NCBI GenBank assembly: GCA_963575745.1
Contig: CAUYUJ010000336.1
Coordinates: forward strand, 310,001 to 374,000
Origin: Prorocentrum cordatum
Taxonomy: Eukaryota
Direction: 5' to 3'
DNA: 64,000 nt
The translations under genes and the position numbers were made by a program. Below the pieces are notes generated by a model. It saw only the letters and a list, made by a program, of their open reading frames with translations. It had not been told where the DNA came from and made no database searches. Below, in pieces: positions 1-64,000 of the stretch. The stretch's first letter is position 1. Each line of letters opens with the position of its first letter.

Positions 1-3000
1 GGGGGCGACCACGACGAGGACGGATTGGGATCCAGAAGTGTTGCCCGCGCTCGGTCGAGAGTGCCACTCTTACGACGAGAGCTGATCACCGATCCTGATT
101 TGCCGCCAGCGCTTCAGTGCGAACACCACACAACATCACAAGCGTTCCGACCTACATCTGATCCACTGTTGACATCTTGTGCGCTACATGACAATAAGCG
201 GGGCAAACGGGTCCCCGTTCGCACAGAATCTCGGGGGAGAGGGGAGAGTAGTACTCATATGGACTATTTGTGGAGGTAGGACATGGTTGGCGCCATCGGG
301 ATTCTCGCGATGCGTTTCCCCCCCAACTCCAGCCAACCTGCATCCCCTCCTGGATTTACCGGATAAAGACTTCCTTGGGCTCCACGAAAGGAAGAGGGGT
401 GAGGGAGGAAGAGGAGGGATGTTGGAGGAGAACGGAGGCCGCCGCCCACAGGAACCGTACCGGCCGGTGCTGTCGGGGTACGCGTGCGAGCTCTTCCGCA
501 ACGAGTACCTGGCTTGGTGCGGTGCGGTGCAGCTCGCGGAGACCGGGGGAGCGCTCGAGCGGGGACGCATCCAAGGGAGGGCGGGGGAGGGAGGAGGGGC
601 GAGGAGGGCGAAGGGGGGGGATGGGGGGGAGGGGATGTGAGAGATCGGGCGTACCAGAAAGTAAGGTTTCAAGTGGCTGCGACGGGCTGGGGGTGACTGT
701 GCTCCTCTCCTGTCTCCTCCGCGTCGTCCTTCTCCGCAGCCCATTTGGGGTCAAGTTTTCTCCAGGGCCTCAAATGGCCCTGGTGCTGGCCCGGAGGCGC
801 AAAGCGCGCGCCGGCGCCCCGCCGTGCTGCTCGCGGCAGAGTAGCGGGCTCGCAGGCCGAAGTTGCGACCCAAATGCCCGGGTCCGCCTTTGGGGGCTCC
901 TGTGGCTTACGGGCAAAAGGAGGGCGCGGAGGCGCCGGCGCCTGGCGGCGGAGCAGCGCCTAGTGCAACGTTGGTTCAGATGTCAGCGAGTTGCGCCCCG
1001 AGTGCTGTGACAGCGCCGAGCAGACTTGCTGGGCTGAGAAGGACAGGATCGCGGCATGACGCTGCCCATGACCCTGGGTGCTCCGGCAACTGCAGGGATC
1101 GGGCGTTGGGTTTAGCCAGCGGTCCCACAGGCGTGGGACGAGTACGAACGCTTCTGCTTGTGCGAAATGGCGCGCGGTCTAGCCGGAGGCGCCGACGAGT
1201 TGGACGGGAGCGCCGCGGAGCTGCTGGCCCCGACCCGCCGGCAGGGCGGGAGGCCGGCGGCCGCGGAGCCCCCTTCGGGAGGTTCCCAGCGACCCTGGGC
1301 GGCCAATCGCGGGTGAAGGCAGGACACCGCCCAAGCCACTCCTGGAGAAACTATCGGGCGGCAAGGGCCGGGTTGGCCTGCTACCTCAACGGCGCGAGGA
1401 CGAGGTGGCCGCGCCAGAGGACTGGACGTCAGTGGTCGAGGAGGCTGCGGCGCCAAAGGGGGGCGGTCACGCGCGACGCCGCGATGGGCACCGCCCACCT
1501 CCGCCGCCGCATGGGCCAGAGGAGGAGGCAGGCGGGTCCGAGGAGAGCTGGTGGGGCTTGCAATATGTGCGCTACACCGTCATCGGCAGTTGGCTCGGCG
1601 GCTACCATGGCGATTGGGATACCGACGGGCGGTGACGCATCTGGGCGGGAGGCGGAGGCCTCATCCGAGGAGCGATCGCCACGGTTGGGAATATTGCCTT
1701 CGGGGAGTACTGGCCTTACGTGCCCGGTGGTATTTTACTTGTGCTGGGGGTGGCCAGGAGGGGGACTGCACTTGATGATCACAGCCTCGGGCTACTTGGT
1801 CGTGAAGTCTCTTGGATGTCCCTATCCCCGCTGATGTCGCTGTTCGGCTTCTGCCGACAAGGCATTCCACGCGCAGCTGCGCGCGCGCGATGCTAAGAGC
1901 GAGGCGCGCCATCTGGCCATTGAGGTCGGCGACGCATCAACACGCTAGGAACGCCCGCCCCTGAAGGCGGGGATGAAGCCCCAACGGTCGGGGCGCTCGC
2001 GGCAGTGCAGCGCCGCCCTCGGCCTCGCATCGAGGAGGTTGAGGATGTTGCTGGAGGCGTCGCAGGAGAGACACTCCACACGTGCCGGGAGCACCTTGCA
2101 CGGACGGCGGGAACCACGCCGCCCACGTTCCGTGCTACGGCTACGTGGCCGAGGAGACGGACGCCACCTTGGAGGCCCGGGTCGCGGCCCCGCCGCCTTC
2201 CGCGCCAAGCCGCGCGGGTTGCTGGGGCAATGACGTGCGCCTGCTGCATGGGACGCGGCGCGCTAGGGTTGCGGTGCTGCGCCAAGGTGCGCGGCGCCAT
2301 TAGGCGCCGCGGGAGGACGGGCTGCCGCTCGAGGGGGACAGCTTCGGATTCTCCAGCGGAGTTGGTCAGGGGCGCCAGCTCGGAGTCGGGGTCCGAGCTC
2401 GAGGATGCCAAGTGGTTCACTCGCGCGGCCCACGAGTTGCTCTACCAGGAGGGGGGCAAGATCTACCTCCTGACCACGGAGGGGTGCTGGGGCAGGGCAC
2501 AGGGCGATTCTGCGCAGCTGCAGCGGGGTGGCGGGGGGCGGTCGAACCTCCGGGGCAGCGCTTGCGCGGCCGACCCCTGTTGGCCGCGCAGCAGCGCGTG
2601 TTGGGCGAATCGGGGCGTCAAGATGCGCGCCCGAGTCGGGCGCGCGCGCTTGGTCGGTTTCGCTCCGCCCGTGCCGCGACGACTCTGGCGCGCCAGCGCC
2701 CGGCGACCAGCCCCGCGCGGCGGTCCGCGGGGTGGCCGAGGAGCAACGAGGGCCGGCGAGGAGGAGCGAGGAGGCCGCCCAGGGCTCTGCAGGTGGACCT
2801 CCCGCGGGCAGGCGGCGGCCGGGACGCGGGGTCGCAAGGGGCCCGCGACGCGGGGTGTCGAGCGCCCGCAGAGGTGGTCAACGGGGGGGTGCGCTCCTCA
2901 TCGCGCACCTTCGAGACGTCGCCGAGAGGCTTCGCCCGGCGGGGTGCTTTGACGACCTGGGCGAGGCTCGCAGCGCCATCGGGGAGGGCGGTCGCCGGCG

Positions 3001-4671
3001 GCCCTCCGGCTCGAGCGCGGCAGCTTCGCGGAAACGCAGGAGTTGAGGGCCCCGGGGAATTGGGGAGAGATCGTCAACGAGCGCGAGGAGTAAGCCGCGC
3101 GGCGGTGCGCGAGGAGAGCTGGACGGCCGCCTCGAGAGCGCCCGCGGCGGAGCCGCCCCGCCGCTGCCCCCGCCGGCCGACCCCCCCAGGAGGGATTGCT
3201 TCGGAGGCGGGGCAGGCGTGGCGGTGCCTGCCCGGCCCCGGCCGCGGTGGCACCGCGAGGCTTATGGCGCGGTCAGCGGCCCCGCTGGCAGGGCCGCCGG
3301 GCATCGGCCGCCCCTCGCCGCCGCGTGCGCCGCCGGGCCCGCCGGGCCGCGGTCGCGGGCCAAGGGCGAGAACCAGCTCCGACAGGGAGGGCGCGGAGGG
3401 CGCGATCGCCGAGGCACCGAGGAGGTCTGGTGGCCAGGGCGACGGAGCAGGCCCCCATCGGGAGAGGCGCCGCCGCCCCCTTGCTGGCCGACGTCGCGCA
3501 GCCTGGGAGTCGGGAACAAGCGCGAGGAGGAGGGGGGGAAGGCAGGGCGCGCTGGCGCCCTCCAGTCGATTGCCAAGGAGGACGACTTGAAAGCGTTGGC
3601 GGCTAGGGGCTGCGGATGCTCCAAGGTTCGTCTGGCCCGGCTACTTGGCGCTCTCTCGTGGCGGCGCTGCCCCGCATTGCGAAGCATTCGGTCGCCCTCT
3701 ACAAGCGCCGCAGGCGGCTTGCCCTCGCGAACTATCGGATAGCGCGGGGGTGAGGGCCAGTCGGCGAACGCGATGGCAAGCTGGTCTTTGGGCGCGTCGG
3801 ATTGGGCCGCGTGTCCAGAGGAGCTGCTCGACGACTGCATGCTGCCGACGGAGTTCTAGACGGAGGCGCGCCCCAGGCAGCCCGCTGACATGCTCAGGTG
3901 GGCCGAGCAGGCTTGGGATTGCATCTGGGCGGCGTGCTCGGCGCGCGGCCGGGAACGCGGCGAGCCGTTGGAGGCCGCGGGCGCGCCGATCCGACTTTGC
4001 GAGGGCGAGCCTCGGAAATGCACCTGGCGGCGCGCGCAGGACGCCTGGGGGGAGTGCAATTCAAAGTGGCGGGAGGAGCTTTGGGGAGCCAAGGAGGTGC
4101 TGCCTGTCAGCAACAAGGGTCAGCCTCGTAAGGGAGATGTCTTGTTCGCCGCCCTCGCACCCGCGGAGGCGGGCGATCCCCTCCGCGACTTGCCGGACAC
4201 GTTTGACACGTTTGAGCTGGACAACTCGCTCGCTTGGAACGCCAAGCCCAGAAGGCGCGTGGCGGCTTTCCCGGGGCGGAGCGGTTTGGGTATCCTTCGT
4301 CCGCGCCGTTTTCAGTTTGGCCCCCATCCACGATGGTGGGCGCACTGCGCCAGCGAATGTTCTATCCTGACTATGGTATCACACCGCCGACGGAGTAAAA
4401 AGTGCGTGCTGGTCAGGGGGAATTCAACGTTAACGGTGACCTCTGGGAGGTCCTTTGTTTTCTCGTTGTGAAGAGAGTGGTTCGAGCCCCTCCTGCCGCC
4501 TTTGGTGGCGGCAACGGCCTGGCCCTTTCACCCGGGCGCGATCGCGCGCCAGCTGGTCACGGCGACCTTTTTTTGAGTAGCGAGCGTTGTGGCCGTCGAT
4601 AGTGGCGGCCGATCGTTGTAGGTAGTTAGCGCGAGCTGGCCGCCTGGGGATCCGTTTCGTTCCGAGGTCCA

Positions 4672-4880
4672 GGTCATCATAACCATCATCACCAACATCG
4701 GCAGCATCGCCACCTGAATCATCAACGTCACCATTCGCCATCGACATCACCATCGTCATCATCACCAGCATCATCAGCATCATCATCACTATTCTCATTG
4801 CTGGCATCATCACCAGTATTTTCACAATCATTATCACCATCGTGGTCGCCATCAAACTCATTTTCGTGATGACCATGATC
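4672..4880. repeat. Degenerate (CAT/CAC)n trinucleotide repeat
   Basis: CATCATCACC-type tracts. Confidence 0.8.
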
Positions 4881-6145
4881 AGGTTCTTGCCACCCCTTTC
4901 CCCTGGTAGTCAGTGACCCTGCCCACCTGATCTGAAGGAGGACCACCCAGTTTTCGGCAGCAAGGCCAACGACGTCGCGGCGTGGCTCACGGTGCATGGC
5001 GGGCCCGCCGTGCTGGAAGCAGGCCGCGGCGCCTCCTGGGAACGGGACAGCAGTAGGATTCTGCCCGGCGAGGGCCGGACGCGCCGCGAATAGCATTGAC
5101 GAGTTATTGTGGTCAAGGGTGCCATTGCATCCTTGCATCATTGCACTACCTTTTGCCGGTTTTTGTGGCGTTGCCCCATGGATGAGTACCATCGTGGCGA
5201 GATACGATTTAGAAGCCTTGGGGTCTTGCACCCGAACCTTGCGCCCATTATGACGCGCAGCGGTTGTAGTCATCCCCGCGGAGGGTTCAGTAAATAATTT
5301 CGCCTGCCTGGCTCGCAGGGGCGCTCGAGTTGTGAACGCGCCCGTTGTTGCGCCCCGTCCGCAGGCGTCATCTGGTTCGACTGCAACCACGCCGCCACGG
5401 ACCTGGTGCCCTACGCCGCCTTCGCGTCCTCCAAGGACATGGCCCGCGTGAGCTCGGCGGCCACGCGACAGTGGTTGGTCCGCGCGCGACGGTCGGCGAG
5501 GCGCGCGCAACAGTTACGGTAGGTTTGCGTCGTGTCGACCGGCGGCGACCCCGCCGCCGACGTTCAAGGTTGAGCGCCGGCGGCGGCCCAGAATCGATCG
5601 ATGTTGAACGATCGGACGTTGCGGCAGCGGCCGATCGTTCAAGGTTGAACGATCCAGCGCGGTGTCAGGAACCAACGCCAGGGTCGACCCGGCACGAACC
5701 TGCAGTACGGTACTCTTGCGCGTGCGCGCGCAAACGCGCGTGCACAAGAGACACACGGGGCAGAGCACTGTAACAAGAGTTGTTTTGACTTCCTCATGGG
5801 TTTCCCGCGTTCCGCGCACATCCAGGCGCAACCCAGGGTCACAGATGTGGTTCGTCCCTTGTTCAGTGCTCTTGATGGTAAGGTTTTGGCTGTGCCTCGT
5901 GGGTCCCCAGAGGTCGCAGAGGCTCCAAGAGGCCCCCTGACGTCAGATGTCCCCATCTGGGAAGCAACAGCGCCCACACATCTACATCGTAGACCCTGGG
6001 TCTTCGAGGACCGAGGTCTCGAGGGCTCGAGGCCCAGAGTGTGGCGGCTCCATTCCTGCCGTCCACGAAGCAGGTTCCCGTGAGTTCCGACGCCACGACA
6101 GAATCGCAGCATTGTGACCACACACGGCCAGAACCTTTTATCTCT

Positions 6146-6328
6146 AGGCCTCCCAGATGGGGTCTGAGTAGATGAGGTCGGAGGATCGCGCCACATTGCC
6201 GATGCATCGGCAATGCGTCTCGATGTGGAGCCCGATGTTCTTCATGCCGACTTCGGCGATGCATCGCCGACGTCGGCGATGCGGCGCAATCCTCCGACCC
6301 CATCTATTAGGACCCCATTCGGAAGGCT
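6146..6328. mobile_element. Palindromic MITE-like element, copy 1
   Basis: Inverted termini AGATGAGGTCGGAGGATCGCGCC...GGCGCAATCCTCCGACCCCATCT with internal GCCGATGCATCGGC palindromes; related copies at 15026 and 61921. Confidence 0.75.
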
Positions 6329-6920
6329 TGTATGAGCACACGCGGCCATAACCCTCTGTCGGGGAATCGCAGAGGATGGGGTTAGCACAAGCTGGGGTTA
6401 GGGAGCGCAGCCAGTCCCCCCTCTCCGAACGCCCAATTGAAATTACTCCCCATAGTCCCGCAGCATGTCTGCGGATTCCATCATCGGGGGTCTGACAGTC
6501 CCCCAGACCCATGGGGACGGGTTCTCACCATAATCTCGAGGGCAGTCCATGCGCTGCGACAGTAGCGTCCCAAGAGACTCGAAAAGAACTCCGACATCCC
6601 AAACTTCAGTCCTCCTCTTGCCCCTCCTCATCCTCCTCCTCCAAAATGTTATCCCCCTGACTGCCCCCATCAGGCACGAGGTTCAAGCTGACCAGTCGCA
6701 CTCGAGCAGGACATGTCCTGTCCTCGCGTGCCAGCAAGGTAATATACCAGGCCTCTGGCCCTAGCAATGGAGATAAGGCGCTCCTGAGCCACATCTTTCT
6801 AAGCATCCTTCGTTTCCTCCTCCTCCTGGGCCTTGGGCAATGTCTGCATCGGCGTCAATGTCAACGTTGCCACCCCTCCTCCTCCTCTTCCTCCTCCTCC
6901 TCCTCCTCCCGCTCCTCTTT

Positions 6921-6940
6921 CGTAGCCATGTTGGCTCAAG
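6921..6940 (+). other. Dinoflagellate spliced-leader relic
   Basis: CGTAGCCATGTTGGCTCAAG, 19/20 identical to the DinoSL 3' 20-mer CGTAGCCATTTTGGCTCAAG. Confidence 0.8.
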
Positions 6941-9900
6941 GCCAAAATGGTTTCCATTTCACTGCCTCAGCGGGGCAGGCTCCCAGTTTCATCTCCAGCA
7001 TTCAAGATTTCATCCATATTGAAACCCTGTTCCACGACAGGCGTTCAATTTTTCCCAGTCCTGCGGCGCGCGGCGCGTAGCGGGTCTCTACAGCATCCTT
7101 ATTATGTTCGTGTTGTTTCAGTTGTCGGCGACTTTCCTTGCCTCGATTTTCAATTTGCGCCCACCCCTTCCACCAGCAGTACGCCGCGCTGGATTCGGAT
7201 CGGCGCGTACAGTTGGTTACAGACCGCAGCGACTCTTTCACACGGACATCATGGCCACAAGTGGGACGAGTCTCGGTCATCAAGCGACGTTGGTAGACGT
7301 CAGTCTCCTGCCTACGGACGTCGAAGGAAGGATACATCCGAGCTGGCGAAGATGGGCAAAAACACAGATCGCGTCGGCAACGGCTCAGCTTACAGCAACG
7401 GCGAGCACTCTTATCGAGCAGCAGCAGAAGGCTTTCAACGCGCAGGTGCACGATTTCATGGCTGTCAGCAGGCAGCACGCCGCCCACATCGAAATGCACG
7501 ACAGAAGCGCCCACGAACTTCAGACGCGAGCAGAGCGTGTGGGAGCAGGCCAGCATCGCATGCGACAACAACTACGGGCGATGGAGCAGACCTTGGCCAT
7601 GGCAGACGCTGCAGTGCCGTTTGAAGCGCATAAACTTGCAGAGCGGGAGCGAGCCCTTGATCCGTGAGCATTCAGTACCGGTGCCCCCAGGGCAATGGCA
7701 CTAGTGGCCATCAATGCGGCGCTTGCTGATTGAACTATTGCTTCTGGTGTCCCACCATGCCAACTTCAACTACACGGAGACGTCCCCCAACGAAGATTCC
7801 ACTTAGAAGTTCAAGGAGGAGCGGCAGTCCTGCGCGCGCCATGGCATTCTCGGAAGTCCTCAAGACTTCGGCCGGTTTCAAAACATGCAGGACTGGAGGA
7901 GTCAACGTGCCAGTCTACGTCAATGTCGACAAGTGCCCCAAGCAGGTCAGGTTTGAACTACACCAAACGGCCGCAACGCACTGTACAAGATGCCTACGCG
8001 GCTTACAACGTTGGCGCGCAGAGACCCAAGGGCATCATCACCATTGGTTCGATCCCGCTCGTGGTGGTCCAGGTGCAAGGGCCGGGGCCCCACTATCCTT
8101 GCGCGCTTCAATATTGACGAAGAACCGCTGGTGGCTGCGTCAAGGCAGGTATTCTTTAGCGTGGATACGTCGACGCGGTCTATTTTGCAGAAGGCGGTCA
8201 CCCTGGACGTCGGAGGACAGGCGTCGCAATGGTACGGTGATACGATGGAACGCACGCAGTCTTCTTTGTTACAAAGTACACCGGAGGAAGGCCAAGCTCA
8301 ATGAGCTCGCTTCGATCGCGCCCACGGGCGCCGCGATTCTTTCGCATGAATGTTGAGGGGCGTCTGGCCAGCTCCAGACAGCGTCGGCTACATGCCCGTG
8401 CCCCTGCACGGTGCAAGCGCTTGTCTCAGAAGTCTGGCGGCACTGGCTTTCATATTCCGATGCGTCATCGAGATCAGGGCGACCCTCATGCCCACTTTCA
8501 GCATCATCTTGCGCCCTCGGCTCGCTGCCCCGCCGACTCGGGGCACCGGGCCCGACGCCGACGCCAAGGCCCCCTCTGGAGAAGGACATTTTAGAGCTTC
8601 TGCTGAGCCCGTCGGCCGCGCGAACCTCGGCAGCCCCATGAACCCTCAATCCCAGAAAAGGTTTCCTTGGCCACATGGGCGCATTCATGCGCCGCGCGAG
8701 CCCGGCGAGCCGCGCGGCCCCCATAGGCCCCTTGAGTCGTCGGGGCATCGTCGGGTGTCTGGGCCTCGCGAACCCCGCGGGCCACGGCGGCCCCGCGGGC
8801 CTGGGGGTCGCCGCGGGCCCCATGGTCGGGGGCCCCGAGACGGGGGTCAATGCAAACGGGGGTCAGCCAGGGCGCCAGATCCTGCAGGATCCTGCGAAGA
8901 CCCTTTCTGGCTGACCCGGGTTAGCGAGCCGCTCGTGGCCGCGAGGCGGCCGCGCATATTGGCTGACCCGAGTTGGCGAAGATCTGCGTTGCAGTTTTTT
9001 GTCCTGCATTGCAGTTTTTGGTTTCCTGCTGACCCGGGTCTGGATGGACCTGGGTCAGAAGATCCCCGACGTGGGGCGTTGTTATAATGCGGGCCCCATG
9101 GCCTGTGAATTCGGTGAGCAGCGCGAGCCGCCTCGCGTTTTGCGGGCTCCGCTGGGCCGCTATGCCCCCGCGGGGACAGGCCCCCGAATTTTCCCAGTGG
9201 GATCTCGGTGCTGGCGCCGGCTTTTCGCCCCTGCCATCGCAGGGAAGCCGGCGCCGGCACCGAGGCCCCCGCTGGAACGGCGGGCGGAGCGAGGCCTTTC
9301 GACGACTTCGGAAGATTGCCAGGGTCTGCGGGCCGGAGTTGAGAGGGCGCCGCGTTCTCGAGCCCTGGCCGCGCAGGGCAGCCGCGCCCCCACCCGGCGC
9401 GGGGGGTAAGTGGTGGAATCGGAATCGCCGGACGCGGGCCTCAGGCTTGCAGAGCGTCAGGGGCGCGACCAGGGGCGGGCAGGGGGCGGGCGGGGGGGCG
9501 GGGAGAGACTGGGGGGGGGGGGGGGGGAAGCGGGCGGGGGGAGGCGCGGATGACGGCGGCGATGGAGTGGGGGGGTGGGTCATCGAGGAAGCCGCATGCT
9601 TTTGACTGGCCCCCCCCCTCTCCCGAGAACGCCTGCCAACTTCGCCGCTCGTGCGTTTTTGTTTTGTTATTGTTCTGTGTTTTTTTTTTTTTTGGCGCAC
9701 CGGCCCTCCTCCAGCGCGCTGCGCGACGATTCCCTTCCCCGCCCCCGCCCCCCCCGCGATTCCGAAGGCCGGGGCGGGCTCGCGGTGGCCCGAATCGCAA
9801 GTCTAATTTGTCTGAAACAAATAGTTCTCGGTTCCGGCGTCGACTGTCTGCCCCCGGCTGACTATTGCCAACGCGCAGGACAATTGGATGTTGCGAGTGT

Positions 9901-12900
9901 TCAGCGCGCATAACTTTGAGAAGGACGCAGCCAGTCTGGAAGGGCCCGGCATGAAATCCGCAGGATCCTGCGAGGCGCGCCGTTATCGCAGCGGCCAATT
10001 GCAATGTCAAGACTGGGCCCACACGCAGCTACGTTGACGGCGCCAAGCAAGATTTGTTATTTTCCGCCCTTCTCCAGATGTGCATGGCCAACCTCTTCGG
10101 CGATTTCTGGGGCGTCTGTTTGCAATGGTCACTGAGATCTCTACTGATTGCCCGACTCACTTCTCCAGGGATACTGCAGCGGCGGCAACGCTCGCCCGCG
10201 TCCTCATTGGTGCCCCCTTCGAACTACTCGCTGGACATCGGCGTTTTCGTGGAGGTTGATATTGACGCGGCCGCCACCTCATACTCCTGGCTCAGTGATC
10301 ACACCCCGCTCACCGCACATCGTCGCGATCGTGCTCGACGCGATGAGCAAGGCAGCATTCCTGAACAAGTATGTCGAAATTCCCCAAATGGAAAGATTAT
10401 TCAGCAGTTTCTGGGCGCTGCGCAGCTGAGCCAAATTCCAGTGATCTGCCTATGGAGATGCATGAAGGACTTCGTGATTGGACCAGCTCGACAGGTTCGA
10501 GACGCGCTGCAACGGCTACCGACTTCAGTCAAAGATCTTTGGGGATAGGGAGGACAGTCATCACCCTCTGCGCTATCTCCCGCTGCGTCTGGCGCAACGA
10601 CATCTCCACTGCCCAGAGGCTGCGCGCCGCGACGGAGGGCGGCGCCCGCTTCCTCAACGTCTCGGATGGGGTCGCGCAGCTCCAGCGAGGCCAGCGGCGC
10701 GCAGCCCGCGCGCACAAGCGCCGGTCAAACCTGTGGACCCCCGAGGCTCGTCGTCTGGTTTTGGCGGGCATTCGCCCCGAAGGTCGCCGCGAGCCCCATT
10801 GTGTCACCCGAGGCCCCGACGGGATAGCAGTTCAGTTCGACGCCCATCGGAGGCCGATTTTCGGGGGAAAAACAAGTGGCGACCAGGCTCTTGAGGGAGC
10901 TGCCCCCGAACTACCCCAGCTACGTCTTCGGTCGCCCTCTGAAGCCGATCTACGGCGCGCTCTTCTCCATGCTAAACGCTCGGCCCCTGGGCCCGATCAA
11001 CTCCCTTGCTCAGCTTGGCAAGCGCATCCCGACCAGATCACTGTACTCCGTCGTCTTATGTGCCATCTGCACGGAGGCCACGCGCCTCCGCTGGAGCTCA
11101 ACGATTGCCTCTTCGCCACCCCACCCGAAGGGGGGGCTAAAGATGCCCGAGGTTGCATCCGAAGCCCTGGCTTGGTCAGGCCCCTTAGTCTGCGAATCAT
11201 CGACGCAATGCTCCTGGCGTCTGCCACTCAGTTCCAGCCCCGTCAGGTTGCCCGAGAGCGCGCCCACGAGGCCCAGCAATGCTTTGTCCCGGGATGCAAT
11301 TACCTGTCGAACATCGTCCGCCTGGACTCCGCGGCCCGCCAGGCTAGCACTGCCCCCGATGTCGAGGCGGACCTCCCCGTGTTCGCCACCTGCGACGCGG
11401 GGGCGGCATTGCCGAGCCTCGGCCACCAGTGGATGTTCGAGATTCTGAGCCGGTTTGGCACCCCACATGGGGCCCTTAATTTCACTCGTGCCTTGTATTT
11501 CTTGCCCCGAGGGTTTGCTCGGATCTAAAACCGGTCGGTCTTTGTATTTCACTTCTGTGGGGGGGGGGGCTTCCGGGGCTGCCCTCTGTCGGTGTCTCTC
11601 TGGGCCCTCGCCATGTACCCCATTCTCCGACTCCTGCTTGCAGCCTTCCAGCTCCCCCGGGCGAGGCATCGCAAGGGGTCTCTTGGGGGTTGTGCTGGCG
11701 ACGTCGGAATGGCGATGCTTCGCCTGGTGACCTGGTTAGCGTCGCTCGGGTTGCTATGGGCACCGAACGCCTCGCCCCATTCGAACTCCAGGGGGCAAAA
11801 TGCGCTCTGGTTCCGAGCCGAGTGCACGGTGTAAATCCAGACCAGGGTCCGAAGCGAGTTGCGTCGATGGATCCAACAGTGGAGTGATTTCAATATTTCA
11901 GGCCACACCACCTTACCTTGGGGTGGTGATGTGACCAGCGGCCACGTTGAGCATTATTTGGGCTCAGGCAGCTGAGAAGTGGTGGTCCCGTGCCATAGCC
12001 CTTCCCCATGCAGGTGCTGCTCCGAAGGTTCTTTCGCTTCTGTCTAACTCCATTGCCCGGTCCACTCTCTCGCATCTTGCCCAGCTTCTCCCCGCCCCTG
12101 CCGCGGTTCGGAAGCTCGAGCACCAGGCCTAGCATAAGTTGCTCAGGTTCCCGCCGAACAGCCCAGCCTTGCGGATTTGAATTCGCCAACCGAATATCTG
12201 TCTGTCGCACCGTCGTCAGTTGCTCTGCGTGGGTGGGCCAGTAGCCGGCGCGCACCTTTCCGAATTATGAGCCACGCGCGGCAGGAGGCGCTGCGCGAAA
12301 AAAGGGGCGCGCCCAAGACTCCACCATCATCCTTCGCTTTAGGCAGGACAAATGGTCGGCGCCCTGCTGGAAGCGGCCGTTCTCGATTGCACAGTTCATG
12401 GATGGGGGCGCGCTTACCTCCGCCGCACCTCATCAGCCGACAGGTTGGCAGAGCGCTTTCAGCGCAGCTCGCGCGCACGCGGCGCTTGCGCTGCAGGGGG
12501 GGCGCGCGCCGCGCCCGCAACGCGCTTCTGCCTGTTCACCTCTCCCCCTGGCCTTCCCAGGCTCCTTCGCCACAACGTTGCGTAAGCGTCTCCTCGCATG
12601 GCAGGTCTCTATCCCTGGGGGGGCGGAGGTCGGTGGCTGGGCGGTGGGAACACAGCAAGACCTGCCTTCCCGAGTCTCAAGCCAACATGGGAGTGGGGCA
12701 TCATTAAAACTCTCTGCGGTGCGTGGACGGCCGCGCGCCGTCTGCATATCGGCGCACCGCCCACGTCATGCATTCGGGGCTGTACTAAGCCAGCTGAGAT
12801 TGCCCTCTGCTTGCGATGCCCGCGCAAATTTCATCAGATGGCAACGCATCACGCATGGGGGAGGAGACATGTTGCAGCCTCGCCGCTCACGCTGCTGGGA

Positions 12901-13100
12901 TTGGGTGGGCGGACGACTACGGGCGGTGGGGATCGGAAATCTCGCGCGAAGAATTCCTGCAGGCCGTGGCTCTCGCTTCTCGCATGCATCGCACACCGGA
13001 GGACTTTGCTCAGCGCGAACCGATGTCGCTGGTGCGGGCATATGGCATTAGAGGAGCAGCGAAGGTCGCGATAGAGCGGAAGAGGATTTATCCCGCCTTG
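6921..13100 (+). mobile_element. Decayed LINE with DinoSL-like 5' end, interrupted by a ~1.4-kb insertion (~8640-10050)
   Basis: Coiled-coil ORF1-like region 7104-8200. Endonuclease start WNARSL (8246), then LFGDF and DHTPL after the insertion. RT motifs SAPGPD, VRPLSL, QQCFVPG, DAGAALPSL, GCPLS (11577), degenerate CAGDVG (11691), YLGV. Confidence 0.78.
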
Positions 13101-13379
13101 CGTTCGTGCCTGGTCCGTCGTTTGTGCGGCGTCCTCGTGCGCCCTCCGCCTGCGACTCTCTCACTCCCACTGGAGGCAGTATGTTGGGAGTGCCTCTCTT
13201 TCTGTCGATGTCTTCTTTTTCTGCCCGTTTCGATCTCGCAGGGTTCCCACATAGAGGTGCTCCGAGTACGGTCGCCTCATTATAGTTCGCTGCGTGTTTT
13301 CTCACATGGGGCGCTGAGGGCCCAGGCCTGTCCTCTCTTGGGTTGGCCCCCTCACGTCGCCCCGGCGATTTCGCGCAGC

Positions 13380-14560
13380 GCCTCCTCCTTTTCCTCCTCC
13401 TCCTCCTCCTCCTCCTCCTCCTCCTCCTCCTCCTCCTCCCCCTCTCCCCTCCCACGGCGGGTGGGCCATGACCTTCCCAATTGTTTTGGTGTTGGCGGCG
13501 TCCTTGTGCGATCTTTTCTTGCGTCTCTCTCTCTCGTCCTGTCTCTCTCTCTCTCTCTTTCTCTCTTTCTCTTTTTCTCTCTCTCTCTCTCTCTCACTGG
13601 AGGCAGTCTGCACCCATTTCCTCGCAAGTGTGAGGCTGCCTTTCTATCTGCCGTTGTCTTCTCTCGTCCCTTGCGATCTCGCAGGGGTCCTGCTTATAGG
13701 TGTTCCGAGTGCGGCCGCCTCATATAATCAGCGTGTCTTCACCTGGGGCGTTGTGGGCCCAGGCCTGGCCTCTCCTGGGCAGGCCACTCCGCGTCGTCCT
13801 GGCCATTTCGCGCTGTGCCCTCTGCCTTCGCCTCCCGCGAGCAAGCGCGGTGGTGGCTTGTCGCAAAGGTGCAGTCGAGAATTTCTCCCGCCTCGCGCTC
13901 GTGCTTGGCTACTCTCGCGGCGGCTTGGCGCGCTCACCTCGTGCCTCTCCTTTTTCAGCATCGGGTGGTCGCGGCTTGGAGGGCTGTGCAGGTGGCGTAA
14001 GTGGCAAATGGGCGCGACGCCCCGCGGAAAACCGAAAAAGGCCCCGAGCGCCACCCTGCTGGAACCCTCCAAAAGCTGGACTATCCGCAATGGGTACGTC
14101 GTCTCCTCCCGCTCCTCCTCCTCCTCCTCGATCCTTTTCCTCCTCCTGCTCCTCCTCCTCCTCCTCCTCCTCCTCCTCCTCCTCCTCCGAGAGAGAGAGA
14201 GAGAGAGAGAGAGAAAAAAAAAAAAGAAAAAGAAAAAGAGAGAGACCACTCATCGCCTAGTCGTGCTAGGTTGTCACTTCTACCACAAGCTCAAAGCAGA
14301 GCATGAGGCCTCGCCCTCACGTTGTGGCGACCTTGAGGCACACCTGAGGCTCTTGCGTGCCACTAAGCTGGCCATCTGCGCCAGTCGATGACGTAACCAT
14401 GCCCTCATGAGTTACGTGCGCTCCTCCTGCTCCACCTCCTGCTCCACCTCGATCCTCCTCCTTTCCCTCCTCGATCCTCCTCCTCGATCCTCCTCTTCCT
14501 TCTCCTCCTCGATCCTCCTCCTCCTCCCTCCGACTTCCACCCCCCCCTCCAGGACAGCGC
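13380..14560. repeat. Cluster of (CCT)n, (CT)n, (GA)n and A-rich microsatellites
   Basis: Tracts at 13380-13445, 13525-13596, 14113-14245 and 14420-14535. Confidence 0.85.
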
Positions 14561-15025
14561 GCGGCGCGTGGGAGCCATCGCGCCCCCGGCGGCGCCCAGG
14601 GCGGCGCCGGGCGCCTCGGGCCTGCTGGCCTTGCCGGGGAGCCAGGCCGGCCAGCTGCAGGCTGTCTCCCCCGCGCCCGCGGAGAGGGGGCGGGCTCGCC
14701 GGATCCCCGAGCCCCGAGGAAGGGGCGGGAGATCAGGGCGATAACGACTGGAGGACGAGGGAGAGCAAGGTTGACGAGGAGTATGGGGGGGAGGGTGCGG
14801 CAAGGAGGGGGTAATGAATGAGGAGGAGGCATGGGCGGCGAAAGAAGGAAAGCGAAGGTTAGGGGTAGGGGAGCAAACAATGAGATAGATCTGAAAGCAC
14901 CGAGGTCCGAGAGGCGCCGGAGGCGAGGAAGCCGCGCGGGCCTCTGAGGTTTTATGCATCTGTCATTGTTTGTTCCCCCGGAGTTATCAGGGCAGGGGGT
15001 GGTCAGGGATGATATATGATTCTCT

Positions 15026-15208
15026 GGGCCTCCCACGTGGGGTCAGAGCAGATGGGTTCGGAGGATCGCGCCGCATCGCCGATGCATCGGCGGTGCGACT
15101 CGATGTGGAGCCATCGCCGACGTCGGCGATGCATCGCCGATGCATGGGTGATGCATCGGCGATGTGGCGCGATCCTCCGACCTCATCTACTCGGATCTCA
15201 GATGGGAG
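15026..15208. mobile_element. Palindromic MITE-like element, copy 2
   Basis: Same termini and CATCGCCGATGCATCGGCG core as copy 1. Confidence 0.75.
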
Positions 15209-16349
15209 TTCTCTAGGGGGACTCCCGTTTTCGCGCCGGAGTTGCCCCATATTGAACTCAACGCGAGTGCTCCCAGCCCTCATTCTGCCCGGTCCAATCT
15301 GTCCCTGAAACAGGAGGCATCCCGGGTCACGCTGCTCAGGGTTTCCCCAGATCACACTTGGGGACACCAGACAGGGCCTTACGCGGACCAAGTCTATCTC
15401 CGAGAATTCGGGTCCCCACAGGTCGATTGTGGGACGAGTCGTAGCAGACGCCCAAGCAGACCAGGACGGGAGGCACGCCCCTGCTCGACCAGACACGGGG
15501 CCAGTGCGCCTGGGAGCTTCTCTGGGTCAGACGAGTCCGCCCGCACGTTTCCTCGCCACCCCCCCTCACCCTACAGTCGGCCTAGATGAGTAGGTCGACC
15601 CTGCCAGCTCAAGGGTACCCTTGTGTCCCGGGCCTCGCGACACGTGCCTTCTTACACTCCTATGGCGGTGTGGCCCTCGGAAGGGTCTTGTCCTCTCGCG
15701 TGTCCTGTCAAATGAAGTCCGACTGTATCGGCCGGACCGTGCTCATCGGGGCAGGGTTCAAGGAGGGACAAGTATCTCACACGCCCAGGAGCCCCGAGTG
15801 GTCGGCGAACTTTGGCTCCCTCGGGACCTACTGGGTTTCTATTGTGGCCCTGTTGGGTTGTTTTGTTATGCCATCTTGGGCCGTCTTGCGGCCATTCTCT
15901 TGGATCGCCTTGGGGCCATCTTGGGCTGCCTTGGAGGCAACCTGGGCCATCTTGGATCTTGGCGGTGCTGGCTTGCCTCGGCCGTCTTGGAAGCTCGTGA
16001 GCGTGGATCCAAAGTTTGTTACGAGGGGTCGTGGCCTTGGGAGCGCGGACCCACCTGCTTGCTACGAAGGATCAGGGCCTCAGGAGGGGGGGGCCATGCA
16101 TGAAGCACTACATGGGTAAGGGGGGATCTTTCTTAGAAAACCTACAGAGAGCCTACCAGACAGCACTGGGCATTGTACCACATCTGGTGGATACGCGTGC
16201 AACGTCCAACAGGACGGGAGGATGGGAGCAGACAATCCCCGTAGGCCACCAGAGGGCCCTGGAGGCCCCCAGACGCCTCTGCCTGGAGGGCTGGAGGCTC
16301 AGAGTTATACTGGCAAAGAGACCCTAAACATCAACGCTGCATGAGAAGG

Positions 16350-17300
16350 CACATGGTGCCTGAAGTCTGGCACCGCACAGGCACGGCACGGTCCATGGTT
16401 TGCGTTCTGAGTTCTAGGCGCAGCGCGCACACGGCACGGCCAGGCACATTTGTCGCAGTGCACGGACATGGCACGGCACAGCATATTTCCCGCATTCTGG
16501 ATTTTGGGCACGGCGCGGGCACGTCAAGGCACGGCATTTGTTTCACATTATGTTTTTTTGTGCACGGGCACGGCATCGGATGGAACATGTTTCGCATTCT
16601 GGTTTTCCGGGACGGCACGGCAATGGTACAGCACAGCGCATGTTTCGCGTTGGGGTTTTAGGCACAGCGCGGGCATGATGTATGTTTTGCACTCTGGGTT
16701 GTCTGCACCGCACGGCACATGTTTCGTAGTATGGATTTTAGGCACGGCGTTGGTACGGCATTGCATAGCGCGGATCGGAAACTTGTTTGCAGTCTTGGGT
16801 TTTTAGGCACAGCACGGGCGCGGCACGGCAGAACATTTTGGGTTCCAGGCGGTGACGCGACACGGCGTTTTCCCCGTGTTGTGGGTTTCAGCCACGGGCA
16901 CGGTACGGCACAGCACATGTTTCAAAGTATGGGCTTTAGGTGCAGCGCGGGCACGGCACATGTTTCACATTCTGGGTTCTAGGTGCGGCACGGGCAAAGC
17001 ACGACACCGGCATCGCACATGTTTCGTTTTCCTGGCCTGAGGCACGGCAGAGCATTCCATTTCACACTTTTCGCATTTGGGTTTTTTTTCTGGGCAAGGT
17101 ACGACACGGCACTTCGCCGTAAATGTTTGCATCACGGCTCTTACATGCACCATCGTTGGCATGGTTCGGCACAGTTTCCCGCATTCTGGGTTTTGGGCAC
17201 GGCGCGGAAACGGCACGGCACGCGAACGGCATGTTTGCATTTTGGGTTGTAGGCACGGGGCGGGCACAGCACGGCACGGCATTCGGGCGGCAGTGTGTTC
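16350..17300. repeat. Degenerate tandem repeat, unit roughly 55-60 bp
   Basis: Recurring GGCACGGCAC...CATGTTTCGCATTCTGGGTTTT. Confidence 0.8.
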
Positions 17301-18394
17301 GCGTTTTGTTTTGTTTCCAGATGTTCTTAGTTCAGATGGGACGCTTTGGTCATGGCGCCCAGCCCCTGTCAGCCGAGCCCGTGCCCGAAGTTGTGACCGA
17401 ACACATTACCCATCGGTCGTTGAAAAAGGTATTTCTGGATGCCCAAATTACAATATACTTTCAGCGCCTTTCTACTTCAATGATCGAGTGGCCTCACCTT
17501 TTCCGTCCTCCCTTGGGGGCGGACGGAACCCAATATATGTTCAACGCCTTCCTCTTTAATGTTTCTACCTACTTCCTCCGACCATGGGTATGCGACCGAA
17601 CTTGTGACAACCATTGACGAGCGCTTTGGTTTCGAACCAAGAAAGTCGTTCTGACTCGGGCAGATGTCCCGGCAATGTTTCGGTTATTGCACCCCCCTGA
17701 CAAAGACGAGGTTGTGACGTTTACAGACAAGCTGTTCGGGGGGAATCCAGGACAACACATTCAAATGCCTCGGTCCTCCTGCCACTATCCTCCTCCTTGG
17801 AAGGGGATGTCGGGGAGGGCGAGGGGAAACCTGGCCAGCCGCAGGCTCCTCGCGCGCCCAAAGCCGCCAGCTACAAGGACTACGCCTTCGCGAGGAGCCG
17901 TTTTTCCGCTCCCCTCGCCCGTCTTTTCGGGGGGGGAGCAGGTCGTCATCCTCCCACTTCCGGCCTCTTCGAACTTCCCCGCTTCCTCCCCCTACCTCCT
18001 GCCTTCTACGTCCTCCAACCTTCCCCACTAGAAAAAGGGCCCGCCGCTATTTGGCCCAAGCACCGGCGCATGCTTCTCGCTCTCTCTCTCTCTCTATTTC
18101 TTTCTCTCTCTTTTTCTTTTACGGAGAGTATAAACACTGCAACCCCGCACAATTTCCCCCCCTGCAATTCCAAGTAGTAGCGGAGTTGGGAGCGATCCCA
18201 GTTCGCGATCCACGGAACGTGCGCATAGTATGGTGTGGACGCACGTTCACACTCATTTTCATTTTCGCATCGGTACCACCCTCTATTCCTTGAATAACCT
18301 GCGCTTTTAGCTGTTCTGCAAGCCAGCTGGCACTTCGCCCCAGACGCCTGGCCTGGCTGCGAGGGTATCAGCAAAGGGCGCAACCGCAACTGCA

Positions 18395-19170
18395 TTGAGT
18401 TCCACCGAAGGCCCCAATGGCAATATTTACATGCGCACGTTACACCAGTTTCGATACGGCCCCCACCCGCTTCGCGGCCCCATCGGGAGCTCCACCGAAG
18501 ACCCCAGCGGCAGGGAGTACCTGCGTCTACGCGATTCTTGTCGGCATACCCTTTACACGCTTCGTGGCCTCACAGGGAGCTCCACCGCAGCCCATGTGGC
18601 AGGGTTTGCAAGCGCCCGCGCGACCAATTGCGACGCACCCCTCACAAGCTTCGTGGCCCCATCGGGAGCTCCACCGAAGGCCCCAGTGGCAGGGTTTACA
18701 TGCGCACGCGCGACCCATTTAGGCTCAGCACCATAGGGATTTCCACCAGAGGCTCCCAACGGCACCGTTCGCATGCGTCCGCACCGCCCAGGTGCCCTAC
18801 AGGAAGCTCCACCGAAGGCCCTCATGGCAGGGCCCACGTGCACCCGCACGACACATGTCGACGCACGAGCTCTACCGAAGGCCTCTGTGGCTGGATTCGC
18901 ATGCGCCCGCGCGAGCTATTCCGGCACACCTCCCACGCGCTTCGCGGAACCATGGGGAGGTCCACAGAAGGCCCCAATGGCGCCGTTCGCATGTGTCCGC
19001 GCGACCCATCTCGGCTGACCCCTCACACGCTTCGTGGGCCCATAGGGACCTGCACCCAACGCCCCCATGGCGGTGCCCATCTACGCCCCCCCCCCCCATT
19101 CCACCCCACCCTAACCACGTCGGTGCGCCCCTCGCGCGCATCGTGGCCCCATGAGGAACCCAACCGAACA
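18395..19170. repeat. Degenerate tandem repeat, unit roughly 80-90 bp
   Basis: Recurring AGCTCCACCGAAGGCCCCA.TGGCAGGG...CGCTTCGTGGCCCCATCGGG. Confidence 0.8.
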
Positions 19171-20044
19171 TGAGATTGACAACTGCGGCATCCACAACTG
19201 CACATGGTTAGGTCCTTCGCCAGGCTGATGTTTTCTCTGGTTCCATTCGAGCCAGCTTTGGGCCATCTTGGAGGACATCGAGCAACACAGGGGCGGGGCG
19301 AAATAGCGCCGCTCCCCATGGAGCACGAAATGCCCCCTAGGGGGGCCCTCTTCGGATAGTAGCGGAGCGCTGTTGAACAATCGTGGGGCCATCCTCCTCT
19401 TGGCCTATTTGGGACTCTCTTTGACGATCTTGCGGGCAGTTTGAGGCCTGACAGCATCAAACGACCTTTTATGACGTTCCTTGGAACGCCCCGTGGCCAC
19501 TTGGAGCCGTCTCGGGAAGGCGCGGTGGCCGCTTGGAAGCATTTTAAGGGCCATATGGAACCATGCTGGAGGTCATCTTGCGCCTTCCGAGGCCCACTCT
19601 GAGCCATCTTGGGCGTTCAAAGCCCTCGCGGCCCCCCCGTCCAGACCCAGGCGAGGGAGTGGCGGGAGAGCAAGTCTCTCTCCGACGGCGGAGAAGGGGG
19701 TTGGAAGAGGAGGCTCTATACACCACCTACGTTCAGATGGCTGGTGGGATTTGCGCGGCATTCTGCGCGCGTGGAACATAACGCGCGTCAAACCTCCTGC
19801 GCGTTGAGCGATAACCCCCTGTGTGCCAACGCGAAAGTGTGTCTCACTGCCGGACGCCTGTGGCAACTGTTGCTCAGGCGCTCGGCCGATTTGAGCAACG
19901 GTTGGGCACATGCTGGCCGTTGGGCTGCGTGCCCTTGACGCCGCGCGACGGCGGGCCCGCGAGGCGGTTCACGAATTCGATATCCTCGGCCCTCGCCTGG
20001 CGCTCCTGCCGGGCGAAACCTTCGAGGGGCATGTAGATCGCCCG

Positions 20045-20860
20045 GGCAAGGCCTACCTTAGGGCCTGCCCCAATGGCTACCCTAGACCTACCCTAGGGCC
20101 CACCCCTAGGCCTTCCCTAGGCCTACCCTCGGATCTACCCCCCCACCCTAGGCCTACCCTGGGGCCCATGTCTAGGCCTGCCCTAGGCCACTTCTAGGCC
20201 TACCCTAGGCCTACCTTCGGGCCGAACCCTAGGACCTACCCCCCAGCCTACCCTCGGCCTACCCTAGGGTTTACCCCTAGGCCTACTCCCAGACCGACCC
20301 CTAGGGCTTACCCCAGGCCTACCCATAGGCCTACCCTACGTCTACCCTAGGGCCTACCCCTGGGCCCTAGGCCTATTCCTGGGGCTACCCTAGACGTAGG
20401 GTTACCTCTAGGGCTGCCCTAGGCCTTGCCCCTGGCCCGAGGGCCACCCTAGGGCCAACCCCCAGCCCGACCCTGGGCCTTCCCCCTATGCCTAGGCCTT
20501 GCCTACGCCGACCACGTTCTCCGATCCGACCCACTCGTCAGGGTCCTTCCGATCTGGCGCCGCCGTCCTCCGTTTCACACCGATCCTGACCCGACCCGCC
20601 CGACCCGACACGCCCGTCAGGGCCCGCCCGAGCCGACCCGACCCGCCCGACCCGACCCGCCCGTCAGGGCCCGCCCGGCTCGACCCGACCCGCCCGTCAG
20701 GCCCCGCCCGACCCGACTCGACCCGCCCAACCCGATCCGTCCGTCAGGCCCCGCCCGACCTGACGCGACCCGTCCGACCCGACCCGCCCGTGAGGGCCCG
20801 CCCGGCCCGACCCGCCCAACCTGACCCGCTTGTGAGGGCCCGCCCGACCAGAGCCGACCT
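20045..20860. repeat. Two adjacent short-period arrays: GGCCTACCCTA-like (20045-20500) and CCGACCCGC-like (20580-20860)
   Basis: Directly visible short-unit repeats. Confidence 0.85.
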
Positions 20861-23800
20861 TGAAGGAACACTGCAGCAGCACTAGGAGGATCAACTCCCT
20901 GTTCGTGCAGACTGCCAAGTGCTCCAAACATGCAGAGAGTTCGCAATTACACATCACGTGCTGCAGCTGCATTCTCAAGCATCGTGCAGGCACGTATTCC
21001 ATTAGCAGTTCGATACCTGAGCCTAGCGGCATCAGACCTTTGTGACTTTTGTACAGCTGGATGTGAAAGAAAACAGATTCGTGCGAGTAGCAAGAGCAGG
21101 CGATTGTACATTCGCGTTTGTTCTCGAGCAGTCCTGCACTGGCTTTGGCTGAGGCGGCGGGCAAGTGTGGGGTTGTCACGCGCGCCTTAGGTCCTGGCTT
21201 GTCCTTGCGCTGTGCTGCCCCGCTGGTCGTGCCCGCCGTGCTCTGCCCTGACATTCGGGTGCTTCCCAGCGAACAGCCGTGCGTCATTCGGTTTGCAGAC
21301 CTATTTCCGTTACTACTCTAGACTTCTGTATATAATGTGTTTGACGTTCAAGGTACCTGAATACATTTGCCATTTCGTTAATTCCTCCCAGAGTACGGGA
21401 TCACGTGCAACAAACAAGTGGGCCATGTGGGACTTGCCCCCTCTGCTTTTCCCCCATCCCTTTCGTACTGTTTCCCTTGCTCGTGCCCAGAGCAGGCTTG
21501 CGCATCGTGCTCATTTACCTGCGGCTGCATCATCATACAGCGTTCTGAGACGGGCGGATCCGGCAATCAAAACACATGATCAAGTGGGAGGTTGGATTGC
21601 AAAAGAGGCGTTCGTGATCGCGCCGTTAGGCCTGCAGTCCACTGAGAGGTTCAAGTCTTTCGCCAACCGGTCAGGGACATCGTGTTGTTGTGCACGTCCG
21701 ATTCCCTTATTGATCGCGACTGCGACTTGCATGTCTGTCCGCGACGACTGTTCGATCAGTGATGTGCCAGCAAAGTGAACATGTTCGGCGGCCGCTGGAC
21801 AGCGCCTCCTCCCGCTTGGACGGTGATGCTGTCTTGCCCACAGAGGGTGCCCGAAGATGCAGTCAGCATCCATGGTAAGGATGCACCGCTTGATCAAGGC
21901 CACCTTTGCATCCCTGCTTCTTCCGCCCATCCTGAGCCAACCTTGACGTCCAAGGAGCTCTGAGTGGTGAATGGGACTTCAAAAGGATCTTGCATCCTTA
22001 CCTTGCCTAGCGACGGGGGCGGCACGGCCTGCAGCGTGCATGCTCATGACAGCGCGGCCTGCCGCACAGCAGAGGAGGAGGAGGAGGAGGCCGCGCACCT
22101 GCAGAGGAGGTGGTGGGCGGCCCCGGGGCCACCACGTGCTAGTCGTAGAAGCTACCATGCAGACGCTCACGGTGGCTCACACGCTGATGGACGTGTATTG
22201 CAGCACCCTCTTGTTCTTGTGCTTCCTCGTAGCGTGTTTCCTTCTCTTCCTGCATCCTCACCCTGAATCCTTGCTATGGACTTTGGCTGCAGCCGCGCTT
22301 CGCGCTCTGCGCTCCTGGCCCGAGAGAACTGCCCCTCGCACTCGGGGGGTGACGCAAGGTCGCTCACCGGCTTGAAGCATAATCACGATCCCTACGTTGG
22401 GCACCACCTTACCTCGGTGCCGATCCGAAGGGTTCCCTCGCTTTCTGAGGGCACGTCCAGAAGATTGTCGTCGCCCTAAGCTTGCTGATCTTAGGGGTAC
22501 CGGGTAGAGATCAGTTCGAGGCTGGTTGGTCCCCGAGTTCCGCCCGAGAAGCTGGGCCGCTCAGAAAGCCGAAGACAAAACAACCGATTGATCACACATT
22601 TTCTAAACCCCGAGCGGATGTCGCAGATTCGCGTTGGGCTCCGCAGGCGCCGCCTCTGCCGGTCCGAGCGACAGGGAGTGGAGTCCAGCGCGGATCCAAG
22701 AAATCCGTGCGGCCTTTCAAAAGTTCATACGAATGTCGTTGTCTGCTCCTCTGGAAGAGGGGTGGAACTCCTGGGATGCACCCCCAGGGGGGGGGCATTC
22801 TGATTCACCCCTGGCGAGGATGGACGCCCTCCCATCTTGTATCACCGAGTTTGGGCCAAACTTTTGCGTCCAATCGAAAGCCCCACAAAGTCTACGGTTA
22901 GGGCCGTCATGTTCCCCGGTTCCCCGGTGCGAAGCTGGGCACCTAGAGGTCAAGCCGCCATCGTGCCGAGGCGAAGAGCGCGCCCTGTGATAAAGCGCCT
23001 GCCTCTCAAGGGCCGAGCTCGAGTTGCTGGTGGCGCAGCTGAGGGCCCGCGCCGACGCACACGCCTCTGGCGCTGGGCCCCAGGCAGGAGGCAGAGGCGC
23101 GCGCTCTGGCGGGCTGGATACTTCAGACCCTCGGCAGGAACAGAGCCAGATCAACATCCGCTGCCACCGTCTCCATGTTTCTCCTCCTCCTCCTTTTTGA
23201 CGTTGAGCGGACTTTAACCCTTGGGATTGTAGCGTCTGTAAGCAACAAATCGCCTGACAGTGCCGCCTTCGGCCATAGGGCCAACAAAGTACGCCTGGCG
23301 GACGTAGCAGAGATTGAAGACGGCTACAGAGACATAGTGAAATGATGCATGCCCCTGAGGGCACAAATATTGCGTCTGCCAGGCAGTATTGGAGTTAGAA
23401 AGCGCATCGCGAAGAACGAACTTTTATTTCAATAGTAGGCAACGAAGACTGATCGAGAGAAGGGATTGCACGTGCAACGGACAAAAAACAAGCTGCGTGC
23501 CATATGGTGTCGTCGCTGCTTGCCAGGTGCTAGGAGTGGCTGATGCTGAATGTGCATGTGAAGCACAGCTGTATGATGTGCGCCGCAGAGTGTAAGGTGA
23601 TGAGGCTGGCGCTTGCGGTGCAGGCTGGCCGGTCCTCCACCACCACCGTAGACCATCACACAAGAAAGCCCACCTCCGTAGTGTATGCGGCAGCACTGAT
23701 TGTATGTTGGCCTATGCCGCGAAGTTGCAAGCCATACAATCGATAGGACACAATTGATCGAAAGACACGTTTTGCAGCTGCCTGGTGGGGCGATTACCGT

Positions 23801-24299
23801 AACAGTTGTGGGCCCGAAAACGTCCACTACATGTGGACAAGGAAGGCGTCAAACAAAAATTAGCAGAGACGCGCACGGGCGAGCAAGTCCCACCCCGTCT
23901 AATAAGACCCGTCCCTCGAGTAAAGACCCTCGTCGAGGACAGTTCGGCGCCTGCAGTCGCCAAGCGTTGCAGTATAGACCTGTATACCGATGTCCCCTTG
24001 TGGCCTTCATCGAGTGCGCTTGTATAACAGGTGCTCTCCTCCACCACCGAATTATCTATCCTCCACCGCCTCCTCCTCCTCCGCGTTGTTGTCTCGACGC
24101 CGATGCGCCATCGCAGCAGCAGCGGATCGAACTGCCAAGCCCCCCCCCGCATCCTTCCACCACGCGCACACACACACCACGCGAACGTATTTTTTCCCCA
24201 AGCAGCTTGCTGAACGGGGTGATGTTGAATGTTGTGATAGAAGCTAACTCCAGCCGAGGGAATTCAAAGCAGAGACGTCCTCAAAAATATTTGGTGGTC

Positions 24300-25300
24300 C
24301 GGCCGTCTCGCCTGAGACATCCTCGCAACTCTCGTTTCTGAGTTGTCCGGGATTGGGATTTTCGCGTGAGACATCCTCCAAACTCTGAGCTCCCAGATGT
24401 CGCGCAAGAGGTGGTCTGGCCCGTTTCGCCTGAGACATCCTCGAAATTCTGAGCTCCCAGATGCCGCGCGAGAGGTGGTCCAGCGCGTTTCGCTTGAGAC
24501 ATCCTCCAAACTCTGAGCTCCCAGATGCCGCGCGAGAGGTGGTCTAGTCCGTATCGCTTGAGACATCCTTCAAACTCTGAGCTCTGAGATGACGTGCGCG
24601 AGGTGGTCTGGCGCGTTTTTCCTGAGACATCCTCGCAATTCTGAGTTCTGAGATGCTGCGCAAGAGGTGGTCCAGCCCATTTCCCCTGAGACATCCTCGA
24701 AATTCTGAGCTCCGAGATGCTGCGCAAGAGGTGGTCTGGCCCGTTTCGCCTGAGACATCCTCCAAACCCTTAGCCCTGATATGCCGTGCGCGAGGTGGTC
24801 CGGCTCGTTTTGCTTGAGACATCCTCGCAACTGCGCTCTCTGATGCCTTGCGAGAGGTGCCCGTTTCGCTTGAGACATCCTCCGAACTCTGAGCCCCGAG
24901 ATGCCGCCCAAGAGGTGGTCCCGGCCCTTTCACTTGAGAGATCCTCGCACTTTTTTGCATTCCGAGATGCCGCGCGAGAGGTGTTTCGTCTGAGACATCC
25001 TCGGAAAATTGAGCTCTGAGTTGCCGCGCGAGAGGTGGTCCAGCCCATTTCGCCTGAAACATCCTCCCAACTCTGACCTCGGAGATGCCGCGCGCGACGT
25101 GGTCCAGCCCGTTTCGCCTAAGATATTCTCGTAACTCTGAGCTCTGAGATGCCCTGCGCGAGGTGGTCCGGCCCGTCTCGCCTGAGACATCCTCGCAACT
25201 CGGAGTTCTGAGCTGCCGTGCGCAAGGTGGTCCGGCCCGTTTCGCACAAGATATTCTTGCAATTCTCAGCTCCCAGATGCCGCGCAAGAGGTGGTCCAGC
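24300..25300. repeat. 64-bp satellite (~16 copies; further copies at ~25685-25810)
   Basis: TGAGACATCC recurs at 24431, 24495 and 24559 (period 64). Confidence 0.92.
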
Positions 25301-26285
25301 CTGGGGGCCCAGAAGACCACATGTTACATATCCCCCTTGGGACCCTGGGAGCCCCAGGAGGCCCCAGAGAGCTTCAGGAGGCCGCAGGACGCCCAGGACA
25401 GGCCCCAGGGGTCCCCAGGAGATTCCCAGGAGGCTCCCAGGAGGCTTCAGGGGGCCCCCTATCAGAACGTGTCAACTTAATACACATCCGGTGTCGATTC
25501 GTTGATTTTTCCTGCTCTTGTGGCCGCCCTCCCTATTTGGGGGGGCCCAGACGACCACATGTTAGATATCCCACCCTGGCAGCCCCAAGAGGCTTCAGGA
25601 AGCCCCAGGTGGGGTCCAGGAGGCCACAGGAGGCCCACCCAGGAGATCCCCAGGAGGCCCCTGAAGGCCCCAGGAGGCCCCCGCAACTCGGAGCTCTGAG
25701 ACGCCGCGCTCGAGGTGGTCCGGCCCATTTCGCCTGAGGCTTCCTCGCAGCACGTTTCGCCCGAGACATCGTCGCAACTCTGGGGTCCGAGATGCCGCGC
25801 GCGAGGTGTTATCATATTCGAACATGCCATGCCAGCCCGCACTGGACGGGCACGCAATCGACCTTGGAAACCGCAGTGGGTTAAAAAACCCTGTTTGGGG
25901 ATACTGCACTCCGGCTATAATTGTTAGTCAGCGGCGCAGAGGGTCCTCAGGCGCGAGCAGCAGATGCCGCGCGCACGCACGCACACACAGCGCTACCCGT
26001 CCCACAATAGAGGAGAAGAAAGAAAGAGGCGAAGGGAAACAGATGCGAATCGGATCTCTCCAAATAGGCAGCAAGTCGTCGTTTTCGTATTCATTGTTTC
26101 GCCGATCGGCGCGGGCTCTCGCATCCCCACCCCCCATGGAGTAGATCTTGGCCACCCCGCGACCCACCCGCGACCCACCCGTGACCCACCCAGCGACCCA
26201 TCCGCGACCCACCCTGCGACCCATCCGCGACCCATCCGCGACCCACCCGCGACCCACCCGCAACCCACCCCGCGACCCACCCTCA

Positions 26286-26439
26286 AGGGAGGAAAATCCA
26301 CCCGGACCCGACAATTGACTTTTACTAAACTGCCCTGGGCGTTGACTGAACAGCCCTGCCCTGTTCGATTCATTCCTTGTGCGTTTACTAAACGGCTTCG
26401 CTTATCGGGGTGATTCTTATGGGGTGGATTTTCTGCCCT
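26286..26439. mobile_element. Small MITE-like element with 18-bp terminal inverted repeats
   Basis: AGGGAGGAAAATCCACCC...GGGTGGATTTTCTGCCCT (16/18 complementary), internal TTTACTAAAC direct repeat; interrupts a CCGCGACCCA array. Confidence 0.55.
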
Positions 26440-26956
26440 CTACACCCGCGACCCACCCGCTACCCAACAGCGACCCACCCGCAACCCACCCGCGACCCAG
26501 CTGCGACCCACCCGCGACCTACTCACATTGGTTTAACAGAAAAATCGGCACCTGCGGCGGGCTCGTTGTAGAATGTGCAAAAATTTTGGCGCCTGCGGCG
26601 GGCTTCTCCAGAATCTCGCAGACTGCCGATGTCCCCGCTTCCCTGCTCACTCTTATCCGCATCTGCGGGGTGCTACGTATATGCATGTGAGTCGGCCGCA
26701 GGCGGGCCCTGGACCACGGCCACGGGTTCGCATGACCGGTCCGGATGGCCCAGGGGCGCCCCCGTGGCTTCCAGAGTGTCCCCATGGGATTGCTGTAAAA
26801 GTGTACCAGACCGTTCCAACACAGCCGGAGACCGTCAACGATGGCTTTTGGACGGCTTCCGAAGGTTCCCAGGCAGCGCCAGGACGGCCCCGGGCGACCT
26901 TAGTGGCCGCAAGAAGTCCCTGAAGAGGGCCCCGATAGTCAAGAGCCGTCAAGAGC

Positions 26957-27009
26957 CCCACATGTTGACAACGCACGCATTCCGAATGCGTGCGTTGTCA
27001 ACATGTGGG
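26957..27009. repeat. Perfect palindrome (26-bp arms, 1-nt spacer)
   Basis: CCCACATGTTGACAACGCACGCATTC-C-GAATGCGTGCGTTGTCAACATGTGGG. Confidence 0.95.
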
Positions 27010-29150
27010 ACTTCTCGCGTTTCACCGCGTTCAGGGCGGGCCAAGGGCGCCCCAAGACTGGCCCAGAGGCGCCCGAGACGGCTCAAGAGGGCCGCAAAAG
27101 ACGACCAAGATGGGGAACTCCATTTCAGGTTCCGTGATTTTCGCCCCAAGAAGACCCCCGAGACCGCCAGCAGGCCCCCAAGAGTCCACAAGAAAGCCGC
27201 AAGAGGGCCAAAGAAAGAGGCCTCAGATAGCCCTCCACGAGGTCCAAAAGAGCCCCAAGGGGCAACAATCGCTTCATTCCCGAAGGAAAGCATACTGTTT
27301 CATCATGTTGGGTGTTTCGGGTTTCACGGCGTTCAAGGCGGCCCTCGAGGCCCCCAGGCTCGCCCCAAGACAGGCCGAGAGGCCCCCAAGACGGTCCCAA
27401 GGCGGCCCACGACCGCCCCAAGATGGGCCTAGAGGCGCCCAAGATGGCCCAAGAGGGCCATCTTTGGGGCCGTCCTCTAGTGGGCCTCTTGGGGGCCTCT
27501 TGGGCCGTCTTAGGGACCTCTTGGGCAGTCTTGGGACGATATTGGGGGCCCATGGGCCCGTCTTGGAGCGTCGTGCGACCGAAACGGCGAAACCGCGGAC
27601 TATGTAGAAACACACATGGGCATCAAAAAGTGTTGACATCGTGGAGGTCCACTTGGAGCCCTCTTGGAGCGTCTACGGGGCCCCTTGGCCTTCAGACGCC
27701 GTCTTGGGCCCTCCCTGGGCAGGCGTGGGTCCCTCTTTGGGCGCTTTAGGGCCGTCTTGGAGATCTCGTGGGCCGTCTTGGGGGCCTCTTGGGCTGTCTT
27801 GGGGCGACTTTGAAGGTCTACGGGCCCGTCTTGGAGCGTCGGGTTACCGACAAGGCGAGAACGCTGACAACATGGAAAAACACGTTGAAATCAAAAGTGC
27901 TAGCATCCTGGAGGTCGACTTGGAGCCCTGTTGGGGCGTCTGAGGGGCCTCTTGGCCATCAGAGGCCGCCTTGGGCCCTACCTGAGCAGTCGTGGGTCCC
28001 TCTTTGGGTGGTTTAGGGCCGTCTTGGAGATCTCCGGAGCCGTCTTGGGGGCCACTTGGTCTGCCTTGGGGCCCTCTTGGGGGCCTCTTGGGGGCCTGCG
28101 GGCCCGTCTTACAGAATCGGGTACACGAAAAGGCGAGAACGTAAGATCATACAATGACCGAAGGAAGATCAAGGATTTCGGTTTCCTGGAGGTCCTCTTG
28201 GAACTCTCGTGGGGCCTGTGAAGGCCCTCTTGGCTTCCAGAAGCCGTCGTGGGTCCTTCCTGGGCAGTCATGGGTCCCTTTCCAGGCGCTGTGATGCCGT
28301 CTTGGAGGTCTCCGGGGCCGTCTTGGACGCCTCATGGGCTCTCTTGGGGCCCTCTTGTGCTGTCGTGAGGGCCTCTTGTGGACCTGTTAGGCCGTCTTGG
28401 GGCGATCTTGGGGGCCCATTGGCCCGTCTTGCAGCATCGGTTGCCCGAAAAGGCGAGAACGTTACAATCGTATAGAAGCCCACGGAAATCAATATTTCGG
28501 CTTCTGGAGATCCTCTTGGAGCCATCTTGGGGCCTCTGGGGGGCCTCTTGGACCGTGCGGAGGACATTCTTGGGACGTCTTGGGGTCATCCTGCAGACGT
28601 CTTGGGACCATCTTTGAGACCATCTTGGGCCATCTTGGCCGTTGGAGGCCATCTTAGCCGCATTGGAGGCCATCTTGGAGCTGTCATGGAAAGCGCAACC
28701 TACGATGCGTTCATTTCCTGTGCTTTCGGCGACTTTCTGGGTGGCCAGCGGGTTGGGCAGAGACCCCACTGGGCCCAGAGCCAAAGCCTATCAGGCAGCC
28801 AGCACGGAGCGCACCCCTGGGGTCTCGTGGGAGTGAGGGTTTGTTGAGGGCTTCTGTGAGCCTCTTGGGGGCCTCTTGGAGGTCTCCTGGGGGTCTCCTG
28901 GGGATCTCTTGGGGGACTTTGGGAGCCGCTCTTGGGCGCTTCTTGGGAGCCAGTTGGTGGTATCGGGGGCCTTCTAGGGATGGAGGGCTCGAAATGTCGG
29001 TTTGGGTGTCCCTTGTTGGGCCCCTCTGAACGACGTCTCGGTGGGTTGTTGGACCCTGCCTGGGGGATTGGACACCGTCTTGGGACGATCTTGGGAGCCT
29101 TTTTGACTGTCCTGGACGTTCGTAAGACCGAAACACAGAGAATCCTAAAT
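27010..29150. repeat. GGGCCGTCTTGG-rich repeat with ~270-300-bp higher-order units and a strand inversion near 27460
   Basis: CCAAGA-type motifs from 27010 to 27460 switch to their complement TCTTGG afterwards; GGCCCGTCTT anchors at about 27553, 27821, 28101 and 28422. Confidence 0.75.
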
Positions 29151-29789
29151 TAAGGTAACATTGTTCGGCGCGGGAACTCCAACATCTGCAGTTCTTTTCT
29201 AGCACGTGTCTTCTTAATGGGTGTCTGGATTTAGCTAGCTTGGTGAGTGAACTTGGTCGCGGATGACTAGACACACGTGGGTCTGAATGTAATTGGGTAA
29301 TTATGGAAATGACGGAGTCTCACCTTGGCGGCTACTCCTGGGTGTGGTCAATTGTTGGGATACTTCATCGCGATAGTCATGGGGGTCTGCAATGAGATGA
29401 GTCGGGAGTGTTGACCAAGCATTTCGCTAGAGACATCCCCACAATCTGCCCGCGAACGGGCCCGTGAACTACCCACCAGCGGCTCTCTCTCTATCTCTCT
29501 CTCTCTCTCTTTCTTGGGGCGCCCACGTGCAATGTCTGTTATTTCGCGGTGGCATGGAACTCTGAAAGAGGGAGGGGCTCCGGGCGCCAGCACAAGCTAA
29601 TCGCGCGAATTGGCCATGATGCCCCCCTGGCGCCCCCCCCATTGGGGGGATTGGATGTATGCTTGATGTATCGCGGTGACCATGGGCACTCAATAACCAT
29701 GCGACGCACCCAACCTTGTCCGAACATGTAGCCAATATACCCAGGAACGCTCAACACGGCCGAACATGTTAGAGGACCCGCAGTGCGCA

Positions 29790-31790
29790 GTAGCACCCCT
29801 CCGCGCGCAGGGAGCCGCGAGGTCTCGGATGGGTCTGCGAAGCTTGCCATGCTGGTGGGCCTTGCAGGAGCCCACGAAAGTCCACCCAGGGAGCCGCGAG
29901 GTCTCGGCTGGATCTTCGTGCCGCCCCATTCCGTTGGACCTCCCAGGAGCCCACAGAAGTGGTGACGGTTGCGCATGTCGCAGCCCAGGCAGCCGCGAGG
30001 TCTCAGTCAGGTTTGCGTGCCACCCCACTCCGCTGCACATGCCAGGAGCCCACGAAAGTGGCGACAGTTGCCGACTTTGCAGCCCCCCAGGGAGCCGCGA
30101 GGTCTCGGCTGGATGCGCGTATCACCCCATTCCGTTGGACATTCCAGGAGCCCACGAAAGTGGCGACAGTTGCGCACTTCGCAGCCTCCCCCCCCGGGGA
30201 GCAGCGTCGTCTGTGGTAGGTTTGCGTACCACCCCATTCCACTGCACGCCCCATGGGCCCGCAACAGTGAGACAGTGACACTTCGCAGCCTCCCCATGGA
30301 GCCGCGAGGTCTCGGCTGGACTTGCGTACCACCCCACTCCGTTGGACACCTCAGGAGCCCCCGAAAGTGGCGTCGGTTGCGCACTTCGCAGCCCCCCATG
30401 GGAGCCGCGAGGTCTCGACTAGATCTTCGTGCCACCCCACTCCGCTGGACATTCCAGGGAGCACACGAAAGTGGCGACAGGTGCGCACTTCGCAGCCCCC
30501 CCAGGGAGCCGCGAGGCCTCGGCTGGATCTGCGTATCACCCCACTCCGCAGGGCGCGACCGTCGTTCACTTCGCAGCCCCCCAGGGAGCCGCGAGGTCTC
30601 GGCTCGATTCAGCTGGGCGTCCCAGGAGCCCACGAACGCGGCGACAGTTGCACACTTCGCCCCCCCCTCCCCCCAGGGAGCCGCGAGGTCTCGGCTGGAC
30701 CTGCGTACCGCCCCACTCCGCTGGAAGTCCCAGGAGAAAACGAAAGTGGCGACGATGCGCACTTCGCAGCCCCCCCAGGAGCCGCCAGGTCTGCTGGATC
30801 TGCGTACCACCCCACTCCGCTGGACATTCCAGGGAGCACGAAAGTGGCGACAGGTGCGCACTTCGCAGCCCCCCCAGGGAGCCGCGAGGCCTCGGCTGGA
30901 TCTGCGTACCACCTCACTCCGCTGAACTTCCCTCGAGCCCACGAACGTGGCGACAGCTGCTCACGCCGCAGCCCCCAACCCCCAGGGTCACGTCGCAGCC
31001 CCCCCCCCAGGGAGCCGCTAGGTCCCGGCTGGACCTGCGTATCGCCCCTCTCCGTTGGTCCTCACAGGAGCCCACGAAAGTGGCGACCATTGCACCCTTC
31101 GCAGCCCCTCAGGGAGCCGCGAGGCCTCGGCTGAATCTGCGTCAACCTCATTCCGTTGGGCTTCCCTCGGGCCAATGAAACAGGAGCCGTGATGTCTCGG
31201 TTGGATTTGCATACCGTCCCATTCCGCTGGACATCCCTTGAACCCGCGAACGTGGCGACAGCTGCTCACGTCGCACCCCCCCCCCCAGGGAGCCGCTAGG
31301 TCCCGGCTGGACCTGCGCATCACCCCACTCCGTTGGACCTCACAAGAGCCCACAAAAGTGTCGACGGTTGCCCACTTCGCAGCCCCCCAGGGAGCCGCGA
31401 GGTCTCAGCTGAGTCTGCGTGTTACCCCACTCCGCTGGACATTCCAGGGAGCCCACGAAGGTAGTGAAGGTTACGCACTTCGCAGCCCACTTCCCAGGGA
31501 GCCGCGAGGTCTCGGTTGGATCTGCGTACAGCCCCACCTGTTGGATTCCCCGTGCGCCCACGAACGTGGCTACCGTTGCTCACTTAGCAGCCCCCAGGGA
31601 GCTGTGAGGTCTTGGCTCGATCTGCGTGCCACTTACTCCGTTGGACCGCCCATTGAGCACACGAGCGTGGCGACAGTTGCGCATTTCGCCGCACCCTAGG
31701 TGGCCGCAAGGCCTCGGCTGGATCTGCGTATTGCCCAACTCCGTTGGGCTCCAAGGAGCACCCGAAAGTGGCGACAGCTGCGCAATTCGC
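29790..31790. repeat. ~100-bp satellite (~20 copies)
   Basis: Recurring GGGAGCCGCGAGGTCTCGGCTGGA...CCCACGAAAGTGGCGACAG...CACTTCGCAGCCCCC. Confidence 0.92.
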
Positions 31791-32176
31791 AGGATGAGTG
31801 GAGGAGAAGATGGAAGATGACGACGAGAAAGAGGAGTAGGCAGGAATTGGAGGAGAAGGAGGAGGAGGAGGAAGCTGGAAGAAAGAGAGGGCGGAAGGAC
31901 GGATACTACAGTGCCCTGTTCAAAGCGAGAACTCAACACAGGAGGGTTGGGAACATCAGAAATGTCCGAGGCGCCAAAACAAGCGAACCGCTTGAGGACT
32001 CCCCACACTCAGGGTGCGAGCGGGCCCGTGATTCACTCGTTGGCGCACCCCCTCTGGGGTGATCAGTAGTACGTCTGCTATATCGCGGTGATCACGGGGC
32101 CTTCAGAAAGAGACGAGCCCGATGCTCCAAAACAAGTGAATCGCTTGAGAAAACACCAACATCAGGGCGCGAGCGG

Positions 32177-32197
32177 TCCGTAGCCATTTGGCTCAAG
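32177..32197 (+). other. Dinoflagellate spliced-leader relic
   Basis: TCCGTAGCCATTTGGCTCAAG equals DinoSL with one T deleted; followed by a possible second degenerate relic CCGTTTCAAG. Confidence 0.9.
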
Positions 32198-33471
32198 CCG
32201 TTTCAAGACTAGTCCGCAAGTGCCGATTATCTGGAGATTGCTTCATCCGTTCCATATTCTCATATAATGTTTGAGCGGGGGTGGTTGTTCGGCTTGCCCG
32301 GTGTGTTTCGAGCAGAGGGCCTTCTCGTTGTCGATCCCAAACTTGTTGACGAGTTTGGAGGAGCGTTGACTCGCTTGTTCGATGTCGCCGAGGATCGCAA
32401 CTTCACCATCAGCAAAGAGGATTGCGCTCGGGGGATTTCACCAAGCTTCCCCATCGCATTGCGTAGATTGCATGACAAATTTGCCTTGATGGCGTAAACT
32501 CCAGATCGCGAATTGAGAATTACAATTTGGGGTAATTCGATGACCGCTGGTCATGAGTTCAGCGCGCCTGCGTCGCTACTAGAAAGGTTTTGTGGGTGGA
32601 CCCTTCCCTGCCCTTCCCGTTAATCCTTCCCATTAATTGTCTTGTATTCCCGATGATTGTCTTGTATTTCCGATTATAGGCCATACGGTATAAGCTATAC
32701 AAGCCACGTAATTATTCCTGGACTGCATCAAAGATATTCGAATCGTTTAGAACATTTTTTGCGCGAGGCGACCTGGCCAAACGTTGTCGTTGACAATCAA
32801 CACCAACATTTTCATAGTTCATTATACGATCTCTGACGCAGCGCCCTGTTGTGGATGGAAGGATGACGAGAAGGTGCATTTGGAGACAGCGTTTGATAAG
32901 TGTTCTTCTGTATTTGCCAGGGTCACCTGCGGTGGTGTACCTAGAGATTTTCACCTTTGTTGCTATGACTTGCCACCGGCCTGATACTGCATTTCCACTT
33001 TGTTCCGTGTTGCGCAAGGCGATGATACCAACGGTCAGTTATTACAGGTCCGTGTGCAGTAATGCGGACCCGGGCCCCCACTGGGGCAGTGCCGAGAATC
33101 CCTATCCGAATCTGCAGCCTACGCACGAAAACATCGGGCGACTTCTTGCAGGATTGTTTATTGCCTTCAAAGCACAGGGCGTCTTTCCCAAAAAGGTAAA
33201 AGAAGAAGATCACCTTGCTTGAATCTCAATTGGCAATGATCCCCATCTCTCGTGTGTAGTCATGCCAGCTTTCAGATTTTGGGCTGACAGCGATGGGCCA
33301 CAAGGGTTTCTTGCTCGTGCCGATGCATGGTCATTCTATGAAGACGTGCCTGGGAGACCAGGATGGACTGCCCCCGCGGATCGGACGGTAGACATCACAT
33401 TTGAGGTTAAAGTGGATCCAGCAACAAACGTGGATGTGTATCTCTGTTTTTTTGTTACGCATGAGCCATAG
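32177..33471 (+). pseudogene. Processed (retroposed) pseudogene of an SGNH/GDSL-hydrolase-like protein
   Basis: Starts with DinoSL and is lower in GC than its flanks. Block-I-like ITIWGNSMTAG (GNSMTAG 32531-32551) is in frame with ORF 32267 after a TAA; later IFIVHYTISD, LLYLPGSPAVVYLE, IPTVSY. Contains stops and frameshifts. Confidence 0.68.
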
Positions 33472-34569
33472 GGCCTTGAAAAAGAGAAGAGTCCAAGGTT
33501 CCAAAGGAGAAATCCACAACTTGGGCGCGAACGGGCCCGTGATTCCCCCATGCCCCCCCCTATATTGGGGTGATCAAGCGGCACGCCTGCTATATAGCGG
33601 TGGCCAGGGGGGCCTCAAAAAGAGCAGAGCCCGAGGCGCCAAAACGCGCGAACCGTCAGAAACATTCCCACAATCAGGGCGCGAACGGGCCCCTGAAACC
33701 TTTCCTGGTGTCGCACCCTTGGGTTGCCCAAGTGGCATGCGTGCTACATGGCGATGGTCATGGGGCGAGACCTGCCCACAAGCTGGGCGCGAAAGGGACC
33801 GTGATACACCCCTTGGCGAGGACAAGAAAAGGAAAAGGAGGGAGGATGTGGGACGTGAGTGAGGCGGAGGCGCTCCTCGCGAATCAACAGTCCCATGCTT
33901 CGAATGCGGTTGGCAACAAGAACCCCATCTTAGTATATGGGGGAGGGGGCGCCCAGATGCAACGCTTGGTACATCGCTGCGGTTTCGTGGTTTTTAGAAC
34001 AATGGGGTCGACGATGCGAGACGAGCGCTTCGCCTCGTTCGAGACTTACCTGGCCCGAGCGGGCAAATGTTCTATCCCATGGCGGTTCCTCCTTGGGGGG
34101 GCCAAGTACAACGCCTGCTACATCACCGCAGTGGCAGCGTGGCTCCCGACGCAGAGAGCCGGTGACGCCAAACGAGCACACCTTCCGAGGCATCACCACG
34201 CTCTGGGCGCGAACCGACAACCGTCCCACCCCTTGGCGGCTCTTCCCTGGGGCGCCCAATTGCCACTCCTGTTGCATCGCGGCGACCACGGGATTCTCAA
34301 AGGAGAGCAGCCGGCGACGCTAAGCGAGCGCCTCGCTCGAGATATTCCCCAGAATCTGGGCGTGAACGGGCGAGTGTCCTACCCTCCAAGCGGCTCATCT
34401 TTGGGTTGCCCAAGTGCCACGTTTCTACACTGGTGATCACGGGGCTCTCAGAGCAGAGGAGTCGGACACGCCAACGGGGCGCCTCGTTCGAGGCATCCGC
34501 ACAATCCGGTCATGAATTGGCAAGTGCCATACTTCCTGGCGGGCCCTCCTTGATGTCGCGGTGCCCACG

Positions 34570-34960
34570 AACGAGTCTGAGCATGAGTCGCGAGTACGAG
34601 TGGGTTTGGGTATGAGTGACAGAGTGTGTGTACGTTATGGCATAGCTGACTATGAGTGGGTTTGAGTGTGAGTGGATATGAGTATGAGTGAGTCTGCGTA
34701 TGACTGAGGCTCAGTGTGCGTGAGTCTGCGTGTTAGTGCATCTGGGTATGAGGGATCGGAAGTATGAGCGCATCGGAGTGTGATAGCACATGGGTATGAG
34801 CTTGCTTGAATATGAACGACTCGGGGTACGAATGAGTCTGAGTAAGAGTGGGTCTTAGTGTGAGAGTTCGGAGGTATGAGTAACTCGGTGTGGGTAAGTT
34901 GGAATATGTCTAAGTTGAGTAGGAGTGGCGCTGAGTATGACTAGACTGAGACGAGTACGA
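34570..34960. repeat. Low-complexity GAGTATGAGT-type repeat
   Basis: Directly visible. Confidence 0.75.
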
Positions 34961-37340
34961 GCGGCTCTAAGCGTAGAAGGTGGCGGGAGTGAGAGATCCC
35001 ACAATTGAAAAGATCCCCAACATGGGATATGGGGGTTATAGAGATGCTCTGAGATGTTGGCCTCTTTGGCCAGGCCCCCTGAGATGGCCCGAGAGGCCTC
35101 GAGAGAGCCTCGGGACGGCCCTCGGGGGCCATCTTCGGACGCGTGGGGGTATGCACGCCAAACCACGCATGTAGAGGTAATTTCTGGGCTGCGGCGTTAT
35201 CCTCGTCAGGCCGATCTGGTTTCCCGTTTGTGCCATTACGGCCAAGTTCGTTGCGTTGTGGCGGTGTGGAGTTAGATTCGGTGCCATACCACGTAGACCG
35301 ATCGATAGTTGCTATCATTGTCCGCGCGGCGAAGCCTATCTTCCCCAGAGCCTCGCACGATCGCTTCCCCCCATTGCAGCCCCCGTCCATCCCACACCCT
35401 TACCCTCCTGGACCTCGTTCTCTGTCTATTTTTTCCTTCCTCGTCCTCGCCCCACTACTCTCGCTCGTGTTATCGGTCCCCCTCTCGGGGCGCTCCTCGG
35501 GGGGCGTCGGGTTTGTGCTTGGAGCCCTTCCAAGCTCTCTTGGGCGATAGTGGAGCCACCTGGAGGCCTCCAGCTCGGAAGCGAAAAGGCAAGGCAGGAA
35601 AAGTTTGACACACTTCTATTAGTTTGTTGAGCAATGTTGGCCTCCCGAAGGCATCCTTGACTGGTTCCGCTGCCATTTCGATCCACAGTGTGGCGACGTC
35701 TGCGCCTCATGACAACACGTTGGACCAATTACTGCTCACTGTTAGACTATCTCAGGCGATGTGGGGCCAAGTTTCGCTGCCTGATGCCTTCTTGGAACCA
35801 TCCCGGGCCGACGCGGACCTCCGACGCCTCTCAAAATGTTGGCCCAGGCAGCAGCAGAGAGGGGTACATGGAGGAGTCAAGTTTCCAATGGGAACGCGAC
35901 TAGCCGTCTCGCTCGCTCCCGACCGCCCTCCCACCACATAGGCAGCACCCGAGACTATCGCGTAGGCAGAGGTCGCCATCGGATGGACCATCATTGGGAA
36001 CCATTGCAAACGCCAGGTGTGCGACGCTCGCGGGGTGCGCTGCGCGTGCCAGCTGCGCCGCGCGCTCCAGCTTCGCCGTTCCTGGTGCGCCAGATGCGCC
36101 GCATATTACACGCACGCCAACTGTTCCACATGGTCGAGCTACGCCTCATGCGCGACGCGCGCAAAGCTTGCCGTGTGCAAGTGCACGTGGCAGCACACAT
36201 CGGGCAGCATGTCGACACCCCCGAAATCCCTGGTATAATCCACTGCAAAGTGGCGACGAGGCGGCCAGCGCGGGGCGCGGTGCACACCCGCATTAGTTTT
36301 CACAGTTTGGTGCCGCGGATGGTGGGTCACAGCCTGGCAGAAATTGCGCCCCCACCCCAGCATTCTCAGCAATAACTGTTGTTGAGATATTTGTTCCATC
36401 CTCCCACTGCGCTCGTTAGAATTGGTGTCCTCTCTCGGCTGTGGTACGCTACCCAGCCCGCCGCGCTGCTGGCTGATTGCAACTCGCCACCCACTGCCGA
36501 GAGCCCGCCACGCTCCCCGCTTCTCCGCTCCATGCCTCCTCCCCGCCGGCAGACGGCGCCGCGGGCTGTCGGTGGGCTGACAGCCCACAGATGGCGCCTT
36601 GCGGACATTTAGGGCGCCCTGCGGATGGAGCCCAGGTTGCAGACAAGCAAGTGATGAGGTAGGTCTGCCGCTGAGTGTACCTGGCACTGCCTATAACAGG
36701 GCATTGGCTGGGGGGTGACCGATCGGTTTCCGGTCGGCGGCCGCTTCAGTGGGGGATGGTTTGGTCGCGTGTGTGCTTGGTTGCATGTGACAGACATGGG
36801 TTTCCCCCCTGGGGGAGAGAGCGGGGCCAGAAGAGCGGGCTCGATGAGCCACCTGCGCCCAGAGGATTGGGTGGGATCTGGCGCAACCTTCACACGTCTC
36901 ATGCCTCGAGGGGGGGGGGGGGCTCGGCTACGTATCCTGGGGGGGGGGTCTCGCGGTCCCCGTTTCAGTCCCGCACATCCATCACACATTTCGCATCCCA
37001 CAGGGCAGTCCACTTGCGGTTCTGCCTGGAGTGTGCGCGCGCGGCCCCCTCGCCCAATTCGGCACGACCTTTGCGCACTTCGTGCCCGAGAGGGAGACCG
37101 AATCTGGACCCCCCTGGGCGTGCGCATGTCATCCCCTCGCCCCGTACAGCGTGCACCGCACGCACTTATTCTTTCCTTATGAGAAGCCCCAGCTAGGGAG
37201 TTGTTGTTTCGCGCCACCCCCCCCGCTGCCTCTTTCCGTCGGCGCGCAGTATAGCGGGAGAGGGTGAACACTCCACGCTGCATCTTGTGGCCAAGGGTTG
37301 ATGTCGTTCGCCAGGCATGTGTTTGTATGTTGCCCATCTC

Positions 37341-37344
37341 TGTT

Positions 37345-37379
<35 letters not shown>

Positions 37380-37492
37380 TGTTCCATTTCTCTCTCCCTC
37401 TCTCCCACCCTCTGTCTCCCTGCTTCTTGTCTCCCTCCTTCTCCTCCACCTCCTCCTCCTCCTCCTCCTCCTCCTCCTCCTCCTCCTCCTCT
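37341..37492. repeat. (CT)n and (CCT)n microsatellites
   Basis: Directly visible. Confidence 0.9.
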
Positions 37493-37689
37493 GGGTGGTG
37501 CAAGTGCCCCGCGCGCGCATACCGCCCTCCATATGTAATGGAGTACATTTTCTCTGCTCACAGTTCAGCTTTACCTGGCAGCAGGTGAGGCGGGCCCGCG
37601 CGGCCAACCTTCATGTCGCAGATTCGATGTTTGCATTGGACCCCCCCCCCCGAGTTTCAATAGCCAGGGCCGCCGGGAGGAGGTGATCG

Positions 37690-40061
37690 TTCAGACGGCA
37701 AAAACCTTCCACGTGTGCGTGTTCGTGGGGATCCAGAAACGTGCTCTTCCTGGGGTTCCCCTAGGGAAACGTCGGCAGCATGGAGCGTTGCTTCTGGAGG
37801 CGGGCTACTGGAGGGACCCCATACACCAACAAATCGACAGGCATTGCGATGACCTTGAGATGTGGCTTGCAGGAGGGGCACATCGTTCGACACTGGCTTC
37901 CACCAGCGGCTCTTGGAGGGCGTGGACTTGACATCCGAATACGACGAGTTGGGCTAGACCTGGCCACCATCGGCTCCTACTTCCCACCACGTCCACTAGG
38001 GCTTCAGGGCAAGCCGAATTACAAGGCGACCGTCGGCAAGCTCGTAGGTTCCGCTCCGTCTGTGCAGAGCTGGCTCAGACAACCAGGGTTCTGCCGAATT
38101 TCACTGTGGATTTGAATGATGGTGCGGGGCTTTCTTTATCTGGCGGCAGGCGGGTCTACACGGGCACCAGCACTGTCTTTGAGGGGCCGAGTACTAAAGA
38201 ACACATTCCTGGGGGCGCTGGGGAACAGATCCGTGGGCTGATGGAGGAGTTTGGTAGTGTGCTTCCAGGGCTTCGGGGCCGAGTCGAACCTACCTGGTCT
38301 AGAAATAAGGTTAATCGCAGAGTTGACTACATGCTCGGCCCCGCTGCGGCCGCTTCTCCGGTGCTTTCTGGCGGGCCCGCGATGCGCATCATGCGTAAAC
38401 ATCAGCTCATTCCCAGTAAAGTTCCTCGGGGTTATGCACCACTACATTTTGCCAGTTTCGATGGGGGCATGTTCGACCCCCCCCCCGGACAACGGTCCGA
38501 CCGCATTTCCTGGAAATTCGAGGCCATGAGATTCTCTGAAGGTCGCCAGAGTTTCTTGGAAGGGGCCACAGCTGCTTTAGTTCCGAAGGAGGCTAAACTC
38601 GCACAGGCTCCGAAGAAGGGCGTGCCAGATAGATACTTTGTGATTTTCAACGCCGCGCTGAAGGACACCGCAGCTCGTTTCTTCAGTGGTGCGCTGGCAC
38701 GATGTTCGGCTTCTTATCAAGAGCACGCGGTAGAGCGTCGCGAGCTTGTGAACCGGCGCCTTGAGCCTCGACTTCGGCTTTCACAGGCCGGCTGTTCTGA
38801 TGGGGGGGGGGGGGGGTCATTGAACAACCCAAGCAATGTAGTCGCGAGCGTGCTCAAGCTAGGAGACAACAGTATCGGAGATGGAGGAAGGAGGTCACCG
38901 ACGAGTTAGACGAGGCCTGGAGGGCTCGTAACTTGAAGGAGGCGCATCGCTTGATGCGACTTCTAGCTTGTGAGGGCAGGGCCCCTAGAGGCCGCAATTT
39001 ACGTCACTTGCAGGGTGCGCAGCTTGCTGCTGATGAATGGCTCGGCGTTTGGCGACTAGCGGACCCTCTTGGGGGAATGGGGGCGGTGGTGGTGGTGGCG
39101 GTGGTGCGTGCGTGGGGCGCGCGCGCGCGTGTGCGCGTGCGGGGGGGGGGGGGGGGGGCTCAACGTGGGGGAGAAGCAGGCCGGAGGTTATTATGGTTCG
39201 TATTCTGTTGAAGCTACAATGGACTTGGGTTCCATTGCTAAGTATCTCACCCATGCGCCGAAACGCCGAGCCTGTCCGCCGTGGATTGTACCTGTAGAGA
39301 TTTGGGGCATGATCGCGGACCCGAGGTTTGGTTTGAATCATTGTCGCTACGGACCGGGCGCCAACTTCCCGCTGCAAGCCGATTCGTTGCAGTCGATATT
39401 TGAGCACGGCCTTGTGTGTCAGGCTGGCTGGCAGATTTTCCGCGATGTGGAACCGTAGTTTCGGCCGTGCACTTCCCAGAAGCAGCCCCCCCGGTCCGAG
39501 AGGGAAGCGAGTTATTCACCTGCTCGATCCTTCAGGAAAAGCGTGGCTCGCGGGGGCCATAAAGAGACGCGAGTCGAAACTTCTGGGGCCATGCGACTTC
39601 GGTCTCTCGCGAGGGAGGAGGAGGGAGGGCGCCATGCTGGCTATTCAGATTGCCGCATCGCCCCAGGCGTAGTGGTCATAGCGCCTCTTTGTCTAATAAG
39701 GATATCAGCGACGCGTTTCCGTCGACGTCTCGGGAGCTTTGGGGGCGAGCAATGTCAGGTTTATTGGAACCCGAATATCCACCATTCGGTTTTCACATAT
39801 TTAAATCAGCAGCTAGTGTAATTCCACTTCGAGATCGCCCGCTCGTCGCTCGACCTAAAGGTGGGGCGCTGATGGGAGGGCCCGTGCGCAGTGGAGAGTT
39901 CTGGCAGAGCATATGAGCATCCAGTCAATGAGTGGAGCGCACAACTTCTAGCACCGCTTGGTTCGGAATAATGTTTGCGCGTCGAATGCTCCCGGCTAGT
40001 TTCGGCGAGGTTGATCTCAGTCTCGCTAAGTACGCGGATGACCTCGCCAAGCTTCACATCT
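37690..40061 (+). mobile_element. Decayed non-LTR retrotransposon (LINE), 5' part: endonuclease and RT up to YADD
   Basis: Endonuclease-like remnants (NKSTGIAM, GSYFPP, DLNDG, EPTW...RRVDYMLGP). RT motifs RVIHLLDPSGK, GRRREGAM, KDISDAFPS, GGALMGG, and KYADDL (YADD at 40031-40042). Confidence 0.8.
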
Positions 40062-40256
40062 TGTGAATAGAACCCGTGTAATACCCTCATATATATTCCT
40101 TATCCTCACCTCTCCTGCGCCTGGCCGTTTGGGCTCAGGTATTGGATAGATCGATCAGACCTTTGATCGTGCAGGAGGAAAAGATATCCATCTTTCCCTC
40201 CTTTCCTCTACCAACGGATCAGGGGTTCTGTACCCTTTGTACTCTAACCCCATACA
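40062..40256 (+). repeat. 5' LTR (~195 bp, TG...CA)
   Basis: TGTGAATAGAACCCGTGTAATACC...AACCCCATACA. Manual alignment to the 3' LTR gives 6 transitions and 3 small indels. The end could be 40256 or 40258. Confidence 0.93.
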
Positions 40257-40258
40257 CA

Positions 40259-40270
40259 GGTTATCAGCCC
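40259..40270 (+). promoter_or_regulatory. Primer-binding site, half-tRNA(iMet) type
   Basis: GGTTATCAGCCC directly after the 5' LTR. It is one mismatch from GGTTATGAGCCC, the complement of the initiator tRNA-Met anticodon arm (GGGCUCAUAACC), as in copia/Ty5-type priming. Confidence 0.75.
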
Positions 40271-40760
40271 TTTAAAGCTCACAGTTCATCGAACCCCGCG
40301 TCGCGATCTCGCACGCGGCCTCGATGGAACCCAAGCGGCGCATGCGCCGTAAGGGGTCCATCGGGGCCTCGCGTCCGAGCTCTCCGACGGCGCGACGGCT
40401 CGGTGATGAGTTGGAGAGCCTTAGTGTGGACCGTATAGGTGTCCCAGGCCCCCCCCCCCCCCCAGCTCCGACGGGCCCGAGGCGCGGCTAGCTGCTGAAC
40501 TTCACCGCCGCGCCGCCCGCGGGGGGACAGGAGAAGGAGTAGGAGCAGGCAGTAGGGAGTTTCACACGCCTACCTTCGATCCTCCATCTCCTCCTCCGTC
40601 GGGGGCAATCGCAACTGCGTCGGGCGAGAGCCCCGCTGGTCCTGATACTCCAGGGCGCTTTCGCGCTAACCGCCGATGGACTTCAGGTGCTGGCACGCCC
40701 AGCCCTGCGACCGTTCCCGCAGCGGAGCACGTAGCCACCTTCGAGGAACTCAGTAGACCA

Positions 40761-43337
40761 GTGGCGGCACAGCCGCAGACGCAGTACCCCAAAGTATCAT
40801 CTCATGAGACACCACACACACACACGGTCCTAGCCGCAGCTCGTCCTTGCGCAACCGTCGTGGGGCCACAGGCCCATGCGACGAAAGGGTGCCGATCCCG
40901 CGCGCTGCCTCGCAGAGGCCATGCACTCCTCGCGAGAGGGTGCCGAGGGAAGTTGACGCCCCCCACCTCCATTTCAGACGACCTGCCTGCGGAGACGTCC
41001 GCTGCAGGCGAGATAGCTGAGCTCAGAGACCAGGTTGAAACCTTCGTGTCCAGGCAGTACTCTGGACTACTGCAGAGCGTTCAGACGAACGCTGCCAACA
41101 CTGCTGCTCTACGCCAAGATCTTGACGGCGCCCTGGGGATCATTGGTTCCAGGATCGCCGAAGATCGACGCATCGTAGGTGAGCTGCAGTACCAGGTTGA
41201 CCGCGAGATGTCGCACTCAGGTGAACGATCGGCGATGGTCGAGAACCTGCGCAACTACCTCGCGCAGATGGAGCAACAGCTTGTGCTCGTACGCGACACT
41301 GGCGTTTCAGCAGTCAGGATCCTCCACGACGAGATCCATGACCAGCTCCGCAACCGACCATCACCAGCCGAGGCCACCGACCTTGGCGATGTTCAGTCTC
41401 AGATCAACGATCTTCGACCCCACATGGACCACACTACGGCGACGCTTCGCTCCGAAGCACACATCAACTCGTCGAACCTGATCGACATGTTGCAACGTAC
41501 TGAGAGAGTCATCACTCAAAGGCTTGATGCGACCAACGCTGTCGTGCAGCCACTCGCTAACCGGATCTCTGACATCGAGCAGCGTTTTCCTGGCGTACAG
41601 GACGCCCTGGCAGAGTTGCGTGTCGGACGAGCCCAGACCGGCCGGCTGGATTCTCCTCCCACGGTTTACGATTTCGCCCGCCTCACTGACAGGTTGCAGG
41701 AGATTGAGGAGGCGGCGGGCCACGCGCAGTTAGAGCTCTCCCAGGTTATTCGTGTGAGAGATACTGGGAAAGTACGTGTTGAGGGGCACCTCGCACGTCT
41801 GGAAAGTGAGTTGGAGGCGCACGGCGCCCGTCTCCGAGCCTACGAGCAACGACGCGATCGGCATTCACAACGCTCTCGGGATACTGATGAGTACACACGC
41901 CAAAAGGTGGAACATATACACGAAGATATGACGTGCTGGAGAAATCAGCTGATTGACCACACCAACGACAACACACTTCACCTTCAACCTGCAACCGACC
42001 TTCACAGGCCGACGGCAGCGTCCGCCGAAGCACCACAAGCTTCTGCAGGACAACAACGACGTACGTCACCAGGAGCAGCCTCCGCGGCAGCTTCAACACA
42101 GACACGACACGTGTCTCTTGTGCGCACAGAACCCCTTACCGACGGTGCCCCGATACCCTCACAACCGTTGTCTGCGGTTTCGGTCAACACCACTACTCCT
42201 ATCAAGGAGTCAGACACCGTCCGAGTCCCTGTCTTGCCTAAGATCACGCAGCTGCTTGAGTGGCAGCAAAGGGTACAGAAGAACTTTGGAGCCGCCTCAG
42301 GGCGACCTTCCAAAGCATATGCCTTCCTATGCGTGGCTGAACAGCCCGAGTGTACCTTCGAGGACTTACAAGACAGTGGCGACTTTGAGAGCATCGATTG
42401 CAAACGCGCGACTGCTCTCAGCGACATCTGATCCTCATACTTGCGCTACCAAATCAGGCTCATCGAAACCAGAGATCACAAAGCAGGACGCATGCTCACA
42501 GGACGCCAGATCTACTGGCACATCCTACAGTCCTACAAAGTGACAGAGGTCGATGGCGACCTGCACGACTTCGAGCGCCTCAAAGAACTGAGGATGCGAG
42601 ACGATGGTTTTCAACGTTTCATTACTGATTGGGACGCTTTACTATTGGAGTGCCGAGAGGCACCCGATCCAAAGATCTTGGAATCTCTGTTTCGCACACA
42701 GATTCGCAGACATGCCTGGATGAAACAAGATATGTACGAATACCAGCGCATGAAGATCAGCGGCCCGAATCGTACCTATGATTGGCTCCGACAGCGCGTC
42801 CTGGACGTACTGGGGCTGAAACAATTCGAGAATAATCAAAATAAGTTACGGTACGAACATGAGACTCGTTCTCAAGTCAATGTATGCGCCGCCTGGAAGA
42901 CAGGCAACTGTCGCAATGGTGATCGATGCAAGGCTTTGCATACCTTCTCCAGGGATTGGAAGAGCACCAGATCTTCCAGAGCATCGACCGCAGGCGGCAA
43001 CTCCCGCCGCAGCGTTTCAGCCCCTGCGAATCCCAAGAAGCCAGCATCGAAGCCATTTTGCTTCGAGTTCGCCAAGCGCAACACATGCACCAGAGGCGAC
43101 AAGTGCAACTTCCCACACATGGCGCAGTGCAGAGACTTCGCACAGAATAAGTGCACCAAGGGCGACAAATGCGAATACGCTCGCCTGGCACCTGGTGCGC
43201 AGACATCCGAGCGAAGCCCGAGTCGCCCACGGACCTCCAGTCAGGACAGTCGTGGCCGACCACCATCCCGCGGATCAGGGAGCCAACGCTCTTCACAACG
43301 CGGGGGGGTTCCGCCATGCAAAAGACTCACACCATAG
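40761..43337 (+). pseudogene. gag: Copia Gag-like polyprotein: coiled-coil N-terminus, capsid-like region, three CCCH-type zinc fingers
   Basis: ORFs 40761-42431 and 42441-43337 share a frame and are split by one TGA (42429-42431). Fingers CAAWKTGNCRNGDRCKALH, CFEFAKRNTCTRGDKCNFPH and CRDFAQNKCTKGDKCEYAR. Position between PBS and protease. Confidence 0.8.
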
Positions 43338-44034
43338 ACGTGACAATGGACGCCAATACGACCGATCTCGATCATCCTCCAGGAGGTCTCCAGACTCTCG
43401 CAGTCAGCCGAGAAGTCGCCACGACAGATCTTCGCGATCTACCTCCCGAGGACGAGACAGCCGTGGCGGAGGACGTGGCAGCCCACGTGGCCGCGATAGA
43501 TCATACGGTAATGACAGAGGACGTGGCCGACGTTCCACGAGCCGCGGTTCGTCCCGTGGTTCTCCCCACTTCAGAGCACGCTCTCCTGCCAACTATCGAC
43601 GTTCTCGCCGCTCCGACCGCAGTTGCGTCATACGTGACAAGACCCTCATGGCCTCCACTAAGGCCACTACAACTTCCACCAAACCACGGCGTCGGATACG
43701 TTTTGACACACATAATGTGGAATACTACACGCACATCGTCTCCGGCAAGGCCAGACTGGATAAGTGGAAGGAGATGCCGAATGAGGGCGACATTGTCAAA
43801 GTACCAGACCCGCTACCACAATGGTGGTGGAAACAGAGTGCCGATGCCCTACAACATTGTCAACGGGAGGCACAATTATGGCACACAGATCTACATGACT
43901 ACCGACACAACAGGGGGTCGGTGGTCACGCCAACTGCGATTCCAGATTCTGATGGCTCTACCATACAGTCATCAAAGACACCCCAGACGAAGACAATGAC
44001 TTCGTAAGTCGACCCTCCACGCTCGACCGCTGCG

Positions 44035-46323
44035 TTGGCACGCCCCTGGGTTCTCGACAGTGGATCTGCACATCATGTTCAGGGCAAAAACGAGCTGACG
44101 CAGACCGAATCGGATCGCATATCTGTTCGCGAGGAGCATCCTCTGGAAACCGCCAACGGCGACCGTACTGTCAACGAGCACTACGACATACGGCTTCCCG
44201 AGGTTGGCTTACACAGTTCAGCCCTCGCCTTGCCAGATTGCCCATCATTACGATCAGTTGGGAAATTGATTGAGGTTGATGGCTTTCGGCAGCTTTGGGA
44301 TCCAGAGCTGGGCTACTTGCTTCAGGATTCGGGGGGCCAATGGTATAATATTCCAGTCAACAACAGAGTTCCAGAATTACGACTCGACGACTTGGCGATG
44401 ATACCACCGCCACGACTATGCACTTCATCAGCACCCAGACGTCGTCAGCGCAAGCGTTCATCCGCCCGCTGCAACGACATATGCTGGTGTTGCAAAACTG
44501 CAGAGCAGTCACCACCTACAGATGAGCTGCGGCCCCACATAGGGACCTGTCCCAAGAGACCACATGTCGGCAAGGGAGGAGGAGCACGGACCGCCACGGT
44601 CGAAGAACCTCCCGACACATATAATGCCGAGTCCGACGTGGACACACCCACCGACTCGCTTACGTCTCAGATGCAGTGTTCTCCTCCCGCATGCGGGGGG
44701 CTTGCAGATACAGCTCAAGCAGATACCGACATCACGTCGACCTCCTTCAAGGATCTGCCGATGGAGACGCTCATCACAGTGCACCATGGTAGTGATCGTG
44801 TTCTTCCAAACAGACAAAAGAAACCGATTGATCCTATGCGCTACATGACCCACAGTCCGAAACGCCCAGACTGTGAGATTTGTTCTCGCACGATGGCGCA
44901 GGGCGCTCCGTGCCGAAGACAGCACAGACCACATCCACCGTCAGACCCCGCCGACGAGGACACAGCCTACGAGGCCTTTGTCCCGGAGAAGTTCGGGGAA
45001 GCTCTAACTGCCGACCATGTCGTTTTGGCCAAAGACGATGCCGCCGACAAGCGCGGCGACAAGTATGCACTTGTCGTCCTGGATAGATACACCGGCATCT
45101 TCATGGCATACCCAGCATTACACAAAGACGCAGCTATTACAAAGGCATCCTTCCAGCAGTTCATCGCCGCGAACGATGAGGTAAAGCACATCTACACAGA
45201 CAATTCTGGAGAGCTTCAGAAGGCATGCCGCCAACTGGGATGGAGACATGACGCTAGTACTCCTCATCGTCCACAAACGAATGGATTGATCGAGCGCATT
45301 ATCAAGATCGTCATCCTCGGTGCGAGAGCTGTGTTGCACATGTCTGGTCTGGGACACGAGTGGTGGAAAGAGGCCATGCAAGCCTTTTGCTGTGGACATA
45401 ACTTTGCGCATCCATCCACGGGCGTTGCTGCCCTCAGCGAGGAACACGCCGACAAGACGGCTCATGAAATACGTTTTGGAGAAAGTTTTCCCGGGCACTG
45501 CGTTCCCTTTGGTGCTCGGATATTTTGGAAATGCTTCAATCCCGAGATCAATAACGAGACTGCAAAGTTCAAAGAGAATGCTCGAGAAGGGTTGTTCATG
45601 GGTTACCATTTACACTCCGGTGGACGATGGTCTGGTGATTATCTCGTCTTGGACACGGCTACATACGCCAAGAACCCCGACGGTGAGCTGTGTCACGTAC
45701 ACAGAGTCAAGGATATCATCATCCCCGACGGCAAGTTCACCTACCCAGTGAAAGAGGGTACCCTGCGACATCACAACCCTGAGGCACACGACGAGGTCAA
45801 GGCATCCACTTCTCGCCCCTTGGGCGACAAACCTATGCCCGACCCTCCACTTGCTTATCCTAAAGAATGGGATGACCCGTCTATGATGACGATGGACGAC
45901 AACATCGTTGATACCCACCCATCAGCCTCTGAGGTTGCTGCACCAGCACCGGAGCCCGACTACCGGGAACAGCGTGGATATTGCGTCATCAGACACATAC
46001 GTACTCCACGCAGGAAATTGTTCATACCAACGGACGATGTTAGGAACATACCTGTACCTGTTGATCAGCTCGACGTGACACGAGACTTCGAGACGACCTC
46101 TACCTTCGACGGAGAAAGTGTCTTTCGCGATGTTTGGGGCGGTGTCGGCGCCAACGACCACCGGGAATTGAGTGGGCCTTGGACCGGACTGGCTCGATTC
46201 TATGAGCTCCCCAAAATGATGCTCGACGGCAAAATGGCGGTCCGCGGCCGCGAGACACGCGTCCAGACCACTACGCGCCCAGACCACATTCTGCCCGAGC
46301 ATTGGAAGACATTATCTCGATGA
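44035..46323 (+). pseudogene. pol: Copia Pol: aspartic protease and integrase
   Basis: Protease PWVLDSGSAHH; zinc-binding THSPKRPDCEIC; integrase core TADH...LDRYTG...IYTDNSGEL...STPHRPQTNGLIER; post-core GLFMGY. Ends at an in-frame TGA (46321-46323). Confidence 0.92.
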
Positions 46324-49110
46324 CAACAAAAGAAAGAGATCGAATACGCCGAAGATGTCAAACGAGCTCGTGAGATTCGTGACCGAGCCGCACTTCGAGC
46401 GCGGACCCGACAGGACAAACAGGCCAAAACATTCCGTACCACTACAGCTGGCGGACCCACATGGAATATCGTGGAACGACGGATTACGTACGATACCGAC
46501 AGCGGCGCTGTCATCCGTGACGAGGACGACAAGGGCGTGATCAACCAAGAAATTCTGTATGCCAAACTACCTGGTGGACCACGTGACATTACTACAGTAC
46601 TATACTACCGCCAACCCTCACCACAGCCTGCTGGAGCTGCACGTGCTCTGGTACTTGTCGACAGCGAGGGGATCGACTTCGGGGCCGTGAACCCGCTCGC
46701 ACGCAAGTTCCCCCCGTCGGTAGCAGTGCCCACTATGCCACGTGAGCCGACATACGCACCGGCACACAGAGACAATATTCCTGATTCACCGTGGGCACGC
46801 CCCGCCTTTGTTACCAGAAATTTGAGTAAGAAAGAAGTTGCTGCAGAACCACGCGCACAGGAGGCCCTGCGAAAAGAATACGAGCGACTTGAAAAGAAGC
46901 AAACGTGTATGTTGGAGACTGTTGCAGAAAAAGCTGATATTGAATCACAAGCGATTCGTGCTGGGACGAAGGTTCACTTCTTCAATATCCTGGAGCTCTC
47001 TTCAGTCAAACATGAGGAACTTGCTCCTGATTTACGTAAGTTCAAGGGCAGAGTGGTGGTTCAGGGCAATACCGGCAAAGACGAGACCGGATTGGCCGCC
47101 ATATTCGCCGACGCCGCATCCAGTGCTTCGCATATCGAGGCTTCCAAACTTTGCGATGCTACCGCACTATTGCCACAATATGCGGGCGAACAAAGTGATG
47201 CACCTGGAGCAAACACGCAGGCATTGTTATACGGCGACGGACGAATCGACCCAGTCGATATTTGGATTACCATACCCAAGTGGCCCCAACCTGCATCTTG
47301 GTCTAAATACAAGAATCCCGTGTGCCGATTACGATTGGCACGATGCGGACATCCTCTCGCAGGTGTTTTTTGGGAACGAAAGTGTCGCACATGCCTGGAA
47401 AGTGTTGGATTTGAGCCTATTCCAGGCTGGGAATGCGTGTGGAGACACAACAAACTGGGACTGATACTTCCAGTATATGTGGACGACTTCAGATTAGCAG
47501 GCCCAGCCATCAATCTACAAGCCGGCTGGGATTATATCCGCAAAAGCGGCTTTGATTTGGACCCGCCTACTCCATACTCTCAATACCTTGGCCGTGGACA
47601 ACAGGCATGCGACGTACCGCAGAACATCTTTGACAAAAGAATGTCTACCATTTGACCTATGTTGCCTGCACGCAGTAATAAAGATTACCATACAGCTAAA
47701 CAAGTTCGTGGAATACGACATGACATGCTTGGTTTTACTGATCAGTGTACTGAGCGGTACCTGGAATGCGCTTCCAAGCGTACCCAGGGGGAAGGGTCAC
47801 GTCGTAAACGGTCCGGCTCACCGAGGGCTTCGCGACCCAAATCGCCTAGCTCCTCCGGGTCGGTCGCGAGACCCACAAGCGTGCTCAACGCGCGACCACG
47901 ATCGTCCAGCCCAGCTAGATCGGTCGACAAACATTCCACTACGACAGATTCAACAACAGTCACATACGATGACCTTCCCGACGCCGAGACTCCTGGCATC
48001 GAGGACACCTCCTTCGCCGAGTCCGACTACTCCGACGAGGGTATCTTCGGCCAGGACGCGGCGAGTGTATTGATGAAGATTCTCTACCTGGCACGGTGCT
48101 GTCGTTTCGATCTTTTACATCCAGTATGTATGCTAGCCAGAGAGATTACCACATTGAATACCACGTGTGATAAACGCCTACATCGGTTGATATGCTACAT
48201 CAAAACGACGCGTACTCATTGTTTACATGGATGGATAGGCGATTCCTCAGACAAGCTCGCCATCATGCTCTTCACTGACGCCTCGTTCGCCGATTGCATT
48301 ACCTCCTCCAAGTCCCTTCACCGGCATCTTCGCCGCGCTTGTTGGACCCAACACGTTCTTCCCGGTCAATGCCGTGTGCAAGAAACAAACGGTCGTATCG
48401 CACTCATCCACAGAGTCCGAGATCGTTGCTCTTGACTCAGCAGTACGACTGGAAGGGCTACCACTACTCTCATTCTGGGAGGCCGTGGTGGAGGTTGCCA
48501 GCACTTGCAAGGAGAAGAATACTTGCCCGGGCTGCCTGGGACGCGCCGCCACGGCGACATGTCCGACATTGGCCGCCAAAAAGAAGAGGCGCAAGCCATC
48601 GCCTCGCAAGGCGCCCCCCACGCGGGGATCTTCCCCTAGCCGTAGGCAGCTACCGCTGAAGATGGAGCCACTTACGCCTCCAAAGAGGCGCACGATATCC
48701 CATGAGGGTACTGTGTTACACGTGGATCCAGAGCCTGCTCAGGAGAGCAGCTCTCCCAAAGTACATCTCATCGTCCGCGAGGATAACCAGGCCGTGATCA
48801 AGATTGTCCAAAAGGGACGTACACCAGCACTTCGTAATCTTCATGGTACTCATCGTATAAGCTTGGATTGGATATGCGAGACATGCCACTTCGAACATAT
48901 GAGCTCATGTATGTAGGTACAAAAGAGCAGATCGCAGATATGATGACCAAACATTTTGAGCCAAAGAAAGCAGACCTCTGGAGGGACATCTTGGAGCACT
49001 CACTCATCTTTCCTGTTACTCCGGTACAATGTGCTCCAAAGAACCCATGGAGACCACTACGAGGGCCTCGGAGGCCCGATGGTTTACCTCATGTTGCAGA
49101 ACCTCCATAA
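46324..49110 (+). pseudogene. pol: Copia Pol: reverse transcriptase and RNase H
   Basis: RT motifs FKGRVVVQG, QSDAPGANTQA, VYVDDF (YVDD 47476-47487), QYLG. RNase H motifs FTDASFAD, SHSSTESE, EDNQAVI, TKEQIADMMTK. In-frame TGA at 47653 and frameshifts near 48315 and 48890. Confidence 0.92.
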
Positions 49111-49489
49111 CTGGATGGATGTCCGGAAGTATGCAAAATATTACTTACAGAGAAAGAGAAGTGGGGCGAGGTAGGATCAGAATGCGGAATGATGTGTGTT
49201 GGACAAGCCAATCACGAGGGCATATGTGCATGCATGTACCATATCGGTGTCCCTGCTGCAGCTACCGATTTGCGCACACCTCGATCGAGGGCACGTTCAC
49301 CGCACGGTAGACAACCCCGCCATCCTCCCTCACCACCGCACGACACAGAGAGGTCTAGGACACTTATTGCACGTTCGTGCCGCAGCTGTTTTACGACTCG
49401 AGCGACAAAGCTTACCAGCATCCTGCTCGCCGTGTGCGAGACGCAATCAAGTGATATCGGTTATAATCCCGATCCCCCCATCCCCGAGA

Positions 49490-52400
49490 TGGATCAGGCA
49501 CCGCCGCTCCACCTCGACGGCTGGGCCATCGCCTACGACGCCGAGCACGACCCGAACGCCAAGGGCGACGACCGCGTGGGCTTCACGTACCGCGCTCAAG
49601 CAGGTCGCCCTCGCGATCCCGAGGGTGGCTTTGCATGCGTACATCATCAGCGCTTTGATCGTAGTGCCGAGTATGATCTACGTGTTCCCGACGAATCCAC
49701 TCTGTCGAAGTTGCCCGCTCCGCGTCCGCCGACGCGACGAGTTGGATCGGCAAAGTTGATGGAGGAGCCGGCGGCAACGCCAACTACGAAAACAGTACGA
49801 CCACGGCTACGCCATGGATGTCACTCATGAGAGCCATGTGCATGATCTCCAGCCTCTTCACACTTAATTCTTCTGTACAAGAAAGGGTTCGTGGCTTCCA
49901 TGATCACTTGCATGCCGTGATTCCAAACTCACACCGCAAGTGCCCACCGATGGAGCTCACGACAGTGGTATTAAAGGCAGAGTGGATGATGATGCATCAT
50001 GATTGGTCCAACGTTGGCAGTGCATTTCTTGGGCAATACGCCGAGGACAGCGTTCAGGACACGAACTACTTCTATAGAGATGGGCTTTGTGCGCCTCACG
50101 ATGTATACAATAATGCATTGACAACTCCCAGTTACGCTCCTAAACTTGATCGCGCTGCCGTAGAATTACCCGCACGTCCACCTGGCATGGCCAGGGCACC
50201 AGATACTGCGGGACACCTCGGCCACGTTGTCGAGGATAACCTTGTCACCGAAAATGAGGGCGTTCTCCGATCTCACCCAGACAGGCATATTCCGCCGCAA
50301 GCTCAGCACGCGGTTGACTGCACGCGGAGGCTTTGGGGGCATCGGGTCCAACCCCCAGACGGTGGCAACGCCATCCGATCACCCAGACGGCTGGAAAACC
50401 TCCCCAGACGACGTTGATCATTGGCAACCATACGAGGAGGGAGCTGTGCTGCCCAGCGAAATGCCTACCATGGAGGACCCTGGTCTTAGTACTCCTGGTA
50501 ACGATATTGATCCGCTAGAGCTTGCACAAGCAAAATACAGTGCGTTTTGTGGTGGTCGCTTGGTTTCTACCCTTCTTTGAGACAACGGGTGGCATTCACT
50601 CATACAGGAGGACCTGAGACTTCTTCTACATCATGCGTTTGGCCCGTCAGGACACGCATACAAATGGACAAATCTGAACACGGACTCAACATGGATCATG
50701 CACCCCAAGAAGGGTTCCAATACCGCCAAGCACAAGAAGTATCCCACCCAAGGCATCGACGTGCTCAACAGCCCACAAACGCGAGACGCTCTTGCTAAAG
50801 CATCAAACGTTGGTACCGTACCTTTGTTTACGCCGTGTCTCAATCGTGCAGAATACATCGGTGGCGCCACCCTCGAGCACTTGTCGACCGTCATCCGCGA
50901 TGACATCATGATGTGGGCATTCTCCTTTGGCAGTTACAAAGAATGGTTCAAACAGAACGACACGGCGATCGGCCAGGACTGCATTCCATTGCCAGAGGCT
51001 GGTGGCGACACCCGCTGTGATATGGCACAGCTCCGTGAACAGCGTACGCAGACAGGAGAACCGTATCACAGCTACCCTTGCAAACCAGTTCGAGTCGACA
51101 CCCGAGCAGCGCAACATGATCCTCCTGATCCGCAAGGCCAGGGGTTTGTGGCTGATGAACGACAACGCTTCTATTAAGGAGTGGCGTAACTTGAATGAGG
51201 TTATATGGGACTACTGGGCTAAATATTTTCCTGCATTTGTGAAACAGAGGCACAACTGCAGAGGCCTCAACGCCATGGTGGTCTGGAGTGCAAACGATAT
51301 TGCATGTGCAAACCACTGTCAAACTACGTTGGGCACGTCGCCATGAGGATCGTGCCCATACTTCCGTGCGCGAGCTCATGAAGATGGAGTGCGAGGGTGG
51401 CGTCCCGACGCTTATGCCAGTACACGTACAAGTGGAACGATCACGCTTTGTTGACGTGATGCAGTACTTTCGTTGCCCCACGGTCATGGGGCCAGGCAAA
51501 GCGACACAATGGGGTGTACACCCGACCTTCGACTACCACACGGGCAATCTGATCAAGACGATGCAATCACGTGGTATTACCGTCCTTCCATCAGACCACT
51601 GGGTCGACGCTTACGACAGGATTCGACGCATAATAATCACAATCAATCTGGCGATGTTTGCGACTCAATTCTGTGATGCTGTATGTTATCGCAACTTCTG
51701 CGCGTTGATCCAGTCGTTACCATCTCAGCCTTATCCATTCAGACCTCCTGTTCTGACTCCAGTCACGGACGCACAGGCCTATACACAGGCCAAAGAGATT
51801 ATGGAGGCCCTTCAATTGCGATAAAGGATAACCACTGAGATGAAGAGAGATCTCAGCCTCACGACGCTGATGACTCATACTGCTGGAGAGATGGCTCATT
51901 GCGCTTGGATGGCATCTTGTGCCAGTGGTACTTTGCCAAAATCAATGCCGTTGGCATCAGGCGATCCATGCGTCCCTATTCCTGGACTCGCAAAAGAGCC
52001 ACCAGCACTTGATCCTCGCGATCCCACCAAGGCTATTCCTCATGATGATCCATTTGGCCATGCATACGACGACTTGTTCAACTACCTTCTGCTTCTGATC
52101 AACGACTGCCCCGGGGCGTGGGCATCTTGGGATTCACCTGAGAAACAAGAGTTCGTTCATCCCAAATTTGTGAAAGAGATTCAGGATGCACACGCAGTCA
52201 CCTGGGTCGTGTACGAGCAGTTCCTACAGCAGATTACTGCTTTGGACGGCGATGGCGATTCGACCAAATCACGCATCATTGCAGAGGGCAACAGATTGAG
52301 CTCCCACCGTATTGGTCCTGCTATCGACAACCAGGACACCACTACAGCATGCAACGGATTCTTTACACAGAATGCCTTGGATCGGCTCGCATGTGGACTT

Positions 52401-55400
52401 GAGCCCGACGTCCCAACTACCTTCTGGCGGGCGGCAGCTGAGACAGACCAACAGACCGAGGTCGGGCAGCCAGCGCAACCAGGCCCACTGCCTGAACCAT
52501 TGCAGCCTGGCCCGCAGCCGATCCCTCTGCCAGAGCCATTGCCGACTGGCCCACTTCCGATTAGCACGCCAGCAGATCCATCGCCACCAGACCAGCGACC
52601 GACAGCCGCGTCAGTTCCGACCCCTGATGACGACACTGACATGGAGGCGGCGGAGCTGGAGGCAACTCCTGCCGACGACGATCCTTCTCCCGTCACAGTA
52701 CACAAACTGTCATGGCAGGACAGTTGCGAGCGTTCCCTGTACGAGGACATCAGCCAGATCGCGACGTTCGACAATGCATGCACTCTTCGTGAGTACAAGC
52801 TCCAAGCAGGCCTCGTGGATGATCACCCATACGTTCCCCCTCCGTTGCGGGGCACGTCCGCCACCAACGGCATAGCTTGCTTGCAAGACGATGAGGGGGC
52901 GAGTCAATTATCGTATGACGACTGTGTGATCGCCCATGCGCCCGACATCGTTCAATCTGGCTGCTTCCCAGAGTGGAAATGCATATCGCTCCCGCCGTAC
53001 GACGAGGTACGCTATGGACCCGAGCTGCTGGACGACTGGCTCGGCGACCCCGTTTGGATGAGCAAAGGCATCACGACGATGCTACGCCATGAGATCCACT
53101 GCAAAAGTTTCATATCAACCAATTCAATGATCGACGTGTCAACATATGGCCGAAACCAACACAACACGAGTGGACGATTCCAAGCAATTGGGAATCGTTT
53201 CAGGATATGGTTGAGTGGAAATTTCGAGACCGCGCAGTCCACAACGGACCATCCACCGAGGCGGCCATAGCACACTTCAACAAGGATGGTGAACCAGACG
53301 GGTACTTGGATTGGACGGTTTATTACCCGATCTTTGTTATTCGTGCGTTCCAGAAGCACATTGACCCGGAGAAGAACCGGATCGATGTATATGCCAAACC
53401 AGTTCCTGACGGTGGCGACCCCAGCTGCTTCGATTGGAACGGCGTCATCGCTATCAGATGCGTTGGAGGGCACAGTTGCGTCAACCAATTCTCCAAACCA
53501 TGGAATATGGGCTGGGAGAGCTTGCAATGGACAGACGTGAAGTACCTCCACCATGGCACAACATTTTGTGCACGGCGAAGCATCCTCAAGTCAGGGATTA
53601 TTCCAGGCTACATCGATCCATCTTCTCAGAGAGACAAACACTTTCGCGGATCACCACGCGCGGAGGAATTCTTCAGTTCCAGCACCTACATAGACAACGT
53701 TGAGAAGAATCCTCATACCTCGGTACAACCATACAAGTTCAACCACTACAGGAACGAGGTCGAGCTGGTGATCAACATGGAGATTGCCACAAAGGCTGGG
53801 AGCAGATTTTGGCTGGGCGCACAAGGTGCTACCATGACCGAGGATGTGGTACCAGCCGCCGCAGTCATCGCCACTCGCCGACTCCAACCACGCCATGAGC
53901 ATGGCCGGCAGATCTGGCCGGAAGGCAGTACCTGGGTTTACCCACCATTGGCTGCGAGACAACCATTGAGCAGATATGAGATTTGCGCTGTTCCTCCTGG
54001 GACAGACATGATCGACGATCCTCTTGGGATTGCACCAACTGGCATGGCACAAGACACGGCCAAGAAGTCAACACAGTCCGCTTCAGCATCATCGGCCCAG
54101 CGACCAATCGCCCCTCAGCTGGGGGCGACCCCCGCTGGCCACAGCTGACGCCGACGCTTTGGATGAAGAGATGGTCCGTGCTATGATTGACAGTTGTGGG
54201 CACAATACACAGGATACAGAATGGTTGATAGCCATGTCACATTGCCGAGAGGCCCTGCGACTTATTACTTCAAAGATCACACAGAGAGATTGGAACCGAC
54301 GGCCTATATTCAATGACGTTCGCATGGGGGACTTCATTATTGTCAAAAATTGGGGATCTACCAATTGCTACCACTACGACAATCACTTCCCCAAGGGCAA
54401 CCACAACACCAAGGTGCTCATGAACAAGGGCCACATATATGGTCCAATCATTAATTTCGGAGTCTTCGATAAGTTCTTTGCGGTACAAATACCGATCCTC
54501 GACTTAGGTTTACGATGGGTAAACATATGGTATTGCTGCCAAAACATGCCTCTCAAGGGCGTTGTCTTCGCTTTGCCAGTGCGTACCGACATCGACCCGA
54601 CGCACATGAATATCGCACTTGAAGGCCCCTCTTCATGCAGCGACCAGATACAGTTACATAAAGTTTCTGGTGACCTACCATATCTTGGAATGTCGAGCAT
54701 TTATAAGCCACGTATCCCGCGTACACCGACCAGACGCCCCGCTCCTTGGACACCAGATCCCGACGAGCTGGTGGCCACACCTGCCGAGGATCCCATTGCA
54801 GAAGACGTTGGATCCCGACAAGAGGCAAAGAGCCTCTGGCCACTGTCATTGTGGATATATCTACCACCCCACTCACAGATGAGGAGAAGGCAGCCAATGA
54901 CATCACGAGGGCAGACTTATCGGCTGATATCCAAGCTGATGAGGACATCGGCTCGAGCATCCTTGCTAATATTATTGGCCCGCCAGAGAACTTCCTCAAT
55001 CACCCCGACTACGACGCAGAAGAGGACACGATATGGATCTTGCAATCCTACGACCCCCGCATATACCGCTGGACGTCGGAGTTGTTGGTGGATTCACCTA
55101 TGATAAAAGTGAAACAAATTATCGAGGTGCATACTGGCAGGGACAAGATTGTAGTGGATCAGATAGAGTCATACTTACGCTTTGACATACAATTTGGACC
55201 AAAAACAGATATATATATATATATATATATATACCACATGTATTACAATCATACCCACAAGTGGGCACGCGACTTACCGATTTGCAGCGCAGATAGTTTC
55301 TTCAAACAGATTGCACACTACCTGGACCCAGAGGTCATCGAGGAATCGACCACAGGCATATTTCAATGGATCTCGAAAGTGTACCAAATCATATTGTTGG

Positions 55401-57197
55401 ACAGCATCAAGGAGCTACGTGATTTTACAAATGATGTTATTTACCAGAACCATCCTGCCCTCAAGACGTTGCGCGACCTCTTCACACAGTGCATCGAGAC
55501 ACATGGCAACCCAGGCTTCCCCGTATGGCGGGAGCCGGTGGAGACACCTGCCGCGCCTCATGAGGATGAACCAGGCGCTGAGCAGGATACTCCCCGTGAC
55601 CCAGGCAGCGTTGCTTCCGCAGCTCCAGACCAAGAAACCATGGTACAGATCATAGCCGAGCAGAGGGGGGTCGACCGCAAGATTGGCGACAATGAGGTCG
55701 TCTTGCAGGCAGAGGCTAACCGCATCCGCACAGACAACATGCATCATGGTGTTCCTGACGCTGCGGACAACGACCCCTCCGAGTACGCAGGACTACCTGG
55801 GGAAACATTGTCTAGGATCGAGATCGAGGGGATGAGCCGATCGATCGCCTCACGCCCGACCGCTGAGGTCAATCGAGATGCCATGGATCAGATCGGCCGT
55901 GTTCTCGCTGGCGGTATCGACACCCGCTGGGGATCCCGTGAGCACCTCGCGATTCACGGGACCCCATGCCAGATCCAGCACGATATGCGATGTCGGAATT
56001 GCGATCGTCTCTTATCCCTCGGAATCGTCATAAGTGACGGTACCATTTGTGATATCTGCTGGCAGTACACGGTCGCTGTAGGTGCTACCGGCAAAGGTGG
56101 CGCCGCGGAGAGCGACCTAGCATACCTCCAGAAGTTGACCGACTGGATCAAGACGACCCTCTCTCAAGACGACATCGCCAGGTGTATGTCAGACGGGGCC
56201 AATGTCCAGATGACGGGCAAGCGCTCCTTGGCTGGTCAGCAAAAGGATAACTTGAGGAGATATGCGAAGAAAGCCGTGGAGAGGTATCAGAAGTGGGTCG
56301 ACGCAGGCTCCCCTCCTGCACACATGTGCAGGTTGATGGGTGAGTCTGACGACGACGGACCTATGCCACCCCTTCGCCAATCTCGTTCACCGTTTCCTGA
56401 ACGATGTAAAGTTCCACCACCAAATGACAGCCGCACGTGTCAATAGAGGCGACGAGGCCTACACTATTGAGGACATGCGGGACGCCTGTGATATCCACGA
56501 TATCAGTGTTAGGACTGGCCAAGCTGGTCGGAAGAAATGGTGGTTGAACACAGGCAGACTCGATAGAGGCACGAGGCAGGAGCGCGGACTCATCGCGATT
56601 GCCCTTCCCCGCGGGGATGGCACTCGCGAGAAAGTCACGCAGCGCAAGCTTGCCGTGCTTGCCTCCATCGAACCCGCCTTGGGCTCCACAGGTCAGAGGG
56701 GGGTTAGTTCAGAGATCGGAACCGATCCGATCGATCCTGATACATACCCTTCACATTCTCATGGCGCCATGGAGCCACACCTGCCGCGGCGCCCGCCGCC
56801 GCCGCCGCGCCCCGCTCCTGGCGACGCTGCTGGACCCAGCGCCTCTGGCGCGCAGGGCGACGCGCCCGCTGGGCCGCGCGGCGCAGCCGCGCAGCGGCAG
56901 AGCGGCGACGACAGCCGCAGACCCACGACACCTCCCCGCGCCAAGAGGGCGCGCAGGACGGAGGACTACGCGACGTGGTGGCGCAAGAACCTAGAGGAGA
57001 GCCAGTGGGGCCCCAGGTGCGGGGGCTACTACGCCAAGTGCTGGGTATACATCGCGGACAACAACGATGAGTTCGTGTACGCCAGCGACCGCCACTGGAC
57101 CCCGAGGACGCCCTGGGAGACCTTCGCGACGAGCTACGTCGCGGGGGATGGCCACAGGGTGTGGGACCAGAGGTTCTGCGCGAGGGGCGACGCATAG
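49490..57197 (+). pseudogene. Extra giant ORF inside the LTR element (~2500 codons, frameshifted), multi-domain
   Basis: Overlapping + strand ORFs (49189, 49818, 50227, 50698, 50927, 51288, 51840, 53207, 54024, 54746, 56340) tile the region with protein-like composition, consistent with one ancestral ORF. The start is inferred. Confidence 0.75.
53055..53870 (+). pseudogene. Tpt1/KptA-like RNA 2'-phosphotransferase (NAD+-dependent ADP-ribosyltransferase) domain within the extra ORF
   Basis: Motifs in KptA order: SKGITTMLRH (53061-53090), EKNRI (53369-53383), IRCVGGHS (53453-53476), YLHHGT...SILKSGIIPG (from 53543), RAEEFFS (53657), LVINMEIATKAGSRFWLGAQGATMTEDVVP. One frameshift between the first motif and the rest. 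Confidence 0.82.
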
Positions 57198-57920
57198 CGT
57201 AGTCGGCCGCGAGGCCCACCGCTCGATTGGCTCGAACTTCATCTTTATACAAGTTCGCCTCGAGCGGTGACTAACCATATCATTTTAGGCCACTTCACGA
57301 TCCAAGAAAAGTGGCCACATCTACCCTTGTGAAACCCAAGGCAGCCTCCTAAGGAGCAACGCCGAGGGGAGTAACGATATGCAGAATTTATGTATGCAGC
57401 TTTTCGTGTTTATCAACGCGACTTTGCGTCTGACCAGACGTTTGTTTTTATGTTTAGACGTGTTTCTTAACACGATCGTGTTCCTCAGCACGACCTCATA
57501 ATACACATTTGTTCTCGCTTATTCTCTACAGTATGTTCAAATTGCGGTGAGAATGATTTGATGCCCAGTTCTAGTTTGAGAGCTGGTGGCAACGCCTGCC
57601 GCGCTCAGGCGCGGCAGCTTCCGATGTTGCTTTAATTGATCAGATCATCTTGCTCCGCCCGCCCGCGTCTCATTCTTCTCCGCCCTCGAGTGCCGAAGCG
57701 TTTTGGGGGGGCGCGCCGAGGGGGCACCAAAGTGTGCTTGGCGAAGAAACAGGGACCCTGTGTGTTCCTTCTTACCTTATCTTGCCTAATCGTGAACGCT
57801 ATCGCGATTGGGGCGCAGCTGACGCGATACAGATTTCACGCTCAGCTGCCTGACAGACCTGAGGATTTGAGGAGTAAAAGGGTGACGGGATCTTTTCTCC
57901 TGTTCCCGAGTCCTGCCCTC

Positions 57921-57942
57921 GCAGGCGGGATTCGGGACGGGG
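57921..57942 (+). promoter_or_regulatory. Polypurine-tract-like sequence
   Basis: G-rich GCAGGCGGGATTCGGGACGGGG immediately 5' of the 3' LTR; imperfect purine tract. Confidence 0.55.
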
Positions 57943-58138
57943 TGTGGGAATAGAACCCGTGTAATACCCTCATATATACTCCTTATCCTCACCTCCCCTG
58001 CGCCCGGCCGTTTGGGCTCAGATATTGGAATAGATCGATCAGACCTTTGATCGTGCAGGAGGAAAAGATATCCATCTTTCCCTCCTTTCCTCTACCAACG
58101 GATCAGGGGTTCTGTGCCTTTGTACTCCAACCCCATAC
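57943..58138 (+). repeat. 3' LTR
   Basis: TGTGGGAATAGAACCCGTGTAATACC...AACCCCATAC, matching the 5' LTR; the terminal A is missing. Confidence 0.93.
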
Positions 58139-59450
58139 TCGGGCCGATGCTGCGCAAGAAGTTTTGAGCACTGCGAACTGGCACTGCAACAGTTTACTGG
58201 GCGTCGTCTTGGCCAAAGGCGGGTGGGCTAAGAATGTCGCGAAGCAGCGCGCCGTTGTCTGATTTGTTGGCCGAGGCGTCGCTGCTGCTAATCGTCGGCT
58301 ACCGGCCGATCGCAGTCCTTTTTTCTTTGGAGGCGTCGCGCCTCGCATGCGTGTATGTTTTCTTTTTTTATTTGGGGGGGGGGGGCTCATGCTACAGGTT
58401 TAATTGGGGTGGAGGTTGATCAGAGGATTTCAGCTCTGCAAGCTCCTTCTCATTATCTGAAGATGGTTTGGTCTACGAAGGAGGTAGCATATAGGCTTCG
58501 ACTGTCTGTTCTTCTGGGCGTTCAGAATGTTGGGCTTCAGAACTTTGAGGCTTTCTTGATTGCTGAGGGGCAGAGTAAGCGCATCGGCACGGCTTTCATT
58601 CAGCACTGTAGGGTGGCTATGAAAGGGGGGGGGCAGCTGGGATGGAGATCGGCATGGGCACATTATAACTAAAGGTCGAGTCCTGCAGCGTTGGAGGTTG
58701 ACCCCCGCTTCCCTGGAACTTCGCGTTCGTCGTTCGAATTGGCCGGCGCAGATTGCGCGCTTCCCTGTTCGCCACGCTCATGTGTTCACCGCTCTTTTCG
58801 CCGAGCTCCCCATTGATGGCTGGCCTCAGTGCGACTACATGGGGCGTCTCACTGTTTATGCCAACCCATGGGCGAGACTATTCTTCGCCGACTTGGAGAG
58901 CTTGGCTGCTCTGGAGGAGGGCGAGGAGTTGCTCGCCCGTTTGCAAGGTTATTTATGGGCGCTGCGGTGGGATGAGGAGGTCGGAAAATGCTTCTGCAAA
59001 ATCGATTGCGCTCTTCTCCGACGCAGGCAGCATATTGTGGCGATTCCCCTACCTGGTTATGTTTGTCGGCCCAACGTGGCCACCAGCTTGTAGGGGGAGG
59101 TGAACGCGCCGGAAGGAGGTCTTAAGTGGGTGTGTGGTGTCTGTTCTATTCGTGATTCTGGGGAGAAGATTTTACGCGGTGAAGTTCTACCTGATAAAAA
59201 GCAGCCCTGCACCATGAGCGTTTTCATCGTGGTTTCAGATCTCTGGGCCACGTGCTATGCAAAACCAACCAGTGCCCCAACTGTATGGAGATTTTTCAAG
59301 TAAGGGCTAGTAGGCACTTGGCGGGCTTTTTGATTCGGGGCTGCCGTTGCTCGGGGGGCGGCGGGCGGGCGGGCGCGCGCGCGGGGGGGGGGGGGGGGCG
59401 CGCGCAAGAACCCTTGCGCGAGGCAACTTATCAACAGTGTTTGTTATGAT
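58139..59450 (+). mobile_element. 3' continuation of the same LINE after the copia insertion
   Basis: Post-YADD LINE-like segments LAKGGWAKNVAKQ, EVDQRISAL, LELRVRR, NPWARLFFADL, and a C-terminal zinc-finger remnant TNQCPNC. Confidence 0.7.
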
Positions 59451-59639
59451 TCAATGGGTCAGAAATGGCACGGTATCAACAGCACGTCCGTATCCGTTTT
59501 CCTTGAGATCTTGGAGTTTACGACCGGCACCGACATTGTTGCGCGACAGGGTATCAGCCCGCGCAGCCGCGGCAGCCCGCGCATCAGCACGGCAGAGGCG
59601 CAACGCCCGGCTTGGATGGCAAAGCGAGCAGGCGGCGAG

Positions 59640-60950
59640 ACTCCCGCGTAGGAGATGGCCACCGTAGGGGGCGCGGCGGGCGGCGCCGCTGGCGGCGGTC
59701 AAGGCAGCAAGGGGGCCCAGGGGGCTCAAGGCAGCAGGCGCCAGCGGCTGGAGGAGCTCGTCGCGGCCCTCGCCAAATTGGCGATGTCAGACGAGGCGGA
59801 GTTGAGGGCGATGATCGGGGCGGCGGACGACGCGCGGCTGGCGCCATTGCACGCGGCGGCGGCGCAACTCATGCTCGACGAGAACGCGGCCTTCAACGCG
59901 GAGGCGCAGGCGGGGCGCGAGAAGGGGGGGCAGCTTTGGCGGAAGGGAGGGCGGACTTCGAGAAGAAAAAGAAGTTCCACGCTCCACACTTGCGAGTGTT
60001 CAGCGCGCTGATCCAGGGCGCCTCCGCGAAGGGCGAGGGCGCGATGGAGCTGGGGCATGAGAAGATTCCCGCTCAGAAGCATTGGGAGGCCACAGTGATG
60101 AAGGCGGAGAGCCCCGAGCAGCTAGCGGACATGGCCCGCTTCTGCGAGGCCGAGCGTCTGAAGGCAAAGAGGGGCGGGGGTGAGTTGGTCAAAGTTCAGT
60201 TCCTGCTGGCGAGCGAGGCCGACGAGTGCACGGAGCTGCTGCACGCGATTCGGTTCACGCTGAAGCAGGCTGGCGGAGTCAAGGCGATCGGGGGAACGCC
60301 CAGGAGCCTGCTGGCGCGGGAGGCACAGCGGCTGTTGGACGCCGCGAAGTGAGGGAGAGCCCCCCTCGGGTAAACCAGGGGGTCCACGCTGCTGGACGCG
60401 GCGGGGGTCGTGGGCGCTCCTCCTCTTCTGCTTCGGCGGGCTTCGACTTGCGGCAGAGCGAGCGGGCCATGGCACTCCTGAGGTCAGGGCAGCTTTCGGA
60501 GGATGCGGCCAGGCGCGTACAGGGCCAATCTCCTCCCAACCCTTCTACTGTCATCACTCCTACTGTGATCTCTCCCCCTCCTGGTTTGAGCCCTCCCTCT
60601 CAACCTCCACACACTTGTGTAACATTCATAAATGCCCCCGAAGTGGGACCTGCAGTTGAGTTTCCACGCCTGACCCCTCTCAGAGGTAGAGGTCCCGGAC
60701 GTGGAAAAAGGTGTTGTTCGGAATGCGTGAAGGGAAGTTGTGGCCGCGCGGGGCCTCTACTCTCAGGCGCTCTTAGTGGTGTCACATCATATCCCCTTAA
60801 TGCGAAGTGCCACTCGGGCAAGATGCTCCCTGAGGTTGGTGCTGATAGCGGCGGCCGCTTGGCTGCGCGCCATCAGGGTGCGCGACTGGGCCAGTGTCAG
60901 CCTGCATTGCAGCGCTGATCAGCGCGCAGGCCACCCGCCAGATGCCTTAG
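59640..60950 (+). mobile_element. Possible 5' part of another LINE copy (ORF1-like plus start of endonuclease), truncated
   Basis: Helical ORF1-like frames 59655-60352 ending GGTPRSLLAREAQRLLDA, then VTSYPL (~60781) resembling an endonuclease start. Family assignment is by resemblance only. Confidence 0.4.
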
Positions 60951-61014
60951 GATAGAAGTAAACCTAGGTCCCACACTCAAGTCAGGCTGGATAGACGGTG
61001 CGGCGCCCCAGGGC

Positions 61015-61068
61015 TCCCTATTCCTATTCCTATTCCTCCTCCTCCTCCTCATGTTTTTTTTTTTTTTG

Positions 61069-61099
<31 letters not shown>

Positions 61100-61180
61100 T
61101 ATCTCTCTCTATTTCTCTTTATCTTTCTCGTTCTCGTTCTCGTTCTCTCTCTCTCTCTCGTTCTCTCTCTCTCTCTCTGT
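61015..61180. repeat. (CCT)n, poly-T and (CT)n microsatellites
   Basis: Directly visible. Confidence 0.9.
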
Positions 61181-61920
61181 ATAACTCGCTGTATGTTGCA
61201 TACTGTATGAATATGGGTATGTGTGTATGTAAATGTGTACACGGACGTCTTTCCCCGCCACCCTCTGCCACTTGCCCCTGCTCCTGCTCCAGCCCTCCCA
61301 TTCCCTTTTTTTTCCTCCCCGAACCCGTTTTTCTTTATCCCCGTTTGACTCTTCCCCTTGATGGGCAGTGCACCCGTTTTCCTCCTGCTTCTCCCCCGAG
61401 CGGAGTGGAACTGTCTTTAGAAAAAAGGTACGAAACAACAGCGGAAACCACACCTCCTGCCCTCCTCCGCCTGTTCCCCCTCCCTCCCCCCCCGTCTCCC
61501 TGTTTGTGCTCCTCCTCTTCTCTGTCCAGCCACGGGCGCGAAAGTCATGTTCCCTCCTTCCCCTCGCCCCCCCTCTGCCCCTCCCTGCCCCATTGTCCCC
61601 CCGCCCGCCGCGGGAGCGAAGGTGCTGCTCCTCGTCCCCCCTCCCCCCCCCTCCTCCCTACCCCCCCCCTCCCTCTGCCCCTCTCCGACCCGCCCCCCCC
61701 CCCCCGCCCCATCCCCCCCCAAGGGATGCCGCGTAGCCGTTCCAGCAGCGGCGCTGGCGGCGCTGGCCGCGGCGGCGGCCTTGCGCCCGGGTGCGGCCGG
61801 GGCCTTCGCGCCGCCGCCGAGGGCGCTTGGCCGGCGGAGGCCCGGGGATGGCGGCCCGGGGATGGCGGCCCGGGCCGCGGCCACGAAGGGGCGCAGGCAG
61901 TGGCCCGGGCCTCTCGCTGC

Positions 61921-62115
61921 GGGCCTCCTCGAGCAGATGGGGTCGGAGGATCGCGCCGCATCGCCGATGCATCGGCGATGCGATTCGATGGGGAGCCTGA
62001 TTTTCTGCACGCGGACGTCGCCGTTGCATCGCCGACGTCGCGGATGCATCGGTGGTGGATCGGCGATGCGGCGCAATCCTCCGACCCCATTTACTTAGAA
62101 CCCATCTGAGGGGCC
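61921..62115. mobile_element. Palindromic MITE-like element, copy 3
   Basis: Same termini and core as copies 1 and 2. Confidence 0.75.
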
Positions 62116-63027
62116 TCTACGAGCGCAGGCAGTGACCCAAGCCTCTCGCGCATGGGGAAAGAACCATGCGGAGTTGTGCAGCCGATCCCCTTTTCTCGTC
62201 CTTCCGCTGATCCGGGTTTGGAAGCACATGGTGGCCAGCCCAGGATCTCAATTTGCTGACCCGGGCTAGCGGCGCTGACCCCAGTTGGAACGTCCCCGAC
62301 GGGGGGGGGGCGGAGGAGAAAAGCCTCGGACCCGTGGCGACTCGCAATGAACCGCTCTCGAGTTGTTTCGTCATTTTCGTCGTCGGGACCGTCATACTTC
62401 CTTTGATCCAGGACGAAGAACTGGTTCCAGTGATGGGGTCGGGAGGTCCAGAGGAAGGAGGGAAACGCGGAGGAAGAAGGAGGAGGGAAGGAGGAGGATG
62501 GAGGGGGGGCTGAGGACAGGCACTTGTTTTCCCAATCCTTGATGTCCTTGCCCTTTGCTGGCACTGGGACGGGTTTGGCCCCAGCCCTAGCCCAGGTGCA
62601 AACTCATCAGTGCAATCTACAGTCATTGAGATATAGATATGTGTATGCCTACTGCGAAGTAGTTGCACAGAAAGAACCCCCCCTTCTCCCGTATCCGGCC
62701 CGCGATCCTCGATCCTCCCCTCCCTCTTGGCCGACGAGGGCGCTGGCCGCCAGTGACGATGACGATGTCTACGCCAACAGCTCGTCCCTTCCCTCCCCGT
62801 CCCCATCGAATGAAGGATGTGGAGAGGGAGGAGGACCTCTGCGCCTCAGGCAGTGCACCGTGTGTTGTTGAGTTCTGTGGTGCAACATCTCTGTGCTGCC
62901 TACCACCTTCGCCGACTGGTGCAGGCAGGAGCCGCTCGCGCACGTGCATATGCTGCTGCTGCTGCCGCATGCTCTCTATCCTGTAAGTATTATTGTGAAG
63001 GCCTGACGGCCTGTGCCGCCGACCCAG

Positions 63028-63515
63028 AACGACGACGACGACGACCACGACCACGACGACGACGACGACCACGACGACAAAACGACAACGGCAAGCTGAT
63101 GACCCTGCCATAAGCTCGGGACATGGGGCGGGCGGTGGAGGGAAGAGGAGGAGGAGGAGGAGGAGGAGGAGGAGGAGGACAAGGAGGAGGAGGAGGAGGA
63201 GGAGGAGGAGGAGGAGGCAAAGGAAGCGGAGGAGGAGGAGGAGGAGGAGGAGGTGGAGGAGGTGGTAGAGGAGGAGGAGGAGGAGGAGGAGGAGGAGGAG
63301 GAGGAGGAGGAGGAGAGAAAAGCAAGGGGGAGAAGACAGTACCTTCTCTCGCTCTCTCTCTCTTTCCCCTCTCCCTTTTCAGGTCTGTCTTGAGCTGCGT
63401 GCACCCGTAGATGCGCGCTACGCTAGTGTGTCCTGCTCGGCTGGACCTCTTCATGCGATGCGAGGAGGAGGAGGAGGAGGAGGAGGAGGAGGAGGAGGAG
63501 GAGGAGGAGGAGGAG
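63028..63515. repeat. (GAC)n and long (GGA)n microsatellites
   Basis: Directly visible at 63028-63090, 63140-63315 and 63461-63515. Confidence 0.92.
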
Positions 63516-64000
63516 AGCCGTGTGTCTCCTCGGGGGCGGCCGTTAGGGAGGCGACGGGCTGGGGCCAGGACCAAGGCCGCGGCCGGGGCTGCGGCCGGGG
63601 CCGCGGCCGGGACGGGGGTCGGGGTCGGGGCCGAGGCCGGGGCCGGGGGGCTAAGGCCGTGGCCAGCGGAGCCAGGGGGCCAGGTCTGGGGCCGGGGCTG
63701 GGGGCCAGGGCCGCAGGGCCAGGCCGGGCCAGGACCGGGGCTGGAGCGGGGTCCAAGGCGGGGGCAGGGGTCCTGAGGGGGACCGCCACTTTTTCCGCGT
63801 CCTGCGGCTTTTCTTGGCCGCCGAACCGCCCGAGGGGGAGTCGTATCTGCCCTGCAGGACCCCCCCGGGACCCCACCCCAGGGACCCCCCCCTGGCGGGG
63901 AAGGGGTCAAAGGGATAGGGCTTCCCTTCGACTCAATTACAACGTTGCTAAACTACGAGTCGAACGAAAAAGCCTCTTCCACACGCCGACAGGGTCGGCG

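Follow-up and report, generated by a model that had tools for sequence, protein, structure and literature searches.

A putative half-tRNA primer-binding site and a Tpt1-like domain in an 18-kb copia-type retrotransposon

Introduction

How does a large retrotransposon start its reverse transcription, and does an enzyme that it carries far downstream take part in this step? The question is raised by a twelve-nucleotide site in a 64,000-nucleotide stretch of Prorocentrum cordatum DNA (the window, below, is this whole stretch), which lies in one element with a domain resembling the RNA 2'-phosphotransferase Tpt1/KptA. The first-pass annotation of the window had tentatively joined the two into one system, in which the site would bind a tRNA fragment and the Tpt1-like enzyme could heal its end for extension.

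Half-tRNA priming by initiator tRNA is known for copia (Kikuchi 1986, as cited in an excerpt of PMC10275265) and for Ty5 (PMC5371799; bioRxiv 2025.04.25.647736), and primer-binding sites (PBSs) directed to internal tRNA regions are found in the Candida elements Tca7 (iMet) and Tca2 (tRNA-Arg(UCU)) (PMC4139406). What Tpt1 does other than in the tRNA splicing of fungi and plants is presented as an open question in excerpts of two papers on the enzyme (PMC6573784, PMC10622864). A Tpt1 domain retained by a selfish element is a natural experiment from which the target phosphate of the enzyme in nucleic acids could be learned.

Results

Structure and class of the element

All features of the element lie on the forward (+) strand. 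Its 5' LTR (40062-40258) is 197 bp long, has TGTG...CACA termini and is repeated directly as the 3' LTR at 57943-58137, the end of the latter being approximate. In the alignment of the two LTRs 188 of 202 columns are identical (about 93%), the remainder being 8 substitutions and 6 gap columns, and the ends differ: the 3' LTR finishes in …CATACTCG and the 5' LTR in …CATACACA. A 5-bp target-site duplication was not found when the upstream bases (CATCT) were compared with the downstream ones (TCGGG or CGGGC). Since the end of the 3' LTR is altered, the flank with the duplication may have been lost. Directly 5' of the 3' LTR stands a polypurine tract, AGGCGGGATTCGGGACGGGG (57923-57942).

The gag-like region (40425-43337) consists of a coiled-coil-like ORF (40425-42431) followed by tandem CCCH zinc fingers (42432-43337; Pfam zf_CCCH_4, 4.4e-11, and zf-CCCH, 8.6e-8). 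Protease and integrase follow at 44008-46323, with the protease motif LDSGSAHH at 44053-44076, the HH..CC finger from 44782 and the D,D35E core at approximately 45073-45300, and then reverse transcriptase and RNase H at 46324-48435, with YVDD at 47476-47490 and TDASFAD at 48271-48294. The order of the domains is PR-IN-RT-RH, as read from the motifs of the protease (44053), the integrase (44782-45300), the reverse transcriptase (47476) and the RNase H (48271). The integrase matches Pfam rve with 4.4e-6 and 27.3 bits, under the gathering score of 32.6, and the reverse transcriptase matches RVT_2 with 1.8e-5 and 24.9 bits, under the gathering score of 31.6; the two are the top and the sole integrase and reverse transcriptase families of Pfam matched in the element. 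The position of the integrase 5' of the reverse transcriptase makes this a Ty1/copia-type element, despite both Pfam scores being below gathering. The element is therefore an LTR retrotransposon of the Ty1/copia type, about 18 kb long, and the copy in the window is divergent and decayed.

Beyond the RNase H the element continues for about 9.5 kb (48436-57922). This 3' extension is coding-like, with changes of frame that split it into at least nine ORF pieces. Besides the Tpt1-like domain described below, no recognised domain was found in it with Pfam, NCBIfam, PHROGs and PADLOC (10-11 ORF pieces in the last three), and its ORF 54707-56443 has no match in the ESM Atlas and no homologue.

Searches with blastn and tblastx found no further copies of the element elsewhere in the 64-kb window, and the LTRs are the sole pair of long direct repeats detected in the element. 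Another 33 ORFs of the window, all at least 200 aa long, match no Pfam family at E<=0.001, so the window holds no second retroelement with which the PBS could be compared in the same host. Searched against Rfam, the window has nothing at the gathering score and the element nothing at E<=1, and thus no ribozyme or tRNA-like RNA.

The primer-binding site

The sequence GGTTATCAGCCC occupies exactly positions 40259-40270 (+ strand) and begins at the first base past the 5' LTR, as the putative binding site of the minus-strand primer. The triplet TGG is absent from the 10 bases that follow the LTR, which bears out the earlier remark that the site is not a complement of the tRNA CCA end. Allowing one mismatch, GGTTATSAGCCC occurs 2 times in the window compared to 0.68 expected occurrences, and 13 of 100 shuffles reach 2. 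The motif by itself is thus not rare, and the non-random part is its position flush with the LTR: the chance that a 12-mer departing from the initiator-type complement at no more than one base stands at an offset of 0-2 from the end of the LTR is about 7e-6, assuming equal base frequencies.

The complement of the anticodon arm of initiator tRNA reads GGTTATGAGCCC in the oligonucleotide ...GGGTTATGAGCCCTG... of PMC2965216, and a vertebrate (zebrafish) anti-iMet probe reads GGTTATGGGCCC within ...GGGTTATGGGCCCA. The PBS agrees with the former at 11 of 12 positions and with the latter at 10 of 12, both references being initiators of other organisms. Its sole difference from the PMC2965216 complement is the C at 40265. 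Placed on the tRNA, the PBS would pair with nucleotides 29-40, C40265 would stand opposite nucleotide 34, the first anticodon base, and the primer would have its 3' end at nucleotide 40, which belongs to the 3' strand of the anticodon stem. The agreement at 11 positions and the junction with the LTR uphold the reading of the site as half-tRNA-type: it is a putative primer site of the internal-tRNA (anticodon stem-loop) class of copia and Ty5.

The Tpt1-like domain

The Tpt1/KptA-like domain spans approximately 53058-53890 and is divided between two frames in the window copy. Its start, MSKGITTMLRHEIH (53058-53105), contains the SK...LRH motif with the candidate Arg-His of the catalytic tetrad and lies in the frame of ORF 51825-53270. 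The remainder (53093-53890) is read in a second frame and contains IAIRCVGGHS (53447-53476), LHHGTT (53546-53563) and PRAEEFF (53654-53674). The split is caused by a frameshift in a CAAAAG run at about 53100-53106, and the LRH stretch is read straight through in the related fragments P0010, P0011 and P0021.

Taken alone, the Tpt1 stretch of the window copy has no Pfam match and only a weak one in PHROGs (phrog_5470, 'RNA 2'-phosphotransferase', E 0.041); its ORF (P0001), used as a single sequence, found nothing relevant in the PDB, and no longer proteins related to it were found. An exhaustive HMMER search collected 46 relatives at E<=1e-3, mostly short metagenome fragments. Among the 17 relatives that were scanned, three match PF01885 at or above the gathering score of 26 bits (P0051 with 51, P0044 with 43.5 and P0035 with 27), four match it below that score (P0048 with 25.8, P0023 with 23.2, P0009 with 21.7 and P0005 with 13.6) and ten have no match to it. 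The match of P0051 covers positions 15-176 of the 177 in the PF01885 profile, and BLASTP pairs this protein with the window ORF at 9e-13, setting AMRAIQGHS against AIRCVGGHS, FHGT against HHGT and ARSETFFS against PRAEEFFS. The IR..GH, HGT and R.E.F.S motifs are retained by relatives at 28-81% identity.

Profile and structure comparisons point in the same direction. The family profile A1 has nine matches in the PDB at E<=10 and all nine are RNA 2'-phosphotransferases (best E 0.021), and the N-lobe profile A3 has no Tpt1 match there. The AlphaFold2 model (pLDDT 70.2, pTM 0.62, alignment of 37 rows) has the C-lobe as its well-modelled part, and the LRH segment lies outside the modelled sequence. 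Foldseek ranks Tpt1/KptA structures in all of places 1-21 (E 3.3e-5 to 8.8e-3), and in VIA-align the top 18 entries are all Tpt1/KptA, with Z 9.4-11.9, rmsd 1.5-4.4 and 89-152 residues aligned, compared to Z of at most 7.9 for other ADP-ribosyltransferases. The nearest three clusters of the ESM Atlas are also Tpt1/KptA (0.88-0.84), which we treat as a lead only. The predicted structure thus has the two-lobe Tpt1 fold.

The catalytic tetrad of Tpt1 has been defined in PMC10622864. Its Arg-His-Arg-Arg candidates in the element are the R-H in MLRHE, the R in IAIRCVGGHS and the R in PRAEEFF, in two pieces split by the frameshift. The last two arginines align with P0051 and with the Tpt1 arginines of the PDB entry 6e3a, and the Arg-His pair is assigned from motif position only. 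Judged from the PF01885 scores of the relatives, the BLASTP pairing and the Foldseek and VIA matches, the domain is a genuine Tpt1/KptA-like one that is conserved in the family, and the claim that it shares one element with the PBS holds.

Decay of this copy and spread of the family

The copy in the window is dead, as is seen from its stops, its frameshifts (one of them within the Tpt1-like domain) and the LTR identity of about 93%. In-frame stops of all three kinds are present along with many frame changes. The reverse transcriptase region is broken by two in-frame TGA codons (46321-46323 and 47653-47655), and the TGA that parts the coiled-coil-like ORF from the zinc-finger ORF is private to this copy.

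The family was followed in contigs of four sequencing runs, two of them organism-labelled, with 8373 and 10704 contig pieces aligned to the element, and two of them marine metagenomes. All 30 bins of the element, including its 3' half, are covered in 4 of 4 runs at a likeness of at least 85%. At 42430 and 51822, which belong to two stop codons here, every aligned contig of the four runs has another letter; since all contigs read these stops otherwise, the window copy is a decayed member of a large family. This family is high-copy and is repeated in the runs of two organisms and in marine metagenomes. The summed contig depth at 49.7-57.6 kb is lower than in the 5' half and rises locally at the Tpt1 bin in 4 of 4 runs, contig depth being a measure that cannot rank the parts of a gene.

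The relatives with a species label comprise EukProt transcript fragments under the name Pyramimonas sp. CCMP1952, with identity of up to 81%. In addition, P0043, a chimeric gene model of dinoflagellates (Prorocentrum cordatum and Polarella glacialis), contains a fragment of the N-lobe. No match was obtained for the Tpt1 piece or the reverse transcriptase ORF among viral contigs, nor for the integrase ORF among metagenome contigs, and the pattern of LTR end and PBS had 0 matches in metagenome contigs.

Discussion

Our data are best explained by a primer-binding site that belongs to an old, inactivated, high-copy copia-type element of about 18 kb, in which the Tpt1 cargo is real and the type of the PBS and the presence of Tpt1 are independent of each other. 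We give this account a probability of roughly 0.6. If priming runs as in copia and Ty5, the PBS would bind a 5' piece of the tRNA whose end lies in the 3' strand of the anticodon stem, and the reverse transcriptase would then extend this piece into the LTR. The type of the PBS would be an ordinary inheritance of copia/Ty5-like elements without Tpt1, and the Tpt1 domain would be a cargo enzyme 13 kb downstream of it, within the 3' extension. Its putative action would most likely be NAD+-using and directed at phosphates on RNA or cDNA of the element itself; removal of an internal 2'-phosphate and capping of a 5'-phosphate with ADP-ribose are both possible candidate activities.

Which tRNA serves as the primer depends on the reading of a single base. 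On balance we favour initiator tRNA-Met as the primer, paired at all positions but that of C34. Such a primer would read GGGCUCAUAACC-like over nucleotides 29-40 of the anticodon arm, and the PBS would carry the three-G/three-C stem that is typical of initiator tRNA. The mismatch with C34 would then be either tolerated by the family or a product of decay in this lineage. It amounts to a G-to-C transversion at the first anticodon base, and G>C changes account for 44 of about 1470 inter-copy differences in run X1, or about 3%. Furthermore, among the 40 listed of 2648 rows no unanimous difference falls at 40265, a weak indication which does not imply that the copies agree there. Because G>C changes are rare and no unanimous difference is listed at this base, private decay of the PBS fits poorly, and both observations lend some weight to the alternative that the primer is a tRNA with G34 or I34, i.e. 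tRNA-Ile (IAU or GAU), with which the PBS would pair at 12 of 12 positions. G34 and I34 both pair with C, and reverse transcriptase copies I as G; accordingly TTATCAG, the stretch of the PBS that faces the loop, is exactly complementary to an anticodon loop CU-[G/I]AU-AA. However, an anticodon stem closed by three G-C pairs is a hallmark of initiator tRNA. The tRNA-Ile(AAU) of human and Arabidopsis, as we take it, has U30-G40 where the PBS demands G30-C40, which would reduce the agreement to 10 of 12, and we know of no retroelement that is primed from the anticodon arm of tRNA-Ile. We therefore hold a tRNA-Ile primer to be possible but rather unlikely. ARAGORN found no tRNA genes in the window. 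Priming by an internal region of a non-initiator tRNA has a precedent in Tca2/gamma, where tRNA-Arg(UCU) is used and an initiator is not needed (PMC4139406); that element differs from ours in its tRNA, in having no Tpt1 and in its size of 6.4 kb. In any case, the unexplained base that faces anticodon position 34 would be a clean and cheap discriminator of the primer tRNA of the family.

The first-pass annotation went further and suggested that the element's Tpt1 could heal the tRNA-fragment primer by removing a terminal 2'- or 3'-phosphate, or could cap RNA or cDNA ends with ADP-ribose; in a variant that we add to this proposal the substrate would be a 2'-phosphate at the 37/38 splice junction, within the segment paired with the PBS. 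Its two components stand, as both the PBS and the Tpt1-like domain are real and belong to the same element, and candidates for the catalytic tetrad are present. The coupling between them found no support, and half-tRNA-primed elements without Tpt1 speak against the need for it. RNase P leaves a 3'-OH, so a primer end made by this enzyme requires no healing. The tRNA nucleases that form cyclic phosphates usually cut in the anticodon loop, whereas the predicted primer end at nucleotide 40 would lie outside the loop, in the 3' strand of the stem. To our knowledge initiator tRNA genes do not carry introns, which counts against the splice-junction variant. The primer end of Ty5 has indeed been ascribed to RNase P-mediated cleavage (review PMC5371799). 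Half-tRNA PBSs are present in smaller elements (about 5-6 kb) whose coding capacity is gag-PR-IN-RT-RH only, namely copia, Ty5 and Tca5/Tca7 (PMC10275265, PMC5371799, PMC4139406), of which Tca5, with its half-tRNA PBS, has about 5.6 kb and encodes gag and pol only (PMC4139406). Half-tRNA priming therefore needs no Tpt1 encoded by the element.

The chemistry of the enzyme can be read in both directions. According to excerpts of two studies, some Tpt1 enzymes convert RNA ends with a terminal 2'-PO4 or 3'-PO4 to OH ends and cap 5'-PO4 ends (PMC6573784, PMC10622864), which would suit primer healing. However, an excerpt of the former states that only some Tpt1 enzymes remove terminal 2'- or 3'-phosphates, that the enzymes of human, Runella, yeast and E. 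coli perform poorly on them, and that the removal of a 3'-PO4 stalls at an ADP-ribosylated intermediate (PMC6573784). The same source has the Tpt1 reaction use a phosphomonoester. A cyclic phosphate would thus by mechanism not be a substrate, and a cyclic phosphodiesterase would have to open a 2',3'-cyclic end beforehand; domains of cyclic phosphodiesterases, kinases and ligases were not found in the three + frames of the element with Pfam, NCBIfam, PHROGs and PADLOC. For these reasons we consider primer healing very improbable, although, if true, it would be the first case of a retroelement that supplies an RNA-end-repair activity to its own priming.

One could also argue that the Tpt1-like stretch is inert baggage, i.e. 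a captured fragment of a host gene or a foreign insertion without a role in the life cycle. The Tpt1-like domain is frameshifted here, the 3' half is broken into at least nine ORF pieces and has no other recognisable domain, and the N-lobe fragment P0043 lies within a chimeric dinoflagellate gene model, all of which would agree with such an origin. Against it stand the conservation of the IR..GH, HGT and R.E.F.S motifs in relatives at 28-81% identity and the LRH piece, which has no frameshift in P0010, P0011 and P0021. Moreover, the Tpt1 region is on the sense strand, the element holds no long direct repeats besides its LTRs, and the whole 3' half is covered by contigs of four runs. Inert baggage is thus improbable in our view, and the independence of a retained cargo from the type of the PBS is how we best read the two characters, arguing by analogy from other families.

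When the element is compared with copia, Ty5 and Tca5/Tca7, the likeness extends to a PBS that abuts the 5' LTR, lacks TGG and is probably complementary to an anticodon arm, to the PR-IN-RT-RH order, to the TG..CA ends of the LTRs and to the polypurine tract. In contrast to copia and Ty5, the PBS differs from the initiator complement at 1 of 12 bases, opposite nucleotide 34, the size is about 18 kb instead of about 5-6 kb, gag contains CCCH fingers, and a 3' extension with a Tpt1-like domain is present. The PBS is in our reading an ordinary member of the known copia/Ty5 class with one unexplained base. The unusual part is the element around it, which is three times the usual copia-type size and has conserved cargo including a Tpt1/KptA-like enzyme. 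Among dinoflagellates, SmTCL1-4 from Symbiodinium are likewise copia-type LTR elements with the integrase 5' of the reverse transcriptase; the likeness is one of description, as the excerpt of PMC5776459 gives only integrase, reverse transcriptase, RNase H and LTRs for them, and neither a Tpt1 domain nor a PBS sequence.

The domain itself resembles Tpt1/KptA (PF01885; PDB 9ld4, 7yw2, 8tfz, 1wfx and 6e3a) in its predicted two-lobe fold, aligned at Z 9.4-11.9 over at most 152 residues, in the aligned IR..GHS, HGT and R...S motifs and in the Arg-His-Arg-Arg candidates. It departs from them in an insertion after the PG motif, in the window copy being without a Pfam match, and in the spacing from LRH to IR..GHS, which is about 130 residues here and about 48 (Arg14 to Arg62/63) in archaeal Tpt1 (PMC10622864). 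While cellular Tpt1 is a stand-alone protein of about 180-230 aa, the domain of the element is embedded in a retrotransposon. In the portions of full-text literature that were searched we found no description of a Tpt1 domain in any transposable element, and its presence in a retrotransposon appears to be undescribed there.

Two minor observations were made along the way. A shorter version of the pattern of LTR end and PBS gave 3 matches in viral contigs, which we judged to be due to chance; these are low-GC phage-like contigs with no other likeness to the element. In keeping with a marine protist, probably a dinoflagellate, as the host, a stretch of 22 bases elsewhere in the window (6919-6940), just 5' of an ATG, agrees at 20 of 22 positions with what we take to be the dinoflagellate spliced leader.

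Ends and internal features of the element

At the flanks of the decayed Ty1/copia-type element, no target-site duplication was found when positions 40057-40061 were compared with 58138-58145, and the final three bases of the 5' LTR (40062-40258) are unlike those of the 3' LTR (57943 to about 58137). Because a target-site duplication is missing and the LTR termini differ, we suggest that a deletion occurred at the 3' end or that copies recombined with each other.

Copia-type gags usually carry a CCHC knuckle, whereas the gag-like region of this element, its 5' coding part, contains tandem CCCH zinc fingers instead (42432-43337; zf_CCCH_4, 4.4e-11). A run of 15 C residues (40449-40463) was read from the sequence in the leader. 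In the 3' extension, which follows RNase H, the ORF at 54707-56446 holds a Cys/His-rich stretch, ...HGTPCQIQHDMRCRNCD...ICDICW..., placed at 56150-56330 with coordinates estimated from the ORF translation. Family searches with this stretch gave no match and the ORF is otherwise unassignable to any family; judged by its residues, the stretch looks like a small, putative zinc-binding module. The same extension includes a (TA)n microsatellite (55197-55243), which was left out as a repeat when contigs were aligned to the element.

The nearest named relatives of the Tpt1-like region (about 53058-53890), namely the proteins P0005, P0021, P0003 and P0004, are labelled in EukProt as Pyramimonas sp. 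CCMP1952, a green alga, a label that contrasts with the dinoflagellate look of the window itself. A Prorocentrum/Polarella gene model (P0043) also contains a fragment of this region. The conflict of labels reflects either a widespread family or contamination behind one label.

Sequences outside the element

At 6919-6940 the window reads TTCGTAGCCATGTTGGCTCAAG, where 20 of 22 bases agree with the dinoflagellate spliced-leader sequence, and an ATG starts 5 bases downstream. A second, weaker match lies at 741-755; over the window, the 15-base spliced-leader core with at most 2 mismatches was observed 2 times against 0.11 expected. The 6919-6940 stretch resembles a relic spliced leader from a retroposed gene, which makes a dinoflagellate the probable host.

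A loose repeat array occupies 30000-31730, with 9-11 copies of a unit of about 100-107 bp, which are 60-98% alike and share a C-run and the conserved core GGGAGCCGCGAGGTCTCGGCTGGA. Two long GGA/GAG trinucleotide tracts are located at 63100-63550.
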